In this document: positions 1-64,000 of the stretch, piece by piece
Layout: the number at the start of each line of letters is the position of its first letter
Position numbering within the stretch: the stretch's first letter is position 1
NCBI GenBank assembly: GCA_964590395.1
Contig: CAZPVT010000034.1
Location: forward strand, 31,464 to 95,463
Source: an uncultured bacterium
Lineage (GTDB): Bacteria; Hydrothermota; Tepidihabitantia; Tepidihabitantales; Tepidihabitantaceae
Length of the DNA: 64,000 nucleotides
Direction: 5' to 3'
Notes under the pieces: generated by a model
Seen by the model: the letters and a program-made list of their open reading frames with translations, nothing else
Told to the model about the DNA's origin: nothing
The model's database searches: none
Made by a program: the position numbers and the translations under genes

Positions 1-989
1 GTAATCTTGAAGAAATCATCGGGGTTCGGGTGATCGACCGCGCGGCAGTAATACTGGATATATTTGCCCTCCATGCGCGGACCGCGGAAGCCAAAGTACA
101 GGTGGAACTGGCACAACTGGAGTATTTCAAGACCCGACTGACCGGTCTGGGGATTGAAATGTCCAGGCTGGGTGGAGGAATCGGTACCCGTGGTCCTGGG
201 GAGACAAAGTTGGAAGTTGACCGGCGGAGAATCGAACAGCGGATAACCGTTTTACGCCGGGAACTGGCTCGGATTGAAAAGGAGCGAGTGGTTCAACGTA
301 AGAGGCGGACAAGTCTTTTTCGGATTGCCCTTGCGGGCTATACCAATACTGGAAAGTCAACGCTGTTCAACCGTCTGACCTCAGCAGATGTCAAGGTATC
401 TGACCAGTTGTTTGCTACCCTAGATGCTAACACCAAGGTGTATCAGATCGATCGTAATGTCCGGGCAGTGGTTACTGATACCGTGGGGTTTATCCGTAAT
501 TTGCCGGTGCAACTGGTGGCTTCGTTTCGTTCAACATTAGCGGAAATCAGAGAGGCGGATTTGGTGCTCTATATTGCTGATATCAGTGATCCGCAGGTTG
601 AGTCCCGCATTGAGACGGTCCGGGAGACGCTCTCAGCGATTGGCGCGGGTGAGAAACCGCGGTTATTGGTTTTTAATAAGATCGATCGGGTATATGAGGA
701 GGGGGTGATCAGCCGGTTGCGACGGTGCTACGGTAACGCGGTATTTATTTCCGCACTTACCGGCGCCGGATTGGAGCAGTTGCATCAAGCGATCGAGCGT
801 TGTGTGGATCAACAGCGGGTGGTGCGGACATTTACCATTCCTGAGGACCGGGGTGATCTTTTGGCTTGGGTTCTAAGCAGTGGTACTGTTGTTACCCAGC
901 GGTTATTAAACGGTAAGCGCCAGTTGCGGATCAAAGGTTTTCCCGCACAACTGGCGCGGATTCGGAAAGTACTCCAGCGAGTACGGTGA
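1..989 (+). CDS. hflX: GTPase HflX, 5' end outside the window
   Basis: Translation has G1 GYTNTGKSTLFN, G3 DTVGF, G4 NKID and an HflX-type N-domain. The frame stays open from nt 3, so the Met at 30 is internal. Confidence 0.9.
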   Translation, partial: NLEEIIGVRVIDRAAVILDIFALHARTAEAKVQVELAQLEYFKTRLTGLGIEMSRLGGGIGTRGPGETKLEVDRRRIEQRITVLRRELARIEKERVVQRKRRTSLFRIALAGYTNTGKSTLFNRLTSADVKVSDQLFATLDANTKVYQIDRNVRAVVTDTVGFIRNLPVQLVASFRSTLAEIREADLVLYIADISDPQVESRIETVRETLSAIGAGEKPRLLVFNKIDRVYEEGVISRLRRCYGNAVFISALTGAGLEQLHQAIERCVDQQRVVRTFTIPEDRGDLLAWVLSSGTVVTQRLLNGKRQLRIKGFPAQLARIRKVLQRVR

Positions 990-997
990 GTGGTTAA

Positions 998-1183
998 CTA
1001 TTCAACCTTGATTGCGCTTGCCGGACAGTCTTCAGCTGCCTGCTGGATACACTCTTCGGCAGCTTCGGGGACGATTTCCACTTTTGGTTTAGCGATGTCA
1101 CCATCCAGTTCAAAGATGTCCGGACAGCTATCAACACACAGTCCGCAACCGGTACAGAGTTCTTTGTCAATCGATACTTTCAC
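998..1183 (-). CDS. small Fe-S ferredoxin
   Basis: 61 aa with the CTGCGLCVDSCP cluster motif and a distal Cys-Pro. GTG start preceded by GGAGG (complement of 1189-1193). Confidence 0.8.
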   Translation of the reverse strand: MKVSIDKELCTGCGLCVDSCPDIFELDGDIAKPKVEIVPEAAEECIQQAAEDCPASAIKVE

Positions 1184-1237
1184 TTTGCCTCCTTTTTATT
1201 TTTCGGATATTATTTAATACCAAAAGCAGAGGTATTG

Positions 1238-2354
1238 TCAAGAAATAATTGCTGAACCACTTTGGTCTTTTGGGCGGCTGGTCTGGAGTAGATAGGTGTG
1301 GACAAACTCTTCAATGTGTCCCGCGAGCACCGTTTCAACATCATGGGTTTCGTGACCGGTGCGATGGTCCTTGACCAGTTGATAGGGGAAGAGAACATAG
1401 GAGCGGATCTGATGTCCCCAGGCGATATCGGTTTTTGCTTCTTCAAATTTTTCCAGTTCTGCCTGTTGCTGGCGACGGTAGAACTCATAAAGACGGGAGC
1501 GTAATACTTTCATCGCGTTCTGTCGGTTCTGGAACTGAGAACGTTCGTTTTGGCAGGTGACGACAATGCCGGTGGGAATATGGGTAATTCTTACCGCGGA
1601 ACTAACCTTATTGACATTCTGTCCACCGTGACCACCGGCGCGGAAGGTGTCAATTTTTAAATCGTTCGGATTGATTGCCACTTCAATTTCATCAACGGCG
1701 GGCAAAACCGAGACTGCGGTGAAACTGGTGTGACGCCGACGGTTGGCATCAAATGGTGAGATCCGCACTAACCGGTGCACACCCATTTCTGACTTCAGTA
1801 ACCCATAGGCATAAGGACCGGTTACTTCAATCGTGGCATCTTTAATACCAGCCTCTTCATTAGGCTGGAAGTCAAGGATTTGGTATTTTAAACCTTGGTT
1901 TTCAATATATTTGAGATACATCCGGAGAAGCATCTCCGCCCAGTCGCAGGATTCAGTTCCCCCTGCACCGGGATGAATGGCAAGGATCGCATCCCGGTTG
2001 TCTTCAACAGAATTGAAAAGTGCCCGTTGTTCTAGGGTGTTCAGGTCAGTTTCAATTTTCCTTAGATGCTCGGCGATCTCCGCCATTATTTTCTGGTCGG
2101 TGCTCGTGGAAAATAGTTCCTCCAGTTCACCTGTCTCTTTGAGTTCCTTTTGCAACTGTTCTACACGGTTGATCAGATCACTGAGTTGGGCAAGCCGACG
2201 CATTACCCGCTGTGCCTGTTCCGGGTTGTCCCAGAATTCGGGGGCAGTAGACTGCTGGTGGAGTTGATTCAGTTCTTTGCGCAAACCGTCAATGTCAAAG
2301 AAACTCCGTTAGTTTTTGGAGTTGGTCGTTTAAGATAATGAGTTTTTCAGACAC
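1238..2354 (-). CDS. prfB: peptide chain release factor 2, needs a programmed +1 frameshift at 2295-2300
   Basis: ORF 1238-2284 carries the RF2 motifs SPF (ISPFD) and GGQ (GGHGGQNVN). An upstream GTG at 2354 opens a 19-codon frame, [19 protein letters not shown], ending CTT TGA C. A +1 shift joins it to [11 protein letters not shown]... Confidence 0.9.
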
Positions 2355-2363
2355 GGTTGGGGG

Positions 2364-2594
2364 TTATTTTTCCACGGTTTTTTCAGCATCGGGCGGTGAT
2401 TGGTGATAACGACGACGGAATTTTTCCACCCGACCTGCAGTGTCAACAATCTTCTGCTTCCCAGTAAAAAAAGGATGGCAGGCAGAGCAGATTTCGACAT
2501 GCAGTTTTGGTTTTGTCGACCGGGTTTTGAAGGTGTTGCCACAGGCACAGGTGACGATACATTCACCGTAGGGAGGATGAATTTTTTCTTTCAT
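2364..2594 (-). CDS. rpmE: 50S ribosomal protein L31
   Basis: 76 aa with CxC...[10 protein letters not shown] zinc-ribbon L31 signature. AAGGAG upstream of the ATG. Confidence 0.9.
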
Positions 2595-2604
2595 TTTTAC
2601 TCCT

Positions 2605-3876
2605 TTAAGTTTCGCTCATCGATTCCAGAAATTCTTTATTGTCCCGGGTCAACCGCATCTTGTCAAGCACGAACTCCATTATCTCCACCGGGTTAAGTTC
2701 TGCCAGGAGTTTGCGGAGAACCCAGATCCGGTTGAGTTCAAACTCGCTCAAGAGCAGTTCCTCTTTGCGGGTGCCGGAGCGCTGGAGGTCAATTGCGGGG
2801 AAAATCCGTCGGTCAGCAAGACGGCGATCCAGGATAAGTTCCATATTACCGGTACCCTTGAACTCTTCAAAGATCACCTCATCCATTCTGGAGCCGGTTT
2901 CAATCAAGGCGGTGGCGATGACGGTCAAACTGCCCCCTTCTTCGATGTTCCGTGCCGAGCCGAAAAACTTCTTCGGCTTCTGTAGGGCATTGGAGTCCAG
3001 ACCACCGGAAAGGGTGCGACCAGAATGAGGTACAACCAGGTTGTGGGCCCGGGCAAGCCGGGTGATGGAATCCAAAAGTATTACCACATCGTGCTTGTTT
3101 TCCACTAACCGTTTTGCCTTTTCTAATACCATATCCGCAACCTGAACATGGCGCTCAGGCACCTCATCAAATGTCGAACTGATAACCTCGGCTCTGACCG
3201 AGCGTTCCATATCAGTAACTTCTTCGGGTCTTTCGTCGATCAGCAGGATGATCAGTTTCACTTCCGGGTGGTTGATGGTAATACTGTTGGCGATTTTCTG
3301 CAGCAGGACCGTCTTGCCGGCGCGGGGGGGCGACACGATCAGTCCCCGTTGACCTTTACCGATCGGAGTAAAGAGGTCAACCACCCGCATTGAAAGATCG
3401 TTCTTTTCTTTAGCCTCAAGGTGGATCCGTTCTTGCGGATAGAGTGGTGTCAGCGCGTCAAATGGGATCCGGGACCGCTCTTCGGTAAGCGATGTGCCGT
3501 TAATTGTCTCAATTTTTAAAAGGGCAAAATACCGCTCGCTGTTTTTGGGTGGCCGAGCAATGCCCGTGATTGTATCGCCGGTGCGCAGACCGAATCTTTT
3601 AATCTGGGATGGTGAGATATAGATATCGTCAGATGACGGCAGGTAACTGTACTCCGGAGAGCGGAGAAATCCGAAGCCGTCTTCCAGGATCTCCAGTACA
3701 CCGTCAACTTGAACACCACCCTCAGTACCTTCACTGGCACGGCGCCGGGATTCGGCTTCCAAGATTGACATAATCAGTCCGGGTTTTCTTTTTTCCCGAT
3801 AATCTGGTATGCCCAGTGATTCTGCAATTTCATACAATTCGGTTATTTTCTTATTCTTAAGTTCCTCTTGTGTCAT
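2605..3876 (-). CDS. rho: transcription termination factor Rho
   Basis: 423 aa with Rho N-terminal and cold-shock-like RNA-binding region and Walker A PPRAGKT. Full-length collinear Rho architecture. Confidence 0.95.
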
Positions 3877-3990
3877 AACTGCTCCTTTAAGAAAGGTTTA
3901 ATCTATCCGATCACAGACAGTGCTAACGAACCGGGACCTATTTCATTACCAAGAATTGACTCCAGGATGACCTCAATATTGTTTTCTAAA

Positions 3991-4018
3991 ATTATAACAA
4001 TCGTTCTGCCGGTGTCAA
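3991..4018 (-). promoter_or_regulatory. sigma70-type promoter for rho (TTGACA-16-TATAAT)
   Basis: The minus strand reads TTGACA ccggcagaacgattgt TATAAT, with both hexamers at consensus. It lies about 110 nt upstream of the rho ATG. Confidence 0.6.
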
Positions 4019-4057
4019 GTAAAAATCTATGTTGCGGGAATCTGGTTTTATCGCTTG

Positions 4058-4119
4058 GAGATTGCCTCGTCGTTTCGCGCCTCGCAATGAGATTCCTGCC
4101 CGAGGCAGAGCGCAATGAC
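4058..4119 (+). repeat. two tandem units of an ATTGC...GCAATGA palindromic intergenic repeat
   Basis: gagattgcctcgtcgtttcgcgcctcgcaatga followed by gagattcctgcccgaggcagagcgcaatgac. The same core recurs at 5465, 17422 and 18587, and inverted at 18524. Confidence 0.8.
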
Positions 4120-4169
4120 TGGAGATGAGTATAATTGACTCTTTTTGGGGGCACAATAGAATAGGGGCG

Positions 4170-5435
4170 ATGAGTTCAATTGGACAAAAGTTATTGTTAC
4201 TTTTTGTGGCAGTGGTGTTAGTGTTTAACTGCGGTGGTAATAGAGGGAAAACCGCTGGTAAACGGATAGTCGTTACCTTTTGGCATGCGATGGGCGGTCC
4301 GCTGGGTGATGCACTAGAAAGACTGATTAAGGAGTTTGAGCGGGAGCATCCGGATATTGACATTCAGTTGGTGAGTATGGCGAATTATACCGGTCTTGCT
4401 CAGAAATTGATGGGTGCGGTACAGGTGAATGCGCCGCCGAATATCGCCCAGATGTATGAGTCCTGGGCCGCGCAGTTTTACAGGCTTAATAGGTTAATTG
4501 TCATTGAGTCGTTGATTAAAGGACCGGACGGTTTGAGCGAGGAGGAACTTAGTGATTTCTTCCCGACGTTTATTGAGAATAACACCTGGGATGGCAAACT
4601 GGTTACCATACCTTTTAATAAGTCAATCCCAGTCTTCTTTTACAATGATGAACTTCTGAAATCTGCCGGGTATGAGCGGTTTCCTGATAACTGGGAGGAT
4701 TTGCGCCGGATGCTTTTGTCGCTGACCGACCGCAGGCAGAACCGTTACGGCGGCACCGGACTGGTGAATGAAGGGGTGTTTGGTGCCCTACTTTTACAGG
4801 CGAGGGGTACCTATCTTGATGAGACAGAACGGGAGGTGCATTTTAACTCTCCGGCCGGGGTCAGGGCGATGGTTTATTTGTCGCAACTGGTAAATCAGGA
4901 TTCCAGCGTTTATTACGGTGGTGGATATGAGTCACAGAATGATTTTCTTGCCGGTAAGATCGCTTGCATCCAGGGCAGTTCGGTGTCCTATGCATTTTTG
5001 CGTCCCCATCTTAACTTTAAGGTTGGGGTGGCACCATTGCCGGTTTCGGGTAAGCCAGTGGTGATCGGTTATGGAACAAACATTGGTATCTTCCGGGGCG
5101 GGACTCAAGAGCAGATTGCGGCTGCCTGGAAGTTTATCAAGTGGTTTACTGCTCCGAAACAGCAGGCGCGCTGGGCAAGTGAGACATTTTATGTGCCGGT
5201 GCGGAGAAGCGCGATGGCAATTCCCGAATACCAAAAGTTAATTAAAGAGATTCCGGGGTTTAATAGCGCCTTGCGCCAGATTGACTATTTGGCTTTTGAG
5301 CCGAAGAGTGAAGCCTGGTTCGTGGGCAGGCGGGTGCTGGGCGATGCGATAGAGAAGATAATCCGGGCCGGGGTTCCGGTCCAGACTGCACTGGATGAAG
5401 CAGCCACTGAACTCAGTAAGGAGCTGAGTAAATGA
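4170..5435 (+). CDS. ABC transporter extracellular solute-binding protein (family 1, sugar-type)
   Basis: The translation resembles family-1 SBPs. Met at 4170 starts a signal or lipoprotein-like peptide, MSSIGQKLLLLFVAVVLVFNCGG. The ORF-track start at 4125 runs through the repeat and is probably spurious. Confidence 0.8.
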   Translation: MSSIGQKLLLLFVAVVLVFNCGGNRGKTAGKRIVVTFWHAMGGPLGDALERLIKEFEREHPDIDIQLVSMANYTGLAQKLMGAVQVNAPPNIAQMYESWAAQFYRLNRLIVIESLIKGPDGLSEEELSDFFPTFIENNTWDGKLVTIPFNKSIPVFFYNDELLKSAGYERFPDNWEDLRRMLLSLTDRRQNRYGGTGLVNEGVFGALLLQARGTYLDETEREVHFNSPAGVRAMVYLSQLVNQDSSVYYGGGYESQNDFLAGKIACIQGSSVSYAFLRPHLNFKVGVAPLPVSGKPVVIGYGTNIGIFRGGTQEQIAAAWKFIKWFTAPKQQARWASETFYVPVRRSAMAIPEYQKLIKEIPGFNSALRQIDYLAFEPKSEAWFVGRRVLGDAIEKIIRAGVPVQTALDEAATELSKELSK

Positions 5436-5464
5436 GTGGTCGTTACCGCAGATTAACGAGGAAG

Positions 5465-5530
5465 GAGATTGCCCCGGGCTTCGCCCTCGCAATGACGAGA
5501 AAAAAGGAAGGACACAATGACAAGAAGGGG
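5465..5530 (+). repeat. ATTGC...GCAATGAC palindromic intergenic repeat unit plus AATGAC tail
   Basis: gagattgccccgggcttcgccctcgcaatgacgag followed by ggacacaatgacaagaagggg. Same orientation and core as 4058-4119. Confidence 0.75.
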
Positions 5531-5536
5531 AACGCA

Positions 5537-7156
5537 ATGGCCGGTGGAAGGTTGATGCTTTTACTACCTTTGTTTGCCTTTGCTCAGGTTATGCCAATAC
5601 GTTGGGCGATTGAGGATGCTGACCGTAATGGTATACCTGATCGTCGGGGGCAGCGCGTTACGGTTACCGGTATTGTAACCGCACCGGAAAGCCTCTTTGA
5701 CACCCGATATACTGACATCTATATTCAGGATAGTTCCGCGGGGGTGAATGTTTTCAGTTTCACCTTGCAGGATGCGAACCTTGGGGACAGTGTGCTGGTT
5801 ACGGGTGTGATTGACTGGTACCGGGGAAAAACCGAGATTGCCAGCGCAACCGTAACCGTTCTCGCTTCAAACCGACAACTGCCGGTGCCCCGGATATTGA
5901 CCTGTCAGGAGATCAACCGGGAAGATTACGAAGGCGAGTTGGTGCAAATCAGGGGGGTGCGAATAAGTTCGCTTTACCTGTCCGGTAATACCAATTATGT
6001 GCTAGAGGATACAACCGGTACCACCGCGGTGCGGATTGATAAGGAAACCGAAATCCCGGGTTTTGTTTGTTATCCGGATACCTTCACCATTGTCGGTATC
6101 AAGTCCCAGTACACCGCGGACACCACCCAACCGTTGACTGGGTATCAGATTTTACCCCGGTATCGCGCGGACTTTTCTGTGGGCGCCTTATCTCTGCCAC
6201 TGCGCAGTATTCAGGAGGTTCAGGAGCCCGGTTCTGATAATGTTACTCCCCGGTTGCTTGACCACTGGGTTCGAGTCAAGGGCAGAATTACCGGGCCAGC
6301 CCGGGTTTTCACCAGTGGCTCCAATCCCAGTCTTTATATTCAGGACGAGACGCAGGGGGTTAACATTTATAACTGTGCGGCACCTCCAGGCCAGAGCGTT
6401 TTTCTGGATTCAGTTGGAGTTGAACTGATGGTGGTGGGCAAGGTAACTGAATATAACGGCTTGACCGAGATTACTGAGGGTGCGGTGTGGGTTACCGATT
6501 CTGTTCCAGCGCCGCTTGTCCCCGGGGTGCTGCCCTTCAATGTTCCACTTACTGAAGCGATGGAAAGCAATCTGATGATGGTTGTTGGTGATGTTGTTTC
6601 CACTCCAGTTCGTTCTGGTTCCGGTTATAATCTAACCATCAAAAATGGCACCCCCGGAGTTGCCATCAGAGTCTCCGATAATACCGGTATTCCGGTCAAC
6701 TGGATTGTAACCGGAATGAGACTGCGGATTACCGGTATCGTCGGACAGTACGATTATGAGGCGCCGTATACCGCGGGTTATCAGTTACTGCCAAGGTTTT
6801 CTTCAGATATCTATGATACCACCGCGGGATTTCCGCCGGCGGAGCGGTTGACAGTTGACACAATTTTCCCCAATCCATTCCTGCCTGCACAGGGCGAGTG
6901 TCAGACCATTCAGTTGAATGCGCCGAGAAGCGGTTATCGGATTACCGTGGAGATTTATGATCTAAAAGGGAGAATGGTTAAGGAGCTTTTGAGAAATGGT
7001 GCGGGCGGCTATTATGATCTGAAATGGGATGGGACTGATGACCGTTTGCGCCCGCTACGGGCAGGGATTTACCTGTTGAACATTAAGGCAGTCAGGGGTG
7101 ATGGCACGGTTGAAAATATCACCCGACCGGTAGTTATTGCGGTTAAATTGAAATGA
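5537..7156 (+). CDS. secreted protein with four OB-fold-like repeats and a T9SS/FlgD-Ig-like C-terminal domain
   Basis: Met at 5537 is preceded by GAAGGGG and starts the signal peptide MAGGRLMLLLPLFAFAQ. Repeated V.V.G.V..../.YIQD..G.N.. blocks are present. The C-terminus reads IFPNPFLP...ITVEIYDLKGRMVKEL...AGIYLLNIKA. Confidence 0.7.
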   Translation: MAGGRLMLLLPLFAFAQVMPIRWAIEDADRNGIPDRRGQRVTVTGIVTAPESLFDTRYTDIYIQDSSAGVNVFSFTLQDANLGDSVLVTGVIDWYRGKTEIASATVTVLASNRQLPVPRILTCQEINREDYEGELVQIRGVRISSLYLSGNTNYVLEDTTGTTAVRIDKETEIPGFVCYPDTFTIVGIKSQYTADTTQPLTGYQILPRYRADFSVGALSLPLRSIQEVQEPGSDNVTPRLLDHWVRVKGRITGPARVFTSGSNPSLYIQDETQGVNIYNCAAPPGQSVFLDSVGVELMVVGKVTEYNGLTEITEGAVWVTDSVPAPLVPGVLPFNVPLTEAMESNLMMVVGDVVSTPVRSGSGYNLTIKNGTPGVAIRVSDNTGIPVNWIVTGMRLRITGIVGQYDYEAPYTAGYQLLPRFSSDIYDTTAGFPPAERLTVDTIFPNPFLPAQGECQTIQLNAPRSGYRITVEIYDLKGRMVKELLRNGAGGYYDLKWDGTDDRLRPLRAGIYLLNIKAVRGDGTVENITRPVVIAVKLK

Positions 7157-8621
7157 GCCAGCGCCGGGCAATCAAGCCGGCAAAGAGGAGAATCGGATAG
7201 ATAAGCACCACCCAGTCACCGAATTTCCGGTAAATGGTGGCAGGGAGTGGACGGGGCACAGTACCGAAAAGCACGGCCTGTTCAAAGAGGCGAGTTTTTT
7301 TAAGAATTCGACCATAAGGGTCAGCGATAAAAGATATACCGTTGTTGGCAGAGCGGAGCATAGGCACCCCTAATTCCACGGTCCGCGTCACTGTCAATTC
7401 AGCATGCTGGTATGCACCCGGCAGTTTGCCGAACCAGCCGTCATTGGTTACCACGACCAGCAGTTGCGCGCCCCGATGGACAAATACACGCGCCAGATCC
7501 GCAAATATCGCCTCATAACAGATCATTCCGGAAAATTTACCCTCCCGGAAGTCAAAAACGGTGGGGAGCCAGCCACGGTCCCAGTTGCCCATATCCGCGG
7601 TGCCAATCAGTTTTCGGATTATCGGTAGCTCATCGCTGTAGGGAATCTTTTCTGAGAAGGGAACGAGCCGGAGTTTGTAATACCGCTGGGTGATCTTTTC
7701 CGCTTGCGGCTGGAGCAGCACCGCGCCGTTGTGATAGGTGCGATGTTCGTCATCGTAAACCGGCGTGCCGGTAAATATCTCGATGTCCAGCGAGTCAACC
7801 AGACGTTGCAATGCCGGACCCATATCGGTGGAATGAGTGATGTCGACCAAGGTAGCGGTTTCAGGAAATATCACCAGTCTCGGTTTTTTACTCGCTGCCA
7901 GGCGGGTAAGATGGAAAAGTTCCTTTTGAATTCTTTCTTTGGAATCCCAGTCGCCTTTATCTAAAGGTGAGACATTGGGTTGCACAATAGCGACATCAAA
8001 CCAGGGAGAGTTTGTCCGGAGCCTCAACAGCCCGAAGATAAGTGGCATTAGGATGGTGATTATTAACCCTACCGCATAACGCGGTCGGCTCTTGCCCGAT
8101 AACAACCGGTAAATCAGCAGATTGATTAACACCAGCCAGGAGGAGAGTAGATATACTCCGCCGATTGCCGCGAGTTGAGTGAAGACCGGTAATGGGGTCA
8201 TCGTATAGCCCAACAGATCCCAGGGAAAGGCGATTTGAGTTCTGGTTTTTAAGAATTCAAGGACAGGGAGGATTAGGGGAGCGGTCCAGTAGCCCAATTT
8301 TTTTACGCAAATTGCAAACAGTCCCCAGTAAAGCCCTAAATATCCGAAGAGCAGAACTACGCCGATATTTAAGAGGAAGCGGGTTATCGGTTCCACCGGG
8401 ACAAGCAGAAGCCAGAGCCACCAGAGATGAAACATTCCGGCAAAGAAGCCAAATAGCCAGCCATAGAAAAACGGCAGTGGTGAATGATCAATCACATAGA
8501 AAAGTGGCACCAGTGCGAAGAAGGCAAAGAAACGGCAAGGGAAAGGGGCAAATGCCAGCGCAAGTCCCAGCGTGGCGAATAGCAGTAGGAGCAGGCGGTG
8601 AAGTGTAGAGAGTTTTTTCAT
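7143..8621 (-). CDS. lnt: apolipoprotein N-acyltransferase
   Basis: 492 aa with a multi-TM N-terminal half plus a C-terminal CN-hydrolase domain (FPE..., ICYEAIF). Confidence 0.85.
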   Translation of the reverse strand: MKKLSTLHRLLLLLFATLGLALAFAPFPCRFFAFFALVPLFYVIDHSPLPFFYGWLFGFFAGMFHLWWLWLLLVPVEPITRFLLNIGVVLLFGYLGLYWGLFAICVKKLGYWTAPLILPVLEFLKTRTQIAFPWDLLGYTMTPLPVFTQLAAIGGVYLLSSWLVLINLLIYRLLSGKSRPRYAVGLIITILMPLIFGLLRLRTNSPWFDVAIVQPNVSPLDKGDWDSKERIQKELFHLTRLAASKKPRLVIFPETATLVDITHSTDMGPALQRLVDSLDIEIFTGTPVYDDEHRTYHNGAVLLQPQAEKITQRYYKLRLVPFSEKIPYSDELPIIRKLIGTADMGNWDRGWLPTVFDFREGKFSGMICYEAIFADLARVFVHRGAQLLVVVTNDGWFGKLPGAYQHAELTVTRTVELGVPMLRSANNGISFIADPYGRILKKTRLFEQAVLFGTVPRPLPATIYRKFGDWVVLIYPILLFAGLIARRWLISI

Positions 8622-9694
8622 AACCGGCTGGTATTTGCCTGAGTCTGGTTAGGATCAGATATCAGTTTCACCTCGGTGCCGGTTTCATTGGAGCGGTAAA
8701 ATGCATCGGTGATTTTGTTGATCAGCAGGGCATCGCCAATGGAGGTATCTGGAGGCACATCCTTGAGTAGTGAGTCTACCCAGATTTTAATCAACTGGTT
8801 ATAGGCGGTTTTTAATAATCCTTTGGTCTGGAGCTGGGGGGTGATGTTGACCAGTTTACCTTGAATCTCCTTATGGATCGTTAACGGATTGAGAATCGCG
8901 GCGCCTTTTGTCCCAAACAGGTTGGAATAAACAAAATCCTGTTCCAGTAACAGGCTCCAGCCGACCTCTACGGTCAGTATTAAACCGGAATCAAACCGGA
9001 TCAGGGCAAAGGCGGTGTCTTCGGATCGAGGAGCGGAAATGGGGGTTAGTTTAAATTGGGACTCGGTGTGGTTGATCGCTTTGCCGGTTACCGCAATCGG
9101 TTGGTCAGGTGCGGTCAGGTAAAGTGCGGTGTCTAATAAGGCACTGCCGAGGTTCAGAAAGGCACCGTCCCCTGCGATTCCACGGTTGCGCTGCCAGGTG
9201 GGTGTGGTCCATTCCTGTTTTTTTCGAAGCCAGCCGGTCTTGGCGTAATACAGTTTTCCTAAATTCCGGCGTTCAATATGCCTTTTTACCACCTGGACAT
9301 CATCGCGCAACCTGGTTACCAGACAGGGCATCAGCCGACGTTTTTTCTCGCGGGCAACAGTAAGAACCTGTTCCGCAGCAGCGAACGTTGTAGCCAACGG
9401 AAGTTCGCAGAGGACATCCTTACCATTTTCCAATGCAGCGATCGCCAGTGGGGCATGGAGATAGGTCGGAGTGGCAATTACCACCGCATTGATGTCGCTG
9501 TCCTCTTTTATCTGGTCGAAGTCAGTGTGGTAACGCGGGATTTGGTAGCGAGTAGCTAAAGTTTGCAGTTTTCTGAGATCTGGGTCGCATAAAGCGACAA
9601 TTTCTATCAGTGGGTGGGCTTTAAGCGCCGGGAGGATCGTGAGCTGCGCCTGAATTCCGCATCCTACTACTGCAACCCGGAGCCTGCCGTTCAT
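8618..9694 (-). CDS. Gfo/Idh/MocA family oxidoreductase
   Basis: N-terminal Rossmann motif VAVVGCGIQA and family-typical layout. Its ends overlap the neighbouring genes. Confidence 0.8.
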   Translation of the reverse strand: MNGRLRVAVVGCGIQAQLTILPALKAHPLIEIVALCDPDLRKLQTLATRYQIPRYHTDFDQIKEDSDINAVVIATPTYLHAPLAIAALENGKDVLCELPLATTFAAAEQVLTVAREKKRRLMPCLVTRLRDDVQVVKRHIERRNLGKLYYAKTGWLRKKQEWTTPTWQRNRGIAGDGAFLNLGSALLDTALYLTAPDQPIAVTGKAINHTESQFKLTPISAPRSEDTAFALIRFDSGLILTVEVGWSLLLEQDFVYSNLFGTKGAAILNPLTIHKEIQGKLVNITPQLQTKGLLKTAYNQLIKIWVDSLLKDVPPDTSIGDALLINKITDAFYRSNETGTEVKLISDPNQTQANTSRL

Positions 9695-10317
9695 TAACAG
9701 TGGATCAGTACCCGGCGACCCACCAGTTCCAATCTGCCTTCGCAGAAGAGTTTCACCGCTTGGGGATAAGCCTGATGCTCTTCCACCAGGACGCGCAAGG
9801 CGAGCGATTCCGGGTTATCCACATCCCGGACCGGAATTGCCCGTTGGATGATTATCGGTCCGGCGTCAACATCGTTAGTGACAAAGTGGACGGTACAACC
9901 GGTAACTTTGACTCCGTATTCGATTACCGCCTTGTGCACCTCCAGTCCTTGTAAACCGGCAAAAGCGGGCAGAAGTGAGGGGTGGATGTTCATAATCCGC
10001 ATTGGATACTGCTCAAGCAAAAGATGGGAAATAATTCGGTTAAATCCCGCCAGGCAGAGTAACTGTGGTTCATAGGGTTCAAGTGCTCGGATAATTTCTG
10101 CCTCGAAGTCCGCCCGTTTTTTGAACCGTTGGTGGTCAATGGTGACCGTAGGAATTCGGAAGGTGTTTGCCCGGTTCAGCACCGGCGCATCCGGCACATT
10201 GACAACAAGGACTTTTAATTCCGCTGGAAAGTCTGGATGCTGGCAGGCACGGGCAAGCGCTTCAAAATTTGTGCCCCGGCCCGAGGCGAGTACCGCAATG
10301 CCCTTTTTTTCTTTCAC
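9694..10317 (-). CDS. purN: phosphoribosylglycinamide formyltransferase
   Basis: 207 aa with SGRGTNFEAL, NIHPSLLP and GCTVHFV..DVDAGPII motifs. GTG start. Confidence 0.9.
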   Translation of the reverse strand: MKEKKGIAVLASGRGTNFEALARACQHPDFPAELKVLVVNVPDAPVLNRANTFRIPTVTIDHQRFKKRADFEAEIIRALEPYEPQLLCLAGFNRIISHLLLEQYPMRIMNIHPSLLPAFAGLQGLEVHKAVIEYGVKVTGCTVHFVTNDVDAGPIIIQRAIPVRDVDNPESLALRVLVEEHQAYPQAVKLFCEGRLELVGRRVLIHC

Positions 10318-10323
10318 GGGTAA

Positions 10324-10351
10324 ATTGTATTAAAACCCTAATGAGTGTCAA
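10324..10351 (-). promoter_or_regulatory. sigma70-type promoter abutting the purN GTG (TTGACA-16-TACAAT-6 nt-GTG)
   Basis: The minus strand reads TTGACA ctcattagggttttaa TACAAT ttaccc GTG. No SD lies between the -10 box and the start codon. Confidence 0.5.
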
Positions 10352-10399
10352 CCTATCGCCAAGTTAGGATGACCGATTTAGGGAACAGGTTGGTGTTCG

Positions 10400-11791
10400 T
10401 TATTTGCCAAACGCGGTGATTAACGCGCGGGCGATGATTGGCGTCTCATCGTTACGAATCGTGCGGAAATCCAGAAGGTATTCATCTTGTTCGACTCGTC
10501 CTAAAATCGGGGGTCGAAACAGACGTAGCTGTCGGGCAAGTTCGTCCGCGGTCAGGTTTTTCGGTTTGATCGCCACCGCCAATGAATCCAGGCTTTCGGT
10601 TGCCAGTGACCCGCCGCCGACTTCTGCCTGTGTCGGTTTGATCCTGAGCAACGCATCGTCGTTAATCTGGCCTTTTACCAAATTGATCAGGTCTTCGGCA
10701 GCTCTTTGAATTTCTGCCCGCGATTTTAGGAGAATCTGAAACAACGGATGCTCATTGATCACCCGCTGTTCATCCAAGAAAAGTTCCAGGGTTCTTTCCA
10801 GCACCGCATAGGTCAGTTTGTCGCACCGCAATGCGCGGGTCAAAGGATTCTTCTTCATTCGGGCGAGCAGTTCCTTTCTGCCGACGATTATCCCTGTCTG
10901 ACAGCCGCCGATCAGTTTGTCTCCGGAGAAGCAGACCACATCGGCACCGGTTGAGATTGACTCGCTGACCACAGGTTCCTTAGGCAATCCGTACTTTGAG
11001 AGATCAAGCAGTGCGCCCGAACCAAGGTCATCAATTACCGGTATTGATTTTTTCCGGCCCAGTTCCACAAGTTCCTTGAGCGGTACCTCTTTGGTAAAAC
11101 CGACAATCCGGTAGTTGGATGTGTGAACCCGCAGAATTGCCGCGGTCTCATTGGTTATCGCACTTTCGTAGTCGCGCAGATGGGTGCGGTTGGTTGTGCC
11201 GACCTCAACCATTCGGCACCCACTCTGAAGCATTACCTCGGGAATCCGGAATGAGCCACCGATTTCAATCAGTTGACCGCGTGAGACAATCACCTCTTTA
11301 CCTTTTGCCAGGGTGGCAAGGATCAACAAGGTTGCGGCACAGTTGTTGTTTACGACCATTGCAGATTCCGCACCGGTTAATTCGCATAACAGTGGTTCAA
11401 TGTGCTGGTAACGGTTGCCGCGCCGGCCATTCAGCAGATTGATCTCCAGTGATGAGAAATGCTCGCTGACATCGAGCAGTGCGGTTTGCGCTACCTTTGC
11501 CAATGGTGCTCGTCCCAAACCGGTGTGCAGGATTACACCCAAACCGTTGATCGCTCTAGTCAAACTGGGACGGCGCGCAGCCAAAAGTCGCATCTCTAAT
11601 TCCGAAAAGGAGAATTTTGCTTCATTTCCTGCTATAATTTCGGACCGCACCTCTGCTAAATACTCCCGGATGATTCGTATCATCAACCGGGGGTGAATTT
11701 CGGTACGATAGGGCGCTAGGCTTTGGTCCTGGTAAACCCGTTCTACTGCCGGCAGTTCGCGCAACTTCTGGTTTCGGTCGGTTTCACTCAT
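10400..11791 (-). CDS. selA: L-seryl-tRNA(Sec) selenium transferase
   Basis: 463 aa with SelA-like N-terminus and a PLP fold. The lysine motif FSGDKLIGG and RIPEVM...VEVGTTNRTH are present. Confidence 0.85.
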   Translation of the reverse strand: MSETDRNQKLRELPAVERVYQDQSLAPYRTEIHPRLMIRIIREYLAEVRSEIIAGNEAKFSFSELEMRLLAARRPSLTRAINGLGVILHTGLGRAPLAKVAQTALLDVSEHFSSLEINLLNGRRGNRYQHIEPLLCELTGAESAMVVNNNCAATLLILATLAKGKEVIVSRGQLIEIGGSFRIPEVMLQSGCRMVEVGTTNRTHLRDYESAITNETAAILRVHTSNYRIVGFTKEVPLKELVELGRKKSIPVIDDLGSGALLDLSKYGLPKEPVVSESISTGADVVCFSGDKLIGGCQTGIIVGRKELLARMKKNPLTRALRCDKLTYAVLERTLELFLDEQRVINEHPLFQILLKSRAEIQRAAEDLINLVKGQINDDALLRIKPTQAEVGGGSLATESLDSLAVAIKPKNLTADELARQLRLFRPPILGRVEQDEYLLDFRTIRNDETPIIARALITAFGK

Positions 11792-11794
11792 AGG

Positions 11795-12841
11795 TTAGCG
11801 CACCAGTTTTTGGCGAATTAACGTTGCCCGACGTTCATCCCGATCGGTGGGCGATAATTTCTCGCCCAAGATCATTTGCAGATTTGCCGGTCGGATCAAT
11901 AAGAGCAGTTCTGATATCTCGCTCATTTTCAACTCGTTGATGATCCCGAGCGCTACCCCTAGGCGAACGGTTGCCAGCAGGTTGGTTGCCTCTTCAGATG
12001 AGATGATCCGGGCCCCGCGCAAAATTCCTAAGGATCGGAAGACCTTGTCTTCAATTTCCACCCGTAGGTTGTGCATTAAATAGGAGCGGGCTTTGTGTTC
12101 GTAATCGACGATCTGACGGCAGACACTGTTCAAAACCTCAATGATTTCTGCCTCGGATTGCCCCAGCGTCCGCTGATTAGAAATCTGAAACAGGTTGCCT
12201 TTAGTAGCGGTGCCTTCGCCATACAGTCCGCGTACATTCAGTCCGACCGAATAGGCACCGCGTAAAACTTTTTCAATTTCGCGGGTCAAAACCAAGCCAG
12301 GCAGGTGCAGAAAAACCGAAACCCGCATTCCGGTTCCGATGTTGGTCGGGCAGGCGGTCAAAAATCCGAACTCAGGAGAATAGGCATACTCTATTTGGCG
12401 CTCAAGTTTTTCATCCAATCCGACTGCCCGGGCAAATGCGGTGGCAAAGTCCAGTCCGCTCGCCAGTCCTTGAAACCGTAGATGGTCTTCTTCGTTGATC
12501 ATCATACTGAGCGTTTCGTCGTCAGAAACAAACAGTCCTTTCGGCTGACGCTGGGCGCTGATAAAATCGGGTGATGCCAGATGCCTTTCGACAAAATAAA
12601 GTCCATCGGGTTCATTTAAGCACTGACCGGTAAAGAACTGCCCCTGGTTTAGATACCCGGTATCCTGTAATGCCCACCTGACTGTTTCCAGAACCAACTC
12701 TGCTTCCTCGGGGGTCATCCGGATAGGAAACGGCAGATCGCGAAAATTGCGTGCAAACCGTACTCTCGTGGAAATTACAACATCGGAATCCGGACCGGAT
12801 TCACTTAACCAGGTGCCAATCCGTTCAGGCATCAAACTCAT
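11795..12841 (-). CDS. mcsB: protein arginine kinase (ATP:guanido phosphotransferase)
   Basis: 348 aa with phosphagen-kinase catalytic domain motifs NEEDHLR and CPTNIGTGMR. Confidence 0.85.
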   Translation of the reverse strand: MSLMPERIGTWLSESGPDSDVVISTRVRFARNFRDLPFPIRMTPEEAELVLETVRWALQDTGYLNQGQFFTGQCLNEPDGLYFVERHLASPDFISAQRQPKGLFVSDDETLSMMINEEDHLRFQGLASGLDFATAFARAVGLDEKLERQIEYAYSPEFGFLTACPTNIGTGMRVSVFLHLPGLVLTREIEKVLRGAYSVGLNVRGLYGEGTATKGNLFQISNQRTLGQSEAEIIEVLNSVCRQIVDYEHKARSYLMHNLRVEIEDKVFRSLGILRGARIISSEEATNLLATVRLGVALGIINELKMSEISELLLLIRPANLQMILGEKLSPTDRDERRATLIRQKLVR

Positions 12842-12886
12842 AGTTTAACCCGGGCCTTTCCTAATTCATTCATCAGCGATTAAGGT

Positions 12887-13378
12887 TCATTCTTTCTTAC
12901 CTGCTTTTTTCAACTGGTCGCGCAAAGCAGCGGCTCGTTCGTAATTTTCCTCTTTTATTGCCCGTTCCAGTTCCGCACGCAGGCGCTGGATCTGTAACCG
13001 CTCCTGTGCCCTTTTTCTACCCTGGTGGGGGGTTTTGCCGATATGTTGAACCGCACTGTGCAGGCGACGGATTAACGGCTTTAACTGCTCGGCAAATGTT
13101 TGATAGCATTCCGCGCAGCCCAATTTGCCCCGGCGCTTGAACTCGGCAAAACTCATTTGACACCTTTTACAGGTTATTTTTTTATCCTGCTCATCAACCC
13201 GTGCCTTTAACTCCGCCAATACCATCTCGGATTCTTTTTTCAACTTCTCCACGGTGGTAAAGCCTCGCAGTTTGGCACATTCAGCACAGATTGCTATTTC
13301 AGTTGTCCGGCCGTCCTTTGTTACCTGGCGCACCGTCATTGCCGGTTCCCGCTTGCCACACAGGTCACACCGCTTCAT
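12887..13378 (-). CDS. mcsA: McsA-like zinc-finger/UVR-domain activator of McsB
   Basis: 163 aa with two CxxC...CxxC pairs and a C-terminal UVR motif (EENYERAAALRDQLKK). It sits immediately upstream of mcsB. Confidence 0.75.
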   Translation of the reverse strand: MKRCDLCGKREPAMTVRQVTKDGRTTEIAICAECAKLRGFTTVEKLKKESEMVLAELKARVDEQDKKITCKRCQMSFAEFKRRGKLGCAECYQTFAEQLKPLIRRLHSAVQHIGKTPHQGRKRAQERLQIQRLRAELERAIKEENYERAAALRDQLKKAGKKE

Positions 13379-14055
13379 AATGCCTCCAATTTGCCGTCCC
13401 TTAATGCCAATCGTCGCATTGCCATTTCGGCAACCTGTTGATTGTGGGTAACTACCACAATCGTCTTTTCCTTTTCACTGGTTAGTCTCACGAGCAGGTT
13501 CATCAATAATGCGGTGGAGTTGCCATCCAAATTGCCGGTTGGTTCATCGGCAAAGACAATTGCCGGTGAGTTTGCCAACGCCCGAGCGACCGCACACATT
13601 GCCCTTTCGCCACCGGAAAGTTCGCTGGGACGATGATTCAGACGGCTGGTAAAACCGATTTCGCTGAGCACCATTTTTGATTGTGCCAGTGCTTTCTTTT
13701 TTTCCATTCCTGCGATCAGCAGTGGCACTGCTACATTCTCCAAGACGGTAAATTCATTCAATAGATGGTGAAATTGGAACACAAAACCTACTTTCTGGTT
13801 ACGCAGTTTCGGTAACTTATCTTCAGGATACTGAAAAATCTCGCAGGAATCAAGGACGACTTTACCCCGGTCGGGTCGGTCAAGCCCACCTAAAATGTGT
13901 AAAAGTGTGGACTTTCCAGAACCGGAGGGTCCCACGATTGCCACCAGTTCGCCCTTTTGCACGGTCAGGTTGACCCCTTTCAAGACTTCCAATCGCTCTG
14001 GACCGATTTGAAAACTCCGCCAGATGTCTTCGGCGATCAGTACCCGTTCACTCAT
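13375..14055 (-). CDS. lolD: lipoprotein-releasing ABC transporter ATP-binding protein
   Basis: Walker A GPSGSGKST, LSGGE signature and Walker B VFADEPT. It is paired with a LolC/E-type permease. Confidence 0.8.
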   Translation of the reverse strand: MSERVLIAEDIWRSFQIGPERLEVLKGVNLTVQKGELVAIVGPSGSGKSTLLHILGGLDRPDRGKVVLDSCEIFQYPEDKLPKLRNQKVGFVFQFHHLLNEFTVLENVAVPLLIAGMEKKKALAQSKMVLSEIGFTSRLNHRPSELSGGERAMCAVARALANSPAIVFADEPTGNLDGNSTALLMNLLVRLTSEKEKTIVVVTHNQQVAEMAMRRLALRDGKLEAL

Positions 14056-15268
14056 AGCGGATTGCCTCCACGGGTTGGAGTTTTGCTGCCCGGTATGCGG
14101 GGTAGAATGTGGCGACTAGGGTAATCAGCAGTGCTGAGGCGCAGACAATGGCAAAATCCTGCCACTGCATCTCCACCGGCAGGTTTTTAATAAAATAAAC
14201 ATCGCCCGGTAAATTAACGAACCGGTACCGATTCAAGAGATAGGAGACGATAAACCCGAATAACGCACCACCCGCAGTGCCGAGCGTGCCAATCAACAGG
14301 CCGACCATAACGAAGATGCGGGTGATACTCTGGGATTTCGCACCGATGGTTTTGAGAATGCCGATCTCCCTGGTCTTACGGATTACCATCATCGTCAGCA
14401 TACCGACGATATTGAATGCTGCCACCAGCACAATCAGAACTAGCACAATAAAGGTGACCACTTTCTCCAGTTTCAGAGCGGTAAAGAGATTTCGGTTCTG
14501 GGCAATCCAGTCAGTCGCCCGAAACGGTGAGCCAAGTTCCCAGGCAATCCGGCGGGCGACCCGGCTGGCATTTAGCGGTTCATAACAGCGGACTTCAAAA
14601 CCAGTTATCCTACCGGGTATTCCCAGAAAGTTTTGTAGTTCATTTAAGCCAACAAAGACAAAACTGGCGTTGTACTCATACATTCCAGCATCAAAAATGC
14701 CGTTGATCCGAAAGGTCCTGGTGCGGGGCAAATAACCAACCGGCGTGGCGGTGCCGGCAAAGGGCGAAAAGAGCGTAATCTGGTCACCGACAAAAAGCCC
14801 CAGACTCCGTGCCAGTTCTACGCCGATAACCACACCCGCAGAGTCAAAGGAAAATGAGCCTTCCACAATGGTGTGGGAGATATCGGTCATTTTGCTTTCC
14901 AGTTCCGGGGCAATACCTTTGGCTACACCGCCTTCTACTAATGAACCAGCCCGGAGCAGAATCTTGGAGTAGATGAAGGGTGCCACCGCTACCACACCGG
15001 GCAGTTGCCGAATTTTATTAACCAGCGAGTCGTTTTCCCCCTGATACTCAATCGGTTTATAGCCAAACTGGGAGATGGTGATATGGGGTGATGCCCCTAA
15101 GATCCGGTCGCGCAACTCCTTATGAAACCCGTTCTGGACCGACAGCACGATGATGATCGCTGCCACGCCAACAAAAACACCGCCCATCGCAATGGCGCTG
15201 GTTCCGGAGAGCAACCGTTGACTCCTGCTCTGCAGATAACGTCGGGCGATAAAAAACTCAAACTTCAC
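14048..15268 (-). CDS. LolC/LolE-type (MacB/FtsX fold) lipoprotein-release permease
   Basis: 406 aa with an N-terminal TM helix, a large periplasmic domain and a C-terminal FtsX-type 3-TM bundle. It overlaps lolD. Confidence 0.8.
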   Translation of the reverse strand: MKFEFFIARRYLQSRSQRLLSGTSAIAMGGVFVGVAAIIIVLSVQNGFHKELRDRILGASPHITISQFGYKPIEYQGENDSLVNKIRQLPGVVAVAPFIYSKILLRAGSLVEGGVAKGIAPELESKMTDISHTIVEGSFSFDSAGVVIGVELARSLGLFVGDQITLFSPFAGTATPVGYLPRTRTFRINGIFDAGMYEYNASFVFVGLNELQNFLGIPGRITGFEVRCYEPLNASRVARRIAWELGSPFRATDWIAQNRNLFTALKLEKVVTFIVLVLIVLVAAFNIVGMLTMMVIRKTREIGILKTIGAKSQSITRIFVMVGLLIGTLGTAGGALFGFIVSYLLNRYRFVNLPGDVYFIKNLPVEMQWQDFAIVCASALLITLVATFYPAYRAAKLQPVEAIRYE

Positions 15269-16745
15269 CTTGCTCCTTTTCCTGTCTTAACTGCGGAAAC
15301 AGGATTACATCCCGAATTGAGTCCTGATTGGTAAATAGCATTACCAGCCGGTCAATGCCAATTCCCAGTCCTCCGGTCGGCGGCAGTCCGTATTCCAGCG
15401 CGGTGCAGTAATCATCGTCAACGGTGGCGAACTCCTCATTGCGGTTGACCGCAGCGATGAACCGTTCCCGCTGCTCCAGTGGGTCGTTTAATTCGCTGAA
15501 GGCGTTGCCAATCTCCATACCGCACACCACCGGTTCAAATCTTTCCACCAGTCGCGGGTCATCACGGTGCGGTTTTGCTAAGGGTGTTGTTTCCTTAGGA
15601 TGGTCGCAGATAAATGTCGGTTCTAAAATCTTATCCTGAATCAACTCGCTGAACAACTTATCAATAATCTTTGCCCTTGAGGTGTTAGGCTTAATCTCAA
15701 TTCCAAACCTGGCGCCTATTTTAATGAGCATCGGATCGGATAACTCCAGCGGATTCACCTCAATCTTTTCCACCAGCGCCTCCACAAATTTTATCCGTCG
15801 CCAGGATTTGCCGAAATCGATTTGTTGACCGGCAAACTCAATTTCGGTTTTGCCGTTCAACGTCAGCGCCAGATATTTAAACAGATCTTCAACCAGTGTC
15901 ATCATATCATAATAATCCGCATAAGCCTGATACAGTTCCAGTTGCGTAAACTCTGGGTTGTGGGTACGATCCAGTCCTTCGTTACGAAAATCCTTGCCAA
16001 TCTCGTAAACCCGTTCCAATCCGCCGACGATCAACCGTTTCAGGTATAACTCATCTGAAATGCGCAGAAACATCTCCTGTTCCAGCACATTGTAATAGGT
16101 GGTAAACGGTCTTGCAGAGGCACCACCGTAGAGTGGTTGGAGAATCGGGGTTTCTACCTCAATAAATCCCCGTTCATTAAGAAACTGTCGGACCAGCTGG
16201 ATGATCTGAGAGCGTCGGATAGAGACCTCCCGGCTTGCCGGATTCATTATCAAATCCAGATAGCGCTGACGGTACCGTGCCTCAACATCGCGCAAGCCGT
16301 GAAACTTTTCCGGCAGGGGCAAAAGCGACTTACTCAAAAGTGTCCACTCTTTTACATTCACGGTAATCTCACCGGTTTTGGTCCTGAATACCTCGCCCCT
16401 GACCCCGATGACATCACCGATATCAAGGAGTTCCAGATGTTCGTAAGCCTCACTACCCAAAACATCCTGACGGAAATAAAGTTGCAGTCTGCCTTTTTCA
16501 TCCTGAATATGACCAAACTGGGTCCTGCCATGTTTTCTTCTTGACATCAGTCTTCCCGCAACCTGCACCACAACCGCTGTCTGACTTAACTCCTCAAACC
16601 CGGCAACTATTTCGTGGACACGATGGGTCCGGGCAAAATGGTAGGCATAAGGGGTAATCCCCAGTGTCTGCAGTCTCTTTAATTTCGCCAGCCGGATTTC
16701 CCGCTGATCGGCTGATTCACTGAAATTAGTGCTAACCTCATCCAT
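15258..16745 (-). CDS. lysS: lysine--tRNA ligase (class II)
   Basis: OB anticodon-binding domain plus class II core (DFRNEG...). Met at 16745 (MDEVSTNF...) is preferred over the TTG at 16781 because a promoter occupies 16754-16781. Confidence 0.9.
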   Translation of the reverse strand: MDEVSTNFSESADQREIRLAKLKRLQTLGITPYAYHFARTHRVHEIVAGFEELSQTAVVVQVAGRLMSRRKHGRTQFGHIQDEKGRLQLYFRQDVLGSEAYEHLELLDIGDVIGVRGEVFRTKTGEITVNVKEWTLLSKSLLPLPEKFHGLRDVEARYRQRYLDLIMNPASREVSIRRSQIIQLVRQFLNERGFIEVETPILQPLYGGASARPFTTYYNVLEQEMFLRISDELYLKRLIVGGLERVYEIGKDFRNEGLDRTHNPEFTQLELYQAYADYYDMMTLVEDLFKYLALTLNGKTEIEFAGQQIDFGKSWRRIKFVEALVEKIEVNPLELSDPMLIKIGARFGIEIKPNTSRAKIIDKLFSELIQDKILEPTFICDHPKETTPLAKPHRDDPRLVERFEPVVCGMEIGNAFSELNDPLEQRERFIAAVNRNEEFATVDDDYCTALEYGLPPTGGLGIGIDRLVMLFTNQDSIRDVILFPQLRQEKEQGEV

Positions 16746-16753
16746 AGATGGTA

Positions 16754-16781
16754 AATATACCACAACTTGCGCCAAAGTCAA
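16754..16781 (-). promoter_or_regulatory. promoter abutting the lysS ATG (TTGACT-16-TATATT-8 nt-ATG)
   Basis: The minus strand reads TTGACT ttggcgcaagttgtgg TATATT taccatct ATG, with no SD. Confidence 0.45.
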
Positions 16782-16786
16782 AAAAC

Positions 16787-16815
16787 TTGCTCATCTGCCC
16801 AAAAATCGGTATTAT
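16787..16815 (+). promoter_or_regulatory. promoter abutting the ruvX ATG (TTGCTC-17-TATTAT-10 nt-ATG)
   Basis: The plus strand reads TTGCTC atctgcccaaaaatcgg TATTAT aaaattgcca ATG, with no SD. Confidence 0.4.
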
Positions 16816-16825
16816 AAAATTGCCA

Positions 16826-17284
16826 ATGCCCCGGATTTTATGCCTTGATTATGGCGAAAAAAGGACCGGTGTTGCGGTTTCGGACGAGACGCGCACCATT
16901 GCCCAGAGCCTTACCACCATCCATCATGCCACGGATGAGGAACTGGTCACCGCGGTGGGTAAACTGGGCAAAAGGTATAATGTTGACCTGATTGTTATCG
17001 GTTTGCCGATAAGTCTTTCTGGCAAGCCTTCGACCCGCAGTGAAAGAATCCGCCGGTTCGCCTCCCGGCTTGCTAAGAGTTTGCACCTACCGGTGGAGTT
17101 GTTTGATGAGCGGTTCTCTACCAGTTATGCCCAGAAGGTATTTGCCGAATCAACGGGCAGACCATTACGCCGAACCGATACGGTTAATTCGCCGCTTGAC
17201 CGTATCGCGGCAACAATTATTCTTGAAGACTATCTTGCCTTGTTGAAACGGACCCGCCGACATAGCTATCCTGATGAGTTATGA
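16826..17284 (+). CDS. ruvX: Holliday junction resolvase-like RuvX/YqgF
   Basis: MPRILCLDYGEKRTGVAVSD is a typical YqgF N-terminus. The ORF-track start at 16748 overlaps the divergent promoter region. Confidence 0.85.
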   Translation: MPRILCLDYGEKRTGVAVSDETRTIAQSLTTIHHATDEELVTAVGKLGKRYNVDLIVIGLPISLSGKPSTRSERIRRFASRLAKSLHLPVELFDERFSTSYAQKVFAESTGRPLRRTDTVNSPLDRIAATIILEDYLALLKRTRRHSYPDEL

Positions 17285-17312
17285 ACAGAAAGACCATCTT
17301 CGTCTCCTGTTT

Positions 17313-17479
17313 CATTATCGCGTTCTGCCGAAGGCGGGTGGCAATTTCCCATTTTAATCGTCATTGCGTTCTGCGGAAGGCAGGTGGCAATCTCCAAGCG
17401 CAAAAACCGGTCTACACGCAAAGAGATTGCTTCGCCATCGCAATGACCGGGAGAAGGGAAAACCACTCAGAATGACGAG
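17313..17479 (+). repeat. composite intergenic repeat: two ~35-nt direct units plus one ATTGC...GCAATGAC unit
   Basis: Units 17313-17349 and 17361-17395 (cattgcgttctgcggaaggcaggtggcaatctcc-like) are tandem copies. Unit 17422-17479 matches 18587-18646. Confidence 0.8.
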
Positions 17480-18449
17480 GTGGCGGAAAGTCATTGCGCT
17501 CTGCCTGCTTATTTTGCTCTGGACATTCTGTGCCGAACAACTGCCACCGGATTATAACGGGCCAAAAAGGGAGGTGGTAATCAAACCCGGGATGTCGGTT
17601 ACCGAAGTCGCCACCATACTGAAGGAAAGGGAGATTATTAACTCCACAATCCTGTTCCAGATTTATGCCTGGCTTTATAATTACACCGCCCGGATTAAGC
17701 CCGGACGGTACCGGTTTGTTCCCGGGACCGACCCGCAACTGGTATTAAAAATGCTTGTCCGGGAGATGCCGGCTTTTATCTTTATTACCATTCCAGAGGG
17801 TGCAACCAATGAGCAGATCGCCCGGATTCTTGAGGAAAACGACATCTGTCATAGGGATTCGTTTCTTGCTGTCTGTTCAGATACCACCTTGTTCAGGAGG
17901 CTTGATATACCTTTTGCCACCGTGCAGGGCTATCTATTTCCAGAGACCTACGAGTTTCAGACCGCTACCGCACCCCAAACGGTAATCCAACGGCTGGTCA
18001 ACCAGTTCCGGGTAACATATGATAACCTGAAGCATACAAGCACGGTGAATCTTACTGAATCACAGGTGGTCATCCTTGCCTCAATCGTTGAAAAGGAGGC
18101 AAAACTGTCTGAAGAGTTTCCGATAATTGCCGGGGTTTTTCTCAACCGTTTGCGCCGTAATATCCCACTGCAGTCCTGTGCGACGGTTCAGTATATTTTA
18201 CCTGATCGGAAAGAACGGCTGACTCTTGAGGATCTGAAAACTCCATCACCTTATAACACCTATCTGCATACCGGATTACCACCCGGTCCGATCTGCAATC
18301 CCGGAAAGACCGCGCTTCAGGCGGTGCTATTTCCTGCCCGGCACGACTACCTGTTCTTTGTTGCTAAAGGCGACGGCTCGCACATTTTCTCCAGAACCCC
18401 GCAGGAACACGAAACCGCAATGAACCGGTTCAAGCGAACTAATCGCTGA
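17472..18449 (+). CDS. mltG: endolytic murein transglycosylase MltG (YceG-like)
   Basis: TM anchor WRKVIALCLLILLW, YceG domain and the conserved LPPGPICNPG motif. The ATG at 17472 lies inside the repeat unit (gaATGacgag). Confidence 0.85.
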   Translation: MTRWRKVIALCLLILLWTFCAEQLPPDYNGPKREVVIKPGMSVTEVATILKEREIINSTILFQIYAWLYNYTARIKPGRYRFVPGTDPQLVLKMLVREMPAFIFITIPEGATNEQIARILEENDICHRDSFLAVCSDTTLFRRLDIPFATVQGYLFPETYEFQTATAPQTVIQRLVNQFRVTYDNLKHTSTVNLTESQVVILASIVEKEAKLSEEFPIIAGVFLNRLRRNIPLQSCATVQYILPDRKERLTLEDLKTPSPYNTYLHTGLPPGPICNPGKTALQAVLFPARHDYLFFVAKGDGSHIFSRTPQEHETAMNRFKRTNR

Positions 18450-18478
18450 ATTCCGCATTTAGCAAAAATCAGCTGTTT

Positions 18479-18692
18479 CGGAATGACAAAAAGGACATGT
18501 CATTGCGCGGTCCTCCTCCTTTTGTCATTGCGAGGAGCGTTAGCGACGAAGCAATCTAAAAGCGGATAAATTGGCATCACCCGCAGAGAGATTGCTTCGC
18601 TACCGCTCGCAATGACCGGGGAAGGGAGGCGGTTCGGAATGACGAGTTGAGGGGAAGTCAGTGTATTCTGCGGAAGACAGGTGGCAATCTAC
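18479..18692 (+). repeat. composite intergenic repeat with an inverted pair of ATTGC...GCAAT cores
   Basis: 18524-18557 (gtcattgcgaggagcgttagcgacgaagcaatct) is the inverted copy of 18589-18616. Unit 18587-18646 matches 17422-17479, and 18661-18692 matches 17361-17395. Confidence 0.8.
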
Positions 18693-18779
18693 AACACTGG
18701 GATTAACCGGTATCTTTTAACTTAATGGTTAAATTTCGGTAACTGTTTGAAAAGTTGTGTTTTATATTATGGATGATAT

Positions 18780-19097
18780 TTGAAACCCTGCCTAGTGGGC
18801 AGTATCGGGGAGGGTATCTGTAATGGTCTTGGACCGGGTTATGAGATGGGTATCTTTCGGGGTTATGGTTGTGGCAACAGGGCTGGTGTTGTATCGGGTT
18901 TATATTGCGGTTGGGTTTTCGGTGCCGGGCATGGTTTAGAACGGAGTTTTGAGGAGGGTTAACAGTTGGGTTATGGTGAGGGTTATCATTGCGGTATGGC
19001 TAATGGTCTTATCCGGGGTTCTGTCAACGGTACGGTTAGGAGTTGGGATAACCGATACTTTAACCGGTTATTGACAAAACTGATTTACGGTTTATAA
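18780..19097 (+). other. 12-nt phased GGT array, a glycine-zipper-like reading frame with one in-frame TAA (cryptic small ORFs or pseudogene)
   Basis: In the frame opening at 18780, every 4th codon from codon 12 to codon 84 is GGT (17 of 19), GGC (1) or AGT (1). TAA at 18960-18962 interrupts it. GAGGAGG (18951-18957) plus 8 nt plus TTG (18966) could restart translation. Confidence 0.4.
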
Positions 19098-19098
19098 T
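19071..19098 (+). promoter_or_regulatory. sigma70-type promoter (TTGACA-16-TATAAT) for the 19120 gene
   Basis: ttgacaaaactgatttacggtttataat has both hexamers at consensus. AAGGAGG at 19109-19115 precedes the ATG at 19120. Confidence 0.65.
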
Positions 19099-19119
19099 AG
19101 TAGATAGAAAGGAGGTAGT

Positions 19120-20457
19120 ATGAAACCGACAGTTGTCGTCTGCTTGGTTATGCTGGCTGTTACCCTATGCTTCAGCCAGTATCAGTTTGGCGTGGTCTGC
19201 TCAACCGACAACCGTTTCGCAACCGGGCCCAACAACAGTCACAAACTGGCATTCAGTTCTGAGATACTTGACCCGGCTCGAGATACCGTAACACTGGTCT
19301 TTCAGTCTCAGGGGAGTATCTATATCTGTTTTTCCGGTAACAGCGCTCCTAATCCGTGGTCAAGACCAGTTGCTTACTATCCGGGTAACGAACCGGCAAT
19401 CGCCTATGGAAGAGATGGTAACCGTCATCTGGTCTGGGTTATGATGGATACCATCACCCGCGCATTGAATGTCTTCTATCGGGTGCTTGAGTACCGGATG
19501 TTGCCAATAAATGTCAGTTTTTCGGGTAATAACTGTCATTATCCGGATGTGTTTGCCGATGAGCAGGGTGTCGCCCATATCGTGTGGGCGGAGTCTTTGT
19601 CCGGCAGTAGTCAGATTTACTACCAGAAGGCGGATGTCAATGGACGGATTGGTGAAAGGTTTCTTGTTTCCAGTAGCGGTGGCTATTGCCTATCCCCGTC
19701 AATTGAAAAGTTTGGCGATACGATTACTGTGATCTGGCAGGAGTATGAGCCGAGCCAACCCCCGCCGTATAGCATTGTGTGCCGGCGTCAGGCTAACGGT
19801 GCCTGGTTGTCAGAGGAGATTCTTGCCCAGAGCAGTGAACCTCTGTCCCATCCAGCGCTGGATTTCTCTCCGGGCAATGAAGGGATTTCTGCCTGCTGGG
19901 ATTTTAACAATGGGGGGAATCTTGAGGTGCGATTTTACGGTGGGAATCCGGGCGGTGGTTTTTCAACACCCGGTGCTTCCACCGCGCCGGTTATGGCAAC
20001 AGTGGGTGGTGTCTGGTCGTATTACTTCTGGGAGGAGGAGTCAGCCGGGGTGAAAGATATCTACAGCCATTTCTACTACTTTATGAGCGGCTGGTCGCGT
20101 GGTTCACTGCGCCAGTTGTTTATGCTCAACGAACCGGTTTATGCTCCTAACTGCCTCGGGGCGCTGGTGGTCTGGACACAGGGTGAATCTGCACCTTATA
20201 AGGTGATGTGGGGATTTTTCGGTTATCCGATCAGCATCGCTGAACCGGTCGAGCCGAGAAATGCCAGGCTGAAAAGCATGATCGCCAGCAATCTCCTGAA
20301 AACACCAGATGCAGATCAGTCATCATATCTTCTGGACATCACCGGTAGAAAGGTGATGAGAGTGCAGGCCGGCACCAACGATATCAGCAGAGTCAAGCCC
20401 GGGGTTTATTATCTGCAGACCGGCAATTACCGGGAACGGCTAACCGTTATCCGGTAG
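19120..20457 (+). CDS. secreted beta-propeller-like repeat protein with a T9SS-type C-terminal domain
   Basis: Signal peptide MKPTVVVCLVMLAVTLCFSQ. Recurring ..H.VW.. blades (HLVWVMMD, AHIVWAES, ITVIWQEY, ALVVWTQG). C-terminus reads YLLDITGRKVM...VKPGVYYLQ. Confidence 0.65.
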   Translation: MKPTVVVCLVMLAVTLCFSQYQFGVVCSTDNRFATGPNNSHKLAFSSEILDPARDTVTLVFQSQGSIYICFSGNSAPNPWSRPVAYYPGNEPAIAYGRDGNRHLVWVMMDTITRALNVFYRVLEYRMLPINVSFSGNNCHYPDVFADEQGVAHIVWAESLSGSSQIYYQKADVNGRIGERFLVSSSGGYCLSPSIEKFGDTITVIWQEYEPSQPPPYSIVCRRQANGAWLSEEILAQSSEPLSHPALDFSPGNEGISACWDFNNGGNLEVRFYGGNPGGGFSTPGASTAPVMATVGGVWSYYFWEEESAGVKDIYSHFYYFMSGWSRGSLRQLFMLNEPVYAPNCLGALVVWTQGESAPYKVMWGFFGYPISIAEPVEPRNARLKSMIASNLLKTPDADQSSYLLDITGRKVMRVQAGTNDISRVKPGVYYLQTGNYRERLTVIR

Positions 20458-20603
20458 AAAGGTATAGTTGAGCAGTAGTGGGTGTTGAGTTGATTTCAGG
20501 GAAAGCACTAAGCAGGAGGCGCAATATCGTCAATACCATTTGGGCGGTGGTGTCGTAGCGGGTGTTATATTTTCTCGGTTCTTTGGGGAAAGGAGCTAAG
20601 TCT

Positions 20604-20957
20604 TCAGAATAGCATAATTTCAAAGCCCTGCTCAATATAGCGGGCGATTACAGGATGATTATCCAGTTCACCGCACAGTTGTAATCCCTGTTCCACCACC
20701 GCGGGCACAACCGTATTCTTCTGGGCACAGGCGCGACACACGCAGTCAATCAGACGGGAGTTTTTTGCTTTCTGCCAGAGGCTGGCAAACGGCTTGGTTT
20801 CGTTCCGTAAAAGCGATACCTGCTTGGTGGCATCACCTTCAACTACCACCTTTACCTCCCAGCCTTTTGCCTGCATATCCAAAGCGTTCAAAAGGGCATG
20901 GGCAAATACCACCGGGTCCGAGTTGAAGACAAAGATGGCAATTCGTTTTTTCTCCAT
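20604..20957 (-). CDS. DsrE/DsrF-like sulfur-relay family protein (tentative)
   Basis: 117 aa of alpha/beta pattern with IAIFVFNSDP... and conserved Cys residues (CVCRACAQ). AAGGAG SD upstream. Confidence 0.5.
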   Translation of the reverse strand: MEKKRIAIFVFNSDPVVFAHALLNALDMQAKGWEVKVVVEGDATKQVSLLRNETKPFASLWQKAKNSRLIDCVCRACAQKNTVVPAVVEQGLQLCGELDNHPVIARYIEQGFEIMLF

Positions 20958-21025
20958 AAACCGCTCCTTTTATTAAGCATCAAAGATAGGTTAATCAATC
21001 TGTTTGGTTATGTCAAATGTAAGGC

Positions 21026-21053
21026 TTGCTTTGAAAGTTTTTTCAGTTTTAAT
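21026..21053 (+). promoter_or_regulatory. promoter abutting the adh ATG (TTGCTT-16-TTTAAT-7 nt-ATG)
   Basis: The plus strand reads TTGCTT tgaaagttttttcagt TTTAAT taatctg ATG(21061), with no SD. Confidence 0.4.
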
Positions 21054-21060
21054 TAATCTG

Positions 21061-22056
21061 ATGTGGGCGATGGTATTAAACGAAATCGGACCGGTGGAGA
21101 AGGAGCCACTAAAACTGACCGAGATACCGATTCCTGAGCCAGATTCGGGTGAAATACGGGTGAAGGTGCTTGCCTGCGGTGTCTGCCATACCGATATTCA
21201 TATAGTTGAGGGTGATATCAAACCACCTGCACTGCCGTTAATTTTAGGACATCAGATCGTTGGTGTGGTGGAGAAAACAGGTCCGGGTGTGGAGGAGCCA
21301 TTACCGGGAAAAGTTGTCGGAGTGCCCTGGCTCGGTGCTGTTTGTGGCAGGTGCCGTTATTGTGAGCGGGGAATGGAGAATCTCTGTTCAGATGTCCGAT
21401 TCACCGGTTTCCATTATCAGGGTGGTTATGCGGAATATACAATCGTCAAAACCGGTTTCTGTTATCCTCTGCCGGAGGAGATCTCTCCGGTCAGTCTGGC
21501 ACCCCTGCTTTGTGCTGGTGTGATCGGTTATCGCAGTCTGAAAAGGGCAGAGATAAAGCCCGGAGATAGTGTTGGGCTTTACGGTTTTGGTGCTTCAGCC
21601 CATATCTGCCTGCAGATATTAAAACACTGGGGGTGTAGGGTGGCGGTTTTTACCCGCACTTCGGCCCATCAGACACACGCCCGGGAACTGGGTGCGGGTT
21701 GGGTGGGTACCGCCCAGGAGAAACCGCCTTTCCGATTAGATGCGGGTGTGATTTTCGCTCCAGCTGGGGAACTGGTACCTTTAGCCCTTGCCCATCTGGA
21801 TAAAGGAGGCACTATTGCCCTCGCCGGTATCCATATGAGTCCGATCCCGGGTTTTAACTATCGCCTCATTTACGAGGAACGAACAGTGCGGTCGGTTGCC
21901 AACAGTACCAGAGATGATGTCCGGGAGTTTTTGTGTCTAGCCCGTGAGATCTCAATCCGGACAACGGTTACTAACATGCCCCTAAATCAGGCAAATGAGG
22001 CGCTTATCCGGGTCAAGCACAGTCAGATAAACGGGGCGGTGGTGCTTGTAGTTTAG
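21061..22056 (+). CDS. zinc-dependent alcohol dehydrogenase (MDR family)
   Basis: MWAMVLNE... N-terminus, GVCHTDIH catalytic-zinc motif, CGRCRYCERGMENLC structural-zinc motif and GFGASAH Rossmann motif. Confidence 0.8.
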   Translation: MWAMVLNEIGPVEKEPLKLTEIPIPEPDSGEIRVKVLACGVCHTDIHIVEGDIKPPALPLILGHQIVGVVEKTGPGVEEPLPGKVVGVPWLGAVCGRCRYCERGMENLCSDVRFTGFHYQGGYAEYTIVKTGFCYPLPEEISPVSLAPLLCAGVIGYRSLKRAEIKPGDSVGLYGFGASAHICLQILKHWGCRVAVFTRTSAHQTHARELGAGWVGTAQEKPPFRLDAGVIFAPAGELVPLALAHLDKGGTIALAGIHMSPIPGFNYRLIYEERTVRSVANSTRDDVREFLCLAREISIRTTVTNMPLNQANEALIRVKHSQINGAVVLVV

Positions 22057-22097
22057 AAAAGATATTGGGTGTAGTTTAATCATTTGAAGGGGGAGTG

Positions 22098-22892
22098 ATG
22101 GACTGGTTGAATAAAGCAGAAAAGGCAGCCCAAGAGGTGTGGCGAGTGCTGGGTGAGGGCTGGGAGGAAAGGGTTTATGAGGAGGCTCTGGCACATGAAC
22201 TGCGACTACGCAAGATTCCTTACGAACGGCAGCGGAATTTTGAGATACTATACAGGGGTTACAAGGTGGGAGAGGGTCGGGCAGATCTGATTCTGAATCC
22301 TTTGTGGGCGGGCAGGGGTGGAAGTGAGGTGGTGTTGGAGTTGAAGTCGGTAAAGAATATCACTGAGGCGCATCAGCGGCAGGTGCAGGTCTATATGGTG
22401 GCGCTGAATATTGAAAAGGGAGCGGTTTTGAGTTTCGGGGACGGGATTTTGATGCAGGAGGTGAAAAGGCAGGCGCGAAACCTGGACGATACTGTTGCCC
22501 AGCCAACAAAGACCCGTCGGCAACTCGGCACGATACTGAAATCTGCAGCAGAGATGGTTTACCAGTATTTTGGTTCTGAGTTCATTTACCGGGAGAAGGG
22601 GATAGAACTATTTCCCAATGCGATCGGTGTGGAGTTACGGCTGAATGGAATTGAGTTTTCTTTCGGCAGATTTCCGGTTTGCTACAAGCATCATCAGGTG
22701 AGCGAAGTTGATTTTAATTTTATATTTCCGGATGGGGTGGTTGCCAATGTATTAGCCTATAAAAAGTTAGAGGAGATTGAGGACGAGACAGCAGAGTTCA
22801 CCGAGGCGGTGAAGATGTTTGGCTTGAAAAATGGCTATCTAGTCTTTATTCCGTACCGGGAGGGTGATAAGATTATTGTGAGAGCGGTTTAA
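22098..22892 (+). CDS. tandem-duplicated GxxExxY-family PD-(D/E)xK-like protein
   Basis: The first half has GWEERVY, ...RADLIL... and VLELKSV, typical of GxxExxY proteins. The second half (from about residue 145) is collinear but degenerate. GGGGGAG SD before the ATG at 22098. Confidence 0.7.
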   Translation: MDWLNKAEKAAQEVWRVLGEGWEERVYEEALAHELRLRKIPYERQRNFEILYRGYKVGEGRADLILNPLWAGRGGSEVVLELKSVKNITEAHQRQVQVYMVALNIEKGAVLSFGDGILMQEVKRQARNLDDTVAQPTKTRRQLGTILKSAAEMVYQYFGSEFIYREKGIELFPNAIGVELRLNGIEFSFGRFPVCYKHHQVSEVDFNFIFPDGVVANVLAYKKLEEIEDETAEFTEAVKMFGLKNGYLVFIPYREGDKIIVRAV

Positions 22893-22897
22893 CTGTA

Positions 22898-22925
22898 TTG
22901 ACAAACGTATTTATTTTTGTAAACT
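22898..22925 (+). promoter_or_regulatory. candidate promoter (TTGACA-16-TAAACT) for the 22976 gene
   Basis: ttgacaaacgtatttatttttgtaaact has a consensus -35 and a weaker -10. AAGGAGG precedes the ATG at 22976. Confidence 0.35.
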
Positions 22926-22975
22926 CTGGGTGTGAGGTCCGTATCCTAAGTCGTAAACAATAAAAGGAGGTTTTT

Positions 22976-24364
22976 ATGAGAAAGGCGTTAGCGCTGGTTT
23001 TACTGCCGGCAATCGGGCTGGCAATCTACGATATGAAGTGGTTTGACTTAAACAACTGGCGCTGTCCGTTTTATAACTATGGCCCTTGGGGTATAGATAA
23101 CACCGGACTCCCTCGTGCTGGGGGCAGTTGGCCATCGCCCTTGCGCAACTTTTATATATTTGGTGCGGGTCCCTGGGCTGGCACGGTCGCAGGTAATGAG
23201 ACGCTGGTAACCATAGGCTACAATCCGAATACCGCCGCAAGCGAGATGGTGCCGGTGCTCTGTCGCTACTATCATCAGGGGACAGGAGATTCCTTGGACC
23301 GAATTTATAAATATCCGGGTGACTGGCCCGCACCGTTGAACCGGTTTCCGATGGCACCGCAGGAGCCGCGATCCGAAATGGACTTATGGATGTGCTTCAG
23401 CGATTCCGAGCCTGACTATCATACACCGCCTGGTAGACCGCTCGGAATTGATCTTTATCTGACGGTTTATGGCTTCACCGACTCCTTTTCCCGGGATATG
23501 TTTATTCTGAAGTATGAACTGGCAAATGCCAGTGGTGCGGCATTGAGTCAGATTTATTTCGGGATCGCGATGGATGCCGACGTAGGTAGTTGCACTGATG
23601 ATATGGCGGGGTTGATTCTGAATCGGCGTTTCGCGGTAGGCTCGGACACATTCTGGGTGAAGAATGTCGCCTTTTTCTATGATTTTGATAACAGTGAAAT
23701 GCCCGGAGAAAACTGGGAGAGTGGAACCCCAGGCGCGGTAGCGATTCGTCTGCTTCTGGCACCAAACAATCGCGATCTTACCGCATTCAAGAGGTTCACC
23801 ATTGAGTTTGACCCGGCGACAGATCCGGAGCAGTATCTGACACTAAAGGGTTATGATTACCGTAACGGTGATTATGTACCATACGATTCATTGGATTCAG
23901 TACCCGGTGATAAAAGGGGACTGCTTGCGGTTGGTCCGGTTGATCTGGCACCGGCTGAGGTTGCCACTTACTATTTTGCGGTTATCGCTGCGCCTTATGG
24001 CACCCAGGGGCAGATGCCTTGGGAACGGGATACTACCGAACTGGCGCTAAGATGCTGGTGGGCAGAACAGGTGCTGGCAAGGATTCTTGGCATTGAAGAA
24101 GAGAGACAGCCGGCACAGGTTAATAGGGAGCTAAAGGTATATCCGAACCCGTGTGTCTTAGGTAGCCATTTGCGTGTTGCTTTTGACGGAATGGTGGATA
24201 TCTATGATACTCAGGGTAGACTCGTCCGTGTTTTGAACGGAAAAGAGGGAGTCTGGGATACAAGGGATGTGAATGGGAGAGTGGTTCCTGCCGGAGTCTA
24301 TTTTGTGCAACCGGCTGGTGCTAAAGGTGGAAGACAGAAGGTGCTGTTGGTACGCGGGCGTTAA
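22976..24364 (+). CDS. secreted protein of unknown function with a T9SS-type C-terminal domain
   Basis: Signal peptide MRKALALVLLPAIGLA. C-terminus reads LKVYPNPCVLGSHLRVAF...VDIYDTQGRLVRVL...AGVYFVQ. Confidence 0.65.
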   Translation: MRKALALVLLPAIGLAIYDMKWFDLNNWRCPFYNYGPWGIDNTGLPRAGGSWPSPLRNFYIFGAGPWAGTVAGNETLVTIGYNPNTAASEMVPVLCRYYHQGTGDSLDRIYKYPGDWPAPLNRFPMAPQEPRSEMDLWMCFSDSEPDYHTPPGRPLGIDLYLTVYGFTDSFSRDMFILKYELANASGAALSQIYFGIAMDADVGSCTDDMAGLILNRRFAVGSDTFWVKNVAFFYDFDNSEMPGENWESGTPGAVAIRLLLAPNNRDLTAFKRFTIEFDPATDPEQYLTLKGYDYRNGDYVPYDSLDSVPGDKRGLLAVGPVDLAPAEVATYYFAVIAAPYGTQGQMPWERDTTELALRCWWAEQVLARILGIEEERQPAQVNRELKVYPNPCVLGSHLRVAFDGMVDIYDTQGRLVRVLNGKEGVWDTRDVNGRVVPAGVYFVQPAGAKGGRQKVLLVRGR

Positions 24365-24411
24365 AAAAGAATTCAGACGTCAGAATAAAGTTTAAAGTTT
24401 TAAAACCGGAG

Positions 24412-25824
24412 TCAATTCTCTCCGTTCGGGTTTTCGTGGGTGATTCTTAGAAGATAGAAGTCTTTCTGGATGAGTTGATTTGGTGGCAGAGTCAAGGTGC
24501 AGGTTTGAGGGGAATAAAGATTGCCTGCACTCGCGGTCAAAATATATGTGCCACTTGGGATAGGTTTGATGACATAAGTTCCTAAGTCCGGGTCGGTGGT
24601 TTGTTCGCCGACTATCGGTCCTTTGTAAGTAATAATGCCTGGTAGTGGTTTGGTGGTTGAGCGATCGTAAATTGTGCCGGTGAGGATAGAGTATTGGACC
24701 GGCTGCAAAGCGATAATCGCAGATTGCTCCCGGTCGCCAAGAATTAGCATTGTGTCAGTGCGGGCGAGGTAGCCGTCGCGCCGGGTTTGAATTACAATTC
24801 TGCCTCGCGGCAAGCGGGTAAGCGTGAGTTCACCAAGGGGATTGGTTTCGCCGGTAAACTGGCGAACGCCATCAAGTTTTATCTCCGCCCGGATGCGCTC
24901 CTGGGATTGGGCATCAATAATCCTAATTCTCAAACTTCCGGCGCCACGGCGCGGCAGTTGGATACGGATGCCGAGTCGATGTAATAAACCGAGTTTGCCA
25001 TAAGGCGATAAGGAGTAGTCAATTGTCAGGTTGGTCAGGTTGATGCCGACACCAGCGGTAATTCCGCTAAAAAGACCGAGGCTTTTGAGATCAACGGGAC
25101 CGGTACGATAGCCTATGCGCAGGCTGATCTCCTTAAAAGGCAGATACTCAATTCCGAATCGGAAGTTGAGCCGGCGGTCAAAGGGGTATACACCGTCAAT
25201 TGCGGATTTGAACTTCGGGGTGGTGTAAGCAATACCAATGGCTATTTCCGCAGGCAGGGGTTCAAGGCTGGTATATTTCAGAGCGCCGAAGTTGCGTAGG
25301 GCAATGCCAGCCTGAATGAAACTGAGCGGTTGAGCAGAAAAGCCTATATCAAAGCCTGCACCGTAGCCTCTATCAGTGTAGAGGTCCTGATAACATCCTT
25401 TAACTCCAGCCCCTAAATAATAATTTTTTACGATCGGAATACCGAAGCCGAACGCAAGAACCGCATCCCAGACAGAAAAGGTATCAATCGGCTGATTATT
25501 TTTATCCCAGAACTCGATTTCTGGTGTTACCGAGTAAAGCAGGCCCAATCCGAATCTTCCCTGATTCATGGGTAGTGCAAAGTGAAGAAGTTCGTCGGTG
25601 GTGCCGGCAAAGGCCGAATGGTGGGTAAAGGAGATGGAGTACTCGTCGGTTTTTCCCAGTCCGGCACAGTTCCAATAAAGTGCAGTGGCATCATCAGCGA
25701 TTGCAGTGAATGCTTCACCCATTCCGGTAGCACGTGGACCCTGCCCAAGGCGCAATACGGGCATAACCGTTGGGCTGTTTATCTCCCATGGTAAAATCGT
25801 GAGCAAGAAAATTGTCAGGCTCAT
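24412..25824 (-). CDS. PorV/PorQ-like outer-membrane beta-barrel fused to carboxypeptidase-regulatory-like domains
   Basis: The N-terminal motif GPRATGMGEAFTAIADDATALYWNCAGLG is followed by alternating beta-strand patterns for about 290 aa. The C-terminal ~170 aa contains two CarboxypepD_reg-like segments (e.g. LTGTIYD...GTYILTAS). Confidence 0.6.
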   Translation of the reverse strand: MSLTIFLLTILPWEINSPTVMPVLRLGQGPRATGMGEAFTAIADDATALYWNCAGLGKTDEYSISFTHHSAFAGTTDELLHFALPMNQGRFGLGLLYSVTPEIEFWDKNNQPIDTFSVWDAVLAFGFGIPIVKNYYLGAGVKGCYQDLYTDRGYGAGFDIGFSAQPLSFIQAGIALRNFGALKYTSLEPLPAEIAIGIAYTTPKFKSAIDGVYPFDRRLNFRFGIEYLPFKEISLRIGYRTGPVDLKSLGLFSGITAGVGINLTNLTIDYSLSPYGKLGLLHRLGIRIQLPRRGAGSLRIRIIDAQSQERIRAEIKLDGVRQFTGETNPLGELTLTRLPRGRIVIQTRRDGYLARTDTMLILGDREQSAIIALQPVQYSILTGTIYDRSTTKPLPGIITYKGPIVGEQTTDPDLGTYVIKPIPSGTYILTASAGNLYSPQTCTLTLPPNQLIQKDFYLLRITHENPNGEN

Positions 25825-25826
25825 AA

Positions 25827-26909
25827 CTACCTTGGGTTGACGACCAGTTTCTTGTGAATTTTTATTATTCCTTTTCCGAGTTTGAATTCGAGGAGATAAT
25901 GATACAAACCAGGGGCGACCGACTGGTGGTTTTTGTTTCTCGCCTGCCAGTTGAGAAGATGAACGCCCGCAGTTAAGTATTCGTTATCTATCAGGGTGCA
26001 AATCTGTTCTCCTGCCCGATTAAAAATTGTCAGGGTTACCCAGCCCGGGTTAGGCAGAGAGAAGACAAATACAGTATGGTCATAAAGCGGATTAGGATAG
26101 TTGTGGACAGTTAAAATGGGCACAAGAAATATTTTTAACTCTGCTTGGGCTTTTAGCAGGGTGTCGATCGCAGAAAACGCTTTGATAATCAGTTTAACCG
26201 AATCCATAGCGTTAGTATCACCTGATAGTTGGGATGGTGTGGAAATAAGCAGGTTGAAATAGACGCGTCTACTAGGGATGATGAATCCGAGGTCAGGTAA
26301 ACCGTCGGTATCGGTGTCGGTTAGAGGGGTGGTTCCGGTGGAGTCTAAAAGGCGGGCAGTCCAGCCGGATGGTAACATAGGAGGCTGAAGTTCGATAGTT
26401 GAACCGAGGTGGTGCGCAAAATCGACATAGAAAAGAAAATGCCTACTTTCTCCAAACTTAAGGCTTCCGGCCTGATTTGGTCCGAGGAGAAGGAACGTTT
26501 CAGTGGTAACCTGAACGTTGCTGAGGTAGAGGTCATTTTCCGGATCGCTATCCACGCTTAGCATTGTCGAGCAGGCCACCTGATGGCTGCCAACGGTAGC
26601 AATCCAGAGTGGAAATGAAATTGTAATTACAGAGTCAGGTAGAAGTGTAGTATTGACGGTGATGGTGTGATCATAGAGATCACCGATACGGAATCGGACA
26701 TCAAAGTAGCGTTCCGGGAAATCACCGAAGTTGGCGATTAATGCCCGAGGAGTTACGGTGTCACCCATTCTCAGTATGCCAACCGGAGCTGAGATTTCAA
26801 TTGTGCCGATGTCGTGAATCTCCTGGGCTGGGATTTTATTTATTATGGTTCCGGGGATTGTCAGTATTAGCAACAGATGCCAAAGGGAGGGCAGAGCGGA
26901 TCTGGACAT
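25827..26909 (-). CDS. secreted CARDB-like protein with a T9SS/FlgD-Ig-like C-terminal domain
   Basis: Signal peptide, CARDB-like block (GDTVTPRALIANFGDF...), and C-terminus VHNYPNPLYDHTVFVFSL...VTLTIFNRAGEQICTL...PGLYHYLLEF. Confidence 0.65.
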   Translation of the reverse strand: MSRSALPSLWHLLLILTIPGTIINKIPAQEIHDIGTIEISAPVGILRMGDTVTPRALIANFGDFPERYFDVRFRIGDLYDHTITVNTTLLPDSVITISFPLWIATVGSHQVACSTMLSVDSDPENDLYLSNVQVTTETFLLLGPNQAGSLKFGESRHFLFYVDFAHHLGSTIELQPPMLPSGWTARLLDSTGTTPLTDTDTDGLPDLGFIIPSRRVYFNLLISTPSQLSGDTNAMDSVKLIIKAFSAIDTLLKAQAELKIFLVPILTVHNYPNPLYDHTVFVFSLPNPGWVTLTIFNRAGEQICTLIDNEYLTAGVHLLNWQARNKNHQSVAPGLYHYLLEFKLGKGIIKIHKKLVVNPR

Positions 26910-26918
26910 TACTTGGGA

Positions 26919-26946
26919 ATTATAAGGCTGTTAACATAACAGTCAA
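26919..26946 (-). promoter_or_regulatory. promoter abutting the 26909 ATG (TTGACT-16-TATAAT-9 nt-ATG)
   Basis: The minus strand reads TTGACT gttatgttaacagcct TATAAT tcccaagta ATG, with no SD. Confidence 0.5.
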
Positions 26947-27012
26947 TTCTCAACCTGGAGAGGGTTATGCTACTGGCGAAACTGTGGTAAAGAGCGATTA
27001 TTGATACGCAAC

Positions 27013-27040
27013 TTGATTCCTGAAATTCGCTCCGTATAAT
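27013..27040 (+). promoter_or_regulatory. promoter abutting the trpS ATG (TTGATT-16-TATAAT-7 nt-ATG)
   Basis: The plus strand reads TTGATT cctgaaattcgctccg TATAAT ccgatag ATG(27048), with no SD. Confidence 0.55.
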
Positions 27041-27047
27041 CCGATAG

Positions 27048-28052
27048 ATGGAAAAGAAAAGAATTTTGACAGGCGACCGGCCAACCGGACCGTTGCATTT
27101 AGGACATTATGTCGGTTCGATTGCCAACCGGGTAAAGTTTCAGGATAGTTATGACACTTTTATCATCATCGCCGATATTCAGGCGCTGACGACTAACTTT
27201 GATAAGCCAGGGAGGTTGCGTCAGGATGTGCTGAATGTGACGATGGATAACATCGCCTGCGGCGTGGATCCGCAGAAGGCGACGATATTTGTTCAGTCAA
27301 TGGTGCCGGCAATAGCCGAACTGACCATCATCTACGCCAACCTGGTTACCGTTCAGCAACTGCTCCACAATCCAACAATCAAGACTGAAGCGGTACAGTA
27401 CAATTATGAGGAGTCAATGCCTTATGGTTTTTTGGGTTACCCGGTCAGTCAGGCAGCGGATATTACCTTCTGCCGGGCACATTTGGTACCGGTGGGCGAG
27501 GATCAGGCACCGCATATTGAACTGACCAGAAAGATCGTGAGGAAATTTAATGCCATTTATGCTCGGGTACTAGTTGAACCAGAACAAATACTCAATCCGC
27601 GGTTAATTGGCCTTGACGGGAATACCAAGATGTCCAAAAGTCTGGGAAACGCAATTTATCTATCGGATTCACCAGCCGAAGTGAAACGCAAGGTTAATTC
27701 TGCGGTAACTGATCCGGCAAGAATCCACCCTACTGACAAGGGGCATCCAGAGGTATGCGTGGTGTTTTCCTATCATAAGACTTTCAACACCGAAGAGTCT
27801 ACGGATGTTGAGGAGCGCTGTCGTGCTGGTACAATCGGCTGTGTGCCGTGTAAGGTACGGTTAAATGAGGTTTTAAATCGTTTTTTGGAGCCAATTCGGC
27901 AGCGCCGGTCAGAATTGGAGAAAAAGCCGGATGAACTCTGGGATATCCTTAATCAGGGTACAGCTCGTGCCCGCGCCGAGGGTGAAAGTACGATGGCACT
28001 GGTACGACAGGCGATGAAAACCGACTATTTTCTGGTTTCTCGTAATTGCTAA
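27048..28052 (+). CDS. trpS: tryptophan--tRNA ligase
   Basis: Class I HIGH-type motif (PTGPLHLGHY) and the KMSKS motif. 334 aa. Confidence 0.9.
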   Translation: MEKKRILTGDRPTGPLHLGHYVGSIANRVKFQDSYDTFIIIADIQALTTNFDKPGRLRQDVLNVTMDNIACGVDPQKATIFVQSMVPAIAELTIIYANLVTVQQLLHNPTIKTEAVQYNYEESMPYGFLGYPVSQAADITFCRAHLVPVGEDQAPHIELTRKIVRKFNAIYARVLVEPEQILNPRLIGLDGNTKMSKSLGNAIYLSDSPAEVKRKVNSAVTDPARIHPTDKGHPEVCVVFSYHKTFNTEESTDVEERCRAGTIGCVPCKVRLNEVLNRFLEPIRQRRSELEKKPDELWDILNQGTARARAEGESTMALVRQAMKTDYFLVSRNC

Positions 28053-28056
28053 AAAG

Positions 28057-28746
28057 GTGGGTTCACGGGTGAAAAATTACTCGAAGGATAATTTTGGCAT
28101 CATCGTTGCCGCTGGTATGGGAAGGAGGTTCGGAGGATTAAAGCAGTTTGCACGAGTAAAAAACCGACCCCTGCTTTACTACAGCATCAGAGCTTTCGAA
28201 CTATGTCCAGTGGTTACCGGGTATGTTGTCGTTACCAATGTCAGTAGAGTTTCAACAGTAAAAAATATGCTAAGCGCTTTTGTTTTTAAAAAGGCATTAG
28301 CGGTAGTGGCGGGGGGAAATGACCGAATGGATTCAGTGGAACAGGGGTTGTTCGAACTGCCGGATTCAGGATATGTGGCGGTACACGACGGGGTCCGGCC
28401 GTTAATCAAGCCGACGATGCTTAGTTTGGGATTTCGGGCAGTGCGTCGCTATCCGGCGGTGGCTTTTGGCGTACCGGTGATCGATACTCTGAAAGAGGTT
28501 GTTGATAAAAGGATCGTGCAGACCGTTGACCGGACCGGGATTGTCGCCATTCAAACCCCACAGTTTTTTACCATTGACCTCTTGCGTCGTGCATATGCCC
28601 AGGCGCGTAACCAACAGTTGGTCAGCACCGATGAGTGTCAGTTGGTGGAAAAATTGGGTGTTGCCCCAAAGGTGTTAGCTGGTTTCCCGGAAAATATCAA
28701 GGTTACCTATCCGGCAGACCTGCGCATCTGTGTCGCTTTGTTATGA
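28057..28746 (+). CDS. ispD: 2-C-methyl-D-erythritol 4-phosphate cytidylyltransferase
   Basis: IVAAGMGRRFG N-terminal motif with IspD length and layout. Its end overlaps the dxr start (ATGA). Confidence 0.85.
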   Translation: MGSRVKNYSKDNFGIIVAAGMGRRFGGLKQFARVKNRPLLYYSIRAFELCPVVTGYVVVTNVSRVSTVKNMLSAFVFKKALAVVAGGNDRMDSVEQGLFELPDSGYVAVHDGVRPLIKPTMLSLGFRAVRRYPAVAFGVPVIDTLKEVVDKRIVQTVDRTGIVAIQTPQFFTIDLLRRAYAQARNQQLVSTDECQLVEKLGVAPKVLAGFPENIKVTYPADLRICVALL

Positions 28747-29918
28747 AAAAAACCCGCATCGCTTTGTTCGGTTCTACAGGTTCAATCGGTCGCTCGGCGC
28801 TGGATGTTATCCGACATCTGGCGAATAGGGTGAAACTGGTAGTGATCGCGGCAAAACGCTCAGTGTCCGAAGTCTGCGCTCAGGCGCAGGAGTTTCTGCC
28901 AAAGATAATTCTGCTCACCGACCACGAGGCAGCAAATCGGGCACGCAGTATGCTTGATAGTCGGTTTAAAGTGCTGAACGATTTAGCCTCGTTTGATACC
29001 TTATTGGCAGCAGAGGACATTGATATAGTGATAATGGCGATGAGCGGTACCACTGGGTTGTCAGTGGTACTTAAAGCACTACGTTTAGGTAAGAAGGTGG
29101 CACTGGCGACTAAAGAGCTCATCGTTGCCTACGGGGAAGTCATTATGCAGGTTAGCCGTCGGTATGGCGGGGTAATTCTGCCGGTTGATTCGGAACTCGC
29201 AGCAATCCATCAGTGCCTTGATGGAAAGCCGCGCAGCACACTTCGCCGGGTGATACTCACCGCTTCAGGAGGTCCGTTCTGGCGACGAGGACTGCCCCAA
29301 AATGCCCAGGTGGCCGATGTTTTACAACATCCGACTTGGCGGATGGGGAAGAAGATTACAGTTGACTCAGCCACCCTGATGAATAAAGGACTGGAGATAA
29401 TTGAGACGGTCAGGTTGTTTGGGGTTCAGCAGGAACAGGTTGAAGTGGTTATTCATCCGGAGTCGATAGTCCATTCAATGGTTGAGTTTAATGATGGCTC
29501 AGTTCTTGCCCATTTATCCAATCCAGATATGCGTCTGCCAATTCAATATTGTCTTGTTTATCCGGAACGGTTACCTTCGCTGGTTTCGCCTTTGTTTTTT
29601 AAGCATAAAAAGTTGCGACTGGATTTTTACCCAGTGAACCGAACTCAGTTTCCGTGTTTGCAACTAGCGGTCCGGGCGCTTAAGACAGACACCGGTGCGA
29701 CCTGTGTGTTGAATGCGGCAAACGAGGCCGCGGTGGCGGCATTTTTGGGGAATAAAATTGCATTCGGCACTATCCCCATAATAATTGAAAAGACATTAAG
29801 CCGATATCTCAAGCAGAAGAAAGGGACAGGTCGTTTTACCGTCACTCAGCTGATGAAGACGGAGAAGTGGGCACGGGAGTATAGCCAGATGATTATCGGA
29901 GAAAACAGAAACGAATAA
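28743..29918 (+). CDS. dxr: 1-deoxy-D-xylulose 5-phosphate reductoisomerase
   Basis: MKKTRIALFGSTGSIGRSAL NADPH-binding N-terminus. The ORF-track start at 28635 lies inside ispD. Confidence 0.9.
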   Translation: MKKTRIALFGSTGSIGRSALDVIRHLANRVKLVVIAAKRSVSEVCAQAQEFLPKIILLTDHEAANRARSMLDSRFKVLNDLASFDTLLAAEDIDIVIMAMSGTTGLSVVLKALRLGKKVALATKELIVAYGEVIMQVSRRYGGVILPVDSELAAIHQCLDGKPRSTLRRVILTASGGPFWRRGLPQNAQVADVLQHPTWRMGKKITVDSATLMNKGLEIIETVRLFGVQQEQVEVVIHPESIVHSMVEFNDGSVLAHLSNPDMRLPIQYCLVYPERLPSLVSPLFFKHKKLRLDFYPVNRTQFPCLQLAVRALKTDTGATCVLNAANEAAVAAFLGNKIAFGTIPIIIEKTLSRYLKQKKGTGRFTVTQLMKTEKWAREYSQMIIGENRNE

Positions 29919-31178
29919 ATGGTAACTTCGGTACTTCTGATCGGGGTTTTTATTGGTTTACTGATCACCCTTCATGAATTTGGGCATTTGGTAGTCGCTA
30001 AACTGTCACATATTCCGGTGGAATCTTTTTCAATTGGCTTTGGTCCGGTGGTGATTAGAAAAAGGATTGGAGAGACCGAATACCGACTATCTCTTATTCC
30101 TTTAGGTGGGTATATAAAGATGGCCGGTGAGGAGGACTCAAGCGTAAGAGGATTCAGTGATAAACCGACCGGTATCAGAATTGCGGTGGTGGCGGCTGGT
30201 CCATTTTTCAATTTGATACTGGGTTTTGCGATAATGGTGGGGATGTATTTAGTGTTTGGTTTGAAGTATGTTAAACCAGTCATATATCATGAGGTAAATT
30301 CCAGTGCCGCAATGACTGGTCTGCAAGCCGGGGATTGTATTCTAACCGTGGATCAGGAGACGATTCCGGATTTTGAGACATTAGAGCGAGTGCTGGAGAG
30401 AAACCGTGGTCGAGAGATCACGCTTAAGGTGTTGCGGGAGAGCATACCAGTGGTAGTCAATTATTTGGTGCCCGATTCTTTAGAGATCGAGCCATTGGTA
30501 GCGCCAGTAGTTGATCGGGTGCGTTCTGGCAGCCCGGCGGAAAAAATCGGCTTGAAGCCCGGTGATAAAATTGTGGCAATCGCTGGGGTTCCGGTCAAAC
30601 GGTGGGCAGATTTTGTGGAGCTGGTAATGCAGAACGCGGGTAATCGGATTGAAATCGTCTATGAACGGAATGGGGTGGTTTTTCTGGATTCAATAACCCC
30701 GGTGGCCGTCCATGACCAGCTGACCAGCGAACGATTTGGACAGATCGGGGTTTGGGTAAGGCTGCCCAAGAGAAAGGTCTCACTGCCATTAGCTCTGTGG
30801 GAGGCAGTTAGGCGCACCGGTTACATCGTCGTCCAGACATTTGTGATAATCTACAAGGTGATCACCCATCAGGTTTCCTCCCGGGCAATCGGTGGCCCGA
30901 TTATGGTTGCGAAGATTGCTTACGAAGGAGCGAGTTGGGGTGCAGAATATTTTCTGGCGCTTTGGGCACTGCTGTCAATCAATCTGTTCGTGGTCAATAT
31001 GCTGCCGGTACCGGTGTTGGATGGTGGAAGGATCTTGCTGGATCTTATTGCCGGCATCAGGCGCCGCCGGTTGACAAACAAGGAAATTGCCTGGGCAAAT
31101 AATATCGGTTGGATCTTAATCGGGCTTTTGGTCATCTTCACGCTGTACAATGACTTGATGCGGCTGATCCGGAAGTGA
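29919..31178 (+). CDS. rseP: RIP site-2 metalloprotease RseP
   Basis: HEFGH zinc motif in TM1, internal PDZ-like segments and a C-terminal NxxPxxxLDG motif (NMLPVPVLDGG). Confidence 0.85.
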   Translation: MVTSVLLIGVFIGLLITLHEFGHLVVAKLSHIPVESFSIGFGPVVIRKRIGETEYRLSLIPLGGYIKMAGEEDSSVRGFSDKPTGIRIAVVAAGPFFNLILGFAIMVGMYLVFGLKYVKPVIYHEVNSSAAMTGLQAGDCILTVDQETIPDFETLERVLERNRGREITLKVLRESIPVVVNYLVPDSLEIEPLVAPVVDRVRSGSPAEKIGLKPGDKIVAIAGVPVKRWADFVELVMQNAGNRIEIVYERNGVVFLDSITPVAVHDQLTSERFGQIGVWVRLPKRKVSLPLALWEAVRRTGYIVVQTFVIIYKVITHQVSSRAIGGPIMVAKIAYEGASWGAEYFLALWALLSINLFVVNMLPVPVLDGGRILLDLIAGIRRRRLTNKEIAWANNIGWILIGLLVIFTLYNDLMRLIRK

Positions 31179-32410
31179 AAATTTTAGCGGTGGCAGCAGC
31201 GGCGACTGCACAGAAGTTTGTCAAAGGGCACCCACACAAGGGTGCTTGGCTTTTTCTCCGTCCGGAGTTGGAAATCTGCCAGCTTTGGGCACTGGCGATA
31301 AACGATGATTTTGTTTATATTGACGAACGGATAGCCACGGTTGAATATAACAGCGATTTTGACTTGGTGTTGGTTCGGGTTGACTTCAACCAGGACAGCA
31401 GCGCCCGATTAATTACGGAAGCGTTTGAGCAACTGGGGAAACCGGTAGTTATTTTTGGTCCACTGGTTACATTTTGGCAGAACCAACCGTTAGGTTGGGT
31501 AAAGCACCGGGTGGTTGGTGATATTACGTTAGTCTGGGAACAGATCCGTGCTGACGTTGCGCATGGTAGAATTCAGCCAGTTTATGTCGCCCCGCCGAGA
31601 CCAAACTATGTGGTTCCTAGGATGCCCGCAGAAGGGCCGGCAGTTTTGAACACAGGTTATCAGCCGATCTATTTTGTGCGTGGTTGTGCCTGCCCGCAGA
31701 GTTATCAGAAGTTATGTTGTGAATATCTCTATTATCACGACAATGCGTTTTTCCGCCCCCGGGAGGAGGTGGTAGGGGAAATTGTTTCATTGCCCCATAA
31801 ACATATCCACTTACTTGATGAAGATGTTGCCCGATTTCCAGATTATTATTACAATCTGTTCCGGCTGGTTTGGGGATACCGCCGGCATTGGACAGTTAAT
31901 GCCAGTGACCGAATCTTTAATTATTCAGAGTTGATACGTCTGCTCGCTAAATCCGGTACCAAAATTATGTTTCTAAACGAAACATTTATCAATCCGAGGT
32001 TGGATTTGGCGCTTAAGGATGAGGCGATGGTGAAATGGCTTTATCGGCGAGTGAAGTTGCTCCATTCCCGACGTATTTTGGTGGGGGCAAAGATGGTATT
32101 GCCGGCTAACGGAGCGGACTATGTTCGGATTTCCAATCTATTATACCGTATTGATTTAGATTTTATTGAAGTGCGATTCATTAAGTCCGGTTCAGATGGC
32201 AAACCGGAACTGGTGCCGATAACCTATCACCCGATGCTCCAACCGGATGAGCCGGCATTTGTTAAGAGCCGTTTTTATGCCCTTGATGTTCTATTAAACC
32301 GGTTCGTTCGCCGACCCAGAAGGGTTGGGTTTCACTCGACCGGTTGGTATCTGATTCCTTACAGCCTTGCTTATCGGCAGAATTTTCTGGAGGGGCTATC
32401 CTCTCCCTGA
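31175..32410 (+). CDS. B12-binding/radical-SAM-like protein with a non-canonical Cys cluster (tentative)
   Basis: 411 aa with an N-terminal Rossmann-like part. It has RGCACPQSYQKLCC where class-B radical SAM enzymes have CxxxCxxC. GTGA overlap with rseP. Confidence 0.4.
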   Translation: MKILAVAAAATAQKFVKGHPHKGAWLFLRPELEICQLWALAINDDFVYIDERIATVEYNSDFDLVLVRVDFNQDSSARLITEAFEQLGKPVVIFGPLVTFWQNQPLGWVKHRVVGDITLVWEQIRADVAHGRIQPVYVAPPRPNYVVPRMPAEGPAVLNTGYQPIYFVRGCACPQSYQKLCCEYLYYHDNAFFRPREEVVGEIVSLPHKHIHLLDEDVARFPDYYYNLFRLVWGYRRHWTVNASDRIFNYSELIRLLAKSGTKIMFLNETFINPRLDLALKDEAMVKWLYRRVKLLHSRRILVGAKMVLPANGADYVRISNLLYRIDLDFIEVRFIKSGSDGKPELVPITYHPMLQPDEPAFVKSRFYALDVLLNRFVRRPRRVGFHSTGWYLIPYSLAYRQNFLEGLSSP

Positions 32411-32650
32411 TTAAGAAACCGACTCAACCCGCAGGTCTTCCGGAATAGCCTCTTTTAAAGTCTGTTCGACACCAGCAGCCAAAGTCATTTTGGAAAATGG
32501 ACAATGGGCACAGGCACCGGTGAGGCGGACCCTTACGACACCATCTTCGGTGATTTCGACCAGTTCAATATCGCCACCATCCAGTTGTAACCCGGGGCGG
32601 ATTTTCTCTTCAATCAGCTGTTTTATTTTGTTTTTTATTTCTGGAGTCAT
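32411..32650 (-). CDS. NifU-like (Nfu C-terminal domain) Fe-S assembly protein
   Basis: 79 aa with IRPGLQLDGGDIELV and GACAHCP motifs. Confidence 0.75.
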   Translation of the reverse strand: MTPEIKNKIKQLIEEKIRPGLQLDGGDIELVEITEDGVVRVRLTGACAHCPFSKMTLAAGVEQTLKEAIPEDLRVESVS

Positions 32651-33692
32651 TTTTCACCTCGCTGTGATTGGTTGGTTGTTTGGTTGGTTCAGCAATTATC
32701 CGCCAGTCAGCCAGTTCTTCAGCCTTGCAGGGTTTTACCGAAAACAGGTGCTGTTCACAGACTACTTTGACTGATTTACCAGGTAGGTGATCGCTGTAAA
32801 AAGCACAAATTTGGGCGGCGAGTTCCATATCCTTTTTTGTTTTTCGGGAGGAGTGAAGGATAGTTACCGGACCAACGGTATCAACCGGTTTGAAGATTAG
32901 GCTATTGGGTAGAATAATTTTTTCCAGAACCAAGTTTTCGTTCTCATTGCGGCCTACGACCACCTTGGCTTTGCTTGGCAGGCAGAAATGGCGGCCATAA
33001 CGGAGGATTTCAATCTCTTGAAGGTTATTGAACCGATTATGGGCAATGGCGTCACGACAGCGGGCAGCAAAATTGCTGTCGGTTAATAAGCAGCCCGCGC
33101 CAGGTGCGGGATAGTCAACAATACCGAATTCACGTGCCAGTCTCATCTGTCGGCGTCGGGTTCGGCCATGAAAACCCAAGAGTCTTTCGCGCCGCACCAA
33201 TCCGGTTAACTCTGGTCTTGTGGGCTCCAGAATTTTCGCTGAGAGTGGGCGTAATAGCCGTCCTTCCAGTCCCACGATTTTCTCAAGCAGTTTTAATGAC
33301 CGTTTGTTCTGGGAGAACGGTCGTTGCTCGAGAACTTCTCCGGTAAAAACAAAATCGGCTTTGATTTCCGTCATCAGTTCTTTTGCCCGTTTCAGCATAT
33401 AAGCCATACAGTCAATGCAGGGGGCCATTTGGAGGGTGTAGCCATATTTCGGAGCGCGGACGATTTCGAGATAGTCATCGCCGACAGTAAGAGAAACCAG
33501 ATTGACAGCCAGAAAGTCAGCGGTCCTCTGTAACTGTTCGTCTGTGGGAACCCGGCCAATAATCGAGAAGGGGAGACGGAAATTCAGAGCGACGGCAGCG
33601 ATATGTTGTTCGGTGATCAGTTTGAATGCCAGGATACTGTCCAGACTGCCAGCAAAGAGTCCGATAGCTTTTGAGTTACGACTGGGTATCAT
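32610..33692 (-). CDS. PP-loop superfamily ATP-pyrophosphatase, tRNA-thiolation-like (tentative)
   Basis: N-terminal GLFAGSLDS is a variant of the SGGxDS PP-loop. CIDC and GAGCLLTD Cys motifs are present. 360 aa. Confidence 0.5.
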   Translation of the reverse strand: MIPSRNSKAIGLFAGSLDSILAFKLITEQHIAAVALNFRLPFSIIGRVPTDEQLQRTADFLAVNLVSLTVGDDYLEIVRAPKYGYTLQMAPCIDCMAYMLKRAKELMTEIKADFVFTGEVLEQRPFSQNKRSLKLLEKIVGLEGRLLRPLSAKILEPTRPELTGLVRRERLLGFHGRTRRRQMRLAREFGIVDYPAPGAGCLLTDSNFAARCRDAIAHNRFNNLQEIEILRYGRHFCLPSKAKVVVGRNENENLVLEKIILPNSLIFKPVDTVGPVTILHSSRKTKKDMELAAQICAFYSDHLPGKSVKVVCEQHLFSVKPCKAEELADWRIIAEPTKQPTNHSEVKNDSRNKKQNKTAD

Positions 33693-34270
33693 AACGGTGA
33701 TTAACGGTAATTTGATCTAATGGATTACGATTCTGATCTTTTTTGTCACCCCTGTTCATTTCAATAATTTTAATGTCCGCACCTACTAAGTCAAGAGAAG
33801 GGAAGAGCGGCGCGATTTTGATCCTTAAAAACTTTTTGCGCTGTACCGTCTTGGATATTACTTTCATTGCGACCCCAACTTTAACCCTGACGGTTACTAT
33901 TTAGTCAACTGCCACCGCAAGTGTAATCTCGAACACCCCGATTATCACCGGCAAGATCGTAGTTACAATCCCCAGGGAGAGTCTGTTCTCTACGACAACC
34001 GGTACGAGGAAAGATAGGATAACCGTGGCCCTGATTCCTGTCCATGCTGTTACCCAATTGGAAGTGGTATTGGAAACCGTCCCCGATACTGCCGGGGGAC
34101 AGGCTGTTGAATAATCCGTGCAGGCTAAGAGATTATTTTTCAAAAAGATACCATAATGCACCGTTAGATTGGTATTCGCCCCCAAATTGATTTTGATATT
34201 ATAGACTGCAAAACAGTAGAAGAAATGCCGGTATTGATTTTAATGTTTTTCGGGGTCAGTGTTTAAAACA

Positions 34271-34912
34271 CTATTTTGGGCTTTTGGTGATTTGATATTC
34301 AACCAGTTCTTCTTGGCGAAAGAGTTGCCAAGTGGTATCACCTCGATTCCAAGAGTGCTGTTTAACACGTTTGACAATTCCTAGACCCGGTGCCAGCCAT
34401 ATTTTTTGGTGAAAGTTCACCCGTTTGCTTTTGGTTTCTAGACAGAAACAGTTGGCGAAATGTCCGGCTGGGACAGTGACCGATTCTTGGGCAATGACTT
34501 CGGTTTCTTCTCTCATCGTTGCGTTGTCGTACCATTTTTTGCCTACGACCAGGGGAAGCACTAGGTAAACTATTCTTTCTGGTGTTCCGTCTCGGCCTGG
34601 AATGAGTTTGAATACGGTGTCACCTTTGCGTTCGTAAAAATTCATCAGTGATTTTCCCGTTGCCAGTGGCACCTCCACTACCCAAACTCTGCCCAGTCGC
34701 GGGACATCTTTGATACCTTTCACTACCTCAGTAACCTTTACTTCGCTCGTTGTGTTGGTATTTTGTCCGATGACCTTGGTTTCAGTAACCTGCATTATCC
34801 GCACAGCATTGGGTACTAAGGGGAAGAAATCTCGTTGACGGCGCTGGCAAGACAGGAGTAAAAGCAATAGCAAGCCCAGAGCAGTCTTTAGATAATAATT
34901 CAATTTAGCCAT
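34271..34912 (-). CDS. hypothetical lipoprotein
   Basis: 213 aa with signal and lipobox-like LLLLLLLSCQ. No recognisable domain. Confidence 0.55.
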   Translation of the reverse strand: MAKLNYYLKTALGLLLLLLLSCQRRQRDFFPLVPNAVRIMQVTETKVIGQNTNTTSEVKVTEVVKGIKDVPRLGRVWVVEVPLATGKSLMNFYERKGDTVFKLIPGRDGTPERIVYLVLPLVVGKKWYDNATMREETEVIAQESVTVPAGHFANCFCLETKSKRVNFHQKIWLAPGLGIVKRVKQHSWNRGDTTWQLFRQEELVEYQITKSPK

Positions 34913-35045
34913 AGAAAAGATTAAGACTTATCCAGCAATAGTCAATGAGGTGTGCCGGCGAATTGAATAGGCAGATAGTGGTTGTGGGGGCGTGGTGTCA
35001 GCGGCGAACGATATACTGGGGGCGAAGCGTCAGTATCAATGGGAG

Positions 35046-36071
35046 TTATTTTAAAATTGTTTCCGCGAGCCAATCAAATTTCTTGAGCCAGTCAGCTGAT
35101 AGTTTCTTCTGGTTGATCGCGTTCTGAATGCCGAGACGGAGATTTTCCAGATCGAGTGGATACCAGCGCTGCCAGCGTGTCGTACCGTACTCTCCCAGTC
35201 CTTGGAGAACAAGGCTTTTTCTGCCGATAATTTCCGCTGCGGTACCGAATTTCTTCTTCATTTTGGCGGCGAGTTGGTAAACCGGTTTAATCAGGGCTGG
35301 GTAGCGGTAGTCTCGGGCAAGATGGTGGTCAATGACGAGGGTGTGTAGTGAAGGGAGGGAGAGGATTTGGCAGAGATTAATGATGCTTTTGAGAAAGTTG
35401 GGTTCGGTGCTGGGTGTGGGTAGTAAAAATGTTGGGTAACCATCAAGAATGGCAACCTGCGGAGCAGTTGCCAAAATCAGTTGGGTGGTTTTTTCATCAG
35501 CAGGTCCAGCGATGTCAGAGCTGATGAGCACCTTTTCCCGTCCCCGGCTCACTTCGGTCATAATTACTCTACCAGGCTCGGCTTCGGCTCGACCGTGCCA
35601 GATAGCAGGAGAAAACCTGATTTCGGTTTTTTTGAATTTGAACCGCCGGCCATCAGCCCAGATTATCTCCTTAGGTAATCCGTCGATCATAGGAAAGAAT
35701 CTCTCTGCTGTCTCCACTTGTTTTTTGGGCAGATCGTCGAGCGACTTGGCAAAGATGATTTTGCCGGCGTAGATGGCGGGTTCCCGGTGGAAGAAAAAAT
35801 GGTCAATATGGTAATGGGTGATTATTAGCACAGGGGCATCAGCGGTAGCATTGTTTACTTCTTGTGCATAACGAGTCAGGAGTTGTTGGCGAATATTTTC
35901 CGGCAGAGGGAAATGCTCGGTCTGCGCCGAGACGCCAGGGTCAATGACCAGTGTCAGATCCGGAGTTGTAATTCTTGTGCACATTGCCTTGACGCCGAAT
36001 GAATCAAATGCGACGGGCAGGATTTTGATCGAGCGTTCGGCGGTGATCGGCAACTGCCGTGGGGAGCTCAT
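35046..36071 (-). CDS. MBL-fold metallo-hydrolase
   Basis: ITHYHIDH metal-binding motif and downstream His/Asp positions. ATGA overlap with cdsA. Confidence 0.7.
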   Translation of the reverse strand: MSSPRQLPITAERSIKILPVAFDSFGVKAMCTRITTPDLTLVIDPGVSAQTEHFPLPENIRQQLLTRYAQEVNNATADAPVLIITHYHIDHFFFHREPAIYAGKIIFAKSLDDLPKKQVETAERFFPMIDGLPKEIIWADGRRFKFKKTEIRFSPAIWHGRAEAEPGRVIMTEVSRGREKVLISSDIAGPADEKTTQLILATAPQVAILDGYPTFLLPTPSTEPNFLKSIINLCQILSLPSLHTLVIDHHLARDYRYPALIKPVYQLAAKMKKKFGTAAEIIGRKSLVLQGLGEYGTTRWQRWYPLDLENLRLGIQNAINQKKLSADWLKKFDWLAETILK

Positions 36072-36880
36072 TGGTTTGTTAGTAAGGTAAGATAGTAGAA
36101 GGTCGGGATGGTAAAGAGCAAGGAGTCGGCACGGTCAAGAAATCCCCCATGTTCTCCCAACGTAGGGGCACTGTCTTTTACACCAACCGCACGTTTGAAT
36201 GTGGATTCAAAAATGTCTCCTATCTGCCCGATGACAGAAAGCCCAATGCCGATCAACACCAAAAGGAAACGGGGTTGGGTACGGAAAGGTGTGAGCATGG
36301 GAAGCCAAATGCCAGCAAGGATACCTGCGGTAATGAGGCCGGCGAGTGCTCCTTCAACAGTTTTTTGTGGGCTCACCATTGGGGCAAGTTTGTGTCTACC
36401 GAAGATTTGTCCGCCAACATAGGCGGCAGTGTCACTTACCCAGCTAATAATTAATGGGAAGAGAGTTAGCCAGGAACTGTAGGAATGTTTAATTGCCAGT
36501 TGCTGGAGAAGAATGAGATGACTGGGTAAAAATCCGAGGTATGTGATAGTGAAAAGTCCATATACCGGAATGCGGGGAAGTGGAGAAGGGTGGAGTAGCG
36601 CGGTGATAAATACAATGCCCATCGGTAATATAATTAAAGCCGGGATGAGACGATATTGGGCGAGAATGAGCATCAATAGGTTAAGCGTGATCAGCAGCCA
36701 TTGATTGAGGGATATCTCGGCTCGCTGTAACAGTAACAGGAACTCCCTAGTCGCCATTGTAACCCAGATGCCGACGAAGACGGTTAGGAACATTGGGGGA
36801 AAGAGAAGAATTATAGCAACAGTCAGTATTGATAGAATTGTGCCCCAGACGATACGATTGAACAGTCTATTCTTCCACAT
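36068..36880 (-). CDS. cdsA: phosphatidate cytidylyltransferase
   Basis: Multi-TM protein with the C-terminal signature STFKRAVGVKDSAPTLGEHGGFLDRADS. Met at 36880 is preferred because the longer ORF overlaps uppS. Confidence 0.85.
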   Translation of the reverse strand: MWKNRLFNRIVWGTILSILTVAIILLFPPMFLTVFVGIWVTMATREFLLLLQRAEISLNQWLLITLNLLMLILAQYRLIPALIILPMGIVFITALLHPSPLPRIPVYGLFTITYLGFLPSHLILLQQLAIKHSYSSWLTLFPLIISWVSDTAAYVGGQIFGRHKLAPMVSPQKTVEGALAGLITAGILAGIWLPMLTPFRTQPRFLLVLIGIGLSVIGQIGDIFESTFKRAVGVKDSAPTLGEHGGFLDRADSLLFTIPTFYYLTLLTNQ

Positions 36881-37589
36881 CGCCGAAGCGGCGTTGTCGC
36901 CGGTTAAAGTCTTCAATTGCGGCAAGTAACTGGGCGCGCCGGAAATCGGGCCAGAGAGTTTCAGTGAAGTAGAGTTCTGCATATGCCAAGTGCCAGAGGA
37001 GGAAGTTGGATATCCGCTTTTCACCGCCGGTGCGGATGAGCAGGTCAACCGGTGGCAGCTCCGGGTCGTAAAGCAGACAAGCGAAGTCTGTTTCGGAATC
37101 GGGCGGGCGGGTCATTTTGTTGGTCCGCCAAAGTTCGAATGCCCTTTTCAGTGCGTCAATTAGTTCTGCCTTGCCGCCGTAATTTAAAGCAAGTGTCAGG
37201 GTTAGACCGGAATTGTCTTTTGTGTCGGCAATCAAGGAGCGTACTTTGTAAAGTACTTCCTTGGGCAGATCGTTTAACCTACCAATCGCCCGTACCCGGA
37301 CGTTGTTTTTAATCAGATCGGCGCGCTGTTGATCAACTCCCCGACGGAGTAGTTTCATCAGGCTACGGATTTCTTTTTCAGGACGCTGCCAATTTTCGGT
37401 GGAGAAGGTGAAAACGGTCAGAAATTTGACACCCAGTTCACCACAAGTCTGGACGACCTCGCGCAAGGCATAGACCCCTTGGTGATGACCAAAAGAACGG
37501 GGTAAACCCCTCTTTTTTGCCCATCGGCCATTGCCATCCATAATTGCGGCAATGTGAACAGGGATTCGCGGAGAGGATTGTTCTACCAA
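36867..37589 (-). CDS. uppS: isoprenyl transferase (undecaprenyl diphosphate synthase)
   Basis: HIAAIMDGNGRWA and RTGGEKRISNFLLWHLAYAELYF motifs. Confidence 0.9.
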   Translation of the reverse strand: MVEQSSPRIPVHIAAIMDGNGRWAKKRGLPRSFGHHQGVYALREVVQTCGELGVKFLTVFTFSTENWQRPEKEIRSLMKLLRRGVDQQRADLIKNNVRVRAIGRLNDLPKEVLYKVRSLIADTKDNSGLTLTLALNYGGKAELIDALKRAFELWRTNKMTRPPDSETDFACLLYDPELPPVDLLIRTGGEKRISNFLLWHLAYAELYFTETLWPDFRRAQLLAAIEDFNRRQRRFGDVEE

Positions 37590-37592
37590 CCG

Positions 37593-38150
37593 TTATCTTT
37601 CCATTATTTCTGTCTCTTTTTTTTCTAAGAGGTTGTCAAGTTTCTTGATAAACTCATCGGTGATCTCTTGGATTTTCTTCTGTCCGAGTTTTGAATCGTC
37701 CTCGGAGATCTTTTTGTCTTTTTCCAGCTTTTTGATCTCTTCAATCATTTCCCTTCGGACGTTGCGCACCGCCACCCGAGCATCTTCGGTTAGCTTGGCG
37801 CATAGTTTCGCCAGTTCTTTGCGTCTTTCTTCGGTGAGCGAAGGGATCGGAATGCGAATGAGATTGGCTTCGACTTTTGGCGTCAATCCCAGCTCAGCTT
37901 TAAGAATCGCCTTTTCAATTTCGGGGATGAGCGTACGGTCCCATGGTTGGACAATCAACTGGCGTGGTTCTGGAACAGCAATACTCGCCACTTGGCGCAG
38001 TGGGGTCGGGTTGTCATAGCAGTTGACCTTGATCCCATCAAGAATTGCCGGATTGGCGCGGGCGGTTCGGATGCGGGCAAATTCCCCAGCCAGCACCTCA
38101 ATTGCTTTATTCATCTTGATTCGGCATTCATTGTAAATCTTTTCTAACAT
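37593..38150 (-). CDS. frr: ribosome recycling factor
   Basis: 185 aa, collinear RRF sequence. Confidence 0.95.
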   Translation of the reverse strand: MLEKIYNECRIKMNKAIEVLAGEFARIRTARANPAILDGIKVNCYDNPTPLRQVASIAVPEPRQLIVQPWDRTLIPEIEKAILKAELGLTPKVEANLIRIPIPSLTEERRKELAKLCAKLTEDARVAVRNVRREMIEEIKKLEKDKKISEDDSKLGQKKIQEITDEFIKKLDNLLEKKETEIMER

Positions 38151-38857
38151 ATCAGACTCCCAGTTTTTTTGCCTCTTACTATATTCAGGATAGCATTGGG
38201 TCGGGTGATGTCAAATACGATGATCGGAATTTGATATTGCTGACACAGGGTAAACGCGGTTAAATCCATCACCCTTAGTTCTTGTTGTATGACCTGTTGG
38301 TAAGTCAGTTTGGGATAAAACTTGGCGTTCAGGTTTTTTTCCGGATCACTGGAGAATACACCGGCAACCCTAGTGCCTTTAAGAATGACATCCATTTTCA
38401 ATTCGATTGCCCGGAGAGCTGCGGTCGAGTCGGTGGAGAAAAATGGATTTCCGGTACCCCCGGAGAGGATAAGAATTTCCTGCTGGTTAAGGGAGTTACG
38501 TGCCTTTTCTATGGAATAGACATCAACAAAATTATCTACCGGGAAGGCGGCGAAATGGTGCACCGCGGCCTGTCGGGAGAGGATGTCGGTTAGATAGATG
38601 CCGTTAATAACTGTGGCTAGCATGCCCGCGCGGTCAGCGTTAGCTGGCTCAATCAGCCGGCTATCTCTACCGCGAATGATATTCCCACCTCCCGATACGA
38701 CCACAATTTGAATTTGGCGCTTGTACAGTTGGATCAGTTGGCTGGCAACAGAATTCAATAAATCTGTTTGAGCGAATACATCGCCGGATATTTTTAAAAG
38801 AAGCCGTTTAAAGGTGTTACTCACCCAGTTTGAACCGGGCGAAACGCCGGATGACAA
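38144..38857 (-). CDS. pyrH: UMP kinase
   Basis: KRLLLKISGDVF start region and amino-acid-kinase fold. The start is uncertain: TTG at 38857 overlaps tsf by 41 nt, and GTG at 38824 is an alternative. Confidence 0.9.
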   Translation of the reverse strand: MSSGVSPGSNWVSNTFKRLLLKISGDVFAQTDLLNSVASQLIQLYKRQIQIVVVSGGGNIIRGRDSRLIEPANADRAGMLATVINGIYLTDILSRQAAVHHFAAFPVDNFVDVYSIEKARNSLNQQEILILSGGTGNPFFSTDSTAALRAIELKMDVILKGTRVAGVFSSDPEKNLNAKFYPKLTYQQVIQQELRVMDLTAFTLCQQYQIPIIVFDITRPNAILNIVRGKKTGSLIC

Positions 38858-39410
38858 TGTTCTCGCCGAACTTGGCGATGTTTTCCTTTAGGTAATCGCC
38901 GACGGTCTTTTCTGGTGCTTTGACAAATTGTTGTTCCAGTAGGCAGACTTCGGCATAAAACTTCTCAATTTTACCAGCGACGATTTTTTCAATAACCGGT
39001 GTAGGTTTGCCAGTCTGAGCTGCCTGTTCGTGGTAAATCCTTTTTTCTCGCTCAATTACTTCCGGTAGGACACCGTTACGGTCAATTGCAATTGGATCGC
39101 AGGCGGCAATATGCATTGCCAAGTCGCGGACAAAGCGTCGGAATTCCTGATTTCGCGCCACGAAGTCAGTTTCTGTGTCTACTTCGATGAGTACACCTAG
39201 TCGTTCGCCCGGATGGATATAGGCATCGACGACTCCAGCAGCGGTGGGTCTTTCGGCTTTTTTTGCTGCTTTTGCGATACCGCGTTTTCGCAGGATTTCT
39301 ATTGCCTGATCAATATCGCCCCTTGCCTCTTCTAGTGCGGTTTTACAATCCATCACTCCTGCGCCGGTGCGCCGCCGGAGTTCAACAACTTTATTCATCG
39401 GTTGGCTCAT
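38817..39410 (-). CDS. tsf: translation elongation factor Ts (short form)
   Basis: N-terminal UBA-like LRRRTGAGVMDCKTALEE and an EF-Ts core. 197 aa. Confidence 0.9.
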   Translation of the reverse strand: MSQPMNKVVELRRRTGAGVMDCKTALEEARGDIDQAIEILRKRGIAKAAKKAERPTAAGVVDAYIHPGERLGVLIEVDTETDFVARNQEFRRFVRDLAMHIAACDPIAIDRNGVLPEVIEREKRIYHEQAAQTGKPTPVIEKIVAGKIEKFYAEVCLLEQQFVKAPEKTVGDYLKENIAKFGENIVIRRFARFKLGE

Positions 39411-39414
39411 ACAG

Positions 39415-40149
39415 TTACCCTTCCTTTTTTAGCCTGGATTCGTCGGTCTCTTCTCCTTCGGTTTCAAACTGTTTTTTTCCTTCCATTACCGAATTAGCAA
39501 TGAAACTGGTCACTAGGCGAATCGAGCGCAGGGCATCGTCATTACCCGGAATTGGGTAATCAATCAATTCCGGGTCGCCGTTCGTATCAATGAGGGCAAT
39601 TACCGGTATTTTCATTCGGCGGGCTTCTACAACAGCGGTTGCTTCCCGTACGGGATCGACGACGTAGATCGCACCGGGTAGACGGTCAAGTTGCTGGAGC
39701 CCGTTGAACAGTTTGGCAAGAGTGCGGTGTTCCCGCTGGAGATGGAGAATTTCTTTTTTCGGGGCACCTAACTGGGTATTTGCCAATAGCCTTTCCACTT
39801 CTGCCAATCGGGCAATTCGTGTTGAGACAACATGAAAATTAGTTAGAAGTCCGCCCACCCAACGTACGGTTACAGAACAGGCACCGCAGCGCTTCGCCTC
39901 TTCTTCAATTATCGGCCGCGCCTGCTGTTTGGTGCCGACAAAGATGATCTCTTTGCCCGATTCAGTGATGGACCGGACGGCGTCGTAGGCACTTAACAGT
40001 CTTTCCAGCGTCTTCTCTAGGTCGATGATAAAGATGCCGTTCCTTTTACCGAAGATGAAAGGTTTCATCTTCGGATTCCAACGCCGAGCATGGTGGCCAA
40101 AATGGAGCCCGGCTTCAAGTAGTTGTTTGATTGTTAACGTTTGGTCCAC
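39415..40149 (-). CDS. rpsB: 30S ribosomal protein S2
   Basis: [19 protein letters not shown] and the collinear S2 sequence. Confidence 0.95.
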
Positions 40150-40520
40150 TGGAAGCGCTTCCTTCGTTTTGCCAGTCCGTATTTCATTCTTTCCTTTTCC
40201 CGCGGGTCCCGCTTTAGCAGGTCCGCAGCCTTGAGTGTCCCCCTCAAATCGGGGTTGTAGCTAAGCAAGGCGCGGGCAATTCCTAGCGCCACTGCTCCGG
40301 CTTGAGCAGCGAGACCGCCGCCAGCCACAACGATGTTGACGCCAAAATGGGTGATGTTGGTTACCGCAAGTGGTGCAAGGGCATATTTGACTAAGTCCTC
40401 CCGTCCCAAATAGGTTGCCAGCGGTTTGCCATTGATGATGTGCTCACCCTGTCCCGGTATCAGCCACACTTTGGCGGTGGCGGTCTTTCTTGAGCCAGTT
40501 GCAAAAAATTTTGAATTCAT
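40134..40520 (-). CDS. rpsI: 30S ribosomal protein S9
   Basis: 128 aa ending ...[11 protein letters not shown]. Typical S9. Confidence 0.95.
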
Positions 40521-40521
40521 A

Positions 40522-40956
40522 TTATTTAATTTCTACCGGTATAAGTTTTTGTGCCTGGTGTTTGTGCTCCGCTCCGACATAGATGTGGAGTCGGCGAATG
40601 CGCTTTGCCTGTAGGCGGTTTTTCGGCAGCATCCTTAGGACTGCCAGTTCCAGTGGGCGGGTAGGAAATCTCTCTTTTATCTGCCGATAGGTAATCGCTT
40701 TGAGATGACCGGGTTTAGTATTGATATGCCGGTAATAGATTTTTTCGTCCATTTTGTTTCCCGTAACCCGAATACTGCCTACATTTATTACCACGACATG
40801 GTCGCCGGCATCAACGTGGGGAGTATAAGATGGTCGATGTTTCCCCATTAACAGTCGGGCAATACGGGTTGCCAGTCGTCCCAGTACCTGATTTTGGGCA
40901 TCAACGAGATACCATTCGCCCACAAGATCGTTCTTTTTAGCAACAAATGTTTTCAT
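40522..40956 (-). CDS. rplM: 50S ribosomal protein L13
   Basis: MKTFVAKKNDLVGEWYLVDA is a typical L13 N-terminus. The longer ORF-track start is unlikely. Confidence 0.95.
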   Translation of the reverse strand: MKTFVAKKNDLVGEWYLVDAQNQVLGRLATRIARLLMGKHRPSYTPHVDAGDHVVVINVGSIRVTGNKMDEKIYYRHINTKPGHLKAITYRQIKERFPTRPLELAVLRMLPKNRLQAKRIRRLHIYVGAEHKHQAQKLIPVEIK

Positions 40957-41009
40957 CGTATCTATCTTTATAGCAAAACATTTGCCCGTTGTCAATCTTT
41001 ACCATTAAA

Positions 41010-41480
41010 TCAAAATGGAATATCGTCGAGTTGGTCCTTTGGAATATCCGGCTCCTCGTCGGTCGGAATGTCTGGTTCGGGTTCGACTGAAGCGATATCG
41101 ATTTGTAGATTACGATCAAGGATTTGGATGTTGCGGCTGTGAATTTCAACGAGACTGCGTTTTTCACCGTTAGGAGTTTCCCAGGAACGAGAGCGGAGTT
41201 CTCCCTGGATGAGAACCGCGGACCCCTTTTTGAGTCGTTCCGAGATACGTTCGGCTAATTGCGCCCAGGCGCTGACCGTGAAGTAATATGTTTCTTCTCG
41301 CCAGTCGTTTAAAGTCTGGTCTTTGAATCGACGGTTGACTGCAATCCGAAATGTGCAATGGGGTGTGCCTTTTGGTGTATAGCGAATGTCCGGATCCGCG
41401 ACCAGTCGCCCCATAAGTACGACATTGTTAAGATAAACAATTCTTAGTGAGTTAGAGGGATTCTGTCTTGGTTCACTCAT
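41010..41480 (-). CDS. ssb: single-stranded DNA-binding protein
   Basis: OB fold with an acidic tail ending DDIPF. Confidence 0.9.
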   Translation of the reverse strand: MSEPRQNPSNSLRIVYLNNVVLMGRLVADPDIRYTPKGTPHCTFRIAVNRRFKDQTLNDWREETYYFTVSAWAQLAERISERLKKGSAVLIQGELRSRSWETPNGEKRSLVEIHSRNIQILDRNLQIDIASVEPEPDIPTDEEPDIPKDQLDDIPF

Positions 41481-41811
41481 TTTTTACCCCTGAGGGCGAT
41501 AATTCGCCGGTGGTTTGTGACTGCTTTTTTCCCGGGAGACGAAAAAATGCCAAGCGGATGACTTCCTCTCGATGGAGTAAATCCCGGCGAATCTTCTCAG
41601 GTACGGAACCGTGTGCTTGGAAGTTAATGAACAGATAGGTACCTTCTCGCTGTTTTCGAATCTGATAAGTAAATGCCCGACGTTCGGTTCTGGTTTCAGT
41701 GATGACAGCGCCATAGCTGCTTAACAATTCGGAGATCTCCCGGTTGATTTTTCCCACCGCATCTTCGGTGAGATGGGTATCAAGAATGGCGGCCAGTTCA
41801 TAATTATTCAT
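41473..41811 (-). CDS. rpsF: 30S ribosomal protein S6
   Basis: MNNYELAAILD... is a typical S6. 112 aa. Confidence 0.9.
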   Translation of the reverse strand: MNNYELAAILDTHLTEDAVGKINREISELLSSYGAVITETRTERRAFTYQIRKQREGTYLFINFQAHGSVPEKIRRDLLHREEVIRLAFFRLPGKKQSQTTGELSPSGVKNE

Positions 41812-41823
41812 ATTTCCTCCTTT

Positions 41824-42882
41824 TTAGTTGCTTTTAAATCTGATTAGCAAAACATCGCCATCTTGAACTAAGTAACTTTTTCCTTCAATTTTAACCTTAC
41901 CGGTGGTATGTGCCTGCTGGAAGCTACCGGCGTTTAACAGGTCCTGCCAGTTGACGACTTCGGCTTTGATGAATCCTTTACCGATGTCAGTGTGAATCAT
42001 ATAGGCAGCATCGAGAGTGGTAATGCCACGTGGTGCGGACCAGGCCCGGGTTTCTTCACCTTTTACCGTATAGAAGCGAATTAAATCGAGCGCGTTAAAA
42101 CAGGCGGTAACGATTTCTGTTGGACCAGCAGGAGCGAGGTTTAAACTGAGCCGTAATTCGACCTTCTCCTTTTCCGAAAGGTCGGCTACTGCCTGTTCAA
42201 GTTCAGTGGAGAAGAGTATGGGATGACGGCGGGCAAGTTTTGGAAAGCTACCGGGATCAGCTGGTTGGGAATCTGAACAGTTTAGTCCGTAGATGATCGG
42301 TTTGATCACAAAAAGGGCGAGATCTTTGACCGCGCTGCGTTCTTCAGAAGTAAGGACAGGTGGTACGAAATCTTGGTGTAATTGGGCAGCAAGTTTCTCT
42401 AATGCGGAAACGAGATGACGCTTCTCAGGTGAGTTTGTTTCTTTGAGGACCGAAGACAGCCTTTTTTCTACAATCGTCAAGTCAGCAATTGCCAACTCCG
42501 CTTCGACGATTTCGAGATCGCGATCGGGATCTACTGTATCGAGGACATGCGGTATGTCGGTGGAGGAGAAGTTTCGGATCAAGTGAAGAATCAAATCCGC
42601 AGTGCGGATATGAGTCAGAAACTGGTTGCCCAATCCTTCGCCCATACTCGCACCCTTTATCAGTCCGGCGATATCAATAAAGTCGATATGTGCCGGGGTT
42701 ACCCGTTTGGGTTTAACGGTTTGGGCAATTTTCCATAGGCGCTCATCAGGTACCACGACGACGCCGATGTTCTTATCGATCGTCGTGAACGGAAATAGAT
42801 CAACTCTTGCTTTGGCGCCGGTAAGCAGGTTGAACAGCGAAGTTTTGCCGACATTTGGTAATCCGACGATCCCGATTTTCAT
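41824..42882 (-). CDS. ychF: redox-regulated ATPase YchF
   Basis: GIVGLPNVGKTSLFN P-loop and a C-terminal TGS-like domain. Confidence 0.9.
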   Translation of the reverse strand: MKIGIVGLPNVGKTSLFNLLTGAKARVDLFPFTTIDKNIGVVVVPDERLWKIAQTVKPKRVTPAHIDFIDIAGLIKGASMGEGLGNQFLTHIRTADLILHLIRNFSSTDIPHVLDTVDPDRDLEIVEAELAIADLTIVEKRLSSVLKETNSPEKRHLVSALEKLAAQLHQDFVPPVLTSEERSAVKDLALFVIKPIIYGLNCSDSQPADPGSFPKLARRHPILFSTELEQAVADLSEKEKVELRLSLNLAPAGPTEIVTACFNALDLIRFYTVKGEETRAWSAPRGITTLDAAYMIHTDIGKGFIKAEVVNWQDLLNAGSFQQAHTTGKVKIEGKSYLVQDGDVLLIRFKSN

Positions 42883-43478
42883 TGACGAACCGTCCTTTGC
42901 CGGTTAGGTGTTAGTTGGTGGCCGGCAGTGGCGACTGAACTGTTGTAGCGGTTCATTGCGGCGGTGAACCCCTCAGTAATGACCGTAAGACAGGCATCGG
43001 CAGCCAGGTCAAGGATATTGGGTAGTTGTGTCTCTTCCATTGGTGTCCAGCGGCCAAGTACGTAGTCGGTTGCCGTCGTTGATTCGGGGAAGCCAATACC
43101 GATTCTTAAGCGAGGGAACTCCTCAGTGCCAAGATGGTAAATGATCGACGCTAGGCCCTTATGTCCGCCGGCTGAGCCTTTGGCTCGCAAGCGCAGGGTA
43201 CCAAACGGCAGGGCAAGGTCATCGAGAACTACCAGAAAGTCGTCCGGTTCCTGGATAAGGTGTTCTTTGACAACGATACCAGAGTAGTTCATAAAGAGCA
43301 GCGGTTTGACCAAAATGAGATGTTGTTTTTGGATTTCGGTGCGGGCAACAAATTTGCCTGGTAGATGATGAAACCGAATTCCCAAACGTGTGGCGATTCG
43401 GTCGACAGTAAGAAAACCGACATTATGCCTGGTATAACGATACTGTTCTCCAGGATTGCCCAGTCCGAAGGCGGTCAT
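42879..43478 (-). CDS. pth: peptidyl-tRNA hydrolase
   Basis: GLGNPGEQYRYTRHNVGF N-terminal signature. Confidence 0.9.
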   Translation of the reverse strand: MTAFGLGNPGEQYRYTRHNVGFLTVDRIATRLGIRFHHLPGKFVARTEIQKQHLILVKPLLFMNYSGIVVKEHLIQEPDDFLVVLDDLALPFGTLRLRAKGSAGGHKGLASIIYHLGTEEFPRLRIGIGFPESTTATDYVLGRWTPMEETQLPNILDLAADACLTVITEGFTAAMNRYNSSVATAGHQLTPNRQRTVRQ

Positions 43479-43479
43479 A

Positions 43480-44163
43480 TTATTTTTTCTTTTCCTCCGC
43501 TTCAGATTTGCCTTTTTCTCCTTCAGCGACTTCCTCTTCTTTTTTCTTCTCTTTGATTACCTCCGGCTCGGTGGGGGTCTCGGTTGTGGTAACAGTTTCG
43601 GCTGCGGCTGCGAGTTTGCGTGGGGTCAGGATGGTTACGATCGCCGATTCAGACGGTAAGAGGAATTCGATTTCGGGATATTGGAGATCCGAGATATGGA
43701 TGCTATGTCCCATCCGGAGATGGGTGATATCAATATCGATATGCTCAGGTATTTTGTCAATTGTCGCCCTGACAGGGATTTCGCGCAACAGAAGTTCGAG
43801 CATACCTCCTTCTTTTACACCTATCGCGGTACCGTACAAAATAACCGGAACTCCCATTGTTAGTTTTTCTTGGGCGTGAACCTTTTGGAAGTCAACATGT
43901 AGAAACGACCCGTCGATAGGATTGCGTTGTATGGTTTTTATTACACAGCGCACCTTTTCTTGTCCGTCGATCTGGAGATCAACGATTGGGGCATGGCCCT
44001 TGAGTTCTTTTAATAACTTACCAAATTCTTGGTCGGAAAGGGAAAGTAAGACTGAAGGGTCGCCGTGTCCATACATTACCGCGGGCAAAAGACCAGCCCG
44101 GCGGAGTTTTCTCATCTTTGATTTGCCGGTTTCATTACGGATGGTTGCTTTGATTGTTGCCAT
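43480..44163 (-). CDS. rplY: 50S ribosomal protein L25/Ctc general stress form
   Basis: L25 N-domain, Ctc C-domain and a lysine/glutamate-rich tail. Confidence 0.85.
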   Translation of the reverse strand: MATIKATIRNETGKSKMRKLRRAGLLPAVMYGHGDPSVLLSLSDQEFGKLLKELKGHAPIVDLQIDGQEKVRCVIKTIQRNPIDGSFLHVDFQKVHAQEKLTMGVPVILYGTAIGVKEGGMLELLLREIPVRATIDKIPEHIDIDITHLRMGHSIHISDLQYPEIEFLLPSESAIVTILTPRKLAAAAETVTTTETPTEPEVIKEKKKEEEVAEGEKGKSEAEEKKK

Positions 44164-44172
44164 AATTCTCCT

Positions 44173-45114
44173 TTACTCAATAAACAATGAACTTACTGAT
44201 TCCTCCCGATGGATGCGGAGAATAGCTTCCGCTAACAGGGAGGAGACGGAGAGAACTTTAATTTTGGGATGGCTTTTTTCTTCTGGTTGAAGGACGGTAT
44301 TGGTTATTACTACCTCTTCGAGTGGAGAATCCGCGATGTTTTTTATCGCATCGCCCGAGAACAGTCCGTGGGTGGCAGTGGCGCGGACACTTTTTGCCCC
44401 GGCATTGAGCAACGCCTCAGCGGCTTTGAGCAGTGTGAGACCCGTATCGATCATGTCGTCAAAGATTAGCACCTCTTTTCCCGTGACTTCGCCGACTACC
44501 CGCAGTGCCTCTGCTTTATTGGGGGCAGAGCGTCGTTTATCAACGATGGCAATTGGAGTGTTTTTACCCAGTCGCTGAGCAAAACCGCGGGCGCGGTTAG
44601 CGCGACCGGTGTCCGGAGCGACTACTATCAGATTTTCAAAGTTCTGCCGATAATATTTTACCAGTACGGGAGTTGCATAGAGATGATCAACCGGGATATC
44701 AAAGAACGCCTGAATCTGCTCCGCGTGGAGGTCAATTGTCAGCACCCGGTCAACACCGGCACGAGTAATCAGGTTAGCGATCAATTTTGCCGAAAGGGGG
44801 ACGCGGGGTTGGTCTTTGCGGTCTTGACGGGCATAGCCAAAATAGGGAATGACAGCGGTAATTCGTCGGGCAGAGGCACGGCGGAGGGCATCAATTAACA
44901 GCAGCAATTCTAAGATGTTGTCGGCAGGAGGGGGAGTTGGTTGAACGATAAAGGCATCTTCGCCGCGGACATTTTCGTTAATGCTCAGGCGAATTTCACC
45001 GTCAGCGAAGTTACCTATCTCGGCATCTCCGAGTGGAATACCCAGTTCCCGGCAGATTTTTTCTGCCAGCGGGATATTTGCCCGTCCCGAGAAAATCTTT
45101 AATCGTTTCTCCAT
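44173..45114 (-). CDS. prs: ribose-phosphate pyrophosphokinase
   Basis: MEKRLKIFSGRANIPLAEKI N-terminus and DDMIDTG PRPP motif. Met at 45114 has GGAG 6 nt upstream, while the Met at 45126 has none. Confidence 0.9.
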   Translation of the reverse strand: MEKRLKIFSGRANIPLAEKICRELGIPLGDAEIGNFADGEIRLSINENVRGEDAFIVQPTPPPADNILELLLLIDALRRASARRITAVIPYFGYARQDRKDQPRVPLSAKLIANLITRAGVDRVLTIDLHAEQIQAFFDIPVDHLYATPVLVKYYRQNFENLIVVAPDTGRANRARGFAQRLGKNTPIAIVDKRRSAPNKAEALRVVGEVTGKEVLIFDDMIDTGLTLLKAAEALLNAGAKSVRATATHGLFSGDAIKNIADSPLEEVVITNTVLQPEEKSHPKIKVLSVSSLLAEAILRIHREESVSSLFIE

Positions 45115-45147
45115 CACGGTCTCCATTTAAGTTTATTTGTCATTACC

Positions 45148-45219
45148 CTGGGGCGGAAGGACTCGAACCTTCACGACAGGATCCAAAGTCCTGTGTCCTA
45201 CCAGTTAGACAACGCCCCA
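45148..45219 (-). tRNA. tRNA-Gln (anticodon UUG)
   Basis: A hand-folded 72-nt cloverleaf: TGGGGCG TT GTCT AACTGGTA GGAC A CAGGA CTTTGGA TCCTG TCGT GAAGG TTCGAGT CCTTC CGCCCCA G. It has the U1-A72 pair and G73 typical of bacterial tRNA-Gln. CCA is not encoded. Confidence 0.85.
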
Positions 45220-45227
45220 AACTTTGC

Positions 45228-46088
45228 TCAGGCGTCAGACGGTCTTGACCGGGTTAGTATCCAAGGGAGTCCAGAGTTAGTCAACTCGGCCATCGGGTCA
45301 GGTGCACTAAGCAAACCGTAGACCGTACTGCCGGAACCAGACAGACTGGCAACGATAGCACCATTTGCCAACAGCAGGTTTTTTACCTGCGCTAGGTGTG
45401 GGTATTTACTGAATACAATCGTTTCGAAACTATTATACACCTGTTCTGCCAGCCCGGCCAGTTCGTTACGCCTCAACTTATAACATAATATTTTAGGAGA
45501 AATAAGCGGCGATGTCAATTTTTCCCTTATGCGGTCTAATTGGTTATAAGCCCAGGCGGTAGAGATAGAAAATCCCGGATAGTGGAGTATAAGATCAAGA
45601 CGGGGCAGGCGGACAGGTCGCAATTTTTCCCCGCGTCCCCGGGCAACGCAAGGAACGCTCAGAAGAAAAAATGGCACATCACTTCCCAACTGCATTGCCA
45701 GTTTTTTCAGCCCGGTATAGTTGAGTGGTGAGCCAAAGAGTCGATTCAAACCTATAAGGACCGTTGCGGCGTTGGATGAGCCTCCGCCCAGTCCGGCACC
45801 AACCGGAATGTTTTTCTTAATTGTGATCAAACAGCCGGATTGAATTTTCGTTTCTTGAAAGAACAGTTCAGCCGCCCGATAGGCAAGATTGTGTTTTTGG
45901 GGCAGATCGAGGTTGATCCCTGAAGTTTTTACTTTGACACCCATTTTCTCTTTCCGGATATAGATGAGATCGTGCAGTTCCAGTGGAACGAGGGTCGTTA
46001 TGATCTCGTGGTAGCCGTCCAGTCTACTTCTACCGACCCAGAGACCGAGATTGATTTTTGCCGGTGCTGATAGTGAGATGCGGTCCAT
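45228..46088 (-). CDS. ispE: 4-diphosphocytidyl-2-C-methyl-D-erythritol kinase
   Basis: GHMP kinase motif PVGAGLGGGSSNAA and N-terminal APAKINLGL. Confidence 0.85.
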   Translation of the reverse strand: MDRISLSAPAKINLGLWVGRSRLDGYHEIITTLVPLELHDLIYIRKEKMGVKVKTSGINLDLPQKHNLAYRAAELFFQETKIQSGCLITIKKNIPVGAGLGGGSSNAATVLIGLNRLFGSPLNYTGLKKLAMQLGSDVPFFLLSVPCVARGRGEKLRPVRLPRLDLILHYPGFSISTAWAYNQLDRIREKLTSPLISPKILCYKLRRNELAGLAEQVYNSFETIVFSKYPHLAQVKNLLLANGAIVASLSGSGSTVYGLLSAPDPMAELTNSGLPWILTRSRPSDA

Positions 46089-48619
46089 TATTTTTCGATA
46101 AATGAGGAGTCAAAATCGATCTGCCAGTCCGGTGAGAAAAAACCCGCACTGCGCACACCGTGCCAGCCAAAACGGCGTACCAAGCGATCAAAGATCATAA
46201 AATCCGGGATTGCCGTTCCTGAGCCAAGAATTCCCCAGAAAAAGGCGAGTTTTGTCGCCTGCAGGTCAGTGCCCATACGCACCAGGACCAGTTTACTGGA
46301 GTTTAAAGGGTTGGGGTAGACAAAAATTGCAGCGAGACTTTCCCCAAGTGCGATCTTTTCCAGTTGCATTTTTCCCCGATTTACACGGATCGGTAGGCGG
46401 TCGCTTATTCTCGCGGTAAAAAGATTTTCCTGGGGGCCACCAAACAGAATGAGGTTACGGTCCAGCGGTATAAATTCCGTGTCCGCTATTACCTCGGTTG
46501 TGCCATTGCCGATCAGCCACCAGCGTAGTGCCTCCTGGCTTGCGCTGTGGTATAGGTAATCGGCAATGGCGGTATCTCTGGTGCCGTAAACAATGGCAAA
46601 AGGTGAGAAATAGGCCTGTTTTGCTGGTCCATAAAGTTTGGGTTGCTTGCTCAACCTGTCCCTTTTTTCCCTGCTGAGTTGCCAGCCCTTTTCTGTATTA
46701 TGCAAAACGATTACCGCTGGCAGTTCGATCCGCTCGGCGATCTTCTGGTGATCGATGATAAGACGGATCGGTCGATTAAAGAACAGACGTTGATCAAGGG
46801 TAAGTGTCAACCGGGTGCAGTTGGTGGTTTTGATCGTGATCGTTGAGTCATCTGCCTGTGCCTCAACGGTGGCGTCGACACCAACGGTTTTCACCCGGTC
46901 AATTTTTAACCAGTAAGCCCGGTTGGTTTGTCCCAGGTCCGCAGTGCGAAACCGGATATGCCTGGGTCCGGGATCACGCCGGCAGCTCTTCAAAAACGCC
47001 ATCAGGTCCGGGTCGTCAACGCAGACCGTGCCATCAGGATAAACCCACCAGTGTTTTTTACCGTGGACCTCCTTGTAATGATATTGATAACCGAGCACAT
47101 CCAGCCAGAGGGCGAACTGTCTGCCGTGAATCGGTGGCACATTATCATCATCACCACCGTGCAGGATAAAAACCGGCAGATTAAGGGCGTTTTCGAGATG
47201 GGCAGGGGTGTTATCTGGTCTTAACGCCATCTCCCTTATTGCCAGTTTCCGGGGTTCGGCGAAGATGATACTGCGCTGGAGAAAATTCGGTATATAAAGT
47301 GGGAAAGAGGGCCAGCCTGCTGCTGGAGCGATTCCCGCAAAGATATCAGGATGGGCAAGGCCAATATGCCAGGTGCCGTGTCCTCCCATTGAGTGGCCGG
47401 TCAACAGGATTTGATCCGGCTCAACAGGAAGTTGCCGGTGTGCTTCAGCCATTGCCTCCATTACATCAATTCTACCCCAGTCCTGCCAATCAAACCCGAA
47501 TGGCCTGCGGTTAGTCGGGCAGACAACAAATGCCCAATCTTTGGGTTTAAAACACTCTGCCAGCGAGTAAGCCTCCACTCCGGCTCCGTGCAGGGAGATG
47601 ATAAGGGAGTACTTTTTATCCGGCTGATAATTTTCCGGGTAAAGCAGGGCGTAATACTGACAGGAGGAGTCAATCCGGGAAATGAACGTCCTTTTGTGAG
47701 GCTGGTTTATCAGCCGGGAGCGTAACCGGAATGTATCGACAATCTCCTGGTTATCAACCGTGGTATTTATCACCAGACGGTAGCCGTTGGTATCGTAGGG
47801 GAGTGCGGGTAAAACTGTTCTGAGTGCCGGTTTTTTAACCGTCAGCGGAGGAAGACGATGGATCACGGTATCACAGACCGTGAATGTGTCAAGCGACAGT
47901 TTTATTTTAATCTGGTTAATAGGTTTATCGGTGGTGTTCATTAAGGGTATGCCTAACCAGGCATCGGTTACTGAATCGGCGATTAAGTCCGGAGCGGTAA
48001 TATCCTGGGTAAAGACAATTACCGGAGAGGCAACCGGGATGAAAAGCAGGCGGACCCGCTGATCTCCATAGCCGGAGATGCGCAAAATGACCCGGTTGAT
48101 TCCGGAGTCAAGTACCACTGGACTCTTAAACCAGTTGTTACCGTAAACATCGCCGAGATAACTTCTGCCGTTGAGAATGAAACTACCCAGTTTGGTAGCA
48201 ACTGCTAACGCCCGGGACTTTTGATGACAGTAAAACTCTGCATAGGCATAACCCACACTGGCAAGTCCACTTACGCCATAATAATCCTGAATTGAATCCC
48301 AGCGCACATCAGGGTAATCGGTATTTAGCCAGCCCAGCGAGTCGGTGGTAACACTGCGCCATTGCAGAAATCCACCCTGCACCAATCCGCTTAAGAGCGA
48401 GTCATGCTCCTGCGGTGTGATGGTGGTTAAATCCTCAAACGCTTCGGTTATTCCTTCTCTGGTGCCGATGGAAAACGGGCCACAGATCAGCCAGTTGGTG
48501 ATAAAGATGGTGTCGGTAATTGATGGCAGGGCTCCGTTTGTCGCATTTAGGAAATGCACGGGGAGGATAGCCGAAAGCAGGGTAAAGGAGATTAGAAAAC
48601 ACCTGTTCACCGTTGCCAC
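46088..48619 (-). CDS. large secreted protein with an alpha/beta-hydrolase (S9 peptidase/esterase-like) domain
   Basis: 843 aa with a signal-like N-terminus and the nucleophile elbow GHSMGGHG, preceded by ISLHGAGVE. GTG start. Confidence 0.6.
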   Translation of the reverse strand: MATVNRCFLISFTLLSAILPVHFLNATNGALPSITDTIFITNWLICGPFSIGTREGITEAFEDLTTITPQEHDSLLSGLVQGGFLQWRSVTTDSLGWLNTDYPDVRWDSIQDYYGVSGLASVGYAYAEFYCHQKSRALAVATKLGSFILNGRSYLGDVYGNNWFKSPVVLDSGINRVILRISGYGDQRVRLLFIPVASPVIVFTQDITAPDLIADSVTDAWLGIPLMNTTDKPINQIKIKLSLDTFTVCDTVIHRLPPLTVKKPALRTVLPALPYDTNGYRLVINTTVDNQEIVDTFRLRSRLINQPHKRTFISRIDSSCQYYALLYPENYQPDKKYSLIISLHGAGVEAYSLAECFKPKDWAFVVCPTNRRPFGFDWQDWGRIDVMEAMAEAHRQLPVEPDQILLTGHSMGGHGTWHIGLAHPDIFAGIAPAAGWPSFPLYIPNFLQRSIIFAEPRKLAIREMALRPDNTPAHLENALNLPVFILHGGDDDNVPPIHGRQFALWLDVLGYQYHYKEVHGKKHWWVYPDGTVCVDDPDLMAFLKSCRRDPGPRHIRFRTADLGQTNRAYWLKIDRVKTVGVDATVEAQADDSTITIKTTNCTRLTLTLDQRLFFNRPIRLIIDHQKIAERIELPAVIVLHNTEKGWQLSREKRDRLSKQPKLYGPAKQAYFSPFAIVYGTRDTAIADYLYHSASQEALRWWLIGNGTTEVIADTEFIPLDRNLILFGGPQENLFTARISDRLPIRVNRGKMQLEKIALGESLAAIFVYPNPLNSSKLVLVRMGTDLQATKLAFFWGILGSGTAIPDFMIFDRLVRRFGWHGVRSAGFFSPDWQIDFDSSFIEK

Positions 48620-48625
48620 CGGAAA

Positions 48626-48653
48626 ATGATATTCTTATTGAGAAAGTGGTCAA
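48626..48653 (-). promoter_or_regulatory. promoter abutting the 48619 GTG (TTGACC-16-TATCAT-6 nt-GTG)
   Basis: The minus strand reads TTGACC actttctcaataagaa TATCAT tttccg GTG, with no SD. Confidence 0.45.
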
Positions 48654-48749
48654 GATATTACCACATCATTAAGACACAGTTACCGTGATGCTTAACGTTA
48701 TCCTGATGGCAAGTCCAGTTGAGACGGTTATCACATATATATGTAAATG

Positions 48750-48777
48750 TTGACAATAAAAAATTTTTTTGTATGAT
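48750..48777 (+). promoter_or_regulatory. promoter of the FHA/PP2C/kinase operon (TTGACA-16-TATGAT)
   Basis: ttgacaataaaaaatttttttgtatgat lies about 120 nt upstream of the ATG at 48898, which is preceded by GGAGG at 48889-48893. Confidence 0.55.
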
Positions 48778-48897
48778 TCCTCCACGGGGCCGATATGCCA
48801 TATATCGAAAAAGAGTTCGATTTGGGTGGTTTTAAATACCATCACCATATCACCAAAGTAAGCCGATGTATTTTGCAAAAATAAAACAGGAGGAAAA

Positions 48898-50535
48898 ATG
48901 CCTAAAATAGTTGTGCGATTAGATCAAAAAACGGTCCAAGAATTAGAGTTGAGTGGTGGCAAGATAACTATTGGCAGAAGTGAGGATAACACGGTTAAAC
49001 TTGAAGATGATGCTGTTTCTCGGCATCATGCGGAAATAATAAAAGAAGGAGAGAGGTATCTTCTCTCTGATTTAGGTAGTGCTAATGGAACTTATGTGGG
49101 AAAGATGCTGATCGCCCGTAATTACGAGTTAAAACAGGGGGATGTAATTAAAATAGGACCTTATACAATCTCTTTTCGTGAGTCTACCGAAGAGAAGCCA
49201 ACTCAAGTTGTCAAAATGGCGACTGCCGAAAAGCCAACGGAGATTTTTACTTTTTCCAGTGCGCCGAGACTAATCGTCCGTAGTGGTGCCGAAGTCGGTC
49301 AAATTCATGATTTAGCAAAGAATCCCTTGATCGGCCGCTCCCCGGAGTGTGATATCGTTTTAAGTGAACCGAGTGTATCAAGAAGGCATGCCCGGATTCA
49401 ATTTATTGATAATCGGCTGAGTATAATGGATGTGGGAAGCAAAACTGGCACACGGGTAAATGGTAAGTTGATAGACCGTCCCACCCAATTGAAAGACGGG
49501 GATAGGATTCAGATAGGGGAAGTGCTCTTGGAAATTGAATGGAAGGGTGGTGGTCCAAGTAGAATTGAGGCGGAACAACCGACTACTGTTTCGTTTAAAA
49601 CCCCGGAAATGACCGAAACCACAAAAGCCGAATGGGGGAAATGGATTGTTGGCATTATTGTTGCGGTAGCAATAGTTGTTGCGGTTATTTATTTTTCTAG
49701 TGCCAGGTGGTTCCGTCGGTCACGAGGATATGAACTGTTGATTTCTGATGCTGAAGTTCTTTTTAACGAGGGCAGGGAAAATAGTCAGATGGAGAAATTA
49801 CAGCTGGCTTTAATGAAAATTGATAGCGCTTTAAGAGTGCAACCTTCGGAGAAAGCAAAGTGGTTAAAGCAGAACATCCAACATAAAATCAACGACCTTA
49901 CCGAGTCCCAAGAACTAACAAAGAATGCCGAAGATATGCTACGCAAGGGGGAACATATTGAGGTAATAAGATATACTAAAATGGCATTAGAAAAGGATAG
50001 AAATAATCCTGAGGCGCGCTCGTTGAAGATTCAAGCTCATCGGGTCTTGGCAACCAAGTATGAGTTGGCAGGGGATAGTGCTAAGGAAAGAGGTAAAGAC
50101 TATCGGGCTGATGATTTTTACGGCCAGGCGGTAAAGGAATGGAATGAGGTGCTGGCGTTGAATGCATCGGACCCGGAAGCCCTGAGAAAAAAAGCGGATA
50201 TACAACGTAAGATTTTGCGACCGGCTGTTTCTCAAGGCAAAGCAACTTCCCGCGTTCGACAGACGGGGCAATACGAAAAAGCTTTGGCAGCCTATCGGGA
50301 AGGACGATTGACAGAGGCTTCAGGGATTGTCAAGATTATTTTAGCCGGCAATCCCAATCACGAAAAAGCGAAACAGTTGATGGAATGGATTGATATTTGG
50401 AATGAAGCTAACTACTTCCTTAACCTAAGAAACGACTCAGCGAAGGCGAAACAAAAATTTGAGGAGTTGTTAAGAAAAGATCCTGATAACCGACAGGCGC
50501 AAGATTGGATTAGAACTCTTTCCGGTGAGCAGTAG
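48898..50535 (+). CDS. membrane protein: two FHA domains, one TM helix, TPR-like C-terminal region
   Basis: FHA 1 reads ITIGRSEDNTVKL..VSRHHAEI...LSDLGSANGTYV. FHA 2 reads LIGRSPECDIVL..VSRRHARI...DVGSKTGTRVNG. The TM helix is WIVGIIVAVAIVVAVIYF, followed by about 270 aa of helical-repeat sequence. Confidence 0.8.
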   Translation: MPKIVVRLDQKTVQELELSGGKITIGRSEDNTVKLEDDAVSRHHAEIIKEGERYLLSDLGSANGTYVGKMLIARNYELKQGDVIKIGPYTISFRESTEEKPTQVVKMATAEKPTEIFTFSSAPRLIVRSGAEVGQIHDLAKNPLIGRSPECDIVLSEPSVSRRHARIQFIDNRLSIMDVGSKTGTRVNGKLIDRPTQLKDGDRIQIGEVLLEIEWKGGGPSRIEAEQPTTVSFKTPEMTETTKAEWGKWIVGIIVAVAIVVAVIYFSSARWFRRSRGYELLISDAEVLFNEGRENSQMEKLQLALMKIDSALRVQPSEKAKWLKQNIQHKINDLTESQELTKNAEDMLRKGEHIEVIRYTKMALEKDRNNPEARSLKIQAHRVLATKYELAGDSAKERGKDYRADDFYGQAVKEWNEVLALNASDPEALRKKADIQRKILRPAVSQGKATSRVRQTGQYEKALAAYREGRLTEASGIVKIILAGNPNHEKAKQLMEWIDIWNEANYFLNLRNDSAKAKQKFEELLRKDPDNRQAQDWIRTLSGEQ

Positions 50536-50614
50536 AGTTTGCTCTGTTAACAGGTGATGGTGGAGAAGATGCGTTTTTAGGATAAAGCGATGTAATGAGA
50601 TTGGCATTTACTTG

Positions 50615-52219
50615 ATGGTCCTTTATTACGGGAGTAGAACAGATATTGGACGGGGCAGAAGCTCTAATCAGGATGCGGTTAGCTGTGATCCTCAAACAGG
50701 TTTGTTTGTAGTTGCAGATGGAATGGGTGGGCATTCTGGCGGCGAAACTGCCAGCAGGGTGGCGATCGAAACAATTCAAGGGGCGGTTAGTCAGGCAAAG
50801 CCTAATTATCAGGAGCGGATGTTTGCTTTAGTAGCTGGTATCCGGGAGGCGAATCACAAAATTCATATACTCGGGTCCAATGATGCAGAGAAAAGAGGGA
50901 TGGGAACTACCGTTACCGCTTTACTTGTTGACCAAGGTAGATATTTCATAACCCATGTTGGAGATTCAAGGGCATATATCATCCGCAACGGCAAATTAAT
51001 TCAGATAACCCGTGACCACTCTTTTGTCCAGCATCTTGTGGATAGTGGAATAATTAATTCTGAACAAGCCCGTGTTCACGAACGACGCAACGAGATTACC
51101 CGTGCGGTCGGGATCGCCGAGGATGTTAAGATTGATACCTTTGAAGGCGAAATTAAGGAAAACGAAGCGATTCTTTTATGTTCAGACGGTCTCTGGGGTG
51201 AGTTAAGTGAAGAAGAAATACTAGAGGCAATTAGCAGGAGTAACACCCCTCAGGAGGCATGCGACCGGTTGATAGATTGGGCAAATGATAAAGGCGGGCA
51301 TGACAATATATCAGTGATCATTGTCCAGTTATCGCCCTCAATAGGTAAATTTTATCCTCTCGAGAGGAAATTCAAGAGGCGTTTTTCTCCGTCGCTCATA
51401 AAAAGAACTGTGGGCGGTGCCGCAGGATTATTGTTGTTACTTTTGCTTGCACTGATTTTAGGACGAAAGTCGGGATTTTTTACCACTGATAATAAGGTAT
51501 TGTGGATTGGTTTGCAAATAAATCCCGAAACTTTAAATGTGGCTATGAAAAAAGCAGGGATTGATACTTTAATAGAGAATAATGACTCCCTCTGCGTGGG
51601 TTTAGGAGAAACTTTGCGGTTCTATCGGAAAGGCTATTACGATTCGATAGTGGGGGTTGTTGCTCGGGATACCCGATACCGGATTGTATTGAGGCCGATT
51701 TTGGTTCCGGTAAACCTGCTTGATCTTCCACCCGAGACAGATATTGAGATTTATGATACCAATGATTTTCTAATTAAAAGGCTTTCTACCGGGGACGAGC
51801 TTTTTTTGCCTTTCGGGATGTATAAAATTCTCATTAAACACCCTGATTATAAAGTATTAGAAAGGGAATTTTTGATAGCAGATACCGAAGCAATTAATTT
51901 GCCCATTACATTAGAATTTCTTCCCGCATCCACCCATAGAGTGATACTTCCTAAAGTTCGGGATTATTGGATCACAATTACTGCTTTTGCAGGAGATATA
52001 TTAGACCCACAAATCGCCAGTTCTGAGGTCTATTTAGACGGCTCTTTTACTGGGCAGCGAGTTCCTACGGTGAAGAAAGATCTAATAAGGTTGAAAGTCA
52101 GTCCAGGTAAGCACACCATTACACTGGTTAAAGGTGGTAAAACAGTTACTCAAAAGGAGGTAACTTTAACCGAAAAGAATAGTATTATTAACCTGGGCCC
52201 TAATGAGTTTAAGAGGTAA
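50615..52219 (+). CDS. PP2C-family Ser/Thr phosphatase with a TM helix and a PEGA-like C-terminal region
   Basis: PP2C motifs RSSNQDA, VADGMGGHSGGE, MGTTV, HVGDSRAY, SDGLWG and GGHDNISV. TM helix GGAAGLLLLLLLALILG. The C-terminus includes VYLDGSFTGQ...GKHTITLVKGG. Confidence 0.8.
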   Translation: MVLYYGSRTDIGRGRSSNQDAVSCDPQTGLFVVADGMGGHSGGETASRVAIETIQGAVSQAKPNYQERMFALVAGIREANHKIHILGSNDAEKRGMGTTVTALLVDQGRYFITHVGDSRAYIIRNGKLIQITRDHSFVQHLVDSGIINSEQARVHERRNEITRAVGIAEDVKIDTFEGEIKENEAILLCSDGLWGELSEEEILEAISRSNTPQEACDRLIDWANDKGGHDNISVIIVQLSPSIGKFYPLERKFKRRFSPSLIKRTVGGAAGLLLLLLLALILGRKSGFFTTDNKVLWIGLQINPETLNVAMKKAGIDTLIENNDSLCVGLGETLRFYRKGYYDSIVGVVARDTRYRIVLRPILVPVNLLDLPPETDIEIYDTNDFLIKRLSTGDELFLPFGMYKILIKHPDYKVLEREFLIADTEAINLPITLEFLPASTHRVILPKVRDYWITITAFAGDILDPQIASSEVYLDGSFTGQRVPTVKKDLIRLKVSPGKHTITLVKGGKTVTQKEVTLTEKNSIINLGPNEFKR

Positions 52220-52223
52220 AGTT

Positions 52224-53633
52224 ATGACCGCTGCTGAGGAGTCGATGGGGAGATACCGAATTATGGAAGAAATCCACACAGGAACGGTAAGTTGCCTTTA
52301 TAAGGCTTATGATCCAAGTCGGAATGAAATGGTAGCCTTAAAGACCTTAAAACCAGAACTTTCCGATGACCCAGAGGTAGTTGAACGTTTTAAAAGAGAA
52401 GCAAGAGTTGCCCAAAATTTGGAACACCCTAATATAATAAAAATATACGATATCGGTTCAGGAGAACATCGCCATTATTTTTCAATGGAGCTCATCGATG
52501 GTCCAAGTTTAAGGAGAATTCTTGAATCAGGGCAGATTTTGTCGATAGAAAAAGCTCTGGAGATTGCCAAAGAAATCTGCTTAGCACTTCATTTTGCTCA
52601 TCAAAAACAGATCATTCATCGTGATATAAAGCCATCTAATATTATGATTAACAAAAATGGAGGTACTGTTGTTCTTGATTTCGGGATTGCAAAAATTAAA
52701 AATTTAGCACGGTTGACGCGTCCTGGTTTTCTTCTGGGAACACCAGAATATATGTCACCCGAGCAAATAAAGGATAGGTTAGTTGATGGTAGAAGCGATA
52801 TATATTCCTTAGGGATAGTTCTGTACGAACTACTTACTGGCAGAGTACCATTTAGGGGCAAGGATTTCTTAGAGATCGCGGAAAGGATAGTGAAAGAAAC
52901 GCCTCCGGAACCGAGCAAGATCAACAAGAATATTACCAAAGAAATCGACAAGTTGATCCTTAAAGCAATAAATAAAGAAAGATGGTCAAGGTTTTCTTCC
53001 GCGCTGGAAATGGCTAATGCGCTACAGAGTATATTAGGTTTGCCGCCCCTGCCTATCAAGGGACGGTCTTACCGTTTTACTCCCCCAATGTTTGATACTA
53101 AAAGAAGGGATAAGTTAGTGGATGTGAGAACCGGGAAAGTAAGCCTTTCAGCAGGGGCGATTTTAAGGAGAACTATGGGTTTCTGGTTTCCTTCTATTAT
53201 TGCTTTGGCGCTATTGTTACTTATAGTTCTTGTTTATGAGTTTCCTAATCTGATGCCATTATTTTTAATCCTTGTTACTGTAACGGCGGTTTTGTGGTTT
53301 TTAAGTTACTTTAAGCCGAAAATGGCGAGTAAAAGATATCGGCTTGCCCGTCTTTTGCTTTTCGATGGCAAAGAGGTAACAAATGAGTTTATATTAAACA
53401 AACCTCGGGTGGTGATTGGTAGAGACCAGCCTGACGGGATTGAACTTTTTAAGGAGACAATTTCTCGTGCTCATGCGCAAATTATTAACAAAAATGGTCA
53501 ATATATTATTTATGATTTGAATAGCAAAAACGGCACATTTGTTAATTGCAAAAGAATTCGTTGTTGCATTTTAAAAAATAGTGACCGGATAAATATTGGT
53601 GGTGAAATCTTATTTTTTCAAGGAGAGGAGTGA
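52224..53633 (+). CDS. Hanks-type Ser/Thr kinase, two TM helices, C-terminal FHA domain
   Basis: Kinase motifs VALKTL, HRDIKPSN, DFGIAK and GTPEYMSPE. Two hydrophobic helices (FWFPSIIALALLLLIVLVY and LMPLFLILVTVTAVLWFLSY). FHA reads VVIGRDQPDGIEL..ISRAHAQI...YDLNSKNGTFVN. AAGAGG SD before the ATG at 52224. Confidence 0.8.
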   Translation: MTAAEESMGRYRIMEEIHTGTVSCLYKAYDPSRNEMVALKTLKPELSDDPEVVERFKREARVAQNLEHPNIIKIYDIGSGEHRHYFSMELIDGPSLRRILESGQILSIEKALEIAKEICLALHFAHQKQIIHRDIKPSNIMINKNGGTVVLDFGIAKIKNLARLTRPGFLLGTPEYMSPEQIKDRLVDGRSDIYSLGIVLYELLTGRVPFRGKDFLEIAERIVKETPPEPSKINKNITKEIDKLILKAINKERWSRFSSALEMANALQSILGLPPLPIKGRSYRFTPPMFDTKRRDKLVDVRTGKVSLSAGAILRRTMGFWFPSIIALALLLLIVLVYEFPNLMPLFLILVTVTAVLWFLSYFKPKMASKRYRLARLLLFDGKEVTNEFILNKPRVVIGRDQPDGIELFKETISRAHAQIINKNGQYIIYDLNSKNGTFVNCKRIRCCILKNSDRINIGGEILFFQGEE

Positions 53634-53636
53634 GTT

Positions 53637-53726
53637 ATGTCGATTACTTATCAAAAAGGCGTTGGCTATAAAGGATTTGGATGGACTGTCTCTTATCTGG
53701 TATTAACCAAAAGAGAGCGGAGGTGA
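53637..53726 (+). CDS. candidate 29-aa micro-ORF bridging two operon genes
   Basis: ATG lies 3 nt after the kinase stop and 6 nt after GGAGAGGAG. It encodes MSITYQKGVGYKGFGWTVSYLVLTKRERR. Its TGA lies 2 nt before the next ATG (53729). Confidence 0.3.
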   Translation: MSITYQKGVGYKGFGWTVSYLVLTKRERR

Positions 53727-53728
53727 AT

Positions 53729-54772
53729 ATGTCAAGAAAGTTTATCATTTTCAGTAGAGATGGTAGTTGGACGCGATGCTTCCTTTGGACATCCATTGTG
53801 CTACTTACTGGAACGACGGTTCTTTTTGCCCAGAGCGGTCAGGGGAGAGTAAAGATCTCCAGCGGCATTGGAAAGTATTACAATTCTGAATTTGAAGAGG
53901 CTATTAAGGAGTTAAATGAGGCGTTAATGGACCTTTCCCTTGATTTTAAGGACTCGACCATTGCTTTTTTCTATATTGCTTTTTCCCATTTAAAGATTGG
54001 CGAAGAGACAAAAGGTCGTGGTTTCTTTCAGAAAATTCTTATGCGCAATCCTGACGAAGAACTACTCAAAGGGTTTGAGGAATTTCAGGAGGTGTTTGAG
54101 AAAGTTAGAAAAGAGGTTAAGAGCAGGCTCCTCTGTCAAGTTACCATAAACACTATTCCGTCGGAGGCGGCAGTTTATCTTGACGGCGTTTTCCAAGGGA
54201 AAACGCCAATAACTTTACCTGGGTTGACCAAAAATAAATTTTATTCTCTGAAAATTGAGAGAGCGAACTACGAATCACTCAGTATGAGACTAATATTTCA
54301 CCGTGATACGTCATTTATTTTCGTATTGACGGAAATCCGTCCTTCCCGTTCTCAGGACACGGTTCTTCCCAGAATTCAAGATAGGTACATCTACTCCCGT
54401 CCGAGGACCTTTGCATATTTGTTAGGCGCTGGGATTGGCGCGGTGTTGGGGCTAACTGCCGGTGGTATTTCCTGGCACTGGGATAATCAGGCGCAGAAGA
54501 AACTGCACGAATATGCACTTGAACAGGATACGGCAAAGGAACGGCAGTTGGTTGCTCAGATTCACCAGTATGATTTGCTCCGCACAGTATTTTATTATTC
54601 GTCTTACCCGCTCACTGCGCTTGGTTTTTATATTGGACTGAAGATTGCGGAACGTGTTCCGGGGTGGTATGCCCAGAATTATAAAGAAAAGGACAGATTG
54701 ATGGTTTATGGTTCAATAGATCAGGATTTAAACCCAGGAATAAATATAAGGATAAGGAGAGACCTATGGTAA
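53729..54772 (+). CDS. membrane protein with signal peptide, TPR-like segment, PEGA domain and C-terminal TM helices
   Basis: GGAGG precedes the ATG at 53729. The PEGA domain reads VTINTIPSEAAVYLDGVFQGKTPITLPGL...YSLKIERANYES. Hydrophobic helices lie near residues 225-250 and 290-315. Confidence 0.7.
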   Translation: MSRKFIIFSRDGSWTRCFLWTSIVLLTGTTVLFAQSGQGRVKISSGIGKYYNSEFEEAIKELNEALMDLSLDFKDSTIAFFYIAFSHLKIGEETKGRGFFQKILMRNPDEELLKGFEEFQEVFEKVRKEVKSRLLCQVTINTIPSEAAVYLDGVFQGKTPITLPGLTKNKFYSLKIERANYESLSMRLIFHRDTSFIFVLTEIRPSRSQDTVLPRIQDRYIYSRPRTFAYLLGAGIGAVLGLTAGGISWHWDNQAQKKLHEYALEQDTAKERQLVAQIHQYDLLRTVFYYSSYPLTALGFYIGLKIAERVPGWYAQNYKEKDRLMVYGSIDQDLNPGINIRIRRDLW

Positions 54773-55422
54773 AAAATTTTTTAACTACCACTCTCTTGGT
54801 CGCAATAGTTGGCGGTATTTTAATAACCGGGGGATGTTTGCGAAAACTGGCATTCCCGCCTAAATTCAACTCAAAACTGCCAGATACAATTCAAGTTTAT
54901 CAGAACGGCTACCGCACCTTCTTTTTGGATTCGCTTGTGAATGACCAGGACGATAGCATTGCTCACCTTAAATGGACAGTAGTACCAGGACCATTGCTCA
55001 CAGTGATTGTTAAGGAAAATGAACATTTAGTAGATATCAAACCAGAGCGGAATCGGACCGGTGTTTCCTGGGTCAGTTTTACCGTAGTTGACCCCGGTGG
55101 TCTGAGTGCAAATAAGACCTGTACCGTGAATATTGATACAGTAGTATTTAGATGGTTAATTAGCGACACATCCGCCAACAAAGGTGCGACGGTTGTCCTT
55201 TACAAAAATCGGCTTGTAAATTATACCACGCCGCCTAATGGATTTAGTTATCTTAAATGGCTAGTATATAACGATACAAATTACTTGTCGTGTTCAATGA
55301 CAATAGATGCTGTTATATTAACAGCCAAACAGCGAGATGGGACCACGGGTGTATATTTCTACCTTAATGATACGGTTAATCATATTGAGTTCAACCAGAG
55401 TATACTTGTGAGGATTCGTTAG
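54766..55422 (+). CDS. lipoprotein with an Ig-like (bacterial Ig/cadherin-like) domain
   Basis: Lipobox ILITGGC and an Ig-like block LKWTVVPGP...VSWVSFTVVDPGGLSANKTCTVNI. ATGGTAA overlap with the upstream gene. Confidence 0.65.
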   Translation: MVKNFLTTTLLVAIVGGILITGGCLRKLAFPPKFNSKLPDTIQVYQNGYRTFFLDSLVNDQDDSIAHLKWTVVPGPLLTVIVKENEHLVDIKPERNRTGVSWVSFTVVDPGGLSANKTCTVNIDTVVFRWLISDTSANKGATVVLYKNRLVNYTTPPNGFSYLKWLVYNDTNYLSCSMTIDAVILTAKQRDGTTGVYFYLNDTVNHIEFNQSILVRIR

Positions 55423-55447
55423 TAGCATAGGATTCGGATAATTTTAC

Positions 55448-56857
55448 ATGAGTTATCGATGGTTGATTGGTAAAGATTTGCAAAACGGGAAATATAAGAT
55501 AGTTGCCTTCATCGGTAGAGGGGGGATGGCAGAGGTTTACGAAGGTTTTGATACTAAATTAAAACGCAAGGTCGCAATTAAAATCCTGGGTCGCGAGTAT
55601 ATCAACAACCCCTATCTCGTTCGCCGATTTTACGAAGAGGCACAAATTGCCGCTAATTGTGACCATCCTAATATCGTAAAGATATATGATATCCACAATG
55701 AGGGGGAGATTCATTATTTTGTAATGCAATATCTTCCCCGGACGCTTGCTAATATCCTGAAAGAAAAAAAGGTTCTTTTACCGATTGAGGTAATGAAAAT
55801 TTTGAAGCCGATTGCGGAGGCTTTAGTTTATACCCAAAACAGGGGGATTGTCCATAAGGATATTAAGCCTGCCAATATTATGTTTACTGAACACGGAGTT
55901 CCTGTCCTTACCGATTTTGGCATCGCTTTGCATGACGACAGCACCAGATTCCAAGGGGCGGTTGCGACCGGAACGCCAGAGTATATGTCTCCGGAACAGA
56001 TTGAGGGCAAAGAGTTAGATTTTCGTTCGGACATTTATTCTTTAGGGATCGTGCTTTATGAGTCGGTTACAGGGGGTGTTCCGTTTCAAGCCGATGAGCC
56101 ACACGCAGTTCTATACCAACATATCCACAAACCGCTCCCGGAAAAGCCATTACAAGAGAAATCGGTACCTAAACCGGTATGCGATGTTTTACGCAAATGT
56201 TTGGCTAAATCACCGATTGACCGCTATCAGTCTGCGGAAGAGCTGGTCTCAACGATTGATGAGGTCATTAAAACTCTCTCAGTTCAAAGGTCAGGAGCGG
56301 GGATTAAATATCTAATTATGGTTCTATTGGGGATACTGGTTGTTAGTGGCATAATAGTCGGCAGAAAATATTTTATGTCTTTGAACCCTGAGTTTCTGAA
56401 ACCGATTGGTTCTAAAAACCGTGCACCGTTTGCTACGGTTTCCTTATTGATTATGGACTCAATTGCCGCCCAGCCAGTACCATTTTTCGCAGAACTCTCT
56501 TTTCGAACCCAAGAACAGGAAACGACGTTTTCAATTCAAAAGGGTGAGGCGACTATAAAACTGTATTCGGAAAACCCGAAAACATTTCTGGTATCTCCCA
56601 ATCTCTCTACACAAAGTTCTTTGTCTGATACCTTTACGGTCTTCGGTCCATTTGCCAAGCCCGGGGTTCCGGTTACAATTTGGGTAGAAGTGCCTTACTA
56701 TGAGGGTGCGGGTGTTTCAATCGCGGTAAATGAAGGGGATAATAAAGAATTAAAAATTAAATTACAATCAAAGCAGATTTATTGTGGTGGCTGTGGAAAG
56801 CAATTTGATTTTGGTGATACCATTTGCTCAAAATGCGAGAAGAAACGAGAGAAATGA
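55448..56857 (+). CDS. Hanks-type Ser/Thr kinase, one TM helix, ~150-aa ectodomain, C-terminal zinc ribbon
   Basis: Kinase motifs VAIKIL, HKDIKPAN, DFGIAL and GTPEYMSPE. TM helix YLIMVLLGILVVSGIIVG. It ends with CGGCGKQFDFGDTICSKCEKK. Confidence 0.8.
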   Translation: MSYRWLIGKDLQNGKYKIVAFIGRGGMAEVYEGFDTKLKRKVAIKILGREYINNPYLVRRFYEEAQIAANCDHPNIVKIYDIHNEGEIHYFVMQYLPRTLANILKEKKVLLPIEVMKILKPIAEALVYTQNRGIVHKDIKPANIMFTEHGVPVLTDFGIALHDDSTRFQGAVATGTPEYMSPEQIEGKELDFRSDIYSLGIVLYESVTGGVPFQADEPHAVLYQHIHKPLPEKPLQEKSVPKPVCDVLRKCLAKSPIDRYQSAEELVSTIDEVIKTLSVQRSGAGIKYLIMVLLGILVVSGIIVGRKYFMSLNPEFLKPIGSKNRAPFATVSLLIMDSIAAQPVPFFAELSFRTQEQETTFSIQKGEATIKLYSENPKTFLVSPNLSTQSSLSDTFTVFGPFAKPGVPVTIWVEVPYYEGAGVSIAVNEGDNKELKIKLQSKQIYCGGCGKQFDFGDTICSKCEKKREK

Positions 56858-58833
56858 AGCGGGTAAAAATTCTTTTTCTGCTGTTGGTTTGGTTTTCTTT
56901 ACTTTTCGCTCTAAAGGTCTGTCATAAATGCGGCACGGAAAATCCCGATAGTTATGAGTACTGTAAGAAATGTGGCACCAAGTTATTTCAGAAGTTAAGG
57001 GTTCCCGATGTAGTTGGTAGAAACAAAGAGGAAGCGATAACATTACTCAGGTCCCGTGGTTTTCGTTATGAATTTAGAGATACTTTTTATAACATCCCAG
57101 TGGGGACCGTTGTTAAACAGTTACCGACCGGCGGCACGGTTATTAGGGAAGGGAGTGAGGTTATATTATGGGTCTCACTCGGCACACCTGAACCGAAATG
57201 GTTAGTGACACTTAAGTCTTGGGAGGGTTGGCCTAGAGAGGGAAAAGGGGTTGCCGGTATTTTAGTTAGGGATTCAATAGTAACAGTCAAGGATCCGAGT
57301 GGAAGGATAAAAACAGTTTCCATTATAAGGAATAGCTCAACTGATAGTAGTGTGGTAGTTCTCCATGATAACTGGCAGGGACCTGATAATTATGGAGAAA
57401 ACTGGCTTTCATATTCATATGGTGATGTTAAACTAACGATATTTTTACTTGAGGGCAGGGTTGATACCTTAACGGTGTTACTGTCCGAGTCATTGAAGTT
57501 AGACCTGGCGACCGCTTTTGATGCTATTCAAAGATGTTTAGATACGGTTATTCCCGAAACAGCAGATAGCGTACATCGGTGCTACCCGAACAAAGGTATA
57601 TCGTTACTTTACCGAATGGATACTTTGGTCGGATTTAAGATCTTTGCCCCAAGAGAAGAACCCCGATGGCTTAAGGTGTTAAAAAGGGATGGAATTGATA
57701 TAAAAAATCTGGCGGTGGCTGGTTTGAGTATTGGGATGTATGCGGATAGTATTAAACTCGTATTGGGAAGTCCGACCGCAAAGACATCAAACAGGTTAAG
57801 TTATGAGTTTTTAAACAATCGAGTGGTCTTTTCTGTCGTAGAGGGCGAGATTGATACAATAACCCTTTTGGGGGATAAGAAATTATTTGATTCGTTAATA
57901 CCCCTCAAAAACTATAGAGAGTTTATTGTTAGTTATGGGCAGCCAGAGTCGTTAACGGAGTATGGGAGTAGGCGAGAGATTGGCTATCCGAAGTTGGGAT
58001 TATACCTATCTTTTGATGGAGAGTCCTTAAAAGTTGTAAAACTGAGTTTCCCGGTTTACTTCAATATGGTTTTCATTCCTGCGGGGAACTGTCTAATTGG
58101 AACGACAAGGCAGGAGATGGAGAGATTGATAAAGACCCATCCTGACTGGGACAAAGGATTTTTTTTAAATGAAATGCCCCGGAAAAAAATTTTTATAAAC
58201 TACGGTTTCTATATAGATAGATTTGAAGTTACCAACCGTCAGTTTAAGAAATTTGTTACGGCAACAAAATACAAACCAGAAGGAGATTGGTTTAGGTGGT
58301 ACAGAAATAAGGTAGAGTTAGACAATCATCCGGTTGTCGGTGTTACCTGGAATGATGCTAATGCCTATGCTCAATGGGCGGGTAAAAGACTGCCCTACGA
58401 GATAGAATGGGAGAAAGCGGCAAGGTGCTCGCTTGGATATTTATTTCCCTGGGGGAACAGCGAGGAAGATGTCGCTAATAAGGCTAATTTTCAACTATCC
58501 CAGATCAACACAACTGTGGCAGTTGATTCATATTCTATGGGTAAAAGTCTGTTCGGAGTGTTTAATATGGCGGGGAACGTCTGGGAGTGGTGTGCGGATT
58601 ATTATGTTGATGATTATATAAAAGTTCTTCCCGAAAAGATTGAGCGTCCGGAGATGATAGGTGTGATAAGATCGAAAACAAAGGAGATCGAGGCGGACAG
58701 TCTAAGGGTATCAGCAAGAGGGGGGGCGTTCAACTGGGGACTTTTTTGGATCAGAAGTGCTTGTAGACACTATTTCCCAAAGAATACATCCCGAGGAGAC
58801 CTCGGGTTTAGGTGTGTAAAAGATGTGAAATAA
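56854..58833 (+). CDS. membrane-anchored zinc-ribbon / PASTA / tandem ~135-aa repeat / FGE-sulfatase (SUMF1) domain protein
   Basis: ATGA overlap with the kinase gene. Hydrophobic N-terminus ILFLLLVWFSLLFAL followed by CHKCGTENPDSYEYCKKCG. PASTA reads VPDVVGRNKEEAITLLRSRGF...VGTVVKQLPTGGTVIREGSEVILWVS. FGE motifs are FYIDRFEVTN, HPVVGVTWNDANAYAQWAGKRLP, GNVWEWC and GFRCV. Confidence 0.8.
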   Translation: MKRVKILFLLLVWFSLLFALKVCHKCGTENPDSYEYCKKCGTKLFQKLRVPDVVGRNKEEAITLLRSRGFRYEFRDTFYNIPVGTVVKQLPTGGTVIREGSEVILWVSLGTPEPKWLVTLKSWEGWPREGKGVAGILVRDSIVTVKDPSGRIKTVSIIRNSSTDSSVVVLHDNWQGPDNYGENWLSYSYGDVKLTIFLLEGRVDTLTVLLSESLKLDLATAFDAIQRCLDTVIPETADSVHRCYPNKGISLLYRMDTLVGFKIFAPREEPRWLKVLKRDGIDIKNLAVAGLSIGMYADSIKLVLGSPTAKTSNRLSYEFLNNRVVFSVVEGEIDTITLLGDKKLFDSLIPLKNYREFIVSYGQPESLTEYGSRREIGYPKLGLYLSFDGESLKVVKLSFPVYFNMVFIPAGNCLIGTTRQEMERLIKTHPDWDKGFFLNEMPRKKIFINYGFYIDRFEVTNRQFKKFVTATKYKPEGDWFRWYRNKVELDNHPVVGVTWNDANAYAQWAGKRLPYEIEWEKAARCSLGYLFPWGNSEEDVANKANFQLSQINTTVAVDSYSMGKSLFGVFNMAGNVWEWCADYYVDDYIKVLPEKIERPEMIGVIRSKTKEIEADSLRVSARGGAFNWGLFWIRSACRHYFPKNTSRGDLGFRCVKDVK

Positions 58834-58857
58834 ATTATGATAAAGAAAGGAGTGGTT

Positions 58858-59670
58858 ATGAAGAATACCAGGGCATTAATAATAGGCACTATTTTCTGTG
58901 CTGTTTTTTTTAATACCTCGAATATAGTAAGTGCGACAAACCCTCAAACGCTTTCTTGCCATAATCAGGATGCACAGATTCCCGAACTTATCAATTATCA
59001 GGCAAAACTGGTGGATTCAACTGGCCAGCCGGTTGTTGACGGTGGATATGTAATGGTGTTTTCCCTTTACACCGATACTACTTCTCGAAGACAGCCCATC
59101 TGGAGCGAGACCCAAATTGTCCAGACCCGAAACGGTCTTTTTAATGTTTTCTTAAATATTCCGCCGGGTAACTTATCGTCCAACTCCTGCTATCTTGGAA
59201 TTCGGGTGCTCCCTTCAGAGAAAGAGATGTTACCACTCCAGCGAATTGTAAGTGTGCCGTTTGCCTACTTTGCACATAGCGCTGGTGAGGCGCAGCGAGT
59301 TAGTGGCTATAACATTACCGGACTTGATGGCCGGTATGTGAACGAAAACCAGACAAACTCTATTACCAGCCCGATGATCGTTGATAGCACAATTACTTCT
59401 GCGGATATTGCTTCTGGTTTTCTTCTACTCAATACTTCATTAATGGGGGGCGATGTGATTCAATCGGGTAGTAGTATTGATACCGTGATCAACTCCGAGG
59501 TTACTACTGGTTGTCTGATTTTTTTGACAATCGGTCCGACTCGGGATAGTGTTAAACCAATTAAGGTTTATTCTATCGCCAATGGTCGTTTCGTGGTTGG
59601 TACAATTGACAATCAGCCTACTTTGGCACCCATCCCTTTCCAGTACCTGATCATTAAACCTAATCCATAG
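58858..59670 (+). CDS. secreted protein of unknown function
   Basis: AAGGAG lies 5 nt before the ATG at 58858. Signal peptide MKNTRALIIGTIFCAVFF...VSA. No confident domain call. Confidence 0.6.
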   Translation: MKNTRALIIGTIFCAVFFNTSNIVSATNPQTLSCHNQDAQIPELINYQAKLVDSTGQPVVDGGYVMVFSLYTDTTSRRQPIWSETQIVQTRNGLFNVFLNIPPGNLSSNSCYLGIRVLPSEKEMLPLQRIVSVPFAYFAHSAGEAQRVSGYNITGLDGRYVNENQTNSITSPMIVDSTITSADIASGFLLLNTSLMGGDVIQSGSSIDTVINSEVTTGCLIFLTIGPTRDSVKPIKVYSIANGRFVVGTIDNQPTLAPIPFQYLIIKPNP

Positions 59671-59675
59671 GAGGG

Positions 59676-60257
59676 GTGATGATATCGTCTCTTTTGTTTG
59701 GTTTCCTCCTGATGTTGGCGACCGGCAGTAATGTTAAGGGAACGGGATCGTTGGGCGGTGTTGATGGTGCTATGCAAATTAATTGGTGGACGGTAAATTC
59801 AGCCGGGGTGGTATTGGCTGCTGATGGTAGATACTTACTTTCCGGGTGTATCACCTCTTCACCGGTTGGCGTGAGTGACATCAGCCGTTACTATGGATTA
59901 GCCGGTGGTTTCTGGGTTTCAGAATTTAGATTTTCTCCGAAGGTCTCACGGGAAGGACAGATCTTTTCGCTAACGATGCGGGATTTTAAACTATATCAGA
60001 ATTTTCCCAATCCCTTCCGAACGAAAACCAGTATCAGTTACGAGATTCCCACTGAGCAACAGGTGGCGCTCCTCATTTATGACCATTCGGGAAGATTGGT
60101 TAAGAGATTGTTTATCGGTCGGCAGCAACCGGGTAGATATACTATTAAATGGGATGGCAGGAATGAGATTGGTCATAGGTGTGCTGAAGGAATATACTTC
60201 TATATGTTTAAAACCGAAGGATATTCCGCAATAGAAAAGATAGTTATTACGAAGTAG
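59676..60257 (+). CDS. secreted protein with a T9SS/FlgD-Ig-like C-terminal domain
   Basis: AGGAGGGG precedes the ATG. Signal-like N-terminus. C-terminus reads LYQNFPNPFRTKTSISYEIP...VALLIYDHSGRLVKRL...EGIYFYMFK. Confidence 0.65.
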   Translation: MMISSLLFGFLLMLATGSNVKGTGSLGGVDGAMQINWWTVNSAGVVLAADGRYLLSGCITSSPVGVSDISRYYGLAGGFWVSEFRFSPKVSREGQIFSLTMRDFKLYQNFPNPFRTKTSISYEIPTEQQVALLIYDHSGRLVKRLFIGRQQPGRYTIKWDGRNEIGHRCAEGIYFYMFKTEGYSAIEKIVITK

Positions 60258-60309
60258 CAAGACTGATGGGTGGTTATCTGCCTTGGAAAGATAAACCGAG
60301 GATAGTAAC

Positions 60310-61203
60310 TCAGTTGAGGCAGATGTTGTCTTTTGATTTACATCGATCGCATTCTAACTCCAGGGTTATATGGGTGATGGCAAATTTCTTTTCTAAACTG
60401 CAGGTCAGTTCAGAAAGCAAGGGTTGAAAACTGCTGAGCATACCATCGTTGACCACCAGATGAGCGCTCAGCGCCCGCTCCTTCTCTCCCAGCGTCCAGA
60501 TGTGTAAATCGTGTATTCCGTGGATAACGGGCGAGAAGCCGAGAATAAAATCCCGCACGGTGTCGTAATTCAGGTCTTGAGGTGTAGCGTCAATCAGAAT
60601 GTTTGTTGACTGGCGGAAAATACGATAGGTGCCATAAATTACCAGTAGCGCTATGGCGATTGAAAGCAGGGGATCAATAACTGTCCAGTTGGTTATCCCG
60701 ATGACAATACCACTTACCAGCACCGCCCCGGAGCCCAAAAGGTCATCCAGCAGATGCCACATTGCGGCGCGGATGTTCAGTGAATGGCGATGACGGTTCA
60801 GAATCAGTACTGCAATCCCATTGACACCAATACCGAGGATTGCCATTGCGATCATAACCGGGCTCTTTACCGGCTCAGGATTGAAAGTTCTTGTAAATGC
60901 GGCCCTTATAACCAGAACTGTGAACATGGTTAAGACAAGTGCGTTGACAAAGGCAATCAGCACCTGAACCTTGCGATAGCCGAAGGTGCGCTGACCACTG
61001 GGGGGGAGAAGTGACAGCCGTAGTCCCAGATAGGAAAGCATCAGTGCCACTGCATCGCCAGCGTCATGCAGTGCGCCCGCAATTAAAACCAGTGAGTTAG
61101 CCCAGAGTCCTGTTAACAGTTCGGTTAGGGCAAAACCGAGATTTAGTCCGATAGAGACAATCAGACCGCGTCCCTGAAGTGCAGTTTGATGATTCGTTGC
61201 CAT
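60310..61203 (-). CDS. cation diffusion facilitator (CzcD/ZitB-like) metal efflux transporter
   Basis: Six TM segments with HxxxD pairs (ALHDAGDA, WHLLDDLLG) and a C-terminal cytoplasmic domain. Confidence 0.85.
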   Translation of the reverse strand: MATNHQTALQGRGLIVSIGLNLGFALTELLTGLWANSLVLIAGALHDAGDAVALMLSYLGLRLSLLPPSGQRTFGYRKVQVLIAFVNALVLTMFTVLVIRAAFTRTFNPEPVKSPVMIAMAILGIGVNGIAVLILNRHRHSLNIRAAMWHLLDDLLGSGAVLVSGIVIGITNWTVIDPLLSIAIALLVIYGTYRIFRQSTNILIDATPQDLNYDTVRDFILGFSPVIHGIHDLHIWTLGEKERALSAHLVVNDGMLSSFQPLLSELTCSLEKKFAITHITLELECDRCKSKDNICLN

Positions 61204-61292
61204 TAAAAGAAAATATTATAGTCAACTGGATGAAAAATCAATTAGAGGTAAAGTTAATTAAGGGGGTGTTGTGAAATTAACTAACCGATCTC

Positions 61293-62120
61293 TTACAGCC
61301 CGCGGATTTTGTTTCGAAAGACGGTCGCCTCGGCTTCGTCAACCGCAATCCGATTGACAAAATGGTTGACCTGGGGGGTGCGCAAAAGGTAATTACCATT
61401 AAGGACCAGCAACCCCTTTTTTGCCCATTCATAAATTATGGTGTCATTGCGTTTGATTTCGAGGTAGGTGCGGATGTTACCGGTTGGCTTCATCGTGTCC
61501 GGGTTAAGGACAAACGCGGTAACCACAAACGGGTCGCGCTGGAGAGTGATTTTTATTCCCGGGGGATTGCCGTTAATTTCCGGTAATACATCAATGCCGG
61601 TGATATTGTCATTGGTCATAACCCGGCTCAGATTTAATTCTGGAGTAAAGCCTAGCCTTACCGCAACCACGCCCATACCGATGTTCTGGAGTTCAGTGCC
61701 TTTTTCACCCGCCTTCATTGAGCGCACCATCTTTATTTTAAAAAATGCGGATTGCTGGACGAGGAGAAGTTCCCGGAAGATGATCCAGACCATTATAGAG
61801 AGCAGACCGTTCTGCCGGTATCCCGGATTGACGATTGCATCCCAGAGGATGATGCCCCGGTGCGGTGGATTGCGTTCTATGGAAACTGAGCCGATTGGTT
61901 CTCGCTGGTCAAAAAGATAGCAGGCGGCGCTGGTGCTTGCCAGTTCGGTTTTAACCCCGAGGATTTTTCCTCCCAGTCCACCTTCAAGTATGCGGATCGT
62001 CTCGTGGTCAAGCCACTCAAAACTGGGTCCGATTTTTACCGGGTTCCAGACGAAACCCGCGGCTGGTCCGCTTGAAGGTTTCGTCAGTGTCTCACTACTG
62101 ATTTTATTTGCTACCGACAT
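61293..62120 (-). CDS. hypothetical protein with a possible GNAT-like N-terminal half
   Basis: AAGGAGG precedes the ATG at 62120, so it is clearly a gene. IVNPGYRQNGLLSIMVW and VAVRLGF loosely resemble GNAT motif A and the beta5 region. The C-terminal ~110 aa is unassigned. Confidence 0.5.
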   Translation of the reverse strand: MSVANKISSETLTKPSSGPAAGFVWNPVKIGPSFEWLDHETIRILEGGLGGKILGVKTELASTSAACYLFDQREPIGSVSIERNPPHRGIILWDAIVNPGYRQNGLLSIMVWIIFRELLLVQQSAFFKIKMVRSMKAGEKGTELQNIGMGVVAVRLGFTPELNLSRVMTNDNITGIDVLPEINGNPPGIKITLQRDPFVVTAFVLNPDTMKPTGNIRTYLEIKRNDTIIYEWAKKGLLVLNGNYLLRTPQVNHFVNRIAVDEAEATVFRNKIRGL

Positions 62121-62333
62121 CCTGACCTCCTTTATTTATACTTATCAATGTTCGGTATAACATCGGTTTGTAACCCAGTGCTATTAAAATCCAGATACTA
62201 AGAGTTAGTGGTTAGTATTACTCTTTACTATCAGTAATTAACTCAACCAATTCCTCAATTTTAATTTTACTATTTCAGGACTGCCTGTCAAGTTTTTCTT
62301 TTTATGTATTGGACCGGCGGATAAACAAAAGCA

Positions 62334-62720
62334 GGCAGGCGGGTCTGTAAGCCGGGTTCTGTACTCCTTGCGGAGCGACGGTCATTTCTCTGGGATGCAC
62401 AGTTACCCGTGCACCTCAAGCAACCTACCCGGGAATGATAACGGGCCGGGCAAGCCCTCTTCCCTGTTTGGTTTTGCACCAGGCAGGGTTTGTCCATCCG
62501 GTATGTCACCATACCGGATAGTGCGCTCTTACCGCACTATTTCACCCTTACCAGCCACCGGTAACCTCAACCCGGTACCTGGCGGTATGGTTTCTGTGAC
62601 ACTTTCCGTCTGTTTGCGGTCTCCCGCAAACAGCCTCGCGGTTAGCGAGTGCCTTGCCCTTTGGTGCCCGGACTTTCCTCGGTCCGTTTTACTGGACCGC
62701 GACCGTCCGACCCGCCTGCC
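62334..62720 (-). ncRNA. rnpB: RNase P RNA, bacterial type A
   Basis: The minus strand contains GAGGAAAGTCCGGGC near the 5' end and ACAGAACCCGGCTTA near the 3' end. A 12-bp P1 stem is formed by GGCAGGCGGGTC (62720-62709) and GACCCGCCTGCC (62345-62334). Length 387 nt. Confidence 0.9.
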
Positions 62721-62730
62721 GCATTATATT

Positions 62731-62759
62731 ATTATAAGCGGTTCCTCCTCTTCTATCAA
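62731..62759 (-). promoter_or_regulatory. rnpB promoter (TTGATA-17-TATAAT)
   Basis: The minus strand reads TTGATA gaagaggaggaaccgct TATAAT aatataatgc, then the P1 stem begins. Confidence 0.5.
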
Positions 62760-62800
62760 TACCGGTAAGTATACCCGAATTTTCCTTATGGGTAACAGGT

Positions 62801-62824
62801 AAAAAGCCCTGTGCCTGAACAGGG
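62801..62824 (-). terminator. weak candidate intrinsic terminator after the nuclease gene
   Basis: The minus strand reads CCCTGT tcaggc ACAGGG c TTTTT. The stem is only 6 bp, placed between the CDS stop (62966) and the rnpB promoter. Confidence 0.3.
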
Positions 62825-62965
62825 GAAGGAGTTCAGAATAGGCGATGCGGTCAGAAATTGGTGGGCCTGGCGGTGGAGGGATTTTATGGTTTTGCCTCTA
62901 TCACCAGATAATTTATAACTGTTTTATCACCCTTCCTTGATCGCTTCTGCCGGATTTTGACAATT

Positions 62966-64000
62966 TTATTTCTCTTCCGGTCTTAAAGGCACCGCTCCGA
63001 CCCCGCCACAGGGTAAATTAAGTATTTTAAGAAAATCTTTTACCTCTTCCTTCTTGCCATTTTCCAGATAAATTTTGCCTTCTGTTCCCGGATAGAGAAT
63101 AATTACCAGATCTGGATTTTTGCCATCTTTTTTCCTTATTGCCTCGCGATAAGTATGCATTTTGTAAAGGTCAGCAAGTTGAAATTTCCCGATTCTTTCG
63201 TCTTCAGATATTTTCTCCTCTTTTTTTAGTTCTTCTATTACCTTTTTAATTTCTTCCCAATCCACCCGGTATTTGGCATCAAAAAGAATCAGTTTATTAG
63301 ATGTTTCCAGTGTGAAGTCGGGGCGCAAACCAACCGAGTATGAATATGAATCTTCCCCTTTGCCATAATACCTGTTATAGGTTAAAATTATACCATTCTC
63401 AAATTCGATGCAGGAGTTACTTTTCAATATCTTATTAAACTTTTCATCATCAAATTGCAAATTAACTTTTACGGTTTTGTATTCGCTCCTCAGTATCTGC
63501 CACAACTTCAAAAAGCACCAGTATTCATAAAGTTCGGGCATATTCCGAATCGGGTCTTTCAGAAGTTCGTCCAGCTTATCCGAAAGTTGCACCCCTTTTA
63601 TCAGATCTAAATAGGCGGAAAAAATCTGCTGATAGCGGTATTCTTTAAGTAAAGTTTGCGGAGGGGTGCTGAAAAAATGGATATCCGCCACCTCCTGAAA
63701 AAAATTATGATTGAGCGTTTTATTTACATCTCTTTTCATATCATCAAGTTTTGGCTCTATTCCATTCAGCAACCAATCAAAATACTTTTTATAATGCTCA
63801 TTGTCTTTCCCTTGCAAAGTTAGCGCCTCCTCAATACTGTTCAATTCCCGTTTTAACAGTTTTAAAAAGAACTTAACAAATCGGTTAGGGTAGGTGTCGT
63901 AAGAAATTCTTGAGACCTCCTCGTATGCCTTTACAAACTGGAATTGCTCCTTGTCAATTTCAAAGTGAAAGTGCCCGGTAGTTGCCTTACAAATTGCGGT
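62966..64000 (-). CDS. McrC/DUF2357-like PD-(D/E)xK nuclease, 5' end outside the window
   Basis: The frame has no stop from 63845 to 64000, so the listed TTG start is internal. Motifs are DTYPNRFVKFFL, LYEYWCFLKL, RPDF...LILFDAKYR (D...D-x-K) and LYKMHTYREAI. Confidence 0.65.
   Translation of the reverse strand, partial: TAICKATTGHFHFEIDKEQFQFVKAYEEVSRISYDTYPNRFVKFFLKLLKRELNSIEEALTLQGKDNEHYKKYFDWLLNGIEPKLDDMKRDVNKTLNHNFFQEVADIHFFSTPPQTLLKEYRYQQIFSAYLDLIKGVQLSDKLDELLKDPIRNMPELYEYWCFLKLWQILRSEYKTVKVNLQFDDEKFNKILKSNSCIEFENGIILTYNRYYGKGEDSYSYSVGLRPDFTLETSNKLILFDAKYRVDWEEIKKVIEELKKEEKISEDERIGKFQLADLYKMHTYREAIRKKDGKNPDLVIILYPGTEGKIYLENGKKEEVKDFLKILNLPCGGVGAVPLRPEEK

Follow-up and report, generated by a model that had tools for sequence, protein, structure and literature searches.

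A putatively non-coding array of 12-nt units anchored by GGT, next to strong promoters in candidate division WOR-3

Introduction

TRAP targets are series of 9–11 GAG or UAG triplets in a leader, with spacers of 2–3 nt and a period of 5–6, and in sponge RNAs of the CsrB/RsmZ type the GGA motifs are irregularly spaced and displayed in hairpin loops. Rho terminators are best predicted by regularly spaced 5′-YC dimers together with C>G skew, linkers of 9–13 nt spanning adjacent Rho subunits (PMC6144790). On duplex DNA, the tubC/TubR system has seven 12-bp direct repeats, and stbS/StbA of R388 has ten 9-bp repeats with 2-bp spacers, that is, repeats spaced by 11 bp. When such direct repeats adjoin one another at a fixed period just upstream of a promoter, they are thought to provide a rigid lattice that is read cooperatively and builds a superhelical nucleoprotein filament; filament-binding repeats of this kind next to a promoter are a well-established arrangement (bioRxiv 10.1101/2022.04.29.490116).

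Here we describe an array in the genome of an uncultured bacterium of candidate division WOR-3, in which GGT recurs every 12 nt. We refer to the whole stretch of DNA analysed, 64,000 nt, as the window. Like TRAP targets, the array combines a conserved triplet, free spacers, many repeats and a lack of secondary structure, but its period is 12, its spacing is invariant where that of TRAP is variable, its 20 repeats lie upstream of a promoter, and a gene like that of TRAP is not known here. Like tubC, parC/ParR and stbS, it is built of direct repeats that adjoin one another at a single period, 12 bp in the case of tubC. Known iterons are, however, conserved over most of the unit and number 4–20, whereas the array keeps GGT and weak flanks. 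It is also chromosomal, located upstream of a secreted-protein gene and of adk, without adjoining genes for a cognate binding protein or partition.

Results

GGT recurs at one fixed spacing

The array lies between mltG and P445, a gene for a secreted T9SS-type protein. The features of this region are as follows.

18478–18689, no strand assigned: REP/MITE-like palindromic repeats, GTCATTGCG...CGCAATGAC and TTCTGCGGAAGACAGGTGGCAATCT (inverted repeats I4 and I8–I10)
18690–18803, plus strand: module leader, conserved and found in both genomic contexts (three-way alignment)
18703–18732, plus strand: leader hairpin TTAACCG / TGGTTAA, read from the sequence
18766–18794, minus strand: leftward promoter-like site TAGGCA-17-CATAAT, pointing away from the array
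18788–18802, plus strand: possible small hairpin CTGCCT-AGT-GGGCAG directly before the array, from the consensus fold of three copies (weak evidence)
18804–19043, plus strand: array of 20 units, each exactly 12 nt long (consensus TTKGNTNRGGGT), whose positions 10–12 hold the phased triplet
18960–18962, plus strand: TAA in the frame that reads GGT as glycine, immediately after a phased GGT
19044–19070, plus strand: junction of 27 nt from the last unit to the -35 box (alignment with the array-less relative L001)
19071–19098, plus strand: sigma-70 promoter of P445, a perfect TTGACA-16-TATAAT, outside the module and kept in relatives that lack the array
19120–20457, plus strand: P445, located next downstream of the array and encoding a secreted protein that ends in a T9SS-type C-terminal tail and belongs to a family restricted to WOR-3

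Across the 20 head-to-tail units the phased triplet is GGT in 17, GGC in one and AGT in two. An earlier note on this DNA had found, in the frame opening at 18780, that codons 12, 16 ... 84 are GGT 17 times, GGC once (18873) and AGT once (18945), and our count agrees. The register extends one unit further at the right (AGT at 19041) and one earlier at the left (AGT at 18801); we count 20 core units, or 21 if the unit starting at 18792 is included.

No other part of the window comes close to this regularity. A sliding count over 64 kb and both strands gave at most five GGT in 20 positions at 12-nt spacing, compared to 17 of 20 in the array, and when about 700 kb from other bacterial loci were scanned for triplets of any kind recurring every 12 nt, nothing comparable emerged. 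The plus strand is G/T-rich and C-poor (G 92, T 80, A 40 and C 28 of 240) and the minus strand across the array is without a long ORF, both as the earlier note had described.

Outside the triplet, the units have little in common. The nine spacer bases are 31% alike compared to 27% expected from composition, which sets the array apart from tandem repeats and minisatellites, whose units are similar over their whole length. Each unit holds about 6 bits of information; only 3–4 of its 12 positions carry much of it, and only positions 10–12 are strongly conserved. Tandem amplification is ruled out by the dissimilarity of the units and by the lack of any higher-order periodicity among them. Tandem Repeats Finder did not detect the array and reported only a 2-copy 24-nt repeat. 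The unit profile, checked by hand, also mismatches the elemental RNA-polymerase pause consensus (G-10 Y-1 G+1).

Leader and array travel together

Three copies of the array are known, in two contexts. L205 (GCA_053497075.1) carries the orthologous copy of the window array, whose surrounding genes are mltG, P445, a DsrE-like gene and an ADH gene. The third copy, L210 (a JGI contig), is found at an unrelated site between alr and adk, with map also nearby. No copy has an indel within the 240 nt, and all three end at the same unit.

The comparison with L210 separates the triplets from their surroundings. Over 18900–19043, phased triplets are identical at 32 of 36 positions (89%) compared to 50 of 108 (46%) for the spacers, with 0.30 expected by chance (Fisher P = 3e-6). 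The third base of the triplet is kept as well: T is found in 10 of 12 units in one copy and in 12 of 12 in the other. Against the closer relative L205, triplets are no better kept than spacers (53 of 60 and 153 of 180, respectively), and two GGTs are lost there while frame 1 stays open. L210 is even richer in G and T (G 130, T 110, A 39 and C 18 over array and downstream flank). A simple deamination bias does not account for this richness, A>G or C>T making up only 21 of the 62 changes.

The leader is shared by both contexts, with 81 of 104 positions identical between the window and L210; in L205 it has a 16-nt deletion and a 10-nt insertion. Leader (110 nt) and array form a module of about 360 nt which, as the alignments show, is found in WOR-3-type genomes at no fewer than two unrelated intergenic positions. 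REP/MITE-like repeats lie to the left of the module in all three copies and are also found without it, further copies in the window being located at 17323–17504 and 4047–4090.

On this comparative sequence evidence, we describe the array as a non-coding repeat lattice locked to a fixed phase, made of 20 to 21 units that follow head to tail, each exactly 12 nt long. Selection appears to keep only a short core (GGT plus weaker flanking preferences, TTKGNTNRGGGT), the exact spacing and the number of units.

The distribution of the module also bears on the question of whether it is a selfish or neutral repeat. It could be a non-autonomous mobile or recombining module whose phasing serves propagation, for example through multiple transposase or recombinase contacts, or a relic without host function. 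It occupies two unrelated sites, always beside REP/MITE-like repeats, and the orthologous site is empty in the next relatives; relatives in which P445 is about 60% identical lack the array. The window and L205 diverge strongly in the intergenic region with the array, by 5–15 differences per 60 nt compared to 0–2 in most of the P445 body. Two strains differ by two SNPs over 7.3 kb, and both SNPs fall inside this region. In the window, the array is bracketed by an imperfect direct repeat of about 24 nt (18697–18721 and 19043–19066; read from the sequence).

This bracketing repeat is, however, not seen in L210, and the module has neither terminal inverted repeats nor a transposase. No second copy is found in about 71 kb of the source genome (the 64-kb window and a further 7.4 kb of contig), and none was found in phage and plasmid collections or in viral contigs. 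Moreover, a pure relic would lose GGT across saturated spacers, yet GGT is kept. We regard a selfish or neutral origin as quite unlikely.

No reading frame is shared by the three copies

The earlier note had read the array as a frame with a glycine at every fourth residue and had left open whether it encodes two small Gly/Cys-rich peptides, descends from a decayed glycine-zipper gene or is a non-coding phased element upstream of the promoter at 19071. The coding signals that it listed are present: a single in-frame TAA (18960–18962), GAGGAGG at 18951–18957 and TTG at 18966. Cys directly precedes Gly three times (GCG, YCG and HCG), not four.

L205 has GAA in place of the TAA, and L210 has TAG stops at three other places of frame 1. 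Within the array, frame 1 contains one stop in the window, none in L205 and three in L210, and frame 2 contains one, one and two, respectively; frame 3 has at least six in the window and in L205 and at least two in L210. Each of the three frames is broken in at least one of the three copies. Stop-codon reassignment is ruled out, as TAG, TAA and TGA all end ordinary genes in these genomes. Substitutions are spread over the codon positions as 19/16/20, and dN/dS is 0.8–1.1 in every frame. Accordingly, the pair of small peptides is not borne out: neither the TAA nor the two proposed starts are conserved and dN/dS is about 1. The bacteriocin, microcin or RiPP identity that the note had suggested checking found no backing either, with no precursor family in Pfam or NCBIfam and, among the neighbours, no gene for maturation, export or immunity such as YcaO or an ABC transporter.

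Gene calls are equally inconsistent. NCBI calls frame 1 in one copy, JGI calls frame 2 in the window's own contig, and nothing is called in L210. Open reading frames can be found in the array because its composition is A-poor and G/T-rich and stop codons need A. Since all frames may be open by chance in such DNA, gene callers and database searches yield "hypothetical proteins", and the conflicting calls across the three copies mean that glycine at every fourth codon does not by itself prove a glycine-zipper protein.

The glycine codons themselves tell a similar story. The earlier note had argued from the near-exclusive use of GGT for a constraint at the nucleotide level, and this argument holds: the triplets are kept over diverged spacers, and control genes with GX3 repeats mix their codons. 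GGT accounts for 35% of the Gly codons in the genes of the window, with a single-gene maximum of 62%; finding GGT in 17 of 18 phased Gly codons has a P of about 2e-7 at 35% usage and of 2e-3 at the 62% ceiling (our own arithmetic). In control GX3-repeat genes whose spacers are similarly diverse, the Gly codons are mixed (GGT in 17 of 33 for FliH; GGA in 19 and GGT in 13 of 45 for P0006), and single-codon use among the controls occurs only in a freshly amplified repeat. Translational codon optimisation is ruled out because the other codons are not of the optimal type (TAT, TTT and CGG dominate, ATC rather than ATT) and because no gene exceeds 62% GGT.

The best case for a protein is an intact frame of 111 codons in L205, P0001. 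The array may descend from a small GxxxG-repeat (GX3, glycine-zipper) gene that is intact in L205 and a pseudogene in the window and in L210. The period is a multiple of 3, indels are absent, and the triplet reads as Gly in the only open frame of L205, which opens at an ATG and ends at a stop within the -10 box. The absence of stops from the L205 array has a P of 0.016 by column shuffling. With Gly at every fourth residue in about 20 repeats, frame 1 resembles the GX3 helices of FliH/YscL and the deca-GX3 of Yae1/Lto1 (Yae1_N, PF09811). As in FliH, a hydrophobic or aromatic residue follows the Gly (a G-hydrophobic-x-x pattern, with Tyr and Leu favoured at x1; PMC2674601), and HMMER finds FliH and Yae1_N-type repeat proteins at E values of 1e-5 to 1e-4. 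The missing SD is not decisive either, because only 37% of the genes in the window have an obvious one.

GX3 proteins nonetheless differ from the array in the points that matter for coding: its frame is broken in two of three copies and without a start in the window, purifying selection is absent, and the wobble T is kept across saturated spacers, unlike in the control genes. Membership among the GX3 or GxxxG repeats (Yae1_N, FliH) would go with an uninterrupted frame, a match above threshold and constraint at the protein level, and the array has none of these. A Pfam search with P0001 (E ≤ 10) gave nothing except Tim17 at E 0.75, and an NCBIfam scan of all candidate peptides gave only FliH, at 19.4 bits compared to a cut-off of 192. 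A profile search with the three frames concatenated gave no matches, missing even the known P0001 and P0047 ORFs. The AlphaFold model of P0001 is uninformative (pLDDT 43).

The plain-pseudogene test named in the earlier note, an intact homologue elsewhere, came out negative among 15 billion proteins. Apart from P0001 itself, 5.8 billion clusters or 1.84 billion representatives gave only low-complexity matches. Of the decayed-gene option, the intact frame in L205 stands, but the conserved wobble T is left unexplained, and we keep it as an unlikely, minority explanation.

Relatives were also to be compared for frame conservation versus nucleotide periodicity, and what they retain is the 12-nt register, without indels, while each frame is broken in at least one copy. 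The non-coding phased element, among the options of the earlier note, is the one favoured by this comparative evidence. Because no frame survives in all three copies, dN/dS is close to 1 and genuine GxxxG genes mix their Gly codons, the array looks like a non-coding sequence constrained at the nucleotide level and not like a glycine-zipper peptide gene.

The array may act as a duplex lattice between two promoters

In the window, both edges of the array face promoters or promoter-like sites. At the right, the perfect TTGACA-16-TATAAT at 19071–19098, already reported in the earlier note, is present, and sequence native to the P445 upstream region resumes at around 19052 in the alignment with L001. 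The equivalent junction measures 23 nt in L210. In both contexts the G-rich strand is the sense strand of the right-hand gene, and the array ends 23–27 nt before the strong sigma-70 promoter of that gene. As just three copies from two contexts are known, coincidence could explain why orientation is shared and the distances are 23 and 27 nt; the distance to the -35 box differs by 4 nt, which argues against a fixed helical phasing with RNA polymerase.

Two of the three copies also have an outward-directed promoter-like site at the left edge of the array. In the window its -10 overlaps a weak plus-strand TATATT. At the same place L210 has TGGACA-17-CATAAT, which scores 10/12, along with a plus-strand TTAACT-18-TATATT. 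The leftward site is not kept in L205.

By analogy with the iteron, operator and centromere arrays, we propose that the array, as duplex DNA, forms a lattice to which a protein binds cooperatively between the two outward-facing promoters. We hold this reading tentatively, well short of an even chance. The array would act as a rigid lattice for a cooperatively polymerising DNA-binding protein, with one subunit or dimer per 12 bp. Each unit would add a rotation of about 51 degrees, seven units making eight helical turns. The resulting nucleoprotein filament, formed in the mode of tubC, parC or stbS, might repress, activate or insulate the two promoters. A rigid duplex lattice would account for the exact spacing, as would a codon register, whereas binding to flexible single-stranded RNA does not need it.

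Several observations count against such a lattice. A candidate gene for the binding protein is absent next to all three copies, and about 6 bits per unit is far below known iterons. The strong strand asymmetry, in addition, hints at a function as a single strand.

The C-rich strand resembles a Rho loading site

Read from the minus strand, the array would give a C-rich, G-poor and unstructured RNA with a CC dimer every 12 nt. This transcript could be a rut site in idealised form, on which Rho would load to halt leftward transcription, antisense or divergent, from the strongly expressed right-hand gene. The minus strand has the features of rut sites: C>G skew (C 38–47%, G 6–12%), low structure (-52.6 kcal/mol, compared to -105.2 for the plus strand) and YC dimers spaced at 9–13 nt, in a [(YC)N9-13]n chain with n of 19–20. 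This spacing fits the crown of the Rho hexamer (PMC6144790). A canonical Rho of 423 aa, with Rho_N and Rho_RNA_bind domains, is encoded in the window itself (2605–3876, minus strand).

Natural rut sites, however, are irregular and extend over about 70–80 nt, while the array is strictly periodic over 240 nt and conserves a third base. Rho tolerates variable linkers and so does not call for one strict spacing of 12 nt in all 60 units of the three copies. The search for promoters gave none that would read leftward across the array, and the site at the left edge points away from it. We know of no role in Rho recognition for the conserved A 5′ of the CC, the complement of the T of GGT. A Rho ladder against antisense transcripts is therefore improbable in our estimate.

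Sense RNA and non-B DNA

The plus strand might instead be transcribed, from a weak leader promoter or by read-through, in which case its 20 phased GGU could recruit an RNA-binding protein as a multivalent scaffold or sponge, or the RNA could be a leader that regulates the downstream gene. The strong strand asymmetry and the same orientation to the downstream gene in both contexts are consistent with this, and in L210 the TTAACT-18-TATATT site lies just upstream on the plus strand. The two small leader hairpins point the same way, as their variants pair on the plus strand (G.U, A-U, C-G) and partly mismatch on the minus strand. For example, the closing pair 18709:18726 of TTAACCG / TGGTTAA is G.T in the window, A-T in strain L202 (SNP at 18709) and C-G in L210. 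It is the only pair of this hairpin that varies, and one arm is deleted in L205. The CTGCCT-AGT-GGGCAG hairpin has two one-sided changes, which read as G.U on the plus strand and as C.A on the minus strand. No compensatory pairs emerged when the three leaders were folded to a consensus.

Against a sense RNA, the module has no terminator, and the upstream promoter is below the scan threshold in the window and in L205. Rfam 15 gave no match at E ≤ 10 except chance miRNA and snoRNA models far under their gathering scores. Fold z-scores are -0.5 and -0.6 for the two strands, and a flexible RNA would not need the exact spacing. A sense-strand function appears about as improbable as the antisense one.

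Non-B DNA would provide a further use for the G-rich strand. It might form G-quadruplexes or R-loops, or the tract might absorb negative supercoils between the divergent promoters. The array indeed has many GGG runs and almost no C, and it is located between outward-facing promoters. G4Hunter scores reach a mean of 0.74 and a local maximum of 1.36 in the window and 1.10 and 1.88, respectively, in L210, with a criterion of about 1.2. The means lie below this value and the local maxima above it. The canonical G3+N1-7 quadruplex motif is found in no copy, and neither the exact 12-nt register nor the conserved T is required for such structures. We consider this explanation very improbable.

A possible new class of element

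Returning to the duplex lattice, the module may represent a new class of non-coding element, a suggestion that we make tentatively from the sequence comparison. Such an element would be a row of about 20 degenerate 12-nt units, selected essentially for a GGT anchor and the exact register alone, carried as a module of about 360 nt to varied intergenic sites near strong promoters and read by a putative oligomerising nucleic-acid-binding protein.

If this is true, a conserved trinucleotide at an invariant 12-nt spacing over 240 nt, separated by free sequence, would be a recognition code found in no described bacterial DNA or RNA element. It would point to a novel filament- or ring-forming nucleic-acid-binding protein in candidate division WOR-3, to our knowledge a phylum without a cultured model, and could reveal a means of controlling or insulating very strong promoters.

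The downstream neighbour P445 had no matches in a metagenome scan; its homologues either contain PF18962 or bear the name T9SS type A sorting domain protein. Over the whole window, Rfam at gathering threshold reports only RNase P RNA and one tRNA.

Phasing of GGT at 12 nt is in itself frequent among tandem coding repeats in contigs of phages and giant viruses; a scan of viral contigs for a pattern of six GGT gave only low-complexity coding repeats. The top 25 of these viral arrays lie in long ORFs and have spacers that are 42–90% alike, whereas the spacers of the array described here are at chance.

A phased 12-nt array in the mltG-P445 interval

The sequence at 18780-19097 reads as the earlier note described it, except that the four Cys reported just before Gly are three direct Cys-Gly on recounting. 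It contains 20 consecutive 12-nt units (the array; 18804-19043, plus strand), ending in GGT (17 units), AGT (two) or GGC (one), and an extra in-phase unit ending in AGT precedes them at 18792-18803. In a sliding count, GGT at 12-nt spacing reaches 17 of 20 in the array and never more than 5 of 20 in the rest of the 64 kb, on either strand. Among approximately 700 kb of other bacterial loci, any 12-nt-phased triplet was seen only in the array and its two relatives. For comparison, 35% of the glycine codons in the genes of the window are GGT, with a single-gene maximum of 62%. GGT at 17 of 18 phased glycines has a probability of ~2e-7 given the 35% usage, and of ~2e-3 by our own arithmetic if the 62% ceiling is used.

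The nine spacer bases are 31% alike between units compared to 27% expected from composition. The unit profile, TTKGNTNRGGGT, holds around 6 bits of information in total, mostly at positions 10-12. No higher-order repeat was found within the array, and Tandem Repeats Finder gives it no score. Two independent Logan assemblies, L203 (SRR10519663) and L204 (SRR5216256), both break exactly at 18865, inside the array, which could reflect strain polymorphism or sequencing or assembly trouble in the G-rich tract.

On sequence grounds, the host is a candidate division WOR-3 bacterium: the MltG of the window is 65-76% identical to MltG of WOR-3 MAGs, and the gene order lysS-ruvX-mltG ... dsrE-like-adh is common to both. 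The array is housed in a 670-nt gap between mltG (end 18449) and P445, together with these features:

18478-18689, REP/MITE-like palindromic repeats, the left third of the gap (further copies at 17323-17504 and 4047-4090)
19071-19098, P445 promoter, perfect TTGACA-16-TATAAT
19120-20457, P445, 445 aa, WOR-3-restricted secreted-protein family with a T9SS-type tail

The P445 promoter is retained in relatives without the array. In L001, the closest GTDB species, mltG and P445 are only ~150 nt apart, and four genomes with a P445 57-61% identical have 100-320 nt upstream of it and no array. Accordingly, we consider the array a lineage-restricted addition.

The REP/MITE-like intergenic family has units GTCATTGCGAGG...CGCAATGAC and TTCTGCGGAAGRCAGGTGGCAATCT and is present also beside the other array copies (L205 and L210, below). 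Compared with L205, the window has the long hairpin of this family (18524-18616) as an insertion. The longest mltG ORF (17364-18449, 361 aa, TTG start) opens within a REP-like repeat. The JGI gene call is 325 aa long, so the first ~36 codons are probably not translated.

Copies of the array

Same-species contigs from several samples are identical to the window, except for the strain contig L202, which has two SNPs over 7.3 kb, both in the intergenic region of the array (18709, and 18820 in a spacer). We searched 5.8 billion protein clusters with the read-through of frame 1, in which the phased GGT reads as Gly. The single match was P0001, a predicted protein of 111 aa in GCA_053497075.1 (array copy L205). 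P0001 lies directly upstream of a P445 orthologue, but the gene to its left is not the one seen in the window; it is an LVIVD-repeat gene on the opposite strand. The two frame-1 translations, used as seeds for a metagenome scan, led to a third copy, L210, on the 504-kb contig Ga0209102_1000001. This site is unrelated, with alanine racemase (minus) on one side and adenylate kinase-map-infA (plus) on the other. Viral contigs, phages, plasmids and another 7.4 kb of the source contig yielded no more copies, and exact look-up of possible ORF products gave no additional one. The module formed by leader and array occurs in two contexts.

Nucleotide-level constraint on GGT and register

The three copies share a common 12-nt register, zero indels across the array and the same final unit. 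The phased sites of L210 are GGT (17), GGC (2) and GGG (1). While the leader and first eight units are ~90% identical among copies, from 18900 on the spacers of the window and L210 are nearly saturated (50/108 identical, chance 0.30) compared to 32/36 for phased bases (Fisher P=3e-6; P=3e-4 for L210 against L205). This bears out the earlier argument that near-exclusive GGT use reflects constraint on nucleotides. In 10 of these 12 units L210 retains the third-base T; all three GGT bases, and their spacing, are therefore under selection. Against this conclusion we weighed the comparison with the closer relative L205, where two GGTs are lost and triplets (53/60) are no better kept than spacers (153/180); the L210 comparison covers far more divergence. 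We conclude that the array is non-coding and that the constraint on GGT and register is one on the nucleotides.

The glycine-zipper, or (GxxxG)n, coding frame that had been offered as one option is not supported. Frame-1 stops differ per copy (one in the window, none in L205, three in L210); frame 2 has one, one and two. Frame 3 has at least six in each of the window and L205, and two or more in L210. Ordinary genes here end in TAG, TAA and TGA alike, and the L210 adk stop is TAG. Substitutions between the window and L205 are spread over codon positions (19/16/20), with dN/dS of 0.8-1.1 in every frame. Open frames arise because the array is A-poor and stop codons need A: after column shuffling, frame 1 is still open in 2-4% of trials. 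Gene callers conflict, NCBI choosing frame 1 in L205, JGI a 38-aa frame-2 ORF in the contig of the window, and nothing being called in L210.

HMMER against 1.84 billion representative proteins matched frame 1 to GxxxG-repeat proteins only, of FliH and Yae1_N type (E 1e-5 to 1e-4), besides two other repetitive proteins. All of these matches reflect low complexity. Three matched repeat proteins served as codon controls. FliH (33 units, spacer identity 0.41) uses GGT 17, GGA 8, GGC 4 and GGG 4 times at phased codons, and P0006 (45 units, 0.38) uses GGA 19, GGT 13, GGG 7 and GGC 6 times. Only P0005, a freshly amplified repeat (0.73), has a single phased codon. Chance-level spacers with a single triplet, as in the array, are not what protein-level constraint produces. 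The AlphaFold model of P0001 has a pLDDT of 43.

A decayed GX3 gene would account for the intact 111-codon frame in L205 and for the G-hydrophobic-x-x pattern of frame 1, typical of FliH repeats (PMC2674601). Nonetheless, the stops, the wobble T and the dN/dS make this origin unlikely.

Two phage contigs, L104 and L120, hold coding arrays with Gly at each fourth residue (GNVTGNVTGNTAGTHTG...), GGT at 17-18 of 20 phased sites and moderately diverse spacers (identity 0.53-0.54); picked by their GGT pattern, they are not an unbiased control.

The array lies between a promoter and an outward-facing promoter-like site

All three copies have the same order: REP-like repeats, a ~110-nt leader, the array, 23-27 nt and the -35 box of a strong promoter, which in each case serves a gene on the G-rich strand. 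A promoter-like site at the left edge points the opposite way:

Right-hand promoter, window and L205: TTGACA-16-TATAAT
Right-hand promoter, L210, 3285-3312: TTGACT-16-TAGAAT
Left-edge promoter-like site, window, 18794 to 18766: TAGGCA-17-CATAAT
Left-edge promoter-like site, L210: TGGACA-17-CATAAT, score 10/12

The array therefore occupies the space between two outward-facing promoters. The left-edge site is not conserved in L205, and a weak TATATT on the plus strand overlaps its -10.

Directly upstream of the P445 -35 box is a perfect 10-bp palindrome, TAACCGGTTA (19059-19068), which neither L205 nor L001 conserves. In the window, an imperfect ~24-nt direct repeat, TGGGATTAACCGGTATCTTTTAAC (18697-18721) and TGGGATAACCGATACTTTAAC (19043-19066), brackets leader and array; its right copy overlaps native P445 upstream sequence, and L210 shows no evident counterpart of the repeat.

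Possible readers of the array

A period this exact would be needed either for a codon register, excluded here, or for a rigid duplex lattice. Contiguous fixed-period direct repeats beside a promoter, cooperatively read by a filament-building protein, are an established design, as in tubC/TubR (seven 12-bp repeats) and stbS/StbA (ten 11-bp-spaced repeats). What reads the array we infer from its exact period and these known designs, and for these reasons we tentatively place first a protein that would bind the array duplex cooperatively as a lattice and act on one or both flanking promoters. Counting against such a lattice are the very low information per unit, the strong strand asymmetry and the mere three copies known; no candidate lattice-binding protein was found.

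Flexible single-stranded RNA binding demands no exact period, and Rho tolerates linkers of 9-13 nt (PMC6144790). An antisense rut ladder would fit the composition of the minus-strand RNA (C 38-47%, G 6-12%), its series of 19-20 YC dimers at suitable distances and the canonical Rho encoded in the window, but accounts neither for the strict spacing nor for the conservation of the third base, and no promoter was found reading leftward through the array; we regard such a ladder as decidedly improbable. The Rho gene (2605-3876, minus) encodes a transcription termination factor of 423 aa that has Rho_N, Rho_RNA_bind and ATPase domains and lacks a large N-terminal insertion. Next come rpmE and prfA, just past the left end of the window.

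Two leader hairpins hint, no more, at a possible reading of the plus strand as RNA. The closing pair of 18703-18709/18726-18732 is G.T in the window, A-T in L202 and C-G in L210, and one-sided changes in 18788-18802 give G.U pairing restricted to the plus strand. The array itself has no Rfam match and folds no better than shuffled sequence on either strand, and a G/U-rich sense RNA scaffold or leader seems to us distinctly doubtful. Rfam and ARAGORN matches in the whole window are an RNase P RNA class A (62332-62718, minus, 288 bits) and a tRNA-Gln(TTG) (45147-45220, minus) only. Non-B DNA seems to us very unlikely. None of the three copies has a canonical G-quadruplex motif, and mean G4Hunter scores are 0.74 (window) and 1.10 (L210).

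A selfish or neutral repeat would be consistent with mobility between sites, REP-like neighbours and local divergence, the array region differing between the window and L205 by 5-15 per 60 nt compared to 0-2 in most of the P445 body; we rate this origin as quite unlikely.

In sequence, the array resembles iteron arrays and rut sites in some features. For GX3 proteins, bacteriocin precursors, Rfam families and minisatellites alike, it lacks a defining feature that was tested. We hold with moderate confidence that no known family fits the array.

Divergence around the array

L205 has an extra methyltransferase gene (L205:2567-3217) between P445 and the dsrE-like gene, also found in L206; the window is without it (538-nt alignment gap). 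Divergence between the window and L205 (19120-20457 and the L205:1188-2519 region) is mosaic: at four-fold sites it amounts to 1.3% in a 462-aa gene, 7% in P445, 16% in adh and 30% in the dsrE-like gene. P445 has hot pockets at its 5′ end and signal peptide, at ~19800 and at its 3′ end. This pattern suggests recombination or diversifying selection on the surface protein P445.

Follow-up and report, generated by a model that had tools for sequence, protein, structure and literature searches.

Ten closely packed ORFs that combine FHA, PP2C and Hanks-kinase proteins with envelope and secreted proteins raise the question of whether they form one functional unit and what that unit would do. We studied them in a window of 64 kb (the whole stretch of DNA analysed, 64,000 nucleotides) from an uncultured hot-spring-type bacterium of candidate division WOR-3. 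The locus is rare and strictly conserved and, judged from its sequence, reads as one operon with nine conserved members. Its probable role is to switch a cell-surface structure by phosphorylation, and on the best reading the switch is lineage-restricted.

Organization of the gene cluster

Domains were called from Pfam and NCBIfam profile searches and transmembrane (TM) topology from hydropathy scans. The initial annotation described ten plus-strand ORFs, O1 to O10, separated by gaps or overlaps of at most 95 nt; this layout and its coordinates were reproduced, and nine of the ten ORFs across 48898-60257 are genuine, closely packed genes. The proposed operon of ten genes is reduced to nine, as the 29-aa micro-ORF showed no conservation. 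The predicted features are as follows.

48750..48777, plus strand: sigma-70-like promoter motif TTGACA-16-TATGAT, ~120 nt upstream of O1
48898..50535, plus strand: O1, two cytoplasmic FHA domains, TM (250-268), periplasmic TPR/helical domain (Pfam, NCBIfam, hydropathy)
50612..52219, plus strand: O2, cytoplasmic PP2C Ser/Thr phosphatase, TM (266-284), ectodomain of ~250 aa (Pfam, NCBIfam)
52203..53633, plus strand: O3, Hanks kinase, 2-TM hairpin (326-344, 350-368), C-terminal FHA domain (Pfam, hydropathy)
53637..53726, plus strand: O4, doubtful 29-aa micro-ORF (no family match)
53729..54772, plus strand: O5, signal/anchor, TPR-like helical region, PEGA domain, C-terminal hydrophobic hairpin (Pfam)
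54766..55422, plus strand: O6, small lipoprotein-like Ig-fold (Big_9) protein (Pfam)
55448..56857, plus strand: O7, Hanks kinase, TM (286-304), beta-rich ectodomain of ~140 aa, C-terminal CxxC...CxxC ribbon (Pfam, hydropathy)
56854..58833, plus strand: O8, signal peptide/anchor, CxxC ribbon, PASTA domain, middle region (~111-405), FGE/C-type-lectin-like domain (Pfam, PDB)
58837..59670, plus strand: O9, secreted protein with conserved N- and C-terminal domains and one stalk repeat (alignment)
59676..60257, plus strand: O10, small secreted protein bearing a C-terminal sorting domain (CTD) of T9SS type A (Pfam, NCBIfam)

The motif put forward as the promoter is present, with 11/12 matches, and is the top-scoring site of the region, a candidate promoter. 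Promoter-like sites were as frequent as in shuffled sequence (24 observed, 25.2 expected), so the motif by itself is no proof. A strong AGGAGG Shine-Dalgarno (SD) sequence lies directly 5' of O1. Start and stop codons overlap at O5/O6 (7 nt) and at O7/O8, where the ATG of O8 overlaps the stop of O7 (ATGA) and O8 is predicted to be translationally coupled to O7. The probable true starts are at 52224 for O3, 53729 for O5, 56854 for O8 and 58858 for O9, and the likely start of O2 is the ATG at 50615.

No family match for O4 was found in profile searches. The O3-O5 spacer of relatives ranges from a 4-nt overlap to ~100 nt, with a maximum of 52 nt among the six loci that have called genes, so that O4 fits in no relative; O4 is probably merely this spacer. 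An SD-like GGAG precedes O4, whose stop codon lies within reach of the next gene by overlapping the O5 SD (GGAGGTG, ahead of the ATG at 53729); O4 could thus be translated in this genome.

The GC3 of the cluster (0.35-0.46 vs 0.49-0.57) marks the block as compositionally foreign, and horizontal acquisition in this genome is the best reading. No RodA or PBP genes are present, as first noted. T6SS genes were found neither in the window nor among the called genes of related loci, and no transcription factor gene occurs at any of the loci. The 64-kb window showed no T9SS core genes; further T9SS-CTD proteins are encoded elsewhere in it. A DUF2357/PD-(D/E)XK restriction-like gene lies near the cluster.

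Conservation in related genomes

The neighbourhood search recovered O1-O3 and O5-O10 in 13 divergent metagenomic loci (L006, L007, L088, L089, L090, L093-L097 and L099-L101), with identical gene order and no exception, at 25-61% amino acid identity and GC contents of 33-61%. The relatives are mostly ten-gene clusters, since eight of the 13 carry an additional PD40/TolB-like beta-propeller gene in front of O1. A PorV-like gene lies upstream of the cluster in L100. The O5/O6 overlap of 7 nt is shared by the window and seven of the eight relatives with called genes at this junction. O9 and O10 are linked as strictly as the signalling genes. No catalogued system or paper with the same gene order was found, in agreement with the earlier remark that the combination is not a recognised system; the cluster consists of known parts in an arrangement for which we found no description.

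FHA scaffold, phosphatase and kinases

The proposed domain calls passed the profile searches with few amendments, and the proposed TM topologies agreed with the hydropathy scans. The 2xFHA-TM-TPR architecture of O1 was confirmed (FHA 1.8e-44 over two stretches, TPR_14, Fis1_TPR_C, TM). O1 exceeds the cut-off of the NCBIfam FhaB/FipA model (140.9 vs 125 bits), has orthologs in every relative (40-59% identity) and is predicted to be a phosphothreonine-binding scaffold. For O2, described as PP2C-TM-PEGA-like, the phosphatase (PP2C 7e-16, PP2C_2 4.3e-15) and the TM segment stood, and the protein reaches the Stp1/IreP equivalog (265 bits, cut-off 230); the PEGA match is borderline (20.7 bits vs a cut-off of 20.8; hhalign probability 11%), and the PEGA-like nature of this ectodomain is unproven.

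Both kinases, O3 (Pkinase 1.7e-51, FHA 5.4e-17) and O7 (Pkinase 3.7e-51), have the architectures originally assigned to them, kinase-2TM-FHA and kinase-TM-ectodomain-Zn ribbon. The motifs HRD or HKD, DFG and VA[IL]K are conserved in both, and the two are predicted to be membrane Hanks kinases with intact catalytic motifs. In O3, HRD, DFG and VALK are intact, and the catalytic motifs are kept in six orthologs. For O7, the window, L006 and L088 have HKD in place of the catalytic HRD, which L007, L089 and L090 retain, and the C-terminal Cys ribbon is kept in most orthologs. Both kinase domains match the Stk1/PknB PASTA-kinase model best, at 331.8 and 306.5 bits, under its cut-off of 450. Both domains of O3 are cytoplasmic and are joined to a hairpin only, so the statement that every signalling component carries a different ectodomain does not hold. 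The O3 orthologs form a tight group (48-59% identity); distant kinase-FHA homologs (31-34%) adjoin 2-oxoglutarate dehydrogenase, an unrelated context, and the linkage is therefore particular to this cluster.

Envelope proteins

The signal-TPR-PEGA-TM assignment of O5 was borne out (PEGA 3.1e-10; six orthologs aligned). PEGA domains are considered to associate with peptidoglycan, and O5 is predicted to be a peptidoglycan-associated membrane protein. O6 is indeed an Ig-like lipoprotein by its Big_9 match (28.7 bits, cut-off 23.6) and an N-terminal hydrophobic segment ending in ...ITGGC; its orthologs are found in every relative (33-50% identity).

Of the architecture given for O8, the Zn ribbon, PASTA (3.8e-13) and FGE-sulfatase (4.3e-46) domains were recovered, and PASTA does lie on a non-kinase protein. 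The "2x repeat" is weakly supported, by a self-match of 27 residues (E 2e-4) and a structure model of low confidence (pLDDT 40), which leaves the middle region undefined. This region is family-specific, being present in only five of 1.84 billion representative clusters. PDB matches of O8 were to FGE (1.4e-25), PorK (8.5e-14) and TvpA (9.5e-5). The FGE-like domain lacks the catalytic Cys pair, as seen across five orthologs, and keeps the structural Cys residues, which marks it as a lectin-type binding module rather than an enzyme; FGE/C-type-lectin domains are known to work as ligand binders. O8, which shares a periplasmic CxxC ribbon with O7, is accordingly a predicted periplasmic ligand sensor.

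Secreted proteins

O9 had been described as a secreted protein, and it carries a signal peptide, but it is not a generic one: it is a short (truncated) member of a tail-fibre-like family. The long orthologs span 635-886 aa, two of them, in L088 (746 aa) and L090 (635 aa), matching the phage tail fibre family phrog_892 (E 2.5e-19 and 3.8e-19), and the whole family spans 277-886 aa with a variable number of stalk repeats. Weak matches to MAT-fibre, K1-lyase_C and DUF5907 were also seen. A T9SS CTD is absent from O9. For O10 the proposed CTD was upheld (TIGR04183 34.9 bits, cut-off 23; FlgD_ig 6.2e-12; Por_Secre_tail), with 40-43% identity to orthologs in L088 and L095 over the full length and in L090 over residues 33-193. 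The O9-family protein always precedes the small T9SS-CTD protein, and L088 holds a paralogous fibre and CTD pair.

Proposed function and alternatives

The reading that we prefer, with a probability of about one half, is that the cluster would encode a switch, operating by Ser/Thr phosphorylation across the envelope, to which a surface fibre and T9SS cargo are coupled. Phosphothreonines can be bound by three FHA domains, a pair on O1 and one on O3, and there are cell-wall or glycan-type binding modules on periplasmic or outer partners: O8 (PASTA, and the FGE/lectin domain that lacks the catalytic cysteines), O5 (PEGA) and the lipoprotein O6. O8, near O7 and aided by O5 and O6, would bind a peptidoglycan- or glycan-derived ligand or sense envelope perturbation, which would activate O7. 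O7 would then phosphorylate juxtamembrane threonines on itself, O3 and/or O1; the FHA domains of O3 and O1 would dock on these phosphothreonines, building an inner-membrane complex of kinase and scaffold, whose state the periplasmic TPR domain of O1 may pass on to periplasmic partners, and O2 would reset the switch. As the cluster has no transcription factor, its output is most likely post-translational, i.e., control over how the O9 fibre, together with T9SS-routed O10, is exported, anchored or deployed. The link from phosphorylation to fibre and CTD protein we infer from conserved gene linkage, and the relay first suggested, one that senses the envelope and possibly controls the secreted proteins, is a candidate role.

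PASTA and PEGA would fit a role in cell-wall homeostasis equally well. The cluster could be a PknB/StkP/PrkC-type regulator of cell-wall growth or homeostasis in a diderm, where peptidoglycan precursors or fragments are sensed by PASTA (O8) and PEGA (O5, perhaps also O2), the PP2C, the kinases and the FHA proteins tune peptidoglycan synthesis or division proteins encoded elsewhere, and the fibre and CTD genes encode surface proteins that just happen to lie alongside. The Stk1/PknB-like kinase domains, the Stp1/IreP and FhaB/FipA assignments, the PASTA and peptidoglycan-associating PEGA domains, and a gene logic like that of the actinobacterial fhaA-pknB cluster agree with this. SEDS, PBP, MurJ, DivIVA/Wag31 and division genes, however, occur in none of the 13 loci, the linkage of O9 and O10 is as strict as that of the signalling genes, and both the rarity of the cluster, as measured by the O8 middle region, and its foreign GC3 (more in keeping with an accessory, transferable trait than with core cell-wall control) make this explanation unlikely, though one to be taken seriously.

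It is more doubtful still that the fibre is the input: O9, shown on the surface with O10, would serve as an antenna for contact with, or a ligand of, a phage, a prey or partner cell or some other cell, and its state would pass by way of the periplasmic proteins to the kinases, within a surveillance or defence-type system that has its effector elsewhere. A tail-fibre-like stalk with variable repeats is typical of receptor-binding fibres, lectin-type FGE domains bind ligands or invaders in DGR and conflict systems, and the foreign composition and the nearby restriction-like gene are compatible with this; the kinases also match the PADLOC models PD-T4-6 and mad6, but these matches are generic (kinase-domain, PASTA), and O1, O5, O6, O9 and O10 match no PADLOC defence model. 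None of the loci has an effector (nuclease, pore former, protease or NADase), neither a DGR reverse transcriptase nor a template repeat was noticed, and O8 is not hypervariable among the near-identical copies L001-L005. Chance juxtaposition or an ORF-calling artefact, with no functional unit, has a negligible probability: FHA, PP2C and kinase genes are common and the promoter motif count is at chance, but an identical nine-gene order across such divergence in identity and GC, with conserved overlaps, refutes it.

Comparison with known systems

The actinobacterial fhaA-fhaB-pstP-rodA-pbpA-pknA-pknB cluster (Mycobacterium tuberculosis Rv0020c-Rv0014c), proposed initially as an analogue, is similar, as are Stk1/StkP/PrkC with Stp1/PrpC, in combining, within one operon, FHA proteins and a PP2C of the membrane with a PASTA sensor and two Hanks kinases, and in the families best matched by the kinases and the PP2C. 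In the WOR-3 cluster, however, RodA and PbpA genes are absent, the host belongs to a diderm lineage, both kinases stay under the family cut-off, and a single PASTA domain lies on a separate secreted FGE-like fusion instead of on a kinase. To our knowledge, PEGA, lipoprotein, fibre and T9SS-CTD genes do not belong to the actinobacterial cluster.

Kinases fused to FGE-sulfatase domains are known (e.g., the Proteo1 family of the bacterial STK atlas), and with DGR lectin-type FGE proteins (FGS) they share the use of a non-enzymatic FGE/C-type-lectin domain as extracytoplasmic ligand-binding module; the TvpA match of O8 is a likeness to DGR variable proteins. Here, by contrast, kinase and FGE-like sensor are separate polypeptides, apparently translationally coupled, O8 adds PASTA and its own middle region, and there is no DGR. 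The T9SS ring lipoproteins PorK/GldK and GldJ belong to the FGE-sulfatase superfamily, and O8 also matches GldK/PorK (NCBIfam 3.7e-25), as O10 matches type A cargo; but O8 is far under the GldK cut-off (89 vs 350 bits), closer to true FGEs and different in architecture, and PorL, PorM and PorN are absent from the cluster.

The closest functional analogue, not named in the initial annotation, is the T6SS threonine phosphorylation pathway, described for the H1-T6SS of Pseudomonas aeruginosa (TagQ, TagR, TagS/T, PpkA/TagE, PppA/TagG and Fha1/TagH), where the lipoprotein TagQ and TagR, a periplasmic FGE-sulfatase-domain protein, act together upstream of PpkA. Both systems place an outer lipoprotein and a periplasmic FGE-domain protein upstream of a single-pass membrane Hanks kinase, with a PP2C for reset and an FHA protein as phospho-dependent scaffold, and O5 weakly matches the TssQ-family T6SS lipoprotein model (E 3e-4). 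TagQRST-PpkA-PppA-Fha1 gates type VI secretion, a post-translational output on an envelope machine and not on transcription, as we infer here. The WOR-3 cluster differs in having no T6SS genes or TagS/T ABC pair, a beta-rich ectodomain and Cys ribbon instead of vWA on O7, two kinases, one with its own FHA domain, a membrane-anchored PP2C and FHA scaffold (O1 being under the TagH cut-off, 100.5 vs 120.25 bits), a PASTA domain on the FGE-like protein, and a fibre and a T9SS-CTD protein as linked cargo. The resemblance is one of parts, not of orthology.

Gene organization of the cluster

The cluster consisted of ten consecutive plus-strand ORFs, O1 to O10, whose junctions were overlaps or short gaps. 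Domains were assigned by profile searches with curated cut-offs and topology by hydropathy scans (TM, transmembrane segment), giving the following features.

Features of the cluster and its flanks (window positions)
46088-48619, minus: Peptidase_S9 gene, divergent flank
48750-48777, plus: TTGACA-16-TATGAT promoter motif, candidate only
48898-60257, plus: the cluster, O1 to O10
O1: two FHA domains, one TM, then TPR
O2: PP2C, TM, 250-aa ectodomain
O3 (likely start 52224): intact Hanks kinase, two-TM hairpin, FHA; kinase and FHA both cytoplasmic
O4, 53637-53726, plus: 29-aa micro-ORF, not conserved
O5 (likely start 53729): signal/anchor, helical region, PEGA, C-terminal hydrophobic hairpin
O6: Big_9 Ig-fold protein, lipoprotein-like
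O7, 55448-56857: Hanks kinase, one TM, beta-rich ectodomain, C-terminal CxxC...CxxC ribbon
O8 (likely start 56854): signal/anchor, CxxC ribbon, one PASTA, family-specific middle region, full-length FGE-sulfatase domain
O9 (likely start 58858): signal peptide, no Pfam match
O10: T9SS type A C-terminal domain (CTD, the type IX secretion sorting domain), above the curated cut-off
60310-61203, minus: cation-efflux gene, convergent flank

The domain calls of the initial annotation were upheld by the profile searches for most ORFs. In O2, described as PP2C-TM-PEGA-like, the phosphatase (265 bits against the Stp1/IreP equivalog, cut-off 230) and the TM stood, but the PEGA match was borderline (20.7 vs 20.8 bits, hhalign probability 11%). 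The ribbon, PASTA and FGE domains of O8 also held, but its proposed twofold repeat was weak, being based on a 27-residue self-match. The motif taken for the promoter of the cluster is present; however, the promoter scan found 24 such sites vs 25.2 expected in shuffled sequence, so it is only a candidate. An AGGAGG lies upstream of the first ATG of the cluster, the start of O5 is preceded by a GGAGGTG Shine-Dalgarno sequence, and that of O8 overlaps the O7 stop as ATGA.

The unit had been described as one of ten genes, and the observation was confirmed in part, with nine genes instead of ten and a few weak domain calls. O4 had neither a family match nor a counterpart in related loci (see below). 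Between O3 and O5 these relatives had at most about 100 nt, and at the other extreme the two genes overlapped by 4 nt; in the six loci with called genes the spacer was no longer than 52 nt. This left no room for a 29-aa ORF, and O4 was therefore rejected as a conserved gene. An SD-like GGAG of its own precedes O4, and its stop codon and the Shine-Dalgarno sequence of O5 overlap; despite its non-conservation it could be translated in the window genome.

Conservation in related loci

With O8 as query we found two homologs with the full architecture, and with O3 a compact group of orthologs of 460-483 aa (48-59% identity), well apart from other kinases. The contigs of these homologs, together with a metagenome-contig scan with the FHA end of O3 that contributed five useful loci, provided 13 metagenomic loci for comparison (L006, L007, L088-L090, L093-L097 and L099-L101). 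A metagenome-contig scan with the N-terminal alignment of O8 found no loci, and the 80 loci returned by a genome-contig scan with the O3 alignment were discarded as unrelated kinases, the patterns being generic kinase motifs.

The gene-neighbourhood comparison gave the same order, O1-O2-O3-O5-O6-O7-O8-O9-O10, in all 13 loci as far as the contigs reach, with no exceptions seen, at protein identities to the window of 25-61% and a locus GC content of 33% to 61%. Even the 7-nt overlap of O5 and O6 was present in the window and in seven of the eight relatives with called genes at that junction. The middle region of O8 matched five of 1.84 billion representative clusters, all of 630-659 aa. Because the order is conserved and so few representative clusters match, the cluster is, judged from sequence, a real and rare unit restricted to a few uncultured lineages.

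Directly before O1, eight of the loci carried a gene for a PD40/Tricorn-type (TolB-like) beta-propeller protein, at the following positions.

PD40 propeller genes preceding O1 (locus, positions)
L088, 5617-6669
L089, 5717-6817
L090, 2525-3601
L095, 4506-5552
L096, 2921-3898
L099, 2506-3633
L100, 4644-5693
L101, 591-1637

No PD40 homolog was found anywhere in the 64-kb window, nor before O1 in the related locus L007. We regard the propeller gene as a tenth member of the cluster that is missing from the window genome. In L007 an extra 283-aa ribbon-PASTA protein is encoded between O7 and O8 (9150-10001), a paralog of the N-terminal half of O8 (26% identity).

By itself the kinase-FHA architecture was rejected as a marker of the cluster, since the more divergent proteins that have it (31-34% identity) adjoin 2-oxoglutarate dehydrogenase (ODH) genes, outside any such cluster. 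On two contigs (L091, 5646-12197; L092, 5408-12094) these homologs, at about 33% identity, follow the genes for ODH E1/E2 and precede a DUF6391 gene. The arrangement resembles the control of ODH by PknG-GarA/OdhI in Actinobacteria.

Composition and surroundings

The cluster had a GC content of 0.42 and a GC3 of 0.35-0.46, below the 0.49 and 0.49-0.57 of the window outside it, whereas in the related loci L088 and L090 the composition of the cluster agreed with that of the left flank. This difference suggests that the window genome acquired the cluster horizontally and fairly recently, probably from a lower-GC relative. Five metagenome assemblies contained the window DNA at 99.99-100% identity, and the LysRS of the window shared 77-80% identity with proteins labelled candidate division WOR-3.

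The remainder of the window was ordinary housekeeping: Rho, RF, LysRS, TrpRS/TyrRS, Dxr, RseP, S2, EF-Ts, RRF, SSB, YchF, Pth, L25, Prs, tRNA-Gln and RNase P RNA. Other features, apart from the cluster, were as follows.

Other features of the window
10400-12841, minus: selenocysteine synthase SelA gene adjoining an ATP:guanido phosphotransferase (McsB-like protein arginine kinase) gene
62332-62718, minus: bacterial RNase P class A RNA (288 bits)
62368-62802, plus: ORF considered spurious because it overlaps the RNase P RNA
62966-63844, minus: gene for a DUF2357 + PD-(D/E)XK (PDDEXK_7) protein, continuing past the window

The last of these genes is followed by one for a 668-aa protein without Pfam matches; this region is at 17519-21250 in L001, a near-identical copy of the window DNA. 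PADLOC matches to PDC-M26B were weak, and the two together resemble a defence pair of the restriction or McrBC type.

The two kinases

Both O3 and O7 retained the VA[IL]K, catalytic-loop and DFG motifs. The catalytic loop of O3 read HRD in all orthologs. For O7, the window, L006 and L088 had HKD at this site, but L007, L089 and L090 had HRD; part of the O7 family may follow a non-RD regulatory mode. Against the Stk1/PknB PASTA-kinase model NF033483 (cut-off 450), O3 scored 331.8 bits and O7 306.5 bits with only the kinase domain aligned, both falling under the cut-off because PASTA sits on another protein, O8. The proposal that PASTA is carried by a non-kinase protein was thus borne out.

The FGE-like domain of O8 and the cysteine ribbons

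The C-terminal domain of O8 matched PF03781 over its full length (158.1 bits, E 4.3e-46, 4-255/255) and FGEs in the PDB at 1.4e-25. In FGE the two catalytic cysteines, a pair that binds copper (C336 and C341 in the human enzyme), lie in the segment GGS-x-x-C-x4-C. At this site the O8 segment reads GGAFNWGLFWIRS, and the pair was not conserved there in the five O8 orthologs aligned, but the two cysteines matching the structural disulfide (ARC..., ...GFRC) were invariant. A catalytic FGE was rejected because the pair is missing, and since the structural cysteines are kept we read the domain as a non-catalytic, extracytoplasmic C-type-lectin-like binding module. An AlphaFold2 model of O8 from a three-sequence alignment had a pLDDT of 40.

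Zinc-ribbon-like CxxC...CxxC motifs were found at the C-terminus of O7 (56782-56857) and after the signal/anchor of O8 (56920-56973). They were conserved in most orthologs and the predicted topology places both in the periplasm, a putative location that is unusual for such motifs. The ribbons may mark a contact between O7 and O8, whose genes appear translationally coupled.

The putative fibre-like protein O9 and the putative T9SS cargo O10

The O9 family is built from a conserved N-terminal domain of ~100 aa, stalk repeats that vary in number, and a C-terminal domain that is likewise conserved. Its long orthologs, of 635-886 aa, matched phrog_892, a family of phage tail fibres, at E about 1e-19. 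The O9 of the window is a short version with one stalk repeat. It gave no significant match to tail-fibre profiles, nor did the family profile match any PDB sequence, and we place it tentatively in this tail-fibre-like family solely on the N- and C-terminal domains that it shares with the family. O9 had been annotated simply as a secreted protein: the signal peptide agrees with this, a CTD is absent, and it may be described more specifically as a short fibre-like protein.

Type A cargos of the T9SS were recognized by a TIGR04183 or PF18962 match at the extreme C-terminus together with an N-terminal signal peptide. The CTD claimed for O10 was clear: TIGR04183 matched residues 110-191 of 193 with 34.9 bits (cut-off 23) and the N-terminus is hydrophobic. 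O10 was conserved along its entire length, beyond the CTD. In L088 a second, diverged pair of genes for a fibre-like protein (477 aa) and a T9SS-CTD protein (182 aa) lies upstream of the cluster (2644-4634), so the pair acts as a module that can be duplicated. In L100 the cluster is closely preceded by genes for a PorV/UPF0164-like outer-membrane protein (3126-4076, weak Pfam hits) and for a protein of >1000 aa. Further proteins with FlgD_ig or T9SS-type C-terminal domains are encoded at 5432-7156 (plus) and 25827-26909 (minus) of the window, whose genome would thus encode several putative T9SS cargos.

Proposed function

We infer the function from gene linkage alone, within an anatomy that is unusually complete and strictly conserved. 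A periplasmic sensing layer formed by O8 with O5 and O6, and by the PD40 propeller in the relatives, would activate the kinase O7; phosphothreonines on O7, O3 or O1 would then draw the FHA domains of O3 and O1, and O2 would reverse the phosphorylated state. Since no locus of the cluster encodes a transcription factor, the output would act post-translationally on an envelope process. The most economical candidate is the export, anchoring or deployment of the fibre and CTD pair, because these are the only other invariant genes besides those for signalling and sensing. The interpretation offered in the initial annotation was partly supported.

The same invariant fibre could alternatively act as an input antenna instead of an output. 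The module could also regulate cell-wall synthesis encoded elsewhere. The claim that RodA and PBP are missing held, FtsW/RodA and transpeptidase domains being absent from the window cluster and from the 13 related loci. As to the reading in which the fibre pair is the output, its most novel form is that of a T9SS-linked counterpart of the T6SS threonine phosphorylation pathway (TPP), that is, a self-contained, horizontally mobile module in which a periplasmic PASTA/lectin sensor and two membrane kinases gate the export or deployment of the tail-fibre-like surface appendage and its CTD partner post-translationally. We give this form about one chance in four; if true, it would be the first case described of a Ser/Thr-phosphorylation checkpoint on a T9SS cargo or a bacterial surface fibre. 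Should the linkage be functional, the cluster would offer a testable case of post-translational control over T9SS-dependent surface display and would exemplify PASTA sensing in a diderm.

Comparison with known systems

In agreement with the initial annotation, no described system with such a gene order was found in the open-access literature. FHA/PP2C/Hanks-kinase modules are known to govern the growth of the cell wall in Actinobacteria and Firmicutes and, in Proteobacteria, type VI secretion; to our knowledge almost nothing is known of them in FCB-related candidate phyla. A known anti-phage defence system was rejected, as PADLOC gave only generic kinase matches (PD-T4-6, mad6) and a PP2C match (PDC-M21C), with no matches for O1, O5, O6, O9 and O10.

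The actinobacterial FhaA/FhaB-PstP-RodA-PbpA-PknA-PknB cluster has in common with the window cluster the FHA-domain proteins (three FHA domains here), a TM-anchored PP2C and two Hanks kinases, but its defining RodA/PbpA genes are missing here. Taken with the Stk1/Stp1 pairs, the shared parts are FHA, PP2C, two kinases and PASTA. In the Stk1/PknB kinases, however, the PASTA repeats follow the kinase domain and one TM within the same polypeptide, at its C-terminal end, an arrangement that O3 and O7 lack. Lectin-like FGE binding modules like that of O8 occur in DGR variable proteins and kinase-FGE fusions.

The TPP (TagQRST-PpkA-PppA-Fha1) is, on its parts, the closer functional analogue. It has the outer-membrane lipoprotein TagQ and the periplasmic FGE-sulfatase-domain protein TagR (PA0071; COG1262) upstream of the membrane kinase PpkA, with PppA as its PP2C and Fha1 as its FHA protein, and the window cluster has parts analogous in type to each of these. 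It differs in having the TagS/T ABC pair, vWA and T6SS genes (TssA-M, Hcp, VgrG); no T6SS or ABC components were found beside the cluster in the window or its relatives. O1 scored 100.5 bits against TagH (cut-off 120.25), and O5 matched the TssQ family weakly (E 3e-4). Because the part types are analogous and the T6SS genes, TagS/T and vWA are absent, with O1 below the TagH cut-off, we consider the cluster TPP-like and not a TPP member; it would work like the TPP without belonging to it.

A known signalling logic is here joined to other sensors (PASTA with a lectin-like FGE domain, PEGA, a lipoprotein and the PD40 propeller) and to another linked output, a tail-fibre-like protein with a T9SS cargo, and it has stayed intact in genomes that differ widely in base composition. 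The middle region of O8, the terminal domains of O9 and the whole of O6 represent new protein families without structural or functional annotation. The FHA/PP2C/Hanks-kinase envelope switch is already known; what is new is the sensor set and the linked pair of fibre and T9SS cargo.
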